A DNA stretch of 64,000 bases from Leucoraja erinacea (Eukaryota), in the NCBI RefSeq assembly GCF_028641065.1, contig NC_073382.1, positions 3,286,001 through 3,350,000 of the forward strand, read 5' to 3'. Positions 1 through 64,000 of the stretch are shown here, in pieces. Numbering within the stretch: the stretch's first letter is position 1; every line of letters starts with the position of its first letter. Made by a program: the position numbers and the translations under genes. A model generated the notes under the pieces. That model saw only the letters and a program-made list of their open reading frames with translations. It was not told the origin of the DNA and ran no database searches.

Positions 1-565
1 CGGTTGCCTCGGGCGCTAAATTTTTAGGGGCGCAAAAAAATTGTTGGATAAAAAAAAATTATAAAATGGCAAAACATTTTGTTCTAAAGGCGCACTGCAC
101 CTCTTTGGCAGCCTTCCCCTGAATTATTGTAATAAATTTTTTTTTTTTTGCCATATTATAATTTTTTTTTTATCCAACAATGTTTTTGCACCCCTAAAAA
201 GTCTTAGTCTCATTCCTTGTTATTCTCCCTCTGCGCCGAGGCCACTGCCGCTGTCCCAGCCGCTGCTGACCTTCCACTGGGCCTGCGGTCGGGTCGAGTG
301 GCCGCTGCCGCCGGAACGTGCCCCAGCTCCGAGTTCTGGTCGCCACTGTCCCAGCTCCGAGGCCGCCAGCTCCGCCATTAGGCCTCGGCGCAGGCGGAGA
401 CGGGGGATACGACAAAATAAGTCGCATCCCCCGAAGGAAGAGACCAAAAACGTGTGCCCCCCCCCCCTTGGATTTATAACGGCTCATGGGCCATGGCTAG
501 CCGCTAATGAGGAGGCGCAATATTTTAAACTGCCCCGGGCGCTCAAAACCCACCCTATGCCACTG
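1..565. mobile_element. Right part of a probable hAT-like non-autonomous element
   Basis: Ends in ...ccctatgccactg (reverse complement CAGTGGCATAGG) with GC-rich subterminal repeats. The left end lies outside the window. Confidence 0.45.
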
Positions 566-576
566 ATTGTAGGGGA

Positions 577-3500
577 GGGGAGAAGAAAGCTGGAAAACGG
601 GAGAGGCAGGACAAAGCATGGCAGGTAATAGGTCGACACAGGTGGGGAGGGGTGGGTTTGATAGGCAGTTGATTGGAACAAAGCCCTGGATAAGAAAGGA
701 AGGTGTGAGAGGTTTGAAGATTTGTGGATTGTGAAGCCAGAGGGAGTCTGAAGAAGGGTCTCGACCCGAAACGTCACGCATTCCTTCTCTCCAGAGATGC
801 TGCTTGGCCCGCTGAGTTACTCCAGTTTTTTGTGTCTATCTTTGGTTTAAACCAGCATCTGCAGTTCCTTCTTACCCACAACTCTTTAAACCCGTCTTAA
901 ACCTTCCTTCCTTTCTGCAGTGAAGAAGGGTCTCGACCCTAAACGTCACCGTATCCTTTTCTCCAGAGATGCTGCCTGACTCGCTGAGTTACTCCAGCAT
1001 TTTATGTCCATCTTCTTTGATGCAGCTCTTTGTTTCTATATGCCTGTCCTGAGCTTAACTCTTCGCTGTAGAAGTTGCAGACAATATCTTGGTATTCAGA
1101 AAAGAAACAACACTTCTAAAAGATGATAAATGTAGCGAATGAAGGCAATTTGTTACAAAGCTCCACACAAAGAGACTTCAAATTCCAAAGGAGCACGTCT
1201 AACAAACTGAAAATAAAAAGGCTGACCCAAGTTCATGAAATACCAACACATTTGGGAATTCCATTTTAACCTTAAAGTAATTATTGTCCAGGGATTCAGA
1301 TCTGCAGCATAACAGGATGCAACTCTCCATTGTTTATTGTTAAATGAATAGATCACCAGGGCGGGTGCAAAGTGAAAGTTAACAGCTGCCCTTAAAGTTG
1401 GAGGTTTTTAGTTTTAGCTTCGAGAAACAGCATGGAAACAGGCCCGCCAAGTCCACGCTAACCGTCAATCACCAGTACACTAGTTCTATGTTATCCCACT
1501 TTCACATCCTGAACACTAGGAGCAATTTACCGAAGCCAATTAACCTACAAACCTGCATGTCTTTGCAATGTGGGAGAAAACCGGATCACCCAGAGAAAAC
1601 CCACGTGGACACAGGGAGAACGTACAAATCTCCGCACAGAGAGCACCCCATAGTCAGCCGCGAACCTGGGTCTCTGGCACTGTGAGGCAGCAGCTCTAAA
1701 GCTGCACCACTGCACCATCCACTAATCGACGTGGAGGGTGTGGTGTAGGTATTGGAAGGTGGGGGCGAGAAAATTGATAAATATCACTAACCACCCCCCC
1801 CCCCTCCCCCCTCCCCCGCCCCACTCCTAATAAAACTAAAGAGCCACAGGAGACACAAGGGATTGCAGATGCTGGAAACTTGAGCAAAACCCAAAGTGCT
1901 GCAGCAACTCAGCGGGTCAGGCAGCATCTCTGGAGGGTATGGACAGATGGCGTTTCAGATTGATATCGTTCAAACTCCTGGAGTTCTGATCCAAAATATT
2001 ATCCGTCTATTCCCTCCCCAGAAAACTAAGGATCCCGTGACTGTCTCAGTAGCCAGGATTTCCCCATCTCCTGAACAGCTTCTCACTGTCCCCAGTGACA
2101 GAAAAATAATTGTGAATGGGGGTGGCCGATGAAGGACATCGTGAAACAAGTGAAGTGACCCGTGCCACAGAGAAGCTGGTCTGTGTGGTAATAGCAATTT
2201 GTCGCTACCTTATAGTGCAAGAGACCTGGGTTTGATCCCGACTACCGGTGCTGCCTGTATGGAGTTTGTACGTTCTCCATGTGGGGTTTTCTGGGTGCTC
2301 CGGTTTCCCCCCACATTTCAAAGACGTGCAGGTTTGTTGGTTAATTGGGTTAATTCTGTAAATTGCCCCTAGTGTGTTGGATGTGAAAATGGGACAACAT
2401 GGAACTAATGTACAGGTAATTGTTAGTGGGCGCTGACTTGGTCGGCTGAAGAGCCTGTTTCCACATTGTATGTGCAAACTAAACTGGATCACATCAATTA
2501 TTCCACGTACATAGGGAAAAAACAATGTTCTGCAATTCCCATTAGCCAAGTTCTAAATATCTGACAATGTTCACTGCAGTGCTGGCCAGAATCAGAACTC
2601 CAGCTATAGAGCACCTATAAATGCTGAAGAAGAAATGGGGAGAAGAAAGCTGGAAAACGGGAGAGGCAGGACAAAGCATGGCAGGTAATAGGTCGACATA
2701 GGTGGGATGGGGTGGGTTTGATAGGCAGTTGATTGGAACAAAGGCCCTGGATTAGAAAGGAAGGTGTGAGAGGTTTGTGGATTGTGAAGCTAGAGGGAGT
2801 CTGAAGAAGGGTCTCGACCCGAAACGGCACGCATTCCTTCTCTCCAGAGATGCTGCTTGGCCCGCTGAGTTATTCCAGTTTTTTGTGTCTATCTTTGGTT
2901 TAAACCAGCATCTGCAGTTCCTTCTTACCCACAACTCTTTAAACCTGTCTTAAACCTTCCTTCCTTTCTGCATTGAAGAAGGGTCTCGACCCTAAACGTC
3001 ACCTTATCCTTTTCTCCAGAGATGCTGCCCGACTCGCTGAGTTACTCCAGCATTTTGTGTCCATCTTCTTTGATGCAGTTCTTTGTTTCTATATGCCTGT
3101 CCTGAGCTTAACTCTTCGCTGTAGAAGTTGCAGACAATATCTTGGTATTCAGAAAAGAAACAACACTTCTAAAAGATGATAAATGTAGCGAATGAAGGCA
3201 ATTTGTTACAAAGCTCCACACAAAGAGACTTCAAACTCCAAAGGAGCACGTCTAACAAACTGAAAATAAAAAGGCTGACCCAAGTTCATGAAATACCAAC
3301 ACATTTGGGAATTCCATTTTAACCTTAAAGGAATTATTGTCCAGGGATTCAGATCTGCAGCATAACAGGATGCAAGTCTCCATTGTTTATTGTTAAATGA
3401 ATAGAACACCAGGGCGGGTGCAAAGTGAAAGTTAACAGCTGCCCTTAACGTTGGAGGTTTTTAGTTTTAGCTTCGAGAAACAGCATGGAAACAGGCCCGC

Positions 3501-4672
3501 CAAGTCCACGCTAACCGTCAATCACCAGTACACTAGTTCTATGTTATCCCACTTTCACATCCTGAACACTAGAAGCAATTTACCGAAGCCAATTAACCTA
3601 CAAACCTGCATGTCTTTGCAATGTGGGAGAAAACCGGATCACCCAGAGAAAACCCACGTGGTCACAGGAAAACGCATTAACTCCTCACCGACAGCACCTG
3701 TAGTCAGGATCGGACCTGGGTCTCTGGCACTGTGAGGCAGCAGCTCTAAAGCTGCACCACTGCACCATCCACTAATCGACGTGGAGGGTGTGGTGTAGGT
3801 ATTGGAAGGTGGGGGCGAGAAAATTGATAAATATCACTAACCTCCCCCCTCCCCCGCCCCACTCCTAATAAAACTAAAGAGCCACAGGAGACACAAGGGA
3901 TTGCAGATGCTGGAAACTTGAGCAAAACCCAAAGTGCTGCAGCAACTCAGCGGGTCAGGCAGCATCTCTGGAGGGTATGGACAGATGGCGTTTCAGATTG
4001 ATATCGTTCAAACTCCTGGAGTTCTGATCCAAAATATTATCTGTCTATTCCCTCCCCAGAAAACTAAGGATCCCGTGACTGTCTCAGTAGCCAGGATTTC
4101 CCCATCTCCTGAACAGCTTCTCACTGTCCCCAGTGACAGAAAAATAATTGTGAATGGGGGTGGCCGATGAAGGACATCGTGAAACAAGTGAAGTGACCCG
4201 TGCCACAGACAAGCTGGTCTGTGTGGTAATAGCAATTTGTCGCTACCTTATAGTGCAAGAGACCTGGGTTCGATCCGGACTACCGGTGCTGCCTGTATGG
4301 AGTTTGTACGTTCTCCCCGTCTCCATGTGGGGTTTTTCCGGATGCTCCGGTTTCCCCCCACATTTTAAAGACGTGCAGGTTTGTTGGTTAATTGGGTTAA
4401 TTCTGTAAATTGCCCCTAGTGTGTTGGATGTGAAAATGGGACAACATGGAACTAATGTACAGGTAATTGTTAGTGGGCACTGACTTGGTCGGCTGAAGAG
4501 CCTGTTTCCACACTGTATGTGCAAACTAAACTGGATCACATCAATTATTCCACGTACATAGGGAAAAAACAATGTTCTGCAATTCCCATTAGCCAGGTTC
4601 TAAATATCTGACAATGTTCACTGCAGTGCTGGCCAGAATCAGAACTCCAGCTATAAAGCACCTATAAATGCT
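577..4672. repeat. Tandem duplication (~2.05 kb; 577-2625 / 2637-4672) of the region immediately 3' of the NIPA1 stop
   Basis: Colinear near-identity, both copies ending gcacctataaatgct. Confidence 0.92.
748..775 (+). ncRNA. Putative minimal hammerhead ribozyme core in a Penelope-derived repeat
   Basis: CTGAAGA-A-GGGT(CTCG)ACCC-GAAA-CG-TC. Confidence 0.6.
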
Positions 4673-4679
4673 TTAGTGG

Positions 4680-5191
4680 CTATGTTTCTTTGAAGTGGCT
4701 TGTTAAGTCAGTGACAGAGATTGCAAATCCTTTGAACACCTGCAAAAGGAGGACCCCCACTGATACTGTGATAACAAATCCACACAGCATGCCCAGAAAG
4801 TCCACAACACTAACGTCACTCCATTCCTGAAAGAGGATTCCAGATGACAATATGACAAAAACTGTAAAAAACACGTAATATATAGCACCAAACAAGGAGG
4901 AATCAAAGCAGCGCAGTGCCTTATTAATATAGATAAACTGCAGAAAAATACTGCACAGCAGTGTTGTTAGCAGAATGATAGAAAGGTACAGGGCTCTTTG
5001 ACTTGCTGGGTTATTGCTGAATGCATCTTGAGTGGCTAAGCCAAGGCCTTTACTGCTTGGCACAGTGAAAGTGCCCAGCAGTGAACAAATGCCAATGTAG
5101 ACAATAATGTTGGTCGAGCCATGGGAAGGTGCAATCCAGAAGATCAGCAATACAAGAAGTGCGAGAACAATGCAGATATAGCCGAGAAACA
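4680..5191 (-). CDS. NIPA1: NIPA1 last coding exon (VFLGYICIV...[12 protein letters not shown]...YINKAL...FKET*)
   Basis: ctttacag| acceptor and TAG at 4682-4680. Closely resembles the NIPA1 C-terminal half (NNPxSQRAL is NIPA1-like). Exon sum 115+48+91+161+512 = 927 nt, in frame. Confidence 0.95.
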
Positions 5192-7319
5192 CTGTAAAGG
5201 GAAAACATTTTGAAAATGGTCAAACGTTTTAAACCACTTTATTTCCCTTCTCCCAACCCACTAAGTCAAACATGTGTATTGCAATAGGCATTGCAATAAG
5301 CTTATTATATTTATTAATCCTACCACATGCACAGTGGCCCTAGAGCTTGGATTTGTGCTGTGTGAATCACCAATGAGAACAAAGAACAGTACAGCACAGG
5401 AGCAGAACCTTCGGCCCACAATATCTGTGCCAAACGTGACGCCAAAATAAACTAATATCAACTGCCTGCTTGACACAATTGTATTTTATTTCCTCTGAAA
5501 TGCTGATTCTTTTTCTGATGGCTACTTGACTGAACAGAGGATTTGAATCACACCTCATCACTATCTCAGCACTGCACTCTGTGGAATTTGCACTAAGGTT
5601 GTGCTCTGCACTCTGGCTTACACTATGCTGGTCTTGTTTACCACAAATAATTAATAATTTATTATGTATTATTTTGGTGTGTTGTCACCTATTTGTGCCT
5701 ATAAAGCTGCAGCAAGTAAGATTTTCATTGTTCTGTTCCCATTGCATATTACAATTAAACTATAGCAGTCTAACACGTTTAATCAAGCCCTTTTTGTTGC
5801 AAGACACTGCATCTCTTTCAGTCAGATAATAAATAAAATAAATAGCAATGACAAGGTCCAAATGAATTAATGATGCAGTGGTTAACATTGTTGCCTCACA
5901 GTTCCAGGGACCTGAGATCGATCCTAATCCCGGGTGCTGTCTGCATGGAGTTTGCATGTTCTTTGTGCTACCTCCAGCTGCCCTGGTTTCCTCCCACATT
6001 CCTAATGACGTGCTGGTAGGTTAATTGGTTATGTCAATTGTCCCTTAAGTAGCAAAAATGATCAAAAGGGGAGTTACTGAGAAAATAGGTTGCAGGGATA
6101 AACGGAAATAAGGGGAACGGGAATGGGATTAGCCTGTTGGGAGATAGCATGGGTTGCGTGGGGCAAATGGCCTCCCCATGTCATAAAATAAGATACTCAA
6201 ATGCCAGATACCCCCACTACTAATCTAAGAGATGAAATTTGTAATTTTGTGCAAAATTATCACTAGTAATATCCCAATAAATTGAAAATAGGCTGACATG
6301 ATAATAATTTAAAAAATAACAAACTCAACTAACGTAATATTAAATCACTTTCCAATAATAAGTGAATGAATCAACAGAACTAGATTAACAGCAGAATTAC
6401 AACCCAACCAGCAGGTGACCCGAATATACAAGGAGGAGCTTCAATTATAATCTCCTTGGCTTTTACAGGGCATATTTGTGAAAAGAATCATGAAAGAAGC
6501 CTTATTACATAGAAGGGTGATGTTCCAGACAACTGTTGATGATAAACTATTTGAGTTGAAGGAATAGAATTGAAGTAAAATTTAGACTGGACTAATCTGC
6601 AACAGTGGATTAATGTTGGGAGTGTTTACATCGAACAATACGACTTGACATTTAGGGTTTGGTTTAAGTTTTGTGTTGTCACTTGTGCCATGGTACAATG
6701 AAGAGCTTTGTTTTGTTTGCTATCCAATTTAGATAAGATAATATTCTACATAAATACAATGAATTTACTCAGAAGGTGGTGGCCATGTGGAATGGATTGC
6801 CAGAGGTAGTTCAGGCAGGTGATATAATATTTAAAAGGCACTTGGACAGGTCAATGGATGGGAAAGGATTAGAGGAATACGGATCAAATGCAGGCAAACG
6901 GGACTAGTTTAGATAGGGCATCTTGGTCGGCATGGACACGTTGGGCTGAAGGGCCTGTTATTTCCATGCTGTAAGACTATGACTCCAATTCATACTCAAG
7001 TCCAATAGTAAAGCAAAGGGGAAGACACAGGGTAACAAATAATATTTCTCAGCATTACAACGCCTCTGTTCAATAAACAAAGTCCAATGTCCTCAATGGG
7101 GTTGAGGTGAATCGGACAGTCCCCTGGCTTATCGAAGGATCATTCAGAAGTCAGATAACAGAGTAACATAAGCTGTTCCTGAGAAGGTTTCACCTATCCA
7201 TTGTTTCTAATTTGTATTCATAACGCAACAAGAACAACTTTATATAAAAAACAGACACAAAGTGCTGAGATAACTCAGCTGGTCTGGTAGCATCTATGGA
7301 GAACATGGATAACAGATGA

Positions 7320-7890
7320 TGTGTGTAGGAAGGAACTGCAGATGCTGGTTTAAACCGAAGATAGACACAAAATGCTGGAGTAACTCAGTGGGACAGGCAG
7401 CATCTCTGGATATAAGGAATGGGTGAAGTTTCGGGTCGAGACCATTCTTCAGACTGAATCAGGGGAGAGGGAGATACAGAGTAAGGAAGTTTAAGGTGTG
7501 AAAACGAGACAAAGGGGATGGAGATAAAGGAAAATGTAGACTAGATCATTGTTAGCTAGGAAAAGGCAACAACAAAGCAAACAGAGATTAAAAATTTAAT
7601 CGAGGACAGTCAGACAGGTCGTAGAACTGGGAAGGGGGGAGTGGTGGAGAGAGAGGGAAAGCAAGAGTTACTTGAAGTTAGAGAAGAAATATTCATACCG
7701 CTGGGGTGTAAGCTGCCCAAGCAAAATGAGGTGTTGTTCCTCCAATTTGCACTGGGCCTCAGTCTGAAGAAGGGTCCCAACCTGAAGCGTCACTTATACA
7801 TTTTCTTCAGAGACGCTGCCTGACCTGCCGAGTTACTCCAGCACTTTGTGTCTTTTTTCAGTAAGCCAGCATCTGCAGTTCCTTCTCTCA
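7320..7890 (-). mobile_element. Penelope-like retroelement relic: GIY-YIG C-terminal fragment flanked by inverted pLTR-like ends
   Basis: Minus 7758-7689 reads AQCKLEEQHLI/LGSLHPSGMNI (frameshifted), resembling the PLE endonuclease end. Inverted ends ggaactgcagatgctgg ... ccagcatctgcagttcc each carry a degenerate hammerhead core. Confidence 0.75.
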
Positions 7891-7979
7891 ACAACTTTAT
7901 ATGGTGACTTTAAAACAATGCGGTATCCCGATCTGCTTGTCAAGGTTATTAACACATAAGAATAAACATACAATGTTAC

Positions 7980-8140
7980 CTGGGTCTAACAGTTTTTCTT
8001 CAAGTTGCTCCCTTGATGTTATATTGTCTGTTTTGGGAGCATGAATGAGCAGTACAACTGACCCAGCGCAGTTCAGTAGACATCCTAGTTTTCCCAACAA
8101 GTTTAGCTTCTCTTGCAACATATAAGAAGCCAAGAGTGAC
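7980..8140 (-). CDS. NIPA1: NIPA1 coding exon 4 (161 bp; [36 protein letters not shown]...EEKLLDP)
   Basis: Bounded by ccccag|GTCA...CCAG|gtaac. Contains the NIPA motif EKLNxLGKLGC. Confidence 0.95.
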
Positions 8141-8211
8141 CTGGGGAATATATTAAGATGGGGGAAAAGTCAGCGCACAATCCACAGCACATCTTAAAAA
8201 CCTATTTATGA

Positions 8212-8781
8212 TCAGAACAATACCTAAAACTTACAATAAACCAAAGACATTTCCTTGATTACAGTATAATAATTGGGAAAAAATTGATATTAAAATTTTG
8301 GAAAAACCCAACAACCCCCACAATCAAGATGTGGATTATGGAGATGTCAGAGACCTTACATTTGGAAAAAATTAGATATGTCTTAATTGACAAAACAGAA
8401 TTATTTATTAGAATATGGTCTCCATTTATAGATTACTTGAAGGGGTAGATCGGACCGGCACGGAGGCCGGACTGAAGCCTGAACCCAGGACTAGAAAGAT
8501 AGTTATGTCTTCTGACCTACGGAACTATCTCCCAAGTTGTATTATTGATAGTTTATCCTATTTTTCTAATTTCTTTCTTTCTTTATTTTTCCTATCTATA
8601 AATATAAATAAATAATTAGAGGCAATGTTAATAGGTAACGGATAAAGGATGATCCCAGCTACTTTGGTAACTGGGTCCCTGGAAACCTGGATATTTAATA
8701 TGTAACCGTTAAACAAAGTCTGTATTGGTTTGGAATACGATATGCAGATGTCTCTAATAAAAATGTATTAAAAAAAAAATT
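8212..8781 (+). mobile_element. 5'-truncated L1-clade LINE (ORF2 C-terminus, 3'UTR, polyA) in NIPA1 intron 3
   Basis: Frame reads ...GKKLILKFWKNPTTPTIKMW...LHLEKIRY...FIRIWSPFIDYLKG*. AATAAA plus A-tail, 15 bp TSD aaaacctatttatga, tt/aaaa target. Confidence 0.85.
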
Positions 8782-9455
8782 AAAACCTATTTATGAACAA
8801 GCATTCACTTTGACAAAAGAAATCGCCAGATTCTCTTGCCCTATTATTAAGAGTTCTATGCAGGTAGTTCCAAAATTATTGAGTGCAAATGGTTCACTGC
8901 ATTCAGCGTAAGTTAGAGAGAATGTTATCACAGCTTCTGAGATATTAACAATTTTAAGTTAGATTAGTCTGACAAGCTTATGTTCCTGGAAGTGGGGAGA
9001 GCTGCTGGCTCACCTGAGCTAGGTGCTAATAAACTGGCTTTGGAAGGAGATCGCATTTAAAGTAAGAACCATTCACAGGAGACACAGACAAATCAACAGT
9101 GTAGTCACATAACTATTCATGAAATAGTTAAACCGTTATTCAGAATACCTCAGGTGTCCAACCATAAACTTTGATAAGACAAAACTTTTGCCAATTATTA
9201 TCAATATAAACACAAAATGTTGGAGTAACTCAGCGGGTCAGGTGATATTTCAGATCAATTCCCTTTTTCAGACTATGCAAACTCAGAGTCTGAAGACGGG
9301 TCTCGACCCGAAAGGTCACCTATTCCTTCTCACCAGAGATGCTGCCTGTCCCACTGAGTTATGCCAGCATTTTCCGTCTCTCTTCGGTGTAAACCAACAT
9401 CTGCAGTTCCTTCCTACACATCATTATAAACATCCAGGTCAAATAAAAACATTAC

Positions 9456-9546
9456 CCAAATGGCACACCAAGAGCTCCTAGTGGAGTTACCAATGCAGCA
9501 GGAGCAGTGTTGTAGGCCAAGAAGTTACCTATTTGACCCAGTCCCA
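9456..9546 (-). CDS. NIPA1: NIPA1 coding exon 3 (91 bp; [31 protein letters not shown])
   Basis: Bounded by ttacag|TG...TTTGG|gtaat. Contains the NIPA signature GNFxAY...LVTPLGAL. Confidence 0.95.
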
Positions 9547-10005
9547 CTGTAACATGGAGAAAATCATTAATCATTAGAAACAAAAATGTGTACTTAACTA
9601 AAACTAGACATTTAGAGGATATGTTCAAGAATGCTATAAATAAGGAAAGGAATACAGATAGGAAAGGTTTGGAGGAATATGGGACAAATGTCAGCAAATG
9701 GTACTAGCTCAGATGGGGCATCTTAGATGGTGTGGGCGAGATGGGCCAAAGGGCCTGTTTCCATGCTGGACTATGGTTCTCTAAGAGGATAATGGAATAC
9801 CTGAAGGCACCAATAAGTGACAACACAGGTTGTGTTGGTCTTTGACTCTACATCCACCTGTAAGACAGGTAGCAAATCCTCCAGAGTCAAATATTAACTA
9901 CAACATTTGTATAGTAAAGGGAACACAAGGCTATTTACTTTCTGCCACAGAATACATTTTTTACGTATCCGTGAAGGCGTGAAGTGGGGCGTCGACAGCA
10001 GCGAG

Positions 10006-13000
10006 GCCTCAGCGGTGGTGAAGCCTCGTGGGTCGGCCCGCGGTCGATGATAGCTTGCGGGGGCCGCTGTGTGGGGAGAGGAAGAACAATGGAGGGCCCA
10101 GCGTGGGGGGGGGGGGGGGGGGGGGATGGGCACCGTGAGGGAGGTGGGGGGAGAACAACGGACAATTGGGGAGGGTGGGAGAATAAAGGACAATGGGGAC
10201 CCCGCGTGGGGGGAGGAAAACAAAAGGAGGCATTTTGTAACTTTGTCAGTGCGGTTGACAAGCAAAGAATTTCACTGTGCCTAGTCACATGTGACAATAA
10301 AGTTAAACATAGAAACATAGAAAATAGGTGCAGGAAGAAGCCACTTGTCCCTTCAAGCCTGAACCGCCATTCATTGTGATCATGGCTGATCATCCACAAT
10401 CAGTAACCCGTGCCTGCCTTCTCCCCATATCCCTTGATTCCGCTTTCCCCTAGTGCTCTATCTAACTCTCTTTTAAATTCAACCAGTGAATTGGCCTCTA
10501 CTGCTTTCCGTGGCAGGGAATTCCACAAATTCACAGCTCTCTGGGTGAAAGAGTTTTAAATGGCCTCCCCATTGGGTCAGTGAAGAGAGAACCAAAGTAC
10601 CTGTCTAACTCTTCTGCCAGGTACTTTCCAGGTACTTCTGCCAGGTATTCTATTCCATTCCATATATACACACACACACATACACGCACTGAACTTGTGT
10701 ATTATATTGTTTACAGTGCACTATGCTTACATATTCTGTTGTGCTGCTGCAAGTCAGAAATCAATTGTTCTATCTGGGACAATAAAACACTCTTGACTCT
10801 TCCCACCCTCCTCAAAACATGCCCAATTTTGGCAGCTTATCCCATTTCAGACCTCCCAAATACCACCATTCAGGCCATTCACATATTCTCCATGTCGAGT
10901 AAATACATTTCATTCACGGGTACTGCTAATTCCGATATGAACATGGTTTCAGTAATAACAAGTTATATTTACACGGTGTTTTCTTTTGGACACTGCAGCT
11001 GGTAGAACAACTGCGTCAAGCATGCCAAAGAACAGGGTGCTCCGGTTTCCTTCCACATTCCAAAGACGTGCAGGTTTGTAGGTTAATTGGCTTCTGTAAC
11101 TTGCCCCTAGTGTGTAGAATAGAAACAGAAACTAGGTGCAGGAGTAGGCCATTCGGCCCTTCGAGCCTGCACCGCCATTCAATATGATCATGGCTGATCA
11201 TCCAACTCAGTATCCCGTACCTGCCTTCTCTCCATACCCCCTGATCCCCTTAGCCAAAAGGGTCACATCTAACTCCCTCTTAAATATAGCCAATGAACTG
11301 GCCTCAACTACCCTCTGTGGCAGAGAGTTCCAGAGATTCACCACTCTCTGTGTGAAAAAAGTTCTTCTCATCTCGGTTTTAAAGGATTTCCCCCTTATCC
11401 TTAAGCTGTGACCCCTTGTCCTGGACTTCCCTAACATCGGGAACAATCTTCCTGCATCTAGCCTGTCCAACCCCTTAAGAATTTTGTAAGTTTCTATAAG
11501 ATCCCCTCTCAATCTCCTAAATTCTAGAGAGTATAAACCAAGTCTATCCAGTCTTTCTTCATAAGACAGTCCTGACATCCCAGGAATCAGTCTGGTGAAC
11601 CGTCTCTGCACTCCCTCTATGGCAATAATGTCCTTCCTCAGATTTGGAGACCAAAACTGTACGCAATACTCCAGGTGTGGTCTCACCAAGACCCTGCACA
11701 ATTGCAGTAGAACCTCCCTGCTCCTATACTCAAATCCTTTTGCAATGAAAGCTAACATACCATTCGCTTTCTTTACTTCCTGCTGCACCTGCATGCCTAC
11801 CTTCAATGACTGGTGTACCATGACACCCAGGTCTCGCTGCATCTCCCCCTTTCCCAATCGGCCACCATTAAGATAATAGTCTGCTTTCCCGTTTTTGCCA
11901 CCAAAATGGATAACCTCACATTTATCCACATTATACTGCATCTGCCAAACATTTGCCCTCAGCGTTGGTGAAGCCTCGTGGGTCGGCCCGCGGTCGATGA
12001 TAGCTTGCGGGGGCCGCTGTGTGGGGAGAGGAAGAACAATGGAGGACCCAGCGTGGGGGGGGGGACCACCATGAGGGAGGCGGGGGGGAGAACAACGGAC
12101 AATTGGGGAGGGTGGGAGAATAAAGGACAATGGGGACCCCGCGTGGGGGGAGGAAAACAAAAGGAGGCGCTTTGTAACTTTGTCAGTGCGGTTGACAAGC
12201 AAAGAATTTCACTGTGCGTAGTCACATGTGACAATAAAGTTAAACATAGAAACATAGAAAATAGGTGCAGGAAGAAGCCACTTGTCCCTTCAAGCCTGAA
12301 CCGCCATTCATTGTGATCATGGCTGATCATCCACAATCAGTAACCCGTGCCTGCCTTCTCCCCATATCCCTTGATTCCGCTTTCCCCTAGTGCTCTATCT
12401 AACTCTCTTTTAAATTCAACCAGTGAATTGGCCTCTACTGCTTTCCGTGGCAGGGAATTCCACAAATTCACAACTCTCTGGGTGAAAAAGTTTTAAATGG
12501 CCTCCCCATTGGGTCAGTGAAGAGAGAACCAAAGTACCTGTCTAACTCTTCTGCCAGGTACTTTCCATGTACTTCTGCCAGGTATTCTATTCCATTCCAT
12601 ATATACACACACACATACACGCACTGAACTTGTGTATTATATTGTTTACAGTGCACTATGCTTACATATTCTGTTGTGCTGCTGCAAGTCAGAAATCAAT
12701 TGTTCTATCTGGGACAATAAAACACTCTTGACTCTTCCGACCCTCCTCAAAACATGCCCAATTTTGCCAGCTTATCCCATTTTAGACCTCCCAAATACCA
12801 CCATTCAGGCCATTCACATATTCTCCATGTCGAGTAAATACATTTCATTCACGGGTACTGCTAATTCCGATATGAACATGGTTTCAGTAATAACAAGTTA
12901 TGTTTACACGGTGTTTTCTTTTGGACACTGCAGCTGCGTCACTGCAACTGCGTCAAGCATGCCAAAGAACAGGGTGCTCCGGTTTCCTTCTACATTCCAA

Positions 13001-13610
13001 AGACGTGCAGGTTTGTAGGTTAATTGGCTTCTGTAATTTGCCCCTAGTGTGTAGAATAGAAACAGAAACTAGGTGCAGGAGTAGGCCATTCGGCCCTTCG
13101 AGCCTGCACCGCCATTCAATATGATCATGGCTGATCATCCAACTCAGTATCCCGTACCTGCCTTCTCTCCATACCCCCTGATCCCCTTAGCCAAAAGGGC
13201 CACATCTAACTCCCTCTCAGTCCTGACATCCCAGGAATCAGTCTGGTGAACCTTCTCTGCACTCCCTCTATGGCAATAATGTCCTTCCTCAGATTTGGAG
13301 ACCAAAACTGTACGCAATACTCCAGGTGTGGTCTCACCAAGACCCTGTACAATTGCAGTAGAACCTCCCTGCTCCTATACTCAAATCCTTTTGCAATGAA
13401 AGCTAACATACCATTCGCTTTCTTTACTGCCTGCTGCACCTGCATGCCTACCTTCAATGACTGGTGTACCATGACACCCAGGTCTCGCTGCATCTCCCCC
13501 TTTCCCCAATCGGCCACCATTTAGATAATAGTCTGCTTTCCCGTTTTTGCCACCAAAATGGATAACCTCACATTTATCCACATTATACTGCATCTGTCAA
13601 ACATTTGCCC
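10006..13610. repeat. Tandem duplication in NIPA1 intron 2 (10006-11957 / 11958-13610)
   Basis: Near-identical colinear sequence at an offset of ~1.95 kb with a GCC(C) junction microhomology. Confidence 0.88.
11118..11957 (-). mobile_element. CR1 LINE 3' end
   Basis: ORF2 C-terminus (LVRPHLEYCVQFWSP, RRLRGDLIE, WNSLP) plus 3' tail. Confidence 0.9.
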
Positions 13611-14171
13611 ACTCACCCAGCCTATCCAAGTCACCTTGCAGTCTCCTAGCATCCTCCTCACAGCTAACACTGCCCCCAGCTTAGTATCATCCGCAAACTT
13701 GGAGATATTGCCTTCAATTCCCTCATCCAGATCATTAATATATATTGTAAATAGCTGGGGTCCCAGCACTGAGCCTTGCGGTACCCCGCTAGTCACTGCC
13801 TGCCATTGTGAAAAGGACCCGTTTACTTCTACTCTTTGCTTCCTGTTTGCCAGCCAGTTCTCTATCCACATCAATACTGAACCCCCAATGCCGTGTGCTT
13901 TAAGTTTGTATACTAATCTCTTATGTGGGACCTTGTCGAAAGCCTTCTGGAAGTCCAGATACACCACATCCACTGGTTCTCCCCTATCCACGCTACTAAG
14001 TACTCTGGGATGCAGCCTATCTGGCCCTGGGGATTTATCGGCCTTTAATCCATTCAATTTACCCAACACCACTTCCCGGCTAACCTGGATTTCACTCAAT
14101 TCTTCCAATTCCTTTGACCCGCGGTCCCCTGCTATTTCCGGCAAATTATTTATGTCTTCCTTAGTGAAGAC
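13057..14171 (-). mobile_element. CR1 LINE fragment, inverted relative to 14172-17520, with two internal deletions
   Basis: Reverse-complement match to the adjacent CR1. Deletion junctions at ~13218 and ~13998. Confidence 0.88.
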
Positions 14172-17100
14172 GGTGGCAAAAACGGAAGACATTGTTAATT
14201 CAGAAACAATGGTTCTGAACTTAAAGAAAGGTAACTTTGAGGGTATGAGACGTGAATTGGCCAAGATTGACTGGCAATTAATTCTAAAAGGGTTGACGGT
14301 GGATATGCAATAGAAGACATTTAAAGACTGCATGGATGAACTACAAAAATTGTTCATCCCAGTTTGGCAAAAGAATAAATCAGGGAAGGTAGTACATCCG
14401 TGGATAACAAGGGAAATCAGGGATAGTGTCAAAGCGAAGGATGATGCGTACAAATTAGCCAGATAAAGCAGCATGCCGGAGGACTGGGAGAAATTCACAG
14501 ACCAGCAGAGGAGGACAAAGGGCTTAATTAGGAAAGGAAAAATAGATTATGAAAGAAAACTGGCAGGGAACATAAAAACTGACTGCAAAAGTTTTTATAG
14601 ATATGTGAAAAGAAAGAGATTAGTTAAAACAAATGTAGGTCCCTTGCAGTCAGAAACAGGTGAGTTGATCATGGGGAACAAGGATATGGCGGACCAATTG
14701 AATAACTACTTTGGTTCAGTCTTCACTAAGGAAGACATAAATAATTTGCCGGAAATAGCAGGGACCCGCGGGTCAAAGGAGTTGGAGGAATTGAGTGAAA
14801 TCCAGGTTAGCCGGGAAGTGGTGTCGGGTAAATTGAATGGATTAAAGGCCGATAAATCCCCAGGGCCAGATAGGCTGCATCCCAGAGTACTTAAGGAAGT
14901 AGCTCCAGAAATAGTGGATGCATTAGTAATAATCTTTCAAAACTCTTTAGATTCTAGAGTAGTTCCTGAGGATTGGCGGGTAGCAAACGTAACCCCACTT
15001 TTTAAGAAGGGAGGGAGAGAGAAAACAGGGAATTACAGACCAGTTAGTCTAACATCGGTAGTGGGGAAACTGCTAGAGTCAGTTATTAAAGATGGGATAG
15101 CAGCACATTTGGAAAGTGGTGAAATCATTGGACAAAGTCAGCATGGATTTACGAAAGGTAAATCATGTCTGACGAATCTTATAGAATTTTTCGAGGATGT
15201 AACTAGTAGCGTGGATAGGGGAGAACCAGTGGATGTGGTGTATCTGGACTTCCGGAAGGCTTTCGACAAGGTCCCACATAAGAGATTAGTATACAAACTT
15301 AAAGCACACGGCATTGGGGGTTCAGTATTGATGTGGTTAGAGAACTGGCTGCCAAACAGGAAGCAAAGAGTAGGAGTAAACGGGTCCTTTTCACAATGGC
15401 AGGCAGTGACTAGTGGGGTACCGCAAGGCTCAGTGCTGGGACCCCAGCTATTTACAATATATATTAATGATCTGGATGAGGGAATTGAAGGCAATATCTC
15501 CAAGTTTGCGGATGACACTAAGCTGGGGGGCAGTGTTAGCTGTGAGGAGGATGCTAGGAGACTGCAAGGTGACTTGGATAGGCTGGGTGAGTGGGCAAAT
15601 GTTTGGCAGATGCAGTATAATGTGGATAAATGTGAGGTTATCCATTTTGGTGGCAAAAACAGGAAAGCAGACTATTATCTAAATGGTGGCCGATTGGGAA
15701 AAGGGGAGATGCAGCGAGACCTGCGTGTCATGGTACACCAGTCATTGAAAGTAGGCATGCAGGTGCAGCAGGCAGTGAAGAAAGCGAATGGTATGTTGGC
15801 TTTCATAGCAAAAGGATTTGATTCAGATTCAGATTCAATTTTAATTGTCATTGTCAGTGTACAGTACAGAGACAACGAAATGCATTTAGCATCTCCTTTG
15901 AAGAGCGACATAGCAAACGATTTTGAATAAAAAAAATAAATAATAAGTGTCCAGGGGGGGGGGGGGGGGGGGGGGGTGATTGGCAGTCACCGAGGTACGT
16001 TGTTTAGTAGAGTGACAGCGGCCGGAAAGAAGCTGTTCCTCGACCTGCTGGTTCGGCAACGGAGAGACCTGTAGCGCCTCCCGGATGGTAGGAGGGTAAA
16101 CAGTCCATGGTTGGGGTGAGAGCAGTCCTTGGCGATGCTGAGCGCCCTCCGCAGACAGCGCTTGCTTTGGACAGACTCAATGGAGGGGAGCGTGGGACCG
16201 GTGATGCATTGGGCAATTTTCACCACCCTCTGCAATGCCTTCCGGTCGGAGACAGAGCAGTTGCCATACCATACTGTGATGCAGTTGGTAAGGATGCTCT
16301 CGATGGTGCAGCGGTAGAAGTTCACCAGGATCTGAGGAGACAGATGGACCTTCTTCAGTCTTCTCAGGAAGAAGAGACGCTGATGAGCCTTCTTGATCAG
16401 AGTAGAGGTATTGTGGGTCCAGGAGAGGTCATCGGAGATGTTGACTCCCAGGAACCTGAAGCTAGAAACACGTTCCACCTCCGTCCCGTTAATGTGGATG
16501 GGGGTGTGCGTGCCGCCTCTGGACTTCCTGAAGTCTACAATGAGCTCCTTGGTCTTCTTGGAGTTAAGGGCCAGGTTGTTGTCAGCGTACCATGCTGCTA
16601 AGTGCTGGACCTCCTCCCTGTAGGCCAGCTCATCGTTGTTGCTGATGAGGCCAATCACCGTTGTATCATCTGCATACTTGATGATGGTGTTAGTACCATG
16701 TACAGGTGTGCAGTCATAGGTGAAGAGGGAGTAGAGGAGGGGGCTCAGCACACAGCCCTGAGGAACGCCGGTGTTCAGGGTGAGGGTTGAAGAGGTGTGC
16801 TTGTCTAACCTCACAGACTGGGGTCTGTTGGTTAGAAAGTCCAGTATCCAGTTGCAGAGGGAGGGGTCGATGCCCAGGTTACCGAGTTTGCGCCCAGGTT
16901 ACCGACTTTTGAGTATAGCAGGGAGGTTCTACTGCAGTTGTACAGGGTCTTGGTGAGACCACACCTGGAGTATTGCGTACAGTTTTGGTCTCCAAATCCG
17001 AGGAAGGACATTATTGCCATAGAGGGAGTGCAGAGAAGGTTCACCAGACTGATTCCTGGGATGTCGGGACTGTCTAATGAAGAAAGACTGGATAGACTTG

Positions 17101-17520
17101 GTTTATACTCTCTAGAATTTAGGAGATTGAGAGGGGATCTTATAGAAACTTACAAAATTCTTAAGGGGTTGGACAAGCTAGATGCAGGAAGATTGCTCCC
17201 GATGTTGGGGAAGTCCAGGACCAGGGGTCACAGCTTAAGGATAAGGGGGAAATCCTTTAAAACCGAGATGAGAAGAACTTTTTTCACACAGAGTGGTGAA
17301 TCTCTGGAACTCTCTGCCGCAGAGGGTAGTCGAGGCCAGTTCATTGGCTATATTTAAGAGGGAGTTAGATGTGGCCCTTGTGGCTAAGGGGATCAGAGGG
17401 TATGGAGAGAAGGCAGGTACGGGATACTGAGTTGGATGATCAGCCATGATCATATTGAAATGCGGTGCAGGCTCGAAGGGCCGAATGGCCTACTCCTGCA
17501 CCTAATTTCTATGTTTCTAT
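14172..17520 (+). mobile_element. CR1 (HER1-like) LINE, 5'-truncated ORF2 (RT domain) interrupted at ~15822-16906
   Basis: RT motifs KSPGPD, NYRPVSL, LDFx[18 protein letters not shown] and CR1 3' tail ttctatgtttctat. Confidence 0.92.
15822..16906 (-). mobile_element. Rex1/Babar-like (CR1-group) LINE 3' portion nested in the CR1
   Basis: ORF 15987-16814 has [14 protein letters not shown], [14 protein letters not shown]. Tail is (GAATCT)n and a possible TSD is TTTGA. Confidence 0.8.
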
Positions 17521-17769
17521 CTTGAATGAGGAAGAGGCAGGAAGGATTAGAGAAATATTTGTTTTAATCTTAGAAGTCTAGATGGTTACGCCTTTGTGTG
17601 AAAGGAATATCTGACTGGAGGAACACACATGGATCTCATTGGAAACATGAACTGCAGTAAAACATAACCATCTTGTAGGATTTATGGGTAGTGCCAAACA
17701 CAGAGTTAGGAGAGTGAAGCAACCAACTTTTAGGAAGTGGTGCCAAACATTTTGAGAACTAATACTTAC

Positions 17770-17817
17770 TTCCTAAAGTTCCAATCCACCAGATCAATTC
17801 TGTTAAGTAGGAAGTTC
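17770..17817 (-). CDS. NIPA1: NIPA1 coding exon 2 (48 bp; GTSYLTELIWWIGTLG-M)
   Basis: Bounded by ttttaatag|GA...GGAA|gtaagt. Peptide resembles NIPA1 GTSYLTDIVWWAGT, and phases fit exons 1 and 3. Confidence 0.93.
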
Positions 17818-18430
17818 CTATTAAAAGAAGAAAATGTTAACATTTTCTCAGTAAGCTACCATTGTAAAAAAGATTTTTGAAAGAAGTTATGTCACAAATT
17901 GGTTCTTGACGCAAGAATCTTTATTCGAACAACTGAACAGGACTGTCAATAACCAAGGCATAGGTTTGACCTTTGACCAAGTATGTTAACCTTAGCAACA
18001 ATAAGGTTTTTTTTGAAGGACTGATCATTAGGGGCGGCACAGTGGTGGTGGGGTTGCTGCCTTACACTGCCACAGACCTGGGTTTGATCCTGACCATGGA
18101 TCAGGCACGTGCCGTGACAAATTACTCAGGGTAGACAGTCGGGCTTTTAAAAAATCTTAAATCGCGCATGCACAGATTGTTCTCCTCTCCGTAAGCAGTT
18201 AGTCGACTTTTATAAAGTCTTCAAAAGCCATCTCTCTTAATAAGGTACCGTATTTCCCGGCAATGAAGATGCACCTGCATCGAATACGCACCCCCATTTT
18301 GAGTTGCTACATTTTGAAAGAAGGCTGGCGGGACATAGAATTTCTCACGCTCAAAAAATAAAAAATAAAAATAAAGTAACAATTCAATTTGCCCAAGGCT
18401 TCCATGTCTCCTTATTCTGAATTACTGAAT

Positions 18431-18475
<45 letters not shown>
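18431..18475. repeat. Poly-G tract (~45 nt)
   Basis: Direct observation. Confidence 0.9.
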
Positions 18476-18477
<2 letters not shown>

Positions 18478-18992
18478 GGTAGGTGGAGAGATGGTGGGAA
18501 AAACGGGGAGCACATTGGAACAAGTTGAATCAGTTGTGATCTTATTGAATGACAATACTAGTTCAAGGGACCAATTGGGGGGAGAGTTCCTTTCATAGTG
18601 TGTGGGAGTCTGGCCAGGGGTAAAGTTGCGGGGATGGCAGGAGCGTTGAGAAGCTCGTTGCCAATCAATAACCCGTGCCTGCCTTCTTCCCATATCCCTT
18701 GATAGCTCGATTGACGATCCATGTTTGAAAAACCCGCCAAGAAAATTGCGCTGCACAAGCACAGTAGGGTGCTGCTCACGCGCAGTCCACAGTGCCAAGG
18801 CAGAATTTCAGCTGCCTTCAGCTCCCCTTGTCATTGAGGGCTTGCAGCAGCGTCGACGGCACGTCTGCTGCAGAGACACGTCATTCGCGTATTACATGTA
18901 CTGCGCATGAAAGGCATGGAGAATTATGCCTACCTAAGAGATCGATCTCTTAAGTAGGCATAAATCTCCAGTGCCTTTACATTTATATTTAA

Positions 18993-19495
18993 CTAGACCA
19001 AGGTGACAAAATGAGTGAGTGGGGGGGGGGGGGGGGGGAGAAGAAGAATCAAGGCTGCTTCTATGGGTGAGAAGGCAGTTTATTTTAGAAATATTGGGGG
19101 GGGGGGGAGGGGGGGAGAAGGATTTGATTAAAAACGTGTGCATAAACACGATGAAATGTAATGAGTGGATACTTAGAAAGAAAAATGAAATCTCTACCGA
19201 AATGGAAATGATCTCGGCGATTGTGCGTCTGGATTCGGTGTGGCAAGGAATCAAAGGAAGCAAGGCAGCCGGCAGCCGTACATGTAAATGGATCCATTCC
19301 GATTGGACATCTGCGAGCATTGGGCATTCTGATTGGACATCTGCGAGTATTGGGCATTGTGACATCACACAATGGAACGAATCAAAAGGCAGAAAGGCAG
19401 CCGGACGGCAGGCGGCAGCCACAGAGTTTTATATAATAACCAGACCAAGTGCAGACCCGTTGGGTCTGTTTCCCCAACGGCGTTTGTGGGGGGGG
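18993..19495 (-). mobile_element. Helitron fragments (3' ends at 18993 and 19440) of the same family as 47329-56608
   Basis: Shares gatacttagaaagaaaa..gaaatctctaccgaaatggaaa core and the cagacccgttgggtctg hairpin. Confidence 0.7.
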
Positions 19496-20914
19496 ATTTT
19501 AGTCAGGGTAGGCAATGCCTACTTTGCCTACCCTGACGGCATGTGCTTGCCATGGGTGCTGTCAGTATGTTCTCCCTGTGACTGCGTGGGTTTTCTCTGG
19601 GTGCTCCGGTTTTGACCCACTCTCCAAAGACATGCAGGTTTGTAGGTTACTTGGCTTCTATAAAATTCTCACTGGTGAGTAGGATAGAACTTATGTACAG
19701 GTGATCGTTGGTCAGCGAGTTAGATTTGGTGAGCTGAAGGGCCTGTTTCCAGCTGAAACTCTAATTTGTCCAAATATCATTTAAAAGTCAGAATGGTATA
19801 TGTTTCTATAGCTTCCACTCGCAGCTCATTCCAGATACAAACGACTCTCAGAGTGAAAAGGTTTCCCCCGACTTTAAAAACTATTTATTTTGCATCATAT
19901 ATTCTCATGTACACCAAATCTCATTTAAATTAACAGGCTAGTTATAACCAGTTATGTGTCAGTCTGTTTTGCAATAGCAAGTCACACACTGTCTGGTGTC
20001 CTACAACCACAACTTTAGAGCAGACCATTCTGCCGTGATCGAAAAGAGCAAACGTCGTCAATTTATTGGTTTGTATATCATGTGCTTCTTTGCATCATGC
20101 AATTCATTCAAATTCCCCAATTTCAGCTTTGTTTCCTTCTTTGGTAAATTTATAGTTTCGCGACGAGCAAAGAATAACTTTTCCCAATCTACCACAAAGG
20201 AGGAACTCAGTGGGTCAGGCAGCATTTGTGGAGGGAATGGACAGGCAATGTTTCAGGTCAGGACCCTGCATTCCAGCATCTGCAGTTCCTTGCATCTCAG
20301 TTCCTTCTTAAACTCTTTTGGATGTTACCTTCAGCGCAGTACACAATCTAGATTTGTAGGAAGGAACTGCAGATGCCAGTTAACACTGAAGATAGACACA
20401 AAAAGCTGAAAACTGGAGTAATTAATCAGGGCAGGTTGCATCACTGGAGAGAAGGAATGGGTAACGTTTTAGGTAGAGACCCTTCTTCAAACCCTACAAT
20501 CTAGCCATAAAGTCATCTTGTTGAGTCTCATTATCTCATCTAAGCCACAGCTAACAATGGCCTGTTTCCTTTATCATCATTACTTTTTTGCATATCTTTT
20601 ATTCAGGCGTTCTATATTTCACTACATCACCGTCTATATCTCTCGTTTCCCTCTCCCCTGAATCTCCGACTGAAGAAGGGTCTCGACCCGAAACATCACC
20701 TATCCCTTTTCTCAGAGATGCTACCTGACCAACTGAGTTAACCCAGCTTTTTGTGTCTATCTTCGGTTTAAAGCAGCATCTGCAGTTCGTTCTTTCACAA
20801 TCACATGTATGCCTTTGGCAATTGCACATTGTCCACTAAAGAGGAAATGTTTCTTTAATTTGATGATTTTTTTTTTTTGGGGGGGGGGGGGGGGGTTGAG
20901 ATTTGTTTACACAC

Positions 20915-21029
20915 CTCTGCTCTCGGCACGAAGGATGCCTTTCCTCTGCAAAACGAAAGTGGAGCCATTGACAATGCTGGAGAGCACGGCTACAGCGAGC
21001 CCCATGGAGGCGGCTGCACTTGGCTCCAT
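20915..21029 (-). CDS. NIPA1: NIPA1 magnesium transporter, coding exon 1 ([39 protein letters not shown])
   Basis: Manual translation matches the NIPA1 N-terminal motif [22 protein letters not shown]. ATG is in a good Kozak context (aggATGg) and the GT donor is at 20914-20913. Not present in the ORF track. Confidence 0.93.
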
Positions 21030-21199
21030 CCTGGCTCAGGTACCAGTCAGTGTTCGCAGCTCGCAGTCACTCCCGCACCAACGCCGTACCGCAACGCTGC
21101 AGAACAATTCGGGTCTTTCAAATGAAAAAAAAATCAAGGCATTTAATTTCCAACTCGATGAAAATAATACTCGTAAAAAAAAATAAAAAAAATTCCACC

Positions 21200-21330
21200 G
21201 AAAACTATTAAAAGCAAAGTCCCTACTTCCGCATGCAGGACCCTTGTTCAAACATGCGCAGTCGGGAAATAAACTTGCACAAGCGCTTTCTCCACGAAAT
21301 TCCTCGCCGCCTCTGCAGTGGCGCACCCTT
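21200..21330 (-). promoter_or_regulatory. Probable NIPA1 CpG-rich promoter with ETS-like (GCGGAAGT, 21225-21232) and NRF1-like (CATGCGCA) motifs
   Basis: CpG-containing unique sequence 170-300 bp upstream of the ATG. Motif matches by eye only. Confidence 0.45.
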
Positions 21331-21473
21331 ATTGTGCTCTCCCTGCTATACTAGGCACCAAAATGCCATGTTTAAATACGCCAATAATTATTTTCCCAGG
21401 GTTACTAAATTCCCCAGACAATCATGTCTGAATTTATTTTTAAATGATCCCAAAAAAATTACAATAGGATGAC

Positions 21474-21735
21474 CCACTGTTGATAACAGAACATTACACA
21501 TTCTTTGGTACACAAAAATGCTGGAGAAACTCAGCGGGTGCAGCAGCATCTATGGAGCGAAGGAAATAGGTGACGTTTCGGGCCGAAACCCTTCTTCAGA
21601 CTGATAGGGGGTGCGGGGGGAGAAGGAAGGAAAAAGGGGTGAAAAACGATGCTCCACAGATGCTGCTGCACCCGCTGAGTTTCTCCAGCATTTTTGTGTA
21701 CCAAAGAATGTGTAATGTTCTGTTATCAACAGTGG
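21474..21735. repeat. 78 bp inverted repeat (21474-21551 / 21658-21735) from a Penelope-derived insertion
   Basis: The arms are reverse complements by eye. Confidence 0.85.
21572..21599 (-). ncRNA. Putative minimal hammerhead ribozyme core
   Basis: Minus strand: CTGAAGA-A-GGGT(TTCG)GCCC-GAAA-CG-TC. Confidence 0.6.
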
Positions 21736-22098
21736 ATTTTCCAGCATCTGCAGTTCCTTCTTGAACACATTACATCTTCTTTATCAAGTTGTAACGAATC
21801 AAGTGTTTTTTGGCTCCAGCAGGTCAATTGAAAACGTAATAATGATTGGTTTCCACAACATTTATGAACCTTTTAGGCTTATTGTCACGTGAACACAGGA
21901 AAATGGGTGGATGATGACGATGAAGATGATCTTATAGAGGTGTACAGAATCATGAGGGGAAGAGATCGGGTAGACACACAGAGTAGGGGAATCGAGAACC
22001 AGAGGACATTTAGATTTAAGGTGAGGGGGAAAAGATTTAATAGGAACCCGAGGGGTAACTTTTTCCACAGGCTGTGTACTCTGGCCCATGCTCAATTC

Positions 22099-23275
22099 TC
22101 AATAAGCGAGTTCGGTATTCTGAAAAAATGCAAGGAATCAAGGGATTTGTCAAAGGTCATTTGCCAAGAAGAAAAAGCAAACAAAGTGCTGGCTGAACAA
22201 ACTGTGTATTAATTCTTATCTTTATTCATAATTGATGTGTAAAAATATATCTAATCCGAGGAACGGGGTGCCAGGTCGCGGGAGAGCGGGGCGTAACTGC
22301 GAGAGAGAGAGAGAGTTGGCCCCGCCAGTACCGAGGGGCCAACCGACGGGGAGAGACTGGACTGGCGGAGAGACATTCTCGGCTGCAGCGAGCAGTCCAG
22401 TGCCTCATCTGCAGTCCGAATGTCGCAACCCGCCCGGGGGGGTGGTCGGAGACGTCCGGAACAACCCCTGACCGACAGGACACCGGCCCGGAGCAGCGAC
22501 ACACAGCCAGTGTGGAAAAGAAACACCAACTCTAGCCCAACCCCGCTCCAACTTCCGAAGAACCCGCTCCCCGACGGGCCGGGGGATCACCAGCCGCATC
22601 CCCCGCCTCACCCAGTGGCCGCTGACCAACCCCTCGGCGCCGGCGACAGCTGAGCCTCAGCCATCAACGGGGATACACACAAAATGCTGCAGCAACTCAG
22701 CTGAACTGGCAGCACCCCTGGAGAAAAGGAATGGGTGACGTTTTGGTCGAGACCCTTCTCCAGAGATGCTGCCTGATCAGCCGAGCCACCGCAGCAACCT
22801 GTGTGCATCCCCGCCGATGACCGGTGCTCGACCCCTGCCAGTACCGAGGGGCCAACCGACAGCCACTGGACAAGGAGAGAGCCGCAGACACCTCCAGTCA
22901 CCCCCAGACAGGGACGGGATACCCGAGAGGGGATGGGAACGGGGACTGCCCAGCAGCAACTCAACAGCGACTGGAGCGCCGGAGACCCGGGCCCGACCAC
23001 GAACCCTGACCCAACGCAGCAGCACGATCACACTTACTAACCGAAGCATAAAGCAATAAAAACGACAAAATAGTCGTAGCTTTTTACAAAGGAACAATAA
23101 ATAAAACTAATTCAGAGTTTGAAAGCAGAATTTTCTTACCCAGAAGAATTAAAGCTGGAAAATACAGATGAAATTAAGGTCTATATATACCCAGCTGCAC
23201 TGCTTCCAGCTATGTTTATGCAGAGTGACCTATGACCTGGGCATGCGCTGTCGGAATACCGAACTCGCTTATTGA
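22099..23275. mobile_element. Unclassified TIR element (22 bp perfect inverted repeats)
   Basis: TCAATAAGCGAGTTCGGTATTC (22099-22120) and its reverse complement (23254-23275). No clear TSD. Confidence 0.6.
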
Positions 23276-23610
23276 TTATTCATTTATTCTATGATCGTTG
23301 TATATTTATTTTGTGCGTTATTGTGTTAATGATCGTGTAAAACGACAGAAAGTAAGAATTGCATTGTTCCATTGCTGATACACATGCCAATTAAACACCC
23401 TTGACTCTTGAAACCAGATGTTTATTTGAATAAATAGGAATATCATTGTACCAATGGGTGCATGTGACAATAAATGTGAACTTGAACTTGAATAGAAAGG
23501 TTAAAGTTAAAGTTTATTGACATAGGCACATGTACAGCGAGGTACAGGTACAATGAAAAGTCTTGTTTGCTGCCACTCTGGCAGACAAACACACTAAAAC
23601 TAATTATATA

Positions 23611-24285
23611 CTAGACTAAGTGGGACCCGTTGGGTCCCAGCATCACATGGGAGGGCTGGTCTCCAAACGCAATATTCCACCTCTCCATCAATTCCAATAT
23701 TGGTGGGCAGTGGGGTGGGGGCGCTTTCTGGAGTGCCAGTATGGGTGTTGTGGGCTGGTTTCCAAAGGGCTAGTATGGCCATTGTAGGCTGAACGGATTC
23801 TTGGGCTGGCGGCTCAGTCACTCAATCCTGTTGTGCTGGCAGCCCACTCACTCACAGCACTTGACTCGCGGTTATTCCTTGAAATTCCATTTCAAACAGG
23901 GTGCAAGGCCACCAAATTCAAGTGCAGTTTCTTACAACTTCAAGCAGGGTGCAAGGCCACTAAAGGCAGCGAGTCGTGCCCTCTCCCTCCTCCATCTTGC
24001 ACAAACTGAGCCACGCCCACACGTCCGGGTTATATAGTCCCTCCCCCTCCCACCAGAAGGGGCGTGGCCTTCATGGCATGATTGACGGGAGAGATAATCT
24101 CAACATTTTTTAAACACTAATAACTCTTTTATTTTTCATCGATGGGAAAAATCCTCGGCACCTGATGAGCGGAGGGGGTGTCTGAGTAAGATAGCCAAAA
24201 AACACAGCCGTAAGTGGCAGCGTTTTTTTCCAAAATCAATATACAGAACAGGAAGTGGTCAAGATCAGACTTTTATTAATATAGA
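23611..24285 (-). mobile_element. Non-autonomous Helitron (~675 bp)
   Basis: Minus strand: A|TCTATATTAATAAAAG ... GGGACCC-aac-GGGTCCC acttagt CTAG|T. Confidence 0.8.
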
Positions 24286-24819
24286 TAAGTTACACATAAA
24301 TTACATAAAATTGTAAAAAAACATTAGTGCAAGAACATAATTAGAAAGAAAAACACCCATAATAGTGCAAGATGGGTCATAGTGTTCCATTGCTGAGGTA
24401 GGAGTAGGATTTTGTAGATTGGTTCAAGAACCTGATGATTGTAGGAAAGTAGCTGTTCGTATAACCTGGTGGTGGGGGACTTCTGGCTTCCGTACATCCT
24501 GTTCGATTGTTCCCATGAGAAGAAGGTATAGCTCAGATGATGCTTTTTCTTTTAGCTTTAAGAGATACAGCGTGGAAACAGGCCCTTCGGCCCACACCGA
24601 CCAACAATCACCCATACACTAGTTCTGTCCTACACATCAAGGACAACTTACAGAAGCCAATTAACCAACAAACATACTTCTGCAATGTGGAGACAACCCG
24701 GAGAAAATTCACGCAGTCATAGGGAGAATGTACAAACTCCACACAGACAACACCGGTAGTCAGGATCAAACCCTGGTCTCTGGCGCTGTAAGGCTGAAGG
24801 CAGCAACTCTACCACTGCA

Positions 24820-25095
24820 CCAGTGGGGGTCCTTGGTTATGGATGGCACCTTCTTGAGGCAGTGCCTCATGTAGATGCTTTCGATTGTGGGGAGGGCTGT
24901 GCCCATGATGGACCAGGCTGAGTTCACCACTCTCTACAGTCCCTTGCTTACCTGTGTATTGGAATTGCCATACCATGCATTGATGCCACCAGTCAGGATA
25001 CTTTCGACATGTACATCTGTAAAAGTTTGTAAGAGTATTTGGAGATATACCAAATGTCTTTAAACTTCTCACAAAATAGAGATGTCTTCTTCTTG
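24820..25095 (-). mobile_element. Degenerate Rex1-like LINE fragment
   Basis: LTNFYRCT...WYGN-like peptide remnants. Confidence 0.6.
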
Positions 25096-25179
25096 TATTA
25101 ATGGGTTTGGATGAACAAGGAACCAAGAGGCTCATAATGTGAATGAAGACTGAGATGGATCAGTTCAGGCAACTCATAA

Positions 25180-25795
25180 CAAGAGGAGTTGAGCATAGGA
25201 ACAAAGAGGTCCTTCTGTAGTTGTACAGGGCTTGTGAGACACACTTGGAGTATTGTGTGCAGTTTTAGTCTCCAAATTTGAGGAAGGACATTCTTGCTAT
25301 TGAGGGAGTGCAGCGTAGGTTCACAAGGTTAATTCACGGGATGGCCGGACTGTCATATGTTGAAAGAATGGAGTGACTGGGCTTGTTTACACTGGAATTT
25401 AGAAGGATGAGAGGGTATCTTATTGAAACATATAAGATTATTAAGGGATTGGACACGCTAGAGGCAGGAAACATGTTCCCGATGTTGGGGGAATCTAGAA
25501 CCAGGTGCCACAGTTTAAGAATATGGGGCAGGCCATTTAGAATGGAGATGAGGAAAAACCTTTTCATCCAGAGAGTTTTGAATCTGCGGATTTCTCTGCC
25601 TCATAAGGCTGTGGAGGCCGATTCTCTGGATGCTTTCAAGAGCGAGTTAGATAGAGGTCTTAAAGATAGCAGAGTCAAGGGATATGGGGAGAAGGCAGGA
25701 ATGGGGTACAGATTGTGGATGATCAGCCATGATCACAGTGAATGGCGGTGCAGGCTCGAAGGGCCGAATGGCCTACTCCTGTACCTATTGTCTGT
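25180..25795 (+). mobile_element. Degenerate CR1 3' end
   Basis: ORF2 C-terminal similarity with stops and frameshifts, plus CR1 tail. Confidence 0.85.
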
Positions 25796-26722
25796 GGTCT
25801 AAAAGACCTGTTGCTGTGCTGTAAACATACAATATTTGGCAATGTTGCAAATATCTGGCCTGCATTAATCTCTGACTGTAAATGACAGCATCAACGATCA
25901 AAAAACACGAGCGGTAAATTAAGGATGTGAAAGTTATGACCGATGCTTCCTTCCTGTTAAATATATTGGGTATTCGTGCTCGGTTCCTTTCCAGATGCCA
26001 CAATGCTTGCTTGTATGTAGTGGCCTTTTGATGTGTAAGGGAAGCACTTTGTGATGGCAAGGCAGTATGGCGAGGCAAAACATGCAGATTTAAAATTATA
26101 TAAAACATCGGAATTAGTATTCCAACTCATTTATGATTATGCCACCTGCTGTAATCACATACTTACTATTTATATTAGCTGAATACTGTTGACGTACATC
26201 ATACAAACAAAACAATTTTAAATTGGGGGTTACACAGTCACACAGATGGCAGAGCTGCTGCCTCACAGCGTCAGAGACCCGGGTTTGATCCCGATGTCTG
26301 GAGCTGTCTGTGTGGAGTTTGCACGTTCTACCTGTGACTGCACGGAGTGCTCCGGTTTCCTCCTGCATTCCAACGTCGTGTAGGTTTGTAGGTTAATTGG
26401 CCTCTGTAAATTGCCCCTGGTGTTTTGGCAGTGGTTTGCAAAAGTGGTATTACATGGAAGTAGTGTGAACGGGTGATCGATGGTCAGCGTGGACTCAGTG
26501 GGTAGAAGGGCCCGTTTTCACACTGTATCTTTAAACTAAACCGAGTGTAAGATTGCCAAAGACCAACACAGAAAACTGGAGTAACTCAGCAGGTCAGGCA
26601 CATCTCTGGAGAAAAGGAATAGGTGACGTTTTGGGACGAGATGCTGCCTGACCCGTTGAGTTACTCAAGTTTTCTGTTACTGTCTTCGGTTTAAACCACC
26701 ATCTGCAGTTCCTCCTGACACA

Positions 26723-28009
26723 TCTATTTCTATCTATCTTCTATATCTACATCTATACTATCACTAAAATTCTCATCTTGTCCTCTTCCGGTTTGCGTTG
26801 TTTATAAATTTGCGCAAAAACTGTACCCTATATCACTAGGATTTTTTCGCCACCTTACTCACCGTTCTCGTCTGCTCAAAGCGCACCAAGTTTTGGTACG
26901 ATCGGTGGAATGTTACAAAAGTTATGAAAGGTTTATAAAGGGGAGGCTATTTAAGACTGAGGTGAGAAAAAACTTCTTCACCCAGAGAGTTGTGAATTTG
27001 TGAAATTCCCTGCCACAGAGGGCAGTGGAGGCCAAATCACTGTATGGATTTAAGAGAGAGTTAGATAAAGCTCTCGGGGCTAGTGGAATCATGGGATATG
27101 GGGAGAAGGCAGGCACGGGTTATTGATTGGGGACGATCAGCCATGATCGCAATGAATGGTGGTGCTGGCTCGAAGGGCTGAATGGCCTCCTCCTGCACCT
27201 ATTTTCTATGTTTCTATGGTTTAAAATTCATGAGATCAGCACGACGAGCCGGGAGCCGCTGAATGGAACTGGGAGCCGTTGGGTAAGGGTGAAAGCTGAA
27301 GGTGCAGGATGAGCAGAATGCGAGCTGCAGCTGCGGCAAACACCCCCCTTCGGCGACCATCACCTGGGAGCTGCTGAGCACGCCCCTCCTCCCCACACGG
27401 GTAAGGGCGAACGCCTCCCCAGGTGCAGGATGAGCAGAATGCGAGCTGCATCTGCGGCAAACACCCCCCTCCTCCCCACACGTCACCTCCCCACGACCCT
27501 CTCCCCACATCCCCCCCACGCCCCTCCTCCCCCACACACGCTCCTCCCCACGCAGCCCACCCCTCCCCCACACGCTCCTCCCACACACGCCCCCCCTCCC
27601 CACACGCTCCCCTCCCCCTCCCACGCCCCTCTCCCCCACATACATCCCCCACGCGCCCACTCCTCTCCCCCACACACACCCCTTCCACACCCAGCCCACC
27701 CCATACATTCTCCCACTCCACCCTCCCACACACACCCCCACTCCCCTCTTCCCACCGCACATGCATCTCCCCTCCTCTCCTCCCACACATGAAAGGGGGT
27801 GGGGGGTGGGGTGGGGAGTGCTGGCGGATGAGGGGAAATGAGCCGAGCCTGCGCAGTTAGGGACTATGGGCGAGTGGTGGAATATTGCTTTGGGGGAACG
27901 GGTTGCATTGGGGGAACAGGTGATTGATGGAATATTGAGTTGGGGAATGGGTTGCTTGGGGGGATCAGGCCTCCCGTGTGACTGGGACCCAACGGATCCC
28001 ACAGTCCAG
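26723..28009 (+). mobile_element. Non-autonomous Helitron containing a CR1 3' fragment (~26935-27217) and a C-rich tract (~27460-27790)
   Basis: The 5' end has reiterated TCTA(T) starts. The 3' end has hairpin GGGACCC-aac-GGATCCC followed by a degenerate terminus (CCAG|T). Confidence 0.65.
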
Positions 28010-30501
28010 TTTTGTCTAAAATTGGCAATTTCTATTGAAAGCATTCTGGTGGAGGTGGTCCTGTTTATAGTTCTCTCATTTCGAAATGCTTAATGAAACA
28101 TCTTCACAGCATAATGTTATCCAAATTCGCTGTCTCTCAGAATTGGCTTGAAACTTCCGTTTTCTGCATGGCAACCTGTGAGGAACTGCTGAACAGAAAC
28201 CATGAGAATGGCAGGAAAATCAGTCACTCCAGACTGATCATGCAGACTTCCGAACAGGCCAACAGCCGCAGTGTGTGGGCATTGAACCCACACATTCTGC
28301 TGCGCTGGAGCTGTCTGTTGATATCCATCTAACCTTTCCTATCCGTCGACCCATCCAAGTGTCTTTTAACTGTTATTATTGTACCAGCCTAACCTACCTC
28401 CTTTGGCAGCCACCACCCTCTGGGTAAAAGATTGCGCCTCAGAATCCAATTATATCTTCACCCCCTCACCAAAAACCTATGTCCTCTGGGTCTTGACTCC
28501 ACTACCCTGGGTAAAATGGATACGAGAGATTTCAAAGATAGGCACAAAATGTTGTCGTAACTTAGCGGGTCAGGCAGCATCTCGTGCAGAAAATGGATGG
28601 ATGGCGTTTGAGGTCGAGACCTTTCTTCAGACTGAAAGTATTGGGGAGGGAACCGGAGATAAGAACAAGATAGAACAGAGTAGGGATGGCAGCAGATGAC
28701 CAAGGGTGGAGCCCATAATGACCCATTGTTGGCTGGGGAAGAGGTGGCATCAAGGTGGATACAAGGACATGAACAGCAGAACTAGTAGGATGACTAGGGA
28801 GGGGGAAAGTGAGGAAATGCAAGATTTCAATGCAGTTTAAGGTACAACAACTAAACACATTTACAATAAGAGTTAGGAACAAATAAAAGTTAAGCACACT
28901 TTTAATAAACTTTGGCAATATTTCCAAGGGAATCGAACTTGGAGGGCCACTCATGGAGATAAAGTTGAGGGGGAGGACTCTGACAAAGAGCAATCCAACC
29001 AAGACCTCCATGGTGGAACGGGCGGAGGCTGAACTTAGTGGAGCATCACAACGGCTGGGAAGGCGGGTGAAGGCTGCAGCAGAAAAGGGTCTCCGGTCGT
29101 CTTGGACTCCATGCCACTGACCCAGATCTGTCAAGGACCATGTGGTGGCTGTCTATGCACCAGTCTCCCCACGTTAAACAAAGTCACGCACAGGCGTCCT
29201 CCAACCCTGGAGACACCCATGGTCAGCCATAACCAAAGGGGGCCTAGAATGAGTTCAGAAGAATATCCTTACTTTTCTTCCAATGGCTTCTTTTATTTTC
29301 ATCGGAGAAGGCAAACAGGGCATTGATTTCCATTCCAAATTACATTAATATGGATGTAAAACTTCAGTAAGTAAGACTTTCATTGTTCCAGGTCATACTG
29401 GTGCACATGACAAACAAACATTCTTTACTCTTGATTTGATATTCCATCCAAAAGTCTGTATTTATCATAGAAGAGAATGCCAACACTCTGTGTTAAATGC
29501 AAGACGGCAAGAAATTACAGAGCTTTGTAGATGTCACCCAGATCAAACTTCCCACCATTGATTCCATCTGCACTTCATGCTCCCGAAGAAAAGAAGCCAA
29601 CATAATCAAGTTCTTGTGCCACCCCGGTCATTCCTTCTTCTCTCCGCACCCATCCGGCAGATGGTACAGAAATTTGAATGTACACATTGCCAGACTGAGG
29701 GTCAGTTTCTTCCCCTTTGCTATCAGGCTTCTAAATAATCCTTCCATAAGCTAGATCACCTCAGTCCCACTGAGCACATTGGACAGTGCCTATGAACTGA
29801 TGCGCTACAGTGCGGAGAACTATATTCTGCACTGTGTCTTCCCCTTTGTCACATCAAAGCAATGGGAGCTTTGAAGGCCCCGACCACGAGTGAACATCGG
29901 GACCATTAGAAGAAGAGGACTGACTTTGATGCCTTCCCTCACAGCGGGAAACTTTGATTCTGCTGTGTGGGGATGTTTTATGTTGAATTCTATCAACTGT
30001 TGTGTTCTTTATTTTTAATGTATGGCTGTATGGTGATTACATTTCACTGTGCCACTGGCACATGTGACAAATAAATGTATCTTGTATCTATTGTACGCGA
30101 GTATAACTTGTATTTATGTATGTATTGTATCAGATCCAATTTATGTATTGTATGAGATCCAAATCTGATTTATTTAGATAGCATGCAAAAATAAAAATTT
30201 TCATTGTACCTTACTACACATATTGATAATAAACCTTAACCTAATTTTCAAGGGTAGAATAACTCTTCATATCTAACAATATTGGAAGAGGCTGAAATGA
30301 TGTTCCACTTTCCAACATAACTGGCCCATGAGATTAAATTAACTTCTGTTTCTTATATACTGTAAAGGAAACATAGAAAATTTAGAAAATAGGTGCAGGA
30401 GTAGGCCATTCGGCCCTTCGAGCCTGCACCCCCATTCAATATGATCATGGCTGATCATCCAACTCAGTATCCTGTACCTGCCTTCTCTCCATACCCCCTG
30501 A

Positions 30502-31250
30502 CTATCAGAGGGGACTGTGTAGAGAGGGTGGCGGATTTCCGCTTCCTGGGAATCCATATTGAGGAGGACCTGACGTGGAGCGTGAACACCACTGCGCTGC
30601 TGAAAAAGGTCCAGCAGAGACTGCACTTCCTGAGGGTGCTCAGGAAGAACAACATCACTCAGAGACTGCTGCTGTCCTTTTATCGGTGCTCCATTGAGAG
30701 CATACTAACATACTGTGTATGCGTGTGGTACACCAGCTGCACAGCGGCTCAGAGGAAAGCGCTCCAGAGGGCCATTGACAACGCCCAGAGGATTGTCGGC
30801 TGCCCTCTCCTTACCTTGGAGGACTTACACAGTTCCCGCTGCACCAAAAAAAACCAGAATATCATAAAGGACATTTCCCCCCCCGGACACTCCCTGTTTG
30901 AACTGTTGCCGTCAGGCAGACGGTACAGATCTACAAGGACAAGGACGAACAGACTAAAAAACAGTTTTTACCCCACTGCTATAAAAGCACTAAATGTAGC
31001 CGCCAAGGAACGCAGGGGCGATACAGACTAAGGGACTGTGGTAACTGTGAAATCGACAGAAGGATGGAGGGTTGGGGTGTGTATGCGTGCTTTGTTCGTG
31101 ATATTTATTTAGTTGTTTATCTTTATTATTTTACCGTGTATGTATCGTTAGCTTTTAGAAATGTTTGAATGCTGCACTGACTGGCTGACATTTTAAATTT
31201 CGTTGTACATGGTCCATGTTACAATGACAATAAAGAAACTATTCTATTCT
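30502..31250 (+). mobile_element. Rex1/Babar-like LINE 3' fragment specific to duplication unit A
   Basis: ORF with [32 protein letters not shown] and an (ATTCT)n tail. Absent at the paralogous site ccccctgatccc (~40720). Confidence 0.82.
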
Positions 31251-31423
31251 GATCCCTTTAGCCACAAGGACCACATCTAACTCCCTCTTAAATATAGCCA
31301 ATGAGCTGGCCTCAACTACCTCTGAAACAGAAGGCATCTCATGTGCAGCTGTTTTGAGCGGTCGATTTCCGACCCCTACTCCTACCTATTCTCTCTGCAC
31401 AATGAGTAATGCTTGAAATTTGT

Positions 31424-31474
31424 AGTTTCATTTTCTATTTTGTGAAACACCGTCACATAAAGTGAAAGTGAAAC
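31424..31474 (+). promoter_or_regulatory. MPEG1-A proximal promoter with two ISRE/IRF elements (AGTTTCATTTTC 31424-31435; AAGTGAAAGTGAAAC 31460-31474)
   Basis: Match to the GAAANNGAAA consensus ~90-140 bp upstream of the ATG. MPEG1 is known to be interferon-inducible in other vertebrates. Confidence 0.7.
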
Positions 31475-31566
31475 ACCCACCTATTAACAGAAACAAGTTT
31501 AACAGCAGGAGTTTACTATCCAGGGGACTTCGTCGGGTGAGGAGCTGAGAGCACTGACCTTTGAGG

Positions 31567-33723
31567 ATGTCCCTGGCTTTGATCCCCGTCTTTCTCTTCG
31601 TTTTCTCGGTAAGAGCGACGGACTGCAGGTTTCGAGAGCCAAGGAGGGATGGCTTGACTGAGTGCAGGAAAGCTCAAAATTTGACCGCTCTTGAGGTTGT
31701 GCCGGGAGGCGGCTGGGACAACTTGAGGAACCTCGACCGAGGTCGAGTGATGAACATCAGCTACTCTCTGTGCAAACTCACCGAGGACGGGAAATACTTC
31801 ATCCCAGACCACGTCTACGTGGTGCCCCAGAAGCAGACTAACATGGATATCGTGTCGGAAATCATCACCAGCTGGATGGACTACAAAAGCTCCACCAGTG
31901 CCTCAGTCAACGCTGATGTATCCTACCTCTCTATCCTGAATGCAAAGTTCTCCGCCAGCGTTGAGAGGGTCAAGACCCGACAGGTGAAGGATAGCAGCAC
32001 GACCACTAGAATCCAGGTGAGGAACTTGATATACAAGGTCAAATCCGTGCCCGATTTCCAGCTGGACCAAGACTTCAAACAACAGCTGATTGAGATTGCC
32101 AATTACATTGAGAACAACCAGACTAAAGCTGCCGAATATTTCGCTCAGTTGCTGGTCCTCAACTACGGGACTCACGTGTTGACAGGTATCGATGCCGGGG
32201 CGAGCCTGGTGCAGGAAGACCAGATCCGTTCTAGCTTTGTGTCCGAAAGCTGGAGTCAAAAATCCAGCATCAGAGCGTCGGCCGGAGTCACCTTCTTCCA
32301 GACGGTGAATGTGGGCCTGGACACACAGTGGCAGAGCACCGACCAGTTCACCCGGCATTACATGAGCAACAGGACGCACTCGAGCATCGAGAGCCACGGC
32401 GGGGTTCCCTTTTACCCTGGAATCACCCTGCAGAAGTGGCAGCAGGAGATCTCCAACCAGCTGGTGGCCATCGACAGGAGCGGGCGGCCCCTCAACTTCT
32501 TTATCCACCCACTCAACGTGCCCGAGCTGCCCGGGCCCACGGTGGCCAAGCTCACCCTGGCCATCGAGAGGGCCATCGCTCTCTACTACACCGTCAACAC
32601 TCACCCGGGCTGCGTGGACATCAACTCGCCCAACTTCAACTTCCAGGCCAACCTCGACGACGGCTCCTGCCAGGGGGACGGCACGAATTTCACCTTCGGC
32701 GGCGTTTACCAGGAGTGCGCCCCGGTGTCGGGGCCAGACGCCCAGTCCCTGTGTGCCGGCCTGGACCAGAGCAACCCCCTGACCGGGGCCCACAGCTGTC
32801 CCGCTGGATACTCGGCCATACACCTGCACTCGGGCGTCCAGGAGGAGGGTAGGAGCCATTACGAGTGTAACCGCCGTTGCCACACGTGTTGGCTGCTGGC
32901 GACATGTTGCGACGACGTGTGCGGCGACGGCTACTACGTGAGCAAGGCCCGCTTTGAGGCCTACTGGTGTGCGGCGACGCCCAGCCTTGTCCTGCCCCAG
33001 AACTCGGGCTACCTCTTCGGCGGCCTGTACGGCCGAGTGTCCAGCAACGAGCTGACCCAAGACCGCTCCTGCCCCGCGGCCTTCTACCCGCTGCGCCTCC
33101 TCCAGCACCTGCGGGTCTGCGTCAGCCAAGACTACGAGATGGGCTTCCGCTACTCGGTGCCATTCGGCGGCTTCTTCAGCTGCGAGGCGGGAAACCCGTT
33201 GGCTGCCCGGGCCCCAGGCCCAGACTCAGGCGCCGACCCCAAGCGTTGTCCCGGCGGCTACAGCCAGCACCTGGCTGACATCAGCGATAACTGCCAACTC
33301 CTCTTCTGCGTCAAGTCCGGCTCCTTCAACGACCTCAAACTGGCCCCCATCAACCTGCCGCCGTTCGCTCAGCCCCCCCTGCTCACCAAGGGCTCCACAA
33401 ACACGGTGATGGTCATGTCCGCGTACCAGGAGCCTTGGGTGAAGGACAAGGTCACCAACCAGTGGAAGGTGGTCCCCAACTCGGACGCCCGCCGTATATT
33501 TGACGGGGAGAATTCCTCCAGAGCGGCTGGGGCGGCAGCTGGCATCTCCATTGCCACCATCCTGGCCCTGGTTGGCATTCTCTGCCTTGTCTTCTTTATC
33601 AAGAAGCGACTGAGGCAGCGCAGATACCAAGCTCGGGCTGTAGAACATGAAGTGATATCCACAACCAACTCTGACTCTGAGATCAACACACTTGGCTCTC
33701 CTGATCCCCACACAGATGCCTGA
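31567..33723 (+). CDS. MPEG1: Macrophage-expressed gene 1 / perforin-2, paralog A (718 aa, single-exon ORF)
   Basis: Signal peptide, LEVxPGGGWDNLRN, MACPF motif (YGTHV...GA), Cys-rich P2 domain (YLFGGLY, PFGGFFSC), C-terminal TM helix and basic cytosolic tail. First ATG is 31567; the ORF track starts at TTG 31561. Confidence 0.97.
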   Translation: MSLALIPVFLFVFSVRATDCRFREPRRDGLTECRKAQNLTALEVVPGGGWDNLRNLDRGRVMNISYSLCKLTEDGKYFIPDHVYVVPQKQTNMDIVSEIITSWMDYKSSTSASVNADVSYLSILNAKFSASVERVKTRQVKDSSTTTRIQVRNLIYKVKSVPDFQLDQDFKQQLIEIANYIENNQTKAAEYFAQLLVLNYGTHVLTGIDAGASLVQEDQIRSSFVSESWSQKSSIRASAGVTFFQTVNVGLDTQWQSTDQFTRHYMSNRTHSSIESHGGVPFYPGITLQKWQQEISNQLVAIDRSGRPLNFFIHPLNVPELPGPTVAKLTLAIERAIALYYTVNTHPGCVDINSPNFNFQANLDDGSCQGDGTNFTFGGVYQECAPVSGPDAQSLCAGLDQSNPLTGAHSCPAGYSAIHLHSGVQEEGRSHYECNRRCHTCWLLATCCDDVCGDGYYVSKARFEAYWCAATPSLVLPQNSGYLFGGLYGRVSSNELTQDRSCPAAFYPLRLLQHLRVCVSQDYEMGFRYSVPFGGFFSCEAGNPLAARAPGPDSGADPKRCPGGYSQHLADISDNCQLLFCVKSGSFNDLKLAPINLPPFAQPPLLTKGSTNTVMVMSAYQEPWVKDKVTNQWKVVPNSDARRIFDGENSSRAAGAAAGISIATILALVGILCLVFFIKKRLRQRRYQARAVEHEVISTTNSDSEINTLGSPDPHTDA

Positions 33724-34446
33724 GTCCCACTCCCTCCTTGATCCACAACTGCAATAAGGACTGCAGAGCCTTCCTACATTCACCCATACAACCGGCAGAG
33801 AATACCCAATAACATTAAGCAGTACGTTTATGTTCACAATAGACAAAACAATAGACAATAGGTGCAGGAGTAGGCCATTTGGCCCTTCGAGCCAGCACCG
33901 CCATTCACTGTGATCATGGCTGATCATCCCCATTTTTTCACCTTTATTATTGTCACCTGTACCGAGGTACAGTGAGAAGCTTTGTTTTCCAATGTTTGGA
34001 TCATGTTTTCCAATCAAATCATAATACTATACCTAAATATAATCAAGCCAAACTCTAGTACAACAGGCACAGTGAAGGGAAAGATACAGAGTGCAGAATA
34101 TGGGGAGAGGATTGCAGGGGATATGGGGAGAAGGCAGGAACAGGGTACTGATTGGGGATGATCAGCCATGATCACATTGAATGATGGTGCTGGCTCGAAG
34201 GGCCGAATGGCCTAATCCTGCATCTATTGTCTATAATAATTGAATGAACAGGGGTAATCTTTAGACTATTGGTTATTTAAGGAGAAACAGAAAGAGAGAG
34301 TAAAATGTGTGGGAAAGAACTGCAGATGCTGGTATATAAACGAGATACATACAAAATAGGCACAAAAAGAGTTAGATTTAGCTCTTATGGCTAAAGGAAT
34401 CAAGGGACATGGGGGAAAAATCAGGAACGGGGTAATGATTTTAGAT

Positions 34447-34827
34447 CAGTGGTTCCCAACGTGGGGCGTACGCCCCACAGGGGGGCAATTTGATTTTTAA
34501 GGGGGGCAATTGAGCGCGACTGAGGAGGTCTGGGTCCAAATTTTCGATTTTTATTTTTTGGGATTTTCCATCAGGTAAACATATGTAGTTTATGTTTCAG
34601 ATGTTATTTTGAGTAAATATTTTTTTTGGGGTAAAAAAGGTCTTTATTGTGTAGTTATTACATAATCACCGCGCCATCGCTCTTCATGCATGTCGCACGA
34701 AGCGCGCGAGGTCAAGGGAGTTCACTTTTTAAATGATAAGAATTATATATCACCACATGGGGGGGGGGCATCAGGATTTTAGAGGTGATTAGGTGGGGCA
34801 TGGGCAAAAAAAGGTTGGGAACCACTG
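34447..34827. mobile_element. hAT/Charlie-like MITE (381 bp)
   Basis: TIR CAGTGGTTCCCAAC and perfect 8 bp TSD TTTTAGAT. Confidence 0.9.
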
Positions 34828-35138
34828 TTTTAGATGATCAGCCGTGATCATATTGAATGGCTGTACTGGCTCGAAGGGCTGAATGGCCTATCCCTGCACC
34901 CATTTTTCTATGCTTCTAAATGCTGGAGTAAGGCAGCGCGACAGGCAGCATCTCTGGAGAGAAGGAATGGGTGATGTTTTGGGTTGAGACCCTTCTTCAG
35001 GGGTAGATTGAATTTGAAATTCACGTATTGGAACATAAACAGAAGAGTGGAATTGGATAGGGATATTGAAGAAGCCAAAGACACAATGCTGGAGTTAATC
35101 AGCGGGTCAGGCAGTATCCCTGCAGAGCATGGATAGGT

Positions 35139-35166
35139 GATGTTTCGGGTCGGGACCCTTCATCAG
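35139..35166 (-). ncRNA. Putative minimal hammerhead ribozyme core (CUGAUGA variant)
   Basis: Minus strand: CTGATGA-A-GGGT(CCCG)ACCC-GAAA-CA-TC. Confidence 0.5.
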
Positions 35167-36399
35167 ACTGATTGTAGGGAGGCGGGAAAGAAAGCTGAGA
35201 GAGGAGGGGCAGGATAGAGCATAGCTAATAATGGGGGAACTTGGGCATGGGAGTTGAAATAAGTCATATTGGTTCTGATCAACACAGGCACTGTGACCTG
35301 TTTCTGACTGAAAGGTTTATGTGATTTGAACTGCCTTTTTGCAAACCTGACTGACTTGTTGACAATTTTGTGGTTTCTTTGTGCCCTTTTGAACCTAACA
35401 CAGAACATGATGCATTAACTATCATTGTGACTAACATTACCAGTAATTTTATTAATTAGAGTAACTTACCTGAACTGGTGCTACAAACTGAAAATGTAGC
35501 CATGTAGAATACAACTGTAACATTGAGCTATAAAAACAATAAAATATTAAAATCCAGTTGTGTTTTTTGCTAAATAAAATTGAGCCCGATTTAGTTGTTA
35601 GCATTTTACGACAACCTACTTTGTACATACAGTATCCACCACACTTCAAAGTTGTGACGGATAGGGCCTTGAATGGTGAATAAAAAAAGTAACAAATTTT
35701 TATCTTTACGAGGGTCAGAAGTTTAGAGAGGGTGGTTCAGGTCTTGGGTTTGGAGGTGAAAGGATGAAGTTTTAACCTTAAAATGTCAGTAAGAAGCAGA
35801 ACATCAGTTCAGAAAACAAGTGAAACACATTTTACTCACAGAAGCTGCTTGACCAGTTCTGTCTTTATTGACTTTAGAAAAATCCAGGCTTAACTTTAAT
35901 TCCGTACGCCAGGTGCATAGCTCAGAATTGGGCAGCACGAGTTGCTGCCTTACAGTGCTAGAGACCCGGGTTCGATCCTAACTATGGGTGCTGTCTGTAC
36001 GGAGTTTGTACATTCTCCCCGTGACCTGCATAGGTTTTCTCCGGGATCTCCGGTTTCCTACTGCACTCCAGAGAAGTGCAGGTTAATTGGCTTGGTATAA
36101 TTAAGTTGTCCCAAGTGTATGTAGGATAGCGTTAGTGTGCAGGGATCGCTGGTCAGCGCGGACTCTGTTGGCCGAAGGGCCTGTTTCTGTGTATCCTTAA
36201 ACAAATCTAAAAATTGCTCCATTGTGTCTATTGGTGATGATTTGCCAAATGCCTGTCCTTCCCAGCACCTGAATACTATGGGTCATCTGTAGGATTCACA
36301 GCAAGAACTTGATAAGGCTTCTTTGACAGGGGCTCACAATACTGCAACCTCCAATTCCTAGAAGGACAAGAAGGGCTTCAAAATAACCCAATGAACTAT

Positions 36400-37120
36400 G
36401 GATCAAAAAGCCTATGAGTTGTGGTACAAAAATTAGTGGAGAGGATATGAAGGGTAAGATATGCATACATTTGGGAAGGGTCGATTACGGATATTCTGCA
36501 TGTTTAGTGCGAGGGAGATGGCGTCTCATTAATTTGATTGAGGCTTTGGAAGAAGTAACCCAAGAAGGTTGAGGAGGGCAGGTTGTAGAGATAGTCTAAA
36601 AGGACTTCAGCAAGGCCTTTGATAAGAGTCCACGCACTAATGTGGTCTGGAAGGTTAGATCGCATGGGATGGCATCCAGGGCGAGGTAGCTAACTGCTTA
36701 CACAGTTGGCTTCCTAGTAGGAAGCAGAGGGTTATGGTGTAAAGTTGTGTTGAGGGGTTATCATAAGAAATGTATAAATTCACACGGGGAATAGATGGGA
36801 TATGCCAAGAATGTTTTTCCCAGGGTAGGAGAATCAAGAGATAGAGGGCATAGATTTATGGTGAAAAGGGAAAGATTTAATGGGAACCTGAGGGGCACCT
36901 TTTTCACAGATGGTGCTGGGTATATGGAATAAGTTGCAAGAGGAAGTTGAGGCAGAGACAATAACAACATTTAAGAGATATTTGGAAGTGTACATGGGTA
37001 GGAATGGTTAGGAGGAATATGGAGAAAGCGACGGCAAATGGGATGAGCTTAGATACGGCATGTTGGTCGGCATGAATGGGTTGGGCCCAAGGGCTTGTTT
37101 CAGCGCTGTATTACACTGAG
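36400..37120 (+). mobile_element. Old degenerate CR1 (paralogous copy at ~46200-46920)
   Basis: Remnant DFSKAFDK and a CR1-like 3' region. Confidence 0.6.
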
Positions 37121-38199
37121 AAGGATAGCAGACAAATGGGGATAATGCCATCTCACATTGAATAGTGACTTGTGGTTTTGAACTATATTGCCTTCTTTAC
37201 TGCTGGAATAATGTTCTGGAATTGACTACCTAATGGCATACTTTCACCACACAATCTTCAGCAGATCCTGACGAAAACCAACAATCTCCATTTCAAGGGA
37301 TCACAGAAAACATTGAAGATTGTGACACAGAAGGAAGCCCATCACATTTATGCCATTGTGAAAGATCTGCCCTGTCTATGGTTTTCCTTTGCTTGGACGA
37401 GTGCCCTGCAGTTCATGGTTCTTCAAGTTCATATACATGTCCATTCGAAATGTATTTAGGGCTTCTGCTTCTCCCAGCCTTTCAGGCAGTAAGCTCCAAG
37501 CACCTAGTCAAGAGTGTTTTATTGTTATATGTCCCAGATAGAACAATGAAATTCTTACTTGCAGCTGCACAACAGAATATGTCAACACAGTACACTGTAA
37601 ACAATATAAGAAATGAGAAAAAAAAGTTCAGTGTGTGTTTTCTCTCTATGTGTGTGTATATAATACCCACACATATAAAAATAAACAAACAATAATAGTG
37701 CAGAAAGACACATATACATATATATTATACATACATAGAGTAATAGTGTGATACAGTGTGAAAATAGGCCCTTCGGCCCACCTTGCTCATACTGGCCAAC
37801 ATATCCCACCTCCACTAGTCCCACCTGCCTGAGTTTGGTCCATATTCCTCCAAACCTGTCCTATCCATGTATCTAACTATTTCTTAAATGTCGGGGTAGT
37901 CCCAGCCTCAACTACCTCCTCTGGCAGTGTACTCCATACACCCACCACCCTATGTGTGAAAAAAAACTACCCCTTAAAAAGTTACCTCTTAAAAATATTT
38001 AAAACAAAAAAACATTGAAATCATACTTCTACAATGCACTAAAACATGATTTTAATACATCAATACATCTTTTCCCCTTCAACGTTAAACCTATGTCCTC
38101 TGATCCTCGATTCACCTACTCTGGGCAAGAGACTTTGTGCATCTACCCATCTATTCCTCTCATTATTTTATACATAATATATACATATATATATATCTT

Positions 38200-38590
38200 T
38201 ATGGATCTTATAGAAACTTACAAAATTCTTAAGGGGTTGGACAGGCTAGATGGAGGAAGATTGTTCCCGATGTTGGGGAAGTCCAGAACAAGGGGTCACA
38301 GTTTAAGGATAAGGGGGAAGTCTTTTAGGACCGAGATGAGAAAAACATTTTTCACACAGAGAGTGGTGAATCTGTGGAATTATCTGCCACAGAAGGTAGT
38401 TGAGGCCAGTTCATTGGCTATATTTAAGAGGGAGTTAGATGTAGCCCTTGTGGCTAAAGGGATCAGGAATCAGGAGAAGGCAGGTACAGGATACTGAGTT
38501 GGATAATCAAACATGATCATATTGAATGGCAGTGTAGGCTCGAAGGGCCGAATGGCCCACTCCTGCACCTATTTTCTATGTTTCTATACA
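38200..38590 (+). mobile_element. CR1 3' end (paralogous copy at ~57280-57662)
   Basis: DLIETYKILKGLD...WNxLP peptide plus tail. Confidence 0.85.
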
Positions 38591-40888
38591 CACACACACA
38601 CATATAAAATACTAAAAATAATAGTGCAATAATAACAATAATAGTCTATGTCTTTTCCACTTTACATTATGGAGGCCTCGCATAATTGTGCAGGAAATAA
38701 GTCAAACATCAGCCTCCTTGGTACCAAAGGAAACAACCCTAACTAATCCAATCTTTCCTCAAAAATAAGAATTTCCAGTGGAAAGTAATATTGTAACCCA
38801 TCTGTGCATCTTCTCAATTATAATCAGATCCTTCCTGCAATGTGGTGAACAGAATAAAATGTTGTCAAGGGACTGGCAATAAATGCCACCCTTACCATCT
38901 ACATTCACATCACAGCCATTAATTCTTCAAAGTTTCCTGGCTTTGATTACATATTACATCTTTTTATATTGACCCTCTGAATATTAATAGTGATGCACTG
39001 TTCCCTGCCTTTTATTATCTATTCATTCAGTTGAACAGGCTGAGGTTATTATGTATGCCAAAATAAAATGCACAATGATTAATTAGAAGCAGTGAAATTG
39101 GAAATTCACCAGCGATTATGAGATCTATTTTAGAATCTGCCTTGTCAGCATGTTTAGTTAATGCAACATAAATTATAATTAAAGGATACTTGGTTCCATT
39201 TTATTTTTTATTTTTAATACATTCAAATGAGGAAGTTGAATTACACCATCTCTCAGTTTAATGCTAGTGTAAATGTGCAATCCGTAGTCTGCCTTTCTAA
39301 CTCACACTCTTGGAGATGTGCAAGGCACAAAATGTTTCCTTGGTGCTTTTAAAAACATGTTTTTATCCAAATAAAGTTTTTGAAAATTAAACTAGTTTTG
39401 TTTATCAAAAAAAAAACTTAAGAGAAAAACATACTAAGACATGAGGGGGAAAGATGGGTTGAAAGCACGGTATTTTACCCAGTTGGGGAATCAAGAACCA
39501 TAGGACATAAGTTTAAGGTGGGGGGGGGCAAACATTTAATAGGAAACTGAGGTTCAGTTTCTTTACACAGAAGATGGTGGTGGGTATATGGAACAAGCTG
39601 CTAGAGGAGATACAGTAGCTAAGGCAAGTGTTATAACAACATTTAAAAGACATTTGGCCAGGTACATGGATAGGAAATGTTTTGAGAGATATGGGCCAGA
39701 CATCGGCAGGTGGGACTAGCCTATTTCCATGCTGTATGACTATGACTCAATTATACTTCAGCCGATCAAATGTTACAATTCCTTGGGGACAATCAGTGGA
39801 GTCAGCATCTGTCTGTCCAAATCTCACCAACAACATCACAGTTCTGGATAAAAGAGAAATACAGATGGGGCATTGTGTTCAATTTAGCTGCTACAAGAAA
39901 CAGTAATAGCATTTTCTAAACACTATGCTAGCTGTAAAACACGTTGGCATGTCCAGAGGTTAAGAAGGGCCCTTTTAAAACGTGCTATCAGGCTTCTAAA
40001 TAATCCTTCCATAAGCTAGATCACCTCTGTCCCACTGAGCACATTGGACAGTGCCTATGAACTGATGCGCTACAGTGCAGAGAACTATATTCTGCACTGT
40101 GTCTTCCACTTTGTCACATTAAAGCAATGGGAGCTTTGAAGGCCCCGACCACGAGTGAACATCGGGACCATTAGAAGAAGAGGACTGACTTTGATGCCTT
40201 CCCTCAGAGTGGGGAAACTTTGATTCTGCTGTGTGGGGATGTTTTATGTTGAATTCTATCAACTGTTGTGTTCTTTATTTTTACTGTATGGCTGTATGGT
40301 GATTACATTTCACTGTGCCACTGGCACATGTGACAAATAAATGTATCTTGTATCTATTGTATGCGAGTGTGACTTGTATTTATGTATGTATTGTATCAGA
40401 TCCAATTTATGTATTGTATGAAATCCAAATCTGATCTATTTAGATAGCATGCAAAAATAAAAATTTTCATTGTACCTTACTACACATATTGATAATAATA
40501 AGCCTTAACCTAATTTTCAAGGATAGAATAACTCTTCATATCTAACAATATTGGAAGAGGCTGAAATGATGTTCCACTTTCCAACATAACTGGCCCATGA
40601 GATTAAATTAACTTCTGTTTCTTATATACTGTAAAGGAAACATAGAAAATTTAGAAAATAGGTGCAGGAGTAGGCCATTCGATCCAACTCAGTATCCTGT
40701 ACCTGCCTTCTCTCCATACCCCCTGATCCCTTTAGCAACAAGGACCACATCTAACTCCCTCTTAAATATAGCCAATGAACTGGCCTCAACTACCTCTGAA
40801 ACAGAAGGCATCTCATGTGCAGCTGGTTTGAGCGGTCGATTTCCGACCCCTACCTATTCTCTCTGCACAATGAGTAATGCTTGAAATT

Positions 40889-41020
40889 GAAGTAAAATCA
40901 CTGATACTGTAAGAAGCAATGGGAAACGAGAAGTGACTCAAAGGGTGGACGTGCTTTGGAATTTCCATTTTGTAGTTTCATTTTCTATTTTGTGAAACAC
41001 TCACGGGATTGAAAGAGGAA
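40889..41020 (+). promoter_or_regulatory. MPEG1-B proximal promoter: AP-1 TGACTCA (40934-40940), NF-kB-like TGGAATTTCC (40957-40966), ISRE AGTTTCATTTTC (40974-40985), IRF-Ets composite GAAAGAGGAA (41011-41020)
   Basis: Direct consensus matches upstream of ATG 41115. Confidence 0.65.
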
Positions 41021-41114
41021 CATCCACCAATTAACAGAAACAAGTTTAACAGCAGGAGTTTACTATCCAGGGGACTTCGTCGGGTGAGGAGCTGAGAGCA
41101 CTGGACCTTTGAGG

Positions 41115-43271
41115 ATGTCCCTGGCTTTGATCCCCGTCTTTCTCTTCGTTTTCTCGGTAAGAGCGACGGACTACAGGTTTCGAGAGCCAAGGAGGGATGG
41201 CTTGACTGAGTGCAGAAAAGCTCAAAGTTTGACTGCTCTCGAGGTTGTGCCGGGAGGCGGCTGGGACAACTTGAGGAACCTCGACCGAGGTCGAGTGATG
41301 AACATCAGCTACTCTCTGTGCAAACTTACCGAGGACGGGAAATACTTCATCCCAGACCAAGTCTACGTGGTGCCCCAGAAGCAGACTAACATGGATATCG
41401 TGTCGGAAATCATCACCAGCTGGATGGACTACAAAAGCTCCACCAGTGCCTCAGTCAACGCTGATGTATCCTACCTCTCTATCCTGAATGCAAAGTTCTC
41501 CGCCAGCGTTGAGAGGGTCAAGACCCGACAGGTGCAGGACAGCAGCACGACCACTAGAATCCAGGTGAGGAACTTGATATACAAGGTCAAATCCGTGCCC
41601 GATTTCCAGCTGGACCAAGACTTCAAACAACAGCTGATTGAGATTGCCAATTACATTGAGAACAACCAGACTAAAGCTGCCGAATATTTCGCTCAGTTGC
41701 TGGTCCTCAACTACGGGACTCACGTGTTGACGGGTATCGATGCCGGGGCGAGCCTGGTGCAGGAAGACCAGATCCGTTCTAGCTTTGTGTCCGAAAGCTG
41801 GAGTCGAAAATCCAGCATCGGAGCGTCGGCCGGAGTCACCTTCTTCCAGACGGTGAACGTGGGCCTGGACACACAGTGGCAGAGCACCGACCAGTTCACC
41901 CGGCATTACATGAGCAACAGGACGCACTCGAGCATCGAGAGCCACGGCGGGGTTCCCTTTTACCCTGGAATCACCCTGCAGAAGTGGCAGCAGGAGATCT
42001 CCAACCAGCTGGTGGCCATCGACAGGAGCGGGCGGCCCCTCAACTTCTTTATCCACCCACTCAACGTGCCCGAGCTGCCCGGGCCCACGGTGGCCAAGCT
42101 CACCCTGGCCATCGAGAGGGCCATCGCTCTCTACTACACCGTCAACACTCACCCGGGCTGCGTGGACATCAACTCGCCCAACTTCAACTTCCAGGCCAAC
42201 CTCGACGACGGCTCCTGCCAGGGGGACGGCACGAATTTCACCTTCGGCGGCGTTTACCAGGAGTGCGCCCCGGTGTCGGGGCCGGACGCCCAGTCCCTGT
42301 GTGCCGGCCTGGACCAGAGCAACCCCCTGACCGGGGCCCACAGCTGTCCCGCTGGATACTCGGCCATACACCTGCACTCGGGCGTCCAGGAGGAGGGTAG
42401 GAGCCATTACGAGTGTAACCGCCGTTGCCACACGTGTTGGCTGCTGGCGACATGTTGCGACGACGTGTGCGGCGACGGCTACTACGTGAGCAAGGCCCGC
42501 TTTGAGGCCTACTGGTGTGCGGCGACGCCCAGCCTTGTCCTGCCCCAGAACTCGGGCTACCTCTTCGGCGGCCTGTACGGCCGAGTGTCCAGCAACGAGC
42601 TGACCCAAGGCCGCTCCTGCCCCGCGGCCTTCTACCCGCTGCGCCTCCTCCAGCACCTGCGGGTCTGCGTCAGCCAAGACTACGAGATGGGCTTCCGCTA
42701 CTCGGTGCCCTTCGGCGGCTTCTTCAGCTGCGAGGCGGGAAACCCGTTGGCTGCCCGGGCCCCAGGCCCAGACTCAGGCGCCGACCCCAAGCGTTGTCCC
42801 GGCGGCTACAGCCAGCACCTGGCTGCCATCAGCGATAGCTGCCAAGTCCTCTTCTGCGTCAAGTCCGGCTCCTTCAACGACCTCAAACTGGCCCCCATCA
42901 ACCTGCCGCCGTTCGCTCAGCCCCCCCTGCTCACCAAGGGCTCCACAAACACGGTGATGGTCATGTCCGCGTACCAGGAGCCTTGGGTGAAGGACAAGGT
43001 CACCAACCAGTGGAAGGTGGTCCCCATCTCAGACGCCCGCCGTATATTTGACGGGGAGAATTCCTCCAGAGGGGCTGGGGCGGCAGCTGGCATCTCCATT
43101 GCCATAATCCTGGTCCTGGTTGGCATTCTCTGCCTTGTCTTCTTTATCAAGAAGCGACGGAGGCAGCGCGGATACCAAGCTCTGGCTGTAGAACATGAAG
43201 TGATATCCACAACCAACTCTGACTCTGAGATCAACACACTTGGCTCTCCTGATCCCCACACAGATGCCTGA
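41115..43271 (+). CDS. MPEG1: Macrophage-expressed gene 1 / perforin-2, paralog B (718 aa, single-exon ORF)
   Basis: Same architecture as paralog A, intact frame, about 17 aa differences counted by eye. Confidence 0.97.
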   Translation: MSLALIPVFLFVFSVRATDYRFREPRRDGLTECRKAQSLTALEVVPGGGWDNLRNLDRGRVMNISYSLCKLTEDGKYFIPDQVYVVPQKQTNMDIVSEIITSWMDYKSSTSASVNADVSYLSILNAKFSASVERVKTRQVQDSSTTTRIQVRNLIYKVKSVPDFQLDQDFKQQLIEIANYIENNQTKAAEYFAQLLVLNYGTHVLTGIDAGASLVQEDQIRSSFVSESWSRKSSIGASAGVTFFQTVNVGLDTQWQSTDQFTRHYMSNRTHSSIESHGGVPFYPGITLQKWQQEISNQLVAIDRSGRPLNFFIHPLNVPELPGPTVAKLTLAIERAIALYYTVNTHPGCVDINSPNFNFQANLDDGSCQGDGTNFTFGGVYQECAPVSGPDAQSLCAGLDQSNPLTGAHSCPAGYSAIHLHSGVQEEGRSHYECNRRCHTCWLLATCCDDVCGDGYYVSKARFEAYWCAATPSLVLPQNSGYLFGGLYGRVSSNELTQGRSCPAAFYPLRLLQHLRVCVSQDYEMGFRYSVPFGGFFSCEAGNPLAARAPGPDSGADPKRCPGGYSQHLAAISDSCQVLFCVKSGSFNDLKLAPINLPPFAQPPLLTKGSTNTVMVMSAYQEPWVKDKVTNQWKVVPISDARRIFDGENSSRGAGAAAGISIAIILVLVGILCLVFFIKKRRRQRGYQALAVEHEVISTTNSDSEINTLGSPDPHTDA

Positions 43272-43901
43272 GTCCCACTCCCTCCTTGATCCACAACTGC
43301 AATAAGGATTGCAGAGCCTTCCTACATTCACCCATACAACCGGCAGAGAATACCCAATAACATTAAGCAGTACGTTTATGTTCACAATAGACAAAACAAT
43401 AGACAATAGGTGCAGGAGTAGGCCATTTGGCCCTTCGAGCCAGCACCGCCATTCACCGTGATCATGGCTGATCATCCCCATTTTTTCACCTTTATTATTG
43501 TCACGTGTACTGAGGTACAGTGAGAAGCTTTGTTTTCCAATGTTTGGATCATGCTTTCCGATCAAATCATAATACTATACCTAAATATAATCAAGCCAAA
43601 CTCTAGTACAACAGGCACAGTGAAGGGAAAGATACGGAGTGCAAAATATGGGGAGAGAATATGGGGATATGGGATATGGGGGGATATGGGGAGAAGGCAG
43701 GAACAGGGTACTGATTGGGGATGATCAGCCATGATCACATTGAATGATGGTGCTGGCTCGAATGGCCTAATCCTGCACCTATTGTCTATTGTCTATAATA
43801 ATTGAATGAACAGGGGTAATCTTTAGACTGTATTGGTTATTTAAGGAGAAACAGAAAGAGAGTAAAATGTGTGGGAAAGAACTGCAGATGCTGGTATATA
43901 A

Positions 43902-44130
43902 CCATATAACAATTACAGCACGGAAACAGGCCATCTCGACCCTGCTAGTCCGTGCCGAACACATAATCTCCCCTAGTCGCATATACCTGCGCTCAGACCA
44001 TAACCCTCCATTCCCTTCCCATCCATATAACTATCCAATTTATTTTTAAATGATAAAAACGAACCTGCCTCCACCACCTTCACTGGAAGCTCATTCCACA
44101 CAGCCACCACTCTCTGAGTAAAGAAAACCA
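43902..44130 (-). mobile_element. CR1 3' fragment specific to duplication unit B
   Basis: FFTQRVVAVWNELP...FKNKLD peptide and accatata tail. Absent at ~34338. Confidence 0.75.
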
Positions 44131-44242
44131 TATAAACAAGATACATACAAAATAGGCACAAAAAGAGTTAGATTTAGCTCTTATGGCTAAAGGAATCAAG
44201 GGACATGGTGGAAAAAGCAGGAACGGGGTAATGATTTTAGAT

Positions 44243-44621
44243 CAGTGGTTCCCAACGTGGGGCGTACGCCCCACAGGGGGGCAATTTGATTTTTAAGCGG
44301 GGCAATTGAGCGCGACTGAGGAGGTCTGGGTCCAAATTTTCGATTTTTAATTTTTTTGGATTTTCCATCAGGTAAACATATGTAGTTTATGTTTCAGATG
44401 TTATTTTGAGTAAATATTTTTTGGGGGTAAAAAAGGTCTTTATTGTGTAGTTATTACATAATCACCGCGCCATCGCTCTTCATGCATGTCGCACGGAGCG
44501 CGCGAGGTCAAGGGAGTTCACTTTTTAAATGATAAGAATTATATATCACCACATGGGGGGGGCATCAAGATTTTAGAGGTGATTAGATGGGGCTTGGCCA
44601 AAAAAAGGTTGGGAACCACTG
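44243..44621. mobile_element. hAT/Charlie-like MITE (duplicated copy)
   Basis: Same TIR and TSD as 34447-34827, so it predates the duplication. Confidence 0.9.
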
Positions 44622-47328
44622 TTTTAGATGATCAGCCGTGATCATATTGAATGGCTGTGCTGGCTCGAAGGGCTGAATGGCCTACCCCTGCACCCATTTT
44701 TCTATGCTTCTAAATGCTGGAGTAAGGCAGCGCGACAGGCAGCATCTCTAGAGAGAAGGAATGGGTGATGTTTTGGGTTGAGACCCTTCTTCAGGGGTAG
44801 ATTGAATTTGAAATTCACGTATTGGAACATAAACAGAAGAGTGGAATTGGATAGGGATATTGAAGAAGCCAAAGAAAGAGACAATGCTGGAGTTAATCAG
44901 CGGGTCAGGCAGTATCCCTGCAGAGCATGGATAGGTGATGTTTCGGGTTGGGACCCTTCATCAGACTGATTGTAGGGAGGCGGGAAAGAAAGCAGAGAGA
45001 GGAGGGGCAGGATAGAGCATAGCTAATAATGGGTGAACTTGGGCATGGGGGTTGAAGTAAGTCATATTGGTTCTGATCAACACAGGCACTGTGACCTGCT
45101 TCTGACTGAAAGGTTTATGTGATTTGAACTGCCTTTTTGCAAACCTGACTTTGACTTATTGACAATGTTGCTGTTTCTTTGTACCCTTTTGAACCTAACA
45201 CAGAACATGATGCATTAACTATCATTGTGACTAACATTACCAGTAATTTTATTAATTAGAGTAACTTACCTGAACTGGTGCTACAAACTGAAAATGTAGC
45301 CATGTAGAATACGACTAACATTGAGCTATAAAAACAATAAAATATTAAAATCCAGTTGTGTTTTTTGCTAAGTAAAATTGAGCCAGATTTAATTGTTAGC
45401 ATTTTACGACAACCTACTTTGTACATACAGTATCCACCACACTTCAAAGTTGTGATGGATAAGGCCTTGAATGGTGAATAAAAAATAGTAACAAATTTTT
45501 ATCTTTACGAAGGTCAGATGTTTAGAGAGGGTGTTTCAGGTCTTGGGTTTGGAGGTGAAAGGATAAAGTTTTAACCTTAAAATGTCAGTAAGAAGCAGAA
45601 CATCAGTTCAGAAAACAAGTGAAACACATTTTACTCGCAGAAGCTGCTTGACCAGTTCTATCTTTATTGACTTTAGAAAAATCCAGGCTTAACTTTAATT
45701 CCGTATGCCAGGTGCATAGCTCAGAATTGGGCAGCACGAGTTGCTGCCTTACAGTGCTAGAGACCCGGGTTCGATCCTAACTACGGGTGCTGTCTGTACG
45801 GAGTTTGTACATTCTCCCCGTGACCTGCATAGGTTTTCTCCGGGATCGCCGGTTTCCTACTGCACTCAGGAGAAGTGCAGGTTAATTGGCTTGGTATAAT
45901 TAAGTTGTCCCAAGTGTATGTAGGATAGCGTTAGTGTGCAGGGATCGCTGGTCAGCGCGGACTCTGTTGGCCAAAGGGCCTGTTTCTGTGTATCTTTAAA
46001 CAAAACTAAAAATTGCTCCATTGTGTCTATTGGTGATGATTTGCCAAATGCCTGTCCTTCCCAGCACCTGAATACTATGGGTCATCTGTAGGATTCACAG
46101 CAACAACTTGATAAGGCTTCTTTGACAGGGGCTCACAATACTGCAACCTCCAATTCCTAGAAGGACAAGAAGGGCTTCAAAATAACCCAATGAACTATGG
46201 ATCAAAAAGCCTATGAGTTGTGGTACAAAAATTAGTGGAGAGTATATGAAGGGTAAGATATGCATACATTTGGGAAGAGTCGATTACGGATATTCTGCAT
46301 GTTTAGTGCGAGGGAGATGGCGTCTCATTAATTTGATTGAGGCTTTGGAAGAAGTAACCCAAGAAGGTTGAGGAGGGCAGGTTGTAGAGATAGTCTAAAT
46401 GGACTTCAGCAAGGCCTTTGATAAGAGTCCACGCACTAATGTGGTCTGGAAGGTTAGATCGCATGGGATGGCATCCAGGGAGAGGTAGCTAACTGCTTAC
46501 ACAGTTGGCTTCCTGGTAGGAAGCAGAGTGTTATGGTGTAAAGTTGTGTTGAGGGGTTATCATAAGAAGTGTATAAATTCACATGGGGAATAGATGGGAT
46601 ATGCCAAGAATGTTTTTCCCAGGGTAGGAGAATCAAGAGATAGAGGGCATAGATTTATGGTGAAAAGGGAAAGATTTAATGGGAGCCTGAGGGGCACCTT
46701 TTTCACAGATGGTGCTGGGTATATGGAATAAGTTGCCAGAGGAAGTTGAGGCGGAGACAATAACAACATTTAAGAGATATTTGGAAGTGTACATGGGTAG
46801 GAATGGTTAGGAGGAATATGGAGAAAGCGACGGCAAATGGGATGAGCTTAGATACGGCATGTTGGTCGGCATGAATGGGTTGGGCCCAAGGGCTTGTTTC
46901 AGCGCTGTATTACACTGAGAAGGATAGCAGACAAATGGGGATAATGCCATCTCACATTGAATAGTGACTTGTGGTTTTGAACTATATTGCCTTCTTTACT
47001 GCTGGAATAATGTTCTGGAATTGACTACCTAATGGCATACTTTCACCACACAATCTTCAGCCGATCCTGACGAAAACCAACAATCTCCATTTCAAGGGAC
47101 CACAGAAAACATTGAAGATTGTGACACAGAAGGAAGCCCATCACATTTATGCCATTGTGAAAGATCTGCCCTATCTACCGCCTTCCTTTGCTTGGACGAG
47201 TGCCCTGCAGTTCATGGTTCTTCAAGTTCATATACATGTCCATTCGAAATGTATTTAGGGCTTCTGCTTCTCCCAGCCTTTCAGGCAGTAAGCTCCAAGC
47301 ACCTAGTCAAGAGTGTTTTATTGTTATA

Positions 47329-48421
47329 CTAGACCAAGTGCAGACCCGTTGGGTCTGTTTCCCCAACAGCGTTTGCGGGGGGGGGGGGGAGTAGGGGCTG
47401 CGGCATCACACTCAAATTAACCACCCCCAAACTCACAGGTGGGGGGAGGGGGGGGGGGGGGGGGGTGAGAAGAGGGGAGGAGGGGAGGGGGAGAGAGGAG
47501 GAGGAAACATGACAGATTTGGGAGGGAAAGGAGAGCGGGGTAGGGGGTGAGAGAGGGGGATGGGGAGAGAGATGGGGGGGAGGGGAGGATGGGGAGGGGG
47601 GGAGGAGGGGGGGAGGGGGGTGGAGAGAGACGGTAAAGAGTGGGGAGTGAGAGGGAGGAGGAGAGGGTAGGGGGAAGGGGGCGGGTGGAGAGAGGGAAGG
47701 GGGGGGGGTAGAGAGGGAAGGGGGGGTGAGGGAGAGAGGGAGAGGGGTGAGGGAGAGGGGGGAGGGAGGAGGGGAGAGGGGGGGAGGAAGAGAGGGAAAC
47801 ATAGAAATTAAGTGCAGTAGTAGGCCATTCGGCCCTTCGAGCGTGCACCACCATTCAATATGATCAAGGATGATCATCCAACTCAGTATCCTGTACCTGC
47901 CTTCTCTCCATACCCCCTGATCCCTTTAGCCACAAGGGCCACATCTAACTCCCTCTTAAATATAGCCAATGAACTGGCCTCAACTACCTTCTGTGGCAGA
48001 GAATTCCAGAGATTCACCACTCTCTGTGTGAAAAATGTTTTTCTCATCTCGGTCATAAAGGATTTCCCCCTTATCCTTAAACTGTGACCCCCTGTTCTGG
48101 ACTTCCCCAACATCTGGAACAATCTTCCTGCATCTAGCCTGTCCAACCCCTTAAGAATTTTGTAAGTTTCTATAAGATCCCCCCTCAATCTTCTAAAATC
48201 TAGCGAGTACAAGCCAAGTCTATCCAGTCTTTCTTCATTTGAAAGTCCTGACATCCCAGGAATCAGTCTGTTGAACCTTCTCTGTACTCCCTCTATGGTC
48301 TGTTTCCCCAACGGCGTTTGCGGGGGGGGGGGGGGGGGGGGGTGAGAAGAGGGGAGGGAGGAGGAGGAAACGGGATAGATTTGGGAGGGAAAGGAGAGCG
48401 GGGTAGGGGGTGAGGGATGGG

Positions 48422-48456
<35 letters not shown>

Positions 48457-51400
48457 AGAGGGGGAAAGAGTGGGGAGGGAGGAGGAGGAGAGGGGGTAGC
48501 GGGAGTGATGGAAGAGGGACAGAGGGATAGGGGAAGGGTGTGGGGGGGAGAGAAGGTAGGGGGTGGGGTAGAGAGGGAAGGGGGTGGGGGGGGAGAGGGG
48601 ATGGGAGAGGGGTGAGGAGTGGGGGAGGAGAGGAGAGAGTGGGAGAGAAGTGGAAGAGTGGGGGAGGGAGGGAGGGTAGAGGGTAGCGGGAGTGGTAGAA
48701 GAGGGACAGTAGAGGGGTAGGGGGAAGGGGTGGGTGGTAGAGAGGGTGGGGGTGGTGGGAGAGAGGGAAGGGGGGTGGGGGAGAGAGATGGGTGGCAGAG
48801 GGAGATATGTGAGGAGAGGGACACATAGAAACATAGAAATTAAGTGCAGTAGTAGGCCATTCGGCCCTTCGAGCCTGCACCATTCTCCATTCAATATGAT
48901 CACGGCTGATAGAAACATAGAAACATAGAAATTAGGTGCAGGAGTAGGCCATTCGGCCCTTCGAGCCTGCACCGCCATTCAATATGATCATGGCTGATCA
49001 TCCAACTCAGTATCCCGTACCTGCCTTCTCTCCATACCCCCTGATCCCCTTAGCCACAAGGGCCACATCTAACTCCCTCTTAAATATAGCCAATGAACTG
49101 GCCTCAACTACCCTCTGTGGCAGAGAGTTCCAGAGATTCACCATTCTCTGTGTGAAAAAAGTTCTTCTCATCTCGGTCACAAAAGATTTCCCCCTTATCC
49201 TTAAGCTGTGACCCCTTGTCCTGGACTGGACTTCCCCAACATCGGGAACAATCTTCCTACATCTAGCCTGTCCAACCCCTTAAGAATTTTGTAAGTTTCT
49301 ATAAGATCCCCTCTCAGTCTCCTAAATTCTAGAGAGTATAAACCAAGTCTATCCAGTCTTTCTTCATAAGACAGTCCTGACATCCCAGGAATCAGTCTGG
49401 TGAACCGTCTCTGCACTCCCTCTATGGCAATAATGTCCTTCCTCAGATTTGGAGACCAAAACTGTACGCAATACTCCAGGTGTGGTCTCACCAAGACCCT
49501 GTACAACTGCAGTAGAACCTCCCTGCTCCTATACTCAAATCCTTTTGCAATGAAAGCTAACATACCATTCGCTTTCTTTACTGCCTGCTGCACCTGCATG
49601 CCTACCTTCAATGACTGGTGTACCATGACACCCAGGTCTCGCTGCATCTCCCCCTTTCCCAATCGGCCACCATTTAGATAATAGTCTGCTTTCCCGTTTT
49701 TGTCACCAAAATGGATAACATCACATTTATCCACATTATACTGCATCTGCCAAACATTTGCCCACTCACCCAGCCTATCCAAGTCACCTTGCAGTCTCCT
49801 AGCATCCCCCTCACAGCTCCCCCCCCCCTTCCATACCCCCTGATCCCTTTAGCCACAAGGGCCACATCTAACTCCCTCTTAAATATAGCCAATGAACTGG
49901 CCTCCACTACCTTCTGTGGCAGAGAGTTCCAGAGACTCACCACTATCTGTGTGAAAAATGTTTCCCTCATCTCAGTACTAAAGGATTTCCCCTTTATCCT
50001 TAAACTGTGTCCCGCGTGTCCTGGACTTCCCCAACATCTGGAACAATCTTCCTGCATCAGACAAATGCAATTCAGGACTTTTCACTTCACAAGCAAATCA
50101 GAAATGACAGTTAGTGAAGAATTTGAATAATCGCTGAGCGTTCTCTATGGCAACAATGTATTTGAGCATTGGGCATTGTGACATCACACGATGGAATGTT
50201 CACCATGGGCTGTGGCTCCTGCAAAGGCATATGTAAATGAATCCATTCCGATTGGCCATCTGTGAGCATCGGGCATTGTGACATCACACGATGGAACGTT
50301 CACAGGAGGCTGCTTGTGTGGATGAGAATCCAGTTTCTTTTTGAAACATTGAGGTGGTGGGGGTGTAGGATTTGATTAAAAAAGCGTACTCAAACACGAC
50401 GAAATGTAACGAGGAGCGGATACTTAGAAAGAAAAGCGAAATCTCTACCGAAATGGAAAAGACGTCGGCGATCCTGCGTCCGGTTTCGGAGTTGCGGAGC
50501 GTCAAAGGAAGAAACGCGCGGCGGACGCCGTACGGCGGCAGGCGGACTGATTTGAGTTTTATATATATACTAGACCAAGTGCAGACCCGTTGGGTCTGTT
50601 TCCCCAACAGCGTTTGCGGGGGGGGGGTTGGGGGAGGGGGAGTAGGGGCTGCGGCATCACACTCAAATTAACCACCCCCCAAACTCACAGGTGGGGGGGG
50701 GGGGGGGGGGGTGGGGGTGAGAAGAGGGGAGGGAGGGGAGAGGAGGAGGAGGAAACATGACAGATTTGGGAGGGAAAGGAGAGCGGGGGCGGGGTAGGGG
50801 GTGAGAGAGGGGGATGGGGGAGAGAGAGATGTGGGGGAGGGGGGGATGGGGAGGGAGTGGAGGAGGGGGAGAGAGGGGTGGAGAGAGAGACGGGAAAGAG
50901 TGGGGAGTGAGAGGGAAGAGGAGAGGGGGGAGGGGGGGAAGGAGGGGGCGGGGGGGAGAGAGGGGGGAAGGGGTGGGGTAGAGAGGGAAGGGGGGGTGAG
51001 GGAGAGAGGGGGAGGAGGGGGAGGGGTGAGGGGAGAGGGGAGGAGAGGGGAGAGGGGGTGGGAGGAGAGGGAAACATAGAAATTAAGTGCAGTAGTAGGC
51101 CATTCGGCCCTTCGAGCCTGCACCACCATTCAATATGATCAAGGATGATCATCCAACTCAGTATCCTGTACCTGCCTTCTCTCCATACCCCCTGATCCCT
51201 TTAGCCACAAGGGCCACATCTAACTCCCTCTTAAATATAGCCAATGAACTGGCTCAACTACCTTCTGTGGCAGAGAATTCCAGAGATTCACCACTCTCTG
51301 TGTGAAAAATGTGTTTCTCATCTCGGTCCTAAAAGATTTCCCCCTTATCCTTAAACTGTGACCCCCTGTTCTGGACTTCCCCAACATCTGGAACAATCTT

Positions 51401-54400
51401 CCTGCATCTAGCCTGTCCAACCCCTTAAGAATTTTGTAAGTTTCTATAAGATCCCCCTCAATCTTCTAAAATCTAGCGAGTACAAGCCAAGTCTATCCAG
51501 TCTTTCTTCATTTGAAAGTCCTGACATCCCAGGAATCAGTCTGGTGAACCTTCTCTGTACTCCCTCTATGGTCTGTTTCCCCAACGGCGTTTGCGGGGGG
51601 GGGGGGGGGGGAGAAGAGGGGAGGGGAGGAGGAGGAGGAAACGGGATAGATTTGGGAGTGAAAGGAGAGCGGGGTAGGGGGTGGGGGTGAGGGATGGGGA
51701 GAGAGCTTTGGGGGAGGGGGGAGGGGGGAGGGGAGGAGGGGAGCAGGGTGGGATGGGGAGAGAGGGGTGGATGGAAAGAGGGGAAAGAATGGGGAGGGAG
51801 GAGGAGAGGGGTAGCGGGCGGGAGTGATGGAAGAGGGACAGGGGTCTAGGGGAAGGGTGTGGGGGGAGAGAAGGTAGGGGGTGGGGTAGAGAGGGAAGGG
51901 GGTGGGGGGGAGAGGGATGGGAGAGGGGTGAGGAGAGGGGGAGGAGACAGTGGGAGAGAAGTGGAAGAGTGGGGAGGGAGGGAGGGGTAGAGGGGTAGCG
52001 GGAGTGGTAGAAGAGGGACAGACGGGTAGGGGGAAGGGGGCGGTGGTAGAGAGGGAAAGGGGGTGGGAGAGAGAGAGATGGGTGGCGGGGGAGAGAGAGA
52101 TGGGTGGCATAGGGAGAGGGGTGAGGAGAGGGACACATAGAAACAGAAATTAAGTGCAGTAGTAGGCCATTCGGCCCTTCGAGCCTGCACCATTCTCCAT
52201 TCAATATGATCACGGCTGATAGAAACATAGAAACATAGAAATTAGGTGCAGGAGTAGGCCATTCGGCCCTTCGAGCCTGCACCGCCATTCAATATGATCA
52301 TGGCTGATCATCCAACTCAGTATCCCATACCTGCCTTCTGTCCATACCCCCTGATCCCCTCAGCCACAAGGGCCACATCTAACTCCCTCTTAAATATAGC
52401 CAATGAACTGGCCTCAACTACCCTCTGTGGCAGAGAGTTCCAGAGATTCACCACTCTCTGTGTGAAAAAAAAAGTTCTTCTCATCTCGGTTTTTAAGGAT
52501 TTCCCCCTTATCCTTAAGCTGTGACCCCCTTGTCCTGGACTTCCCCAACATCGGGAGCAATCTTCCTGCATCTAGCCTGTCCAACCCTTTAAGAATTTTG
52601 TAAGTTTCTATAAGATCCCCTCTCAATCTCCTAAATTCTAGAGAGTATAAACCAAGTCTATCCAGTCTTTCTTCATAAGACAGTCCTGACATCCCAGGAA
52701 TCAGTCTGTTGAACCGTCTCTGCACTCCCTCTATGGCAATAATGTCCTTCCTCAGATTTGGAGACCAAAACTGTACGCAATACTCCAGGTGTGGTCTCAC
52801 CAAGACCCTGTACAACTGCAGTAGAACCTCCCTGCTCCTATACTCAAATCCTTTTGCAATGAAAGCTAACATACCATTGGCTTTCTTTACTGCCTGCTGC
52901 ACCTGCATGCCTACCTTCAATGACTGGTGTACCATGACACCCAGGTCTCGCTGCATCTCCCCCTTTCCCAATCGACCACCATTTAGATAATAGTCTGCTT
53001 TCCCGTTTTTGCCACCAAAATGGATAACCTCACATTTATCCACATTATACTGCATCTGCCAAACATTTGCCCACTCACCCAGCCTATCCAAGTCACCTTG
53101 CAGTCTCCTAGCATCCTCCTCACAGCTAACACTGCCCCCCAGCTTAGTGTCATCCGCAAACTTGGAGATATTGCCTTCAATTCCCTCATTCAGATCATTA
53201 ATATATATTGTAAATAGCTGGGGTCCCAGCACTGAGCCTTGCGGTACCCCACTAGTCACTGCCTGACATTGCTGATTCTATGGGTGAGATGCCAGTTTTT
53301 TTTTTTGAAATATTGGGAGGGGGGGGGAGAAGGAGTTGATTAAAAATGTCTACATAAATACGACAAAATGTAATCAGGAGTTTCTATAAGATCCTCCCTC
53401 AATCTTCTAAAATCTAGCGAGTACAAGCCGAGTCTATCCAGTCTTTCTTCATATGAAAGTCCTGACATCCCAAGAATCAGTCTGGTGAACCTTAACCATA
53501 TAACCATATAACAATTACAGCACGGAAACAGGCCATCTCGACACTTCTAGTCCGTGACGAACACGTATTCTCCCCTAGTCCCATATACCTGCACTCAGAC
53601 CATAACCTTCCATTCCTTTCCCGTCCATATAACTATCCAATTTATTTTTAAATTATAAAAACGAACCTGCCTCCACCACCTTCAATGGAAGCTCATTCCA
53701 CACAGCCACCACTCTCTGAGTAAAGAAGTTCCCCCTCATGTTACACCTAAACTTCTGTCCCTTAATTCTCATGTCATGTCCCCTTGTTTGAATCTTCCCT
53801 ACTCACAGTGGGAAAAGCTTATCCACATCAACTCTGTCTATCCCTCTCATCATTTTAAAGACCTCTATCAAGTCCCCCCTTAACCTTCTGCGCTCCAAAG
53901 AATAAAGCCCTAACTTGTTCAACCTTTCTCTGTAACTTAGTGGCTGAAACCCAGGCAACATTCTAGTAAATCTCCTCTGTACTCTCTCTATTTTGTTGAC
54001 ATCCTTCCTATAATTAGGCGACCAAAATTGTACACCATACTCCAGAATTGGCCTCACCAATGCCTTGTACAATTTTAACAGTACATCCCAACTTCTATAC
54101 TCAATGCTCTGATTTATAAAGGCCAGCACACCAAAAGCTTTCTTTACCACCCTATCTACATGAGATTCCACTTTCAGGGAACTGTGCACAGTTATTCCCA
54201 GATCCCTCTGTTCACCTACATTCTTCAATTCCCTACCATTTACCATGTAATTCCCTACCATTTACCATGTAAGAGGAGAGAAGTGGGAGAGTGGGGAGGA
54301 AGGGGTAGAGAGACTGGTGGAAGAGGGACAGAGTGGTAGGGGAAGGGGGTGGGGGTAGAGAGGGAAGGGGGGTGAGGGAGAGAGAGAGGGGAGAGGGGAG

Positions 54401-56608
54401 AGAGAACATAGAAAATAGGTGCAAGTGCAGAGTAGGCCATTCGGCCCTTCGAGCCTGCACCGCCATTCAATATGATCATGGCTGATCATCCAACTCAGTA
54501 TCCTGTACCTGCCTTCTCTCCATACCCCCTGATCCCTTTAGCCACAAGGGCCACATCTAACTCCCTCTTAAATATAGCCAATGAACTGGCCTCAACTACC
54601 TTCTGTGGCAGAGAGTTCCAGAGATTCACCACTCTCTGTGTGAAAAAATGTTCTTCTCATCTCGGTTTTTAAAGGATTTCCCCCTTATCATCAAAGACCC
54701 ACACCATCCTGGCCACAAAAAAGCGTACTCTGACAGAATGACAGTTAGTGAAGAATTTGAATAATCGCTGAGCGTTCTCTATGGCAACAATGTATTTGAG
54801 CATTGGGCATTGTGACATCACACGATGGAATGTTCACCGGGGCTGTGGCTCCTGCAAAGGCATATGTAAATGAATCCATTCCGATTGGCCATCTGTGAGC
54901 ATCGGGCATTGTGACATCACACGATGGAACGTTCACAGGAGGCTGCTTGTGTGGGTTAGAATCCAGTTTTTTTTTTGAAATATTGAGGTGGCAGGGGGGG
55001 GGGTGTAGGATTTGATTAAAAAAGCGTACTTAAACACGACGAAATGTAACGAGGAGCGGATACTTAGAAAGAAAAGCGAAATCTCTACCGAAATGGAAAA
55101 GACGTCGGCGATCCTGCGTCCGGTTTCGGAGTTGCGGAGCGTCAAAGGAAGAAACGCGCGGCGGACGCCGTACGGCGGCAGGCGGACTGATTTGAGTTTT
55201 ATATATATAAAGATAAGATACTAGACCAAGTGCAGACCCGTTGGGTCTGTTTCCCCAACAGCGTTTGCGGGGGGGGGGGGGGGGTGGTGGGGAGGGGGAG
55301 TAGGGGCTGCAGCATCACACTCAAATTAACCACCCCCCAAACTCACAGGTGGGGGGGGGGGGGGGGGGGGGGGGTGGTGAGAAGAGGGGAGGGAGGGGAG
55401 AGGAGGAGGAGGAAACATGACAGATTTGGGAGGGAAAGGAGAGCGGGGTAGGGGGTGAGAGAGGGGGATGGGGAGAGAGATGTGGGGGAGGGGGGAATGG
55501 GGAGGGAGGGGGGGGAGGGGGGGGAGAGGGGTGGAGGGAGAGAGACGGGAAAGAGTGGGGAGTGAGAGGGAGGAGGAGAGGGGTAGGGGAAGGGGGCGGG
55601 TGGAGAGAGGGAAGGGGGGTGAGGGAGAGAGGGAGAGGGGTGAGGGAGAGGGGTGAGGAGAGGGAGAGGGGTGAAGAGAGGGAAACATAGAAATTAAGTG
55701 CAGTAGTAGGCCATTCGGCCCTTCGAGCCTGCACCACCATTCAATATGATCAAGGATGATCATCCAACTCAGTATCCTGTACCTGCCTTCTCTCCATACC
55801 CCCTGATCCCTTTAGCCACAAGGGCCACATCTAACTCCCTCTTAAATATAGCCAATGAACTGGCCTCCACTACCTTCTGTGGCAGAGAATTCCAGAGATT
55901 CACCACTCTCTGTGTGAAAAATGTTTCCCTCATCTCAGTACTAAAGGATTTCCCCTTTATCCTTAAACTGTGTCCCGCGTGTCCTGGACTTCCCCAACAT
56001 CTGGAACAATCTTCCTGCATCAGACAAATGCAATTCAGGACTTTTCACTTCACAAGCAAATCAGAAATGACAGTTAGTGAAGAATTTGAATAATCGCTGA
56101 GCGTTCTCTATGGCAACAATGTATTTGAGCATTGGGCATTGTGACATCACACGATGGAACGTTCACCGGGGCTGTGGCTCCTGCAAAGGCATATGTAAAT
56201 GAATCCATTCCGATTGGCCATCTGTGAGCATCGGGCATTGTGACATCACACGATGGAACGTTCACAGGAGGCTGCTTGTGTGGATGAGAAACCAGTTTTT
56301 TTTTGAAATATTGAGGTGGTGGGGGGGGGGATGTAGGATTTGATTAAAAAAGCGTACTTAAACACGACGAAATGTAACGAGGAGCGGATACTTAGAAAGA
56401 AAAGCGAAATCTCTACCGAAATGGAAAAGACGTCGGCGATCCTGCGTCCGGTTTCGGAGTTGCGGAGCGTCAAAGGAAGAAACGTGGCGGACGCCATACG
56501 GCGGCAGGCGGACTGATTTGAGTTTTATATATATAAAGATATATATAAGATAAGAAAGATAAGATATAAGATAAGATATATAGATAAGATAAGATAAGAA
56601 AGATAAGA
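47329..56608 (-). mobile_element. Composite/tandem non-autonomous Helitron array (units 47329-50569, 50570-55220, 55221-56608) with captured CR1 fragments and G-rich tracts
   Basis: On the minus strand it starts A|TC, ends with hairpin CAGACCC-aac-GGGTCTG plus 8 nt plus CTAG|T, and has no TSD. The empty site attgttatA^Tgtccc is present in unit A (~37521-37535). Confidence 0.88.
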
Positions 56609-59600
56609 TGTCCCAGATAGAACAATGAAATTCTTACTTGCAGCAGCACAACAGAATATGTCAACACAGTACACTGTAAACAATATAAGAAATGAGAAAA
56701 AAAAGTTCAGTGTGTGTTTTCTCTCTATGTGTGTGTATATAATACCCACACATATAAAAATAAACAAACAATAATAGTGCAGAAAAACACATATACATAT
56801 ATATTATACATACATAGAGTCATAGTGTGATACAGTGTGAAAATAGGCCCTTCGGCCCACCTTGCTCATACTGGCCAACATATCCCACCTCCACTAGTCC
56901 CACCTGCCTGAGTTTGGTCCATATTCCTCCAAACCTGTCCTATCCATGTATCTAACTATTTCTTAAATGTCGGGGTAGTCCCAGCCTCAACTACCTCCTC
57001 TGGCAGCGTACTCCATACACCCACCACCCTATGTGTGAAAACAAAACTACCCCTTAAAAAGTTACCTCTTAAAAATATTTAAAACAAAAAAACATTGAAA
57101 TCATACTTCTACAATGCACTAAAACATGATTTTAATACATCAATACATCTTTTCCCCTTCAACGTTAAACCTATGTCCTCTGATCCTCGATTCACCTACT
57201 CTGGGCAAGAGACTTTGTGCATCTACCCATCTATTCCTCTCATTATTTTATACATAATATATACATATATATATATCTTTATGGATCTTATAGAAACTTA
57301 CAAAATTCTTAAGGGGTTGGACAGGCTAGATGGAGGAAGATTGTTCCCGATGTTGGGGAAGTCCAGAACAAGGGGTCACAGTTTAAGGATAAGGGGGAAG
57401 TCTTTTAGGACCGAGATGAGAAAAACATTTTTCACACAGAGAGTGGTGAATCTGTGGAATTCTCTGCCACAGAAGGTAGTTGAGGCCAGTTCATTGGCTA
57501 TATTTAAGAGGGAGTTAGATGTAGCCCTTGTGGCTAAAGGGATCAGGAATCAGGAGAAGGCAGGTACAGGATACTGATGATCAGCCATGATCATATTGAA
57601 TGGCGGTGTAGGCTCGAAGGGCCGAATGGCCTACTCCTGCACCTATTTTCTATGTTTCTATACACACACATATAAAATACTAAAAATAATAGTGCAATAA
57701 TAACAATAATAGTCTATGTCTTTTCCACTTTACATTATGGAGGCCTCGCATAATTGTGCAGGAAATAAGTCAAACATCAGCCTCCTTGGTACCAAAGGAA
57801 ACAACCCTAACTAATCCAATCTTTCCTCAAAAATAAGAATTTCCAGTGGAAAGTTATATTGTAACCCATCTGTGCATCTTCTCAATTATAATCAGATCCT
57901 TCCTGCAATGTGGTGAACAGAATAAAATGTCGTCAAGGGACTGGCAATAAATGCCACCCTTACCATCTACATTCACATCACAGCCATTAATTCTTCAAAG
58001 TTTCCTGGCTTTGATTACATATTACATCTTTTTATATTGACCCTCTGAATATTAATAGTGATGCACTGTTCCCTGCCTTTTATTATCTATTCATTCAGTT
58101 GAACAGGCTGAGGTTGTTATGTATGCCAAAATAAAATGCACAATGATTAATTAGAAGCAGTGAAATTGGAAATTCACCAGCGATTATGATATCTATTTTA
58201 GAATCTGCCTTGTCAGCATGTTTAGTTAATGCAAGATAAATTATAATTAAAGGATACTTGGTTCCATTTTATTTTTTATTTTTAATACATTCAAATGAGG
58301 AAGTTGAATTACACCATCTCTCAGTTTAATGCTAGTGTAAATGTGCAATCCGTAGTCTGCCTTTCTAACTCACACTCTTGGAGATGTGCAAGGCACAAAA
58401 TGTTTCCTTGGTGCTTTTAAAAACATGTTTTTATCCAAATAAAGTTTTTGAAAATTAAACTCTAGTTTTGTTTATCAAAAAAAAAAAACTTAAGAGAAAA
58501 ACATACTAAGACATGAGGGGGAAAGATGGGTTGAAAGCACGGTATTTTACCCAGTTGGGGAATCAAGAACCATAGGACATAAGTTTAAGGTGGGGGGGGA
58601 GCAAACATTTAATAGGAAACTGAGGTTCAGTTTCTTTACACAGAAGATGGTGGTGGGTATATGGAACAAGCTGCTAGAGGAGATACAGTAGCTAAGGCAA
58701 GTGTTATAACAACATTTAAAAGACATTTGGACAGGTACATGGATAGGAAATGTTTTGAGAGATATGGGCCAGACATCGACAGGTGGGACTAGCCTATTTC
58801 CATGCCGTATGACTCTATGACTCAATTATACTTCAGCCGATCAAATGTTACAATTCCTTGGGGACAATCAGTGTAGTCAGCATCTGTCTGTCCAAATCTC
58901 ACCAACAACATCACAGTTCTGGATAAAAGAGAAATACAGATGGGGCATTGTGTTCAGGTTAGCTGCTACAAGAAACAGTAATAGCATTTTCTAAACACTA
59001 TGCTAGCTGTAAAACACGTTGGCATGTCCAGAGGTTAAGAAGGGCCCTTTTAAAACATGCATTTCTGATTTTAAATGTCCAGCTTCAGATAGTGGATAAG
59101 CATCACAAAAAAAGGCCAATTTTAATAGTAAACGATTAAAAACATTTCAAGTGATAAATGAAATCGTTATTTTCTAATACGCGTTGTTCTCAACTTTCCC
59201 CACAACAACTAGTTTCTGTCCTTCTGTTTTATTTCACCATCACATTCTTGGCTAGGTTAGATTTACTGTTGAGCCCTTGGTATAATTGGTAGCATAAGTG
59301 GTAATTTCTCTTTCAAGCTGACCTGAAATGCAAGTTAGTATATTTTCCTCTGTTTTTAATTTTATTTGTGCCTGGGTTCATGTTAATCTGTTTCTTACAT
59401 AATGATTTTAATCTTATAGGGCTCAACAGTAAATGCATATAGCTTTATCTAATTTTTCTTATTCTTCCCGTGTTTTCCAGTTGATCAAAGCACAACATTT
59501 ATGGGTTTCAATCAGTCAACTGGGGTCTAGGAAAGAGCGGTCACGTCGCGGCCCTGTTTTCACCAATCTTTCCACCACCACACACAAGAAGCGCAAGACA

Positions 59601-61970
59601 GACACCATTGTATGCAGATGCCGAGAAGTGTGTTCAGCTCTGGCTGTACACTACTAATCTTGTGTGTGGGCTCGATAAGAAGAAGAATCAATCAACTCTA
59701 TTTCGACTAATCAGAAGAACAGTTATTGTGGACAATAAATACAATGGTATTGTAAATGCTTGAATCTTGAGCAAAACACTAAATCTTAAGAAGGGTCCTG
59801 ACACAAAACATTGTCTATCCATTACCTCTACAGATGCCGCCTGATCGATCCATTGTGTTAGTGCAGCGTTTTGTGTTTTGCTCAAGATTCAAGCATTTAC
59901 AATTCCTCTCTATCTATGCCTTCAAAATATCCACTGACTTGACCTCCACAGCCCTCTGTGGCAATGAGTTCCACAGATGGTTACTACCCTCTGACTAAAG
60001 AAGTTCCTCCTCACCTCCTTTCTAAAAGAGCGCCCTTTAATTATGAGGCTATGACCTCTTTTCCTAGACTCTCACAACAGTGGAAACATCCTTTCCACGT
60101 CCACTCTATACATGCCTTTCATTATTCTGGGCAAGCTTATTGTTAATGCTTGATGCATAAATGGCAAAATATTCCTTTTGGCTACGGTCACCATAACCTG
60201 CACTTCCTTTTCCCTAATTTTTTTACTGACTAAATTAAAATGCCCAGTCTCTTACTACTTTTCCCTTCCTTCTGTTCCGTGAGACAGAGCACCAGATTTC
60301 TGAGAATTTTGACAAGTGTCATGATTGCCGATGCTCACATCAGTGGTTCAGGATACACGCTGAACTGGATCGGACCTGTGTGTGTCTTTGGCATTTTGCA
60401 TGACCATTTATGGACCTAAATTAACACTCCGTGTCTTCGTGCTGTGAGGGAAGGTTTAATTCTGGTGCAATGAGGAAAAATCATGCTCTTGTCGTCTGAC
60501 TGTGGTTCTACTCGGAGCTGAAACAATGAAACCATACAAAGTCCATTGGCCCTTCCAATTCAGCCTGGGTGAGTAGAGGCACCATCAGCAGTTCTGAACA
60601 CAATATGCTTGAGAATAATATTATTGGGAGGAATAGAGCAGTTCAGTAGAATGGCAGTGATATTTTTATAAGGCCAACAATATCGCAAAGCCATGGCAGA
60701 CTAGTATCATTATTTGTCTTATTTTTTCCTATTTTCCTGAGGATCAGATGTGGAGGGCATTTGAATCTCAGTGACGAAGTAGCTTTGTTCAGGAAGAAAA
60801 ACTGGAGAAGATAATTTTCAAAAAGATGATGTTATTTGAATTTTTAGAAATTTTCAGCAAACCCATCTTTACGAAACTCTATTGGTTTTGATAAGATGGG
60901 TAATAGTAAACTATTTGCACTGAAAGGAGTGTATGACTCGAAGACATAGGTTCATGGTATTGGCAAGAAACCCAGTGAGAGTTTAGTTAAAATATTTACC
61001 GAGTTATTGTGCTCTGCAATGTACTAGCGAATACAGTGATGGAAACAGGGTCGTGATTTTCAAAAGAAAATTATATAAATACTTGGAAAGTGTAAGGAGG
61101 AGGATGTGATAATTGGTACCCCTTCAGAGTATTGCCACAAGCAAAATGGACAAAATAGTCCTTTTCAGTGTGATTTGGTGAAAAAAACGTGGAAATTTAA
61201 GCAAGAAACAAGAAAGAACAGATCTTTCGGTAAATGAAAATTTAACAAGCATGTGATTCGTATCACAATAAGATTTTTAAGGAAGATTACTAACAACCTT
61301 CAGGATTTTTAAGGAAGATTACAACATGCAGAGCTTGGAGAGACATTTATGAATTCTCTTATATGCTAGAGTGGAAAGTGAAGTGCTGTGTTATATCAGT
61401 GAGATAATGAACAAAAGGAGATATAGGTATTATTCATTACTATTATAACCACATCTTTTTACACTTTCTCGTCCACAATAATTGGTTCAAGTTTAAATAA
61501 GGATATGGAGATGTCAGACATACAGTACATAGATTTCATTTTATCTCCCTCCGCGGATTGAGTTTTTGAGAAATACAAGACATTCTTTAAACCAAGTTAA
61601 TTCTATCTATATTTTTATCGTTTCATTATTTTATGTAGAATAAGCCATGCGATTGTGCAATAAATATAATTTGGAGACTTAACAAATAATGCTTTAAATT
61701 GTTTAGACATCTTTTATTAGGTGATGTTAGAATCTACTTCTCAATGTATTTAAAAATGCCAACTCTTAATGCCTTTAAAAAGTTATATTAATCCAATATA
61801 AAGAACTTTTCACTTTCATTGTGAAAATGTGCATGAGATATAATTGTCCAATGAAGAGAATTGTAATCAAGTTTTGTCCTTAAGGAGATTTACATTTTGC
61901 TGCTGTCACGTGAATTTATATATGGAGTAACTCAGTGGGACAGGCAGCATCTCAAAGAGAAGGAATGGGT

Positions 61971-61998
61971 GACGTTTCGGGTCAAGACCCTTCTTCAG
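61971..61998 (-). ncRNA. Putative minimal hammerhead ribozyme core
   Basis: Minus strand: CTGAAGA-A-GGGT(CTTG)ACCC-GAAA-CG-TC. Confidence 0.6.
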
Positions 61999-62589
61999 AC
62001 TATATATATACAGTATATATATAACATTTCTCTCATTAATTCTAAAAAATGAGTCCATTAAATCTTCTGTGGGTGTGGTTGACCAGATTACAAGAGCAGA
62101 GTTAAACCTTTCCATGCTCCTTTCCAAGTGTCTTTCAAGTCTCTTAATTGTACTGCCTCTATTACTTCGGTTGACATCTCATTCCATATCCACACCACTC
62201 TCTGTGTGAAAATAAATGGGGAACTCTCTTCATTGGAACTCGCTTCCTCAAAGGACAGTGGGAGCAGAGTCTGAATATTTTAAGATTAGAGGCAGATGGA
62301 GTCTTAATAAGCAAAGCGGTAAAGACACTGTGGCTAGGTAAGAATGTGGAGCTGAGGTTCCAGGCGTCTCACCGATGATCTTATCGAATGGTGGAGCAGG
62401 CTAGAAAGACCACATGGTGTACTCCTGCTCCTAATGGAGTTGTTTGCACGTATATGTCTCATTAGTTGGTTGGGACGTCTTGAGTTGGTGAAAGGTATGA
62501 AATAATGAGAGCAGTTCTTTCGCCATAACCCTGTGGTAAACTATGGACCTGATTTTAAGGTATATCTTATAGCCGGAGAGTTCAATGCA

Positions 62590-63830
62590 GAGATTCATGC
62601 ACCTGATGGTATCTATCCCAGGTCATTGAGAGAGACAATATAGGATATTGCTAGGATCTTGAAGGAGATCTTTGTATCATCTCATGTCACAGGTCAAGTC
62701 ACAGAAGTCAATATTCTTACCAATGTTATTCTTTCGTTTAAATAAGGCAGTTAGGATTATACAGCAAATCATACATTGGTGAGCTTGGTGATGGTGTCAG
62801 GGAAGCTTTGGAGAGGATCATTAGGGATAGTATTTATTTGCATTTGGAAAAGCAACAGTTTATTAGGGCTGGTCAGTAGAGCTTTGTGCTAGGGAGGTCA
62901 TGTTTCATGAACTTGACTGAGTGTTTTGAGATGACAGAGATGATTTAGTTTAGTTTAGTTTATTTTAGTTTTAGTCTAGAGATACAGCGTGGAAACAGGC
63001 CCTTCAGCCCACCGAGTCTGCACCGACCAGCGATCCCCGCACAATAACACAATCCTACACACGCTAGGGACAATTTACACATACACCAAGCCAATTTACC
63101 TTCATACCTGTACGTCTTTGGCTTGTGGGAGGAAAACGAAGATCTTGGAGAAAAACCACGCAGGTCACGGGGAGAACGTACAAATTCCGTACAGACAGCA
63201 CCCGTAGTCGGGATCGAACCTGGGTCACCGGTGCTGCAAGCGCTGTAAGTCAGCAAATCTACCGCTGTGCCGCCCAGTTGATAGGGAGGGTAGGGTAGCA
63301 GATGTTGTCCACATGAACGTTAGTACGATATTTTACAAAGTCCTCCACGGTAGACTGATCCAGAAGATTAGGATGCATGGGATCCACGATGACCTGGTAG
63401 ATTGGATTCGAAGTGGGCTTGGGTGCAGAAGGATGGGTGTTTCTCTGATTGCACGTTTCTGACCAGTGGTGTTCCGCAGGGATAAGTGCCGCCGTTTGTG
63501 ATATATTTGAATGATTTACGATGCGATACGATGGAACTTTTTTTAACTTAAAAAAAAAAGTTCTATCGTATCGTTAGATTTCATTTGCATGAAAATGTAG
63601 ACGGGCTGATCAGTAAGTTTTACAGATGACACAAACATTGTTGGAGTTGTGGACACAACAGGATTGTCAAAGGATACACAAAACTGCTGGGGAAACTCAG
63701 CGGGTGCAGCAGCATCTATGGATCGAAGGAAATAGGCAATGTTTCGGGCCGAAAGGATATAGCTGGATATAGATCGTTGGAGATATGGCTGGAGAAAAGC
63801 AGATGGAGTTTTTTCCTTGACAAATTTACC
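62590..63830 (+). mobile_element. Old degenerate CR1 RT fragment interrupted by a SINE and a Penelope-derived repeat
   Basis: Remnants of TSGVPQG, KFTDDT and GRSCFMNL. Confidence 0.6.
62945..63275 (-). mobile_element. tRNA-derived SINE. Other copies at ~1420-1715(-), 2190-2490(+), 3470-3765(-), 4230-4530(+), 24555-24820(-), 26240-26540(+), 35930-36210(+), 45730-46010(+)
   Basis: Pol III B box GGTTCGATCC, conserved core GTGCTCCGGTTTCC and (TAAAC)n tail. Confidence 0.8.
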
Positions 63831-64000
63831 ACACATATTCTTTAATCCTTCTCTTCTAAACTTCTAGATTAGTTGGATCTGTGGTGGAAGGTCATTCTTC
63901 AGGCTTGATGTCTGAGACCAGGATAGACACACGGTGCTGGGTAGGGCTTTTGAAGATAGCAGAGTCAGGGGATATGGGAGAAGGCAAGGACGGGGTACTG

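Follow-up and report, generated by a model that had tools for sequence, protein, structure and literature searches.

The window, i.e. the whole stretch of 64,000 nucleotides of Leucoraja erinacea that was analysed, carries a 9,280-bp insertion that is made of three different members of one family of Helitrons, which are copy-and-paste DNA transposons. They were probably stacked by serial insertion of each newcomer into the left end of the previous one and not in one rolling-circle round. The family inserts before a T with AAAA 9 bases further on, both at unrelated targets and inside the left ends of Helitrons.

A tandem duplication pairs positions 29718-39985 (paralogous unit A) with 39983-59060 (paralogous unit B), and each unit contains one copy of the immune gene MPEG1/perforin-2. 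The features of the insertion site are the following:

47329..56608, minus strand: the complete insertion, a composite non-autonomous Helitron of 9,280 bp, with its empty site at 37529^37530 and no target duplication
37505..37560, plus strand: empty site in paralogous unit A, a high-copy repeat that is uninterrupted there
47305..47328, minus strand: target of the insertion, A^TATAACAAT-AAAA, which fits the T-N8-AAAA register and belongs to the tail of a high-copy repeat
47329..47357, minus strand: right end, with a 7-bp hairpin (47341-47357) followed by CACTTGGTCTAG; copies at 50570 and 55221
31558-33723: MPEG1/perforin-2 copy A, intact, single exon, matching the MPEG1 structure with E 6e-237
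41088..43271, plus strand: MPEG1/perforin-2 copy B, intact, single exon, MACPF, 4 kb from the insertion

At 37529^37530, the sequence of unit A is gttatA^Tgtccc; in unit B, this A and this T are separated by 9,280 bp, without any duplicated letter flanking the insert when compared with the empty unit A. On the minus strand, the insert starts with TC at 56608 and ends at 47329 as CAGACCC-AAC-GGGTCTG-CACTTGGTCTAG, the 7-bp stem of the hairpin lying 12 nt before the end of the element; the folding energy of this hairpin is, taken alone, not significant (z -1.46). In the 2.19-Gb genome, the 29-bp right end has 4,973 exact copies versus 0 for its reversed control, and a T directly follows CTAG at all 30 fetched loci. 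The uninterrupted form of the repeat tail is the common form in the genome; the insertion is therefore a gain in unit B. Comparison of L062 with L197 provided a second empty site, that of a two-unit array in another repeat (L098 also ends in this repeat), and both empty sites show the register. The empty site in unit A bears out the claim of the first-pass annotation that 9,280 bp were inserted at A^T without target-site duplication. The TC start and hairpin-CTAG end that it reported are present as well, as are the CTAG ends at 47329, 50570 and 55221 and the hairpin-truncated ends (at 48297 and 51570), and the genome-wide search for the right end gave the copies mentioned above.

Between the paralogous units, 152 substitutions are counted in 9,307 bp (about 1.6%), with further indels, and MPEG1 copies A and B have 17 differences in 718 aa, whereas the Helitron modules are 0.3-1.0% substitutions away from their nearest copies elsewhere. 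This is consistent with an insertion later than the gene duplication and supports the earlier proposal of Helitron activity after a young duplication. Paralogue B alone also holds, at 43896-44125, 230 bp of the second CR1 type described below.

An assembly artefact, in which the MPEG1 units would be two haplotypes placed in tandem or the array would be mis-joined, is very improbable. It would fit with the assembled contigs of public runs, none of which bridges the empty site or the left junction with 31 letters on each side, those over the joint between repeat tail and Helitron being short pieces with mismatches or other flanks. However, the paralogues are separated by the divergence and indels given above, the unit junctions recur at many loci and the uninterrupted state is that of a high-copy repeat. 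Even if the units were haplotypes, the insertion would still be real, merely polymorphic.

The insertion belongs to the non-autonomous Helitron1 (HLE1) elements, of which it displays every feature tested. Like the Helitron1 elements Helraiser/Helibat of bats, it starts with TC, ends with a hairpin and CTAG and lies at A^T without duplication (PMC11417382, PMC4778049, PMC5876387; articles are cited here and below for those parts of them that were accessible). The outer left end of the window starts with TC, as do 18 of 21 outer left ends of the family. Membership of Helitron2/Helentron was considered and rejected, these elements having terminal inverted repeats and a T^T target (PMC11417382), versus an A^T site and a CTAG end in the window.

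The autonomous RepHel partner that the first-pass annotation proposed to look for was found. A Helitron_like_N profile search gave 78 matches, several of them in open frames of 1,290-1,739 aa. One copy, on contig C38, has a stop-free RepHel frame of 1,739 aa flanked by the left core and the right end that are found in the window, the left end of this element being 96.5% identical to the window left core over 427 bp. It displays PIF1 and Rep domains (Pfam) and intact HUH, Y2, Walker A and Walker B motifs. A sister RepHel copy matches the Helraiser structure 7lcc (E 1e-224), and another four copies share 97-99% identity over about 7 kb. These near-identical intact frames suggest a young, possibly active vertebrate Helitron and, judging from the shared ends, the window insertion was probably mobilised by a C38-type transposase. 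Together with the ends, the empty site and the copy number, this partner bears out the Helitron identity that had been proposed. The RepHel copies are located at L093/L094 (G000:C38), L095, L097, L098 and L099, many of them on small contigs.

The insertion is composed of three units, which share a left core and a right end:

47329..50569, minus strand: unit 1, 3,241 bp, likely the first to land
50570..55220, minus strand: unit 2, 4,651 bp, which holds the second CR1 type and whose left end retains a partial stub stack
55221..56608, minus strand: unit 3, 1,388 bp with the left stack counted in, likely the most recent arrival
56066..56535, minus strand: left-end core, T-N8-AAAA-CTCAAATCAGTCC..., about 470 bp with 30 CpG; copies at 54737-55220 and 50103-50569
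48297..48345, minus strand: internal right end truncated in its hairpin and joined to CR1; a second one at 51570

A 27-mer of the left core has 299 exact copies in the genome. The units were searched in 86 records, i.e. 85 loci picked for Helitron ends or transposase and the window itself. Unit 1 is found over its full length, terminal bases included, at 11 places in other loci and unit 2 is found whole at L064, L143 and L174, whereas unit 3 has looser matches only; the whole three-unit chain was found at no unlinked site among these 86 records. Unit 1 is a chimera made of a left part of the unit 3 type and a right part of the unit 2 type (matches 1-740 and 752-3241). Its local birth from units 3 and 2 was considered and rejected, its parts being nearer to copies elsewhere. 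Indeed, units 1 and 2 are each closer to copies elsewhere than to their neighbours (0.3-0.4% versus 2.1% for module S2, 0.4% versus 1.0% for module S3). Unit 1 was therefore imported, its modules being 0.3-1.0% from copies elsewhere versus 1.0-2.1% from the window's own units.

The first-pass annotation had described the insertion as a head-to-tail concatemer, and had noted neither the absence of TC at the internal junctions nor the 73-bp stack at the outer left end; the units also differ in length and content. In the rolling-circle sense, in which a circle copied round more than once would be inserted as a head-to-tail chain, this description does not hold and such an origin is extremely improbable. 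The units are indeed in head-to-tail order, and tandem arrays have been cited as support for rolling-circle copying (PMC5876387, PMC12001565). However, circles of Helraiser have precise CTAG-TC joints (PMC4778049), whereas neither of the two internal junctions of the window does: CTAG is followed by TATATATATAAAA in one and by TATCTTATCTTTATA in the other. Furthermore, the three units are unlike in size and origin. The same contrast extends to other arrays of the family, in which adjacent units differ in 44 of the 48 sampled pairs and are near-identical in 4. Among the first 100 of the 178 junctions listed, counted by hand, 77 have AAAA exactly at +10 and 8 start with TC; these 8 speak for rolling-circle copying and, with the 4 near-identical pairs, leave room for some true concatemers. 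Arrays were sampled by their junctions among the first contigs, and the classification of junctions is rough, with 3 called in the window where the true number is 2.

Serial stacking is thus the probable origin of the array, because the three pieces differ and are not linked by the joints expected of a rolling-circle chain. Unit 1 would have landed in the repeat tail after the MPEG1 duplication, unit 2 would then have cut the left end of unit 1 at the register and unit 3 would have landed in the stub stack. This order (1, 2, 3) is deduced from the logic of the sequence.

The register itself is observed far beyond the window. Among the 7,138 right ends of the genome that precede a T, AAAA lies at +10 to +13 in 2,711 and at +14 to +17, its position if an intact left end followed the right end, in 43. 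The register is not restricted to insertions into Helitrons. Once Helitron-like targets and loci L113-L142, picked for the +14 register, had been dropped, 57 of 204 sites were retained as non-Helitron targets, a set that may still contain a few left-end types. In 37 of these 57 targets, AAA begins at +9 to +11, versus 4-5 in shifted windows, and G is depleted (35/684 versus 110). Therefore, the register does not result only from self-insertion. In addition, 21 insertions in the genome lie at the same nucleotide of the same repeat tail as that of the window; their right-end types are varied and their flanks are unrelated in 12 of the 12 fetched. Helraiser also displays an AT-rich preference 3' of its insertions (PMC4778049); here, the bias takes the form of a positioned motif, T-N8-AAAA, that matches the left end.

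The left end of the family, TC..TATATATAT-AAAA, itself includes this target a few bases inwards, and 14 of 30 unselected right ends run into a left end of Helitron type. Because left ends carry the target pattern, TC is missing from the junctions and stubs led by TC accumulate at the outer left end. The RepHel transposase would thus have a single preference for its target and for its own left end. It could be argued instead that the transposase nicks its donors at T-N8-AAAA, thereby producing circles or chains without TC whose units are later mixed by recombination. In some related left ends, TC stands exactly at the register, so that nick and register can coincide, but TC lies upstream of the register in 18 of 21 outer left ends, the same register is found at unrelated targets and neighbours come from different subfamilies, which makes this alternative very unlikely.

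Several other elements can be mentioned. Left ends of other types (AAAA-CTCTCATCTTG, -GTCTGATCTTG and -CTCTGTTCTTG; L003, L027, L069, L078, L115, L122, L245-L274) also carry TCTA stacks and are interrupted at this same register; for most of them, no right end was seen within 1.5 kb. An older Helitron pair of the same family and register, with a mutated right end, is located around 18900-19495 of the window, on the minus strand. A mini-element of 42 bp (L234:1470-1512, in element orientation) has a TC start and a CTAG end without hairpin, and lies at the same repeat-tail site as the insertion of the window.

A cut at the register would leave the first 2-11 bases of the old left end upstream of the newcomer. 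The outer left end of the window indeed starts with a stack of 73 bp, composed of 13 TC-led pieces:

56536..56608, minus strand: left-end stub stack, 12 stubs and an innermost TCTT (TCTTA, TCTT, TCTATATA...), which forms an (AAGAT)n-like microsatellite on the plus strand

At least one extra stub is found in 16 of 21 unselected outer left ends. The stubs (403 TCTA, 25 TCATA, 23 TCT and 18 TCTTA) mirror the left-end variants, the concordance between stub type and left-end type being not significant (p 0.11). In 59 of 65 arrays, the stubs equal or outnumber the TC-less junctions (rho 0.31, p 0.012): the two numbers are the same in 8 of the 65, stubs are fewer in 6 and they are usually far more numerous. 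The motif (TCTA)4-N9-AAAA-S-T occurs 824 times in the genome versus 6 times for the reversed control. A hairpin-CTAG end lies within 1.5 kb at only 16 of 30 (TCTA)n-register loci, and 39 of 55 (TCTA)n runs precede a left end, these runs coming from a scan of 100 loci that were all picked on Helitrons.

It is therefore likely that new copies cut old left ends, leaving TCTA or TCTTA stubs that pile up as GATA-type microsatellites. As stubs usually far exceed junctions, insertion alone does not make the stacks; the surplus could come from slippage, from carry-over when the outer TC is nicked or from array collapse. We regard as unlikely that the arrays are serial but that their TCTA stacks are ordinary slippage products or old microsatellites that were targeted, and not stubs. 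Many stacks consist of one long unbroken (TCTA)n run that may reach 30 repeats or more, far above the number of units, and single elements carry stacks too, as slippage or older microsatellites would have it. Nevertheless, the stacks are one-sided: TC follows the right end in only 1 of 30 unselected right ends, which argues against old microsatellites as targets. They also hold TCT, TCTT, TCTTA and TCATA, i.e. the left-end variants minus the register, and small cases (L180, L187, L194 and L199) fit exactly with an origin from stubs.

More globally, the left end might act as a self-renewing landing pad, driving a ratchet that builds mixed arrays, chimeric subfamilies and GATA/TCTA microsatellites at hundreds of loci; we put this forward tentatively, at a little less than an even chance.

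Self-insertion and cargo of retroelement origin are known in kind, whereas the fixed register and its scale were not found in print. In Fusarium, Chellapan et al. proposed self-insertion for nested Helitrons and doubled 5' ends, one copy lying 2 bp upstream of the 5' end of another and one triple being left undecided between self-insertion and rolling circle (PMC5148889). These cases are few, are of Helitron2 type and display duplications of 31-85 bp, whereas here Helitron1 elements show hundreds of junctions at one register and stubs of 2-11 bp that form microsatellites. For tandem transposons of Drosophila, McGurk and Barbash favoured double insertion at a preserved preferred target and not rolling circle (PMC5932611). 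However, this preserved target is a target-site duplication, whereas here there is no duplication and the left end is a renewed target. In bat Helitrons, Thomas et al. described retroposed sequences and retrotransposons that are carried inside and further amplified (PMC4224331); here the cargo differs in consisting of CR1-type 3' ends, one piece of which lies within the autonomous master. The accessible parts of PMC13286980, PMC13085455, PMC11417382 and PMC6544945 contain nothing on a fixed register. In the part of the literature covered, no report of a fixed register or of TCTA repeats born from stubs was found. Likeness between target and left end or same-family clustering may already be in print; maize Helitrons reportedly cluster by family and orientation.

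These data bear on the choice of targets by Helitrons and on the origin of their tandem arrays, for which they provide a simple sequence test: TC present at the joint or not, units alike or not. If the ratchet proposed above is true, many Helitron arrays taken elsewhere as rolling-circle concatemers would be serial insertions, recognizable by the missing TC. The positioned target motif lends itself to verification in the genomes of bats, plants and insects as well as in cell assays, and the stubs would offer a transposase-driven origin for a common microsatellite.

About 4.9 kb of the insertion consists of pieces that we take to be CR1-like, a label adopted from the first-pass annotation:

47796..48298, minus strand: CR1-type 3' piece with its tail, adjoining the purine tract; the same module is found in the autonomous master
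51071-51571, 55682-56021, 54399-54695, 48819-48910 and 52131-52220, minus strand: pieces related to 47796..48298
48912..49818, minus strand: younger CR1-type 3' piece, 97-98% to free copies
52222-53271, minus strand: longer twin of the piece at 48912..49818, with an RVT_1 match (E 4e-11)
53497..54260, minus strand: second CR1-type 3' piece, with 8 other copies within 1.5% substitution

The two hallmarks of this cargo, a reverse-transcriptase 3' region (RVT_1 match) and a short-repeat tail (tails read), are both present, and the second CR1 type that had been reported in unit 2 is indeed found at 53497-54260. The breakpoints recur at unlinked copies, as had been predicted: the 30-bp junction between truncated hairpin and CR1 has 133 exact copies in the genome, and 10 of 13 breakpoint probes match other loci among 20. 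In the earlier proposal of captured CR1 cargo, the word captured is weakened, as the autonomous master already possesses the 500-bp CR1 tail that adjoins the purine tract and most CR1 pieces have intact tails, like ordinary retrotransposed copies. The pieces likely entered the lineage via retrotransposition and short-homology recombination and would now be copied passively. In the autonomous element (L093), about 16 bp are common to the Helitron core and to CR1 where the two join, which suggests an attachment of CR1 by short homology.

The further claim that such copies would be miscounted as retrotransposition is also weakened, since 365 tails in the genome carry the variant that marks Helitron-borne CR1 copies, a lower bound because other cargo pieces have the common tail, versus 77,149 exact matches for the common free CR1 tail. 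Among the marked copies sampled, a Helitron end lies within 1.5 kb in 25 of 30 and the tail is joined to the purine tract in 29 of 30. The miscount of CR1 due to Helitron copying is thus small, about 0.5% by these counts and of the order of 1%.

Besides these elements, the window (577-4672, 4680-5219 and 10007-13217) contains two further young tandem duplications (96-97%) and a coding piece of a NIPA magnesium transporter.
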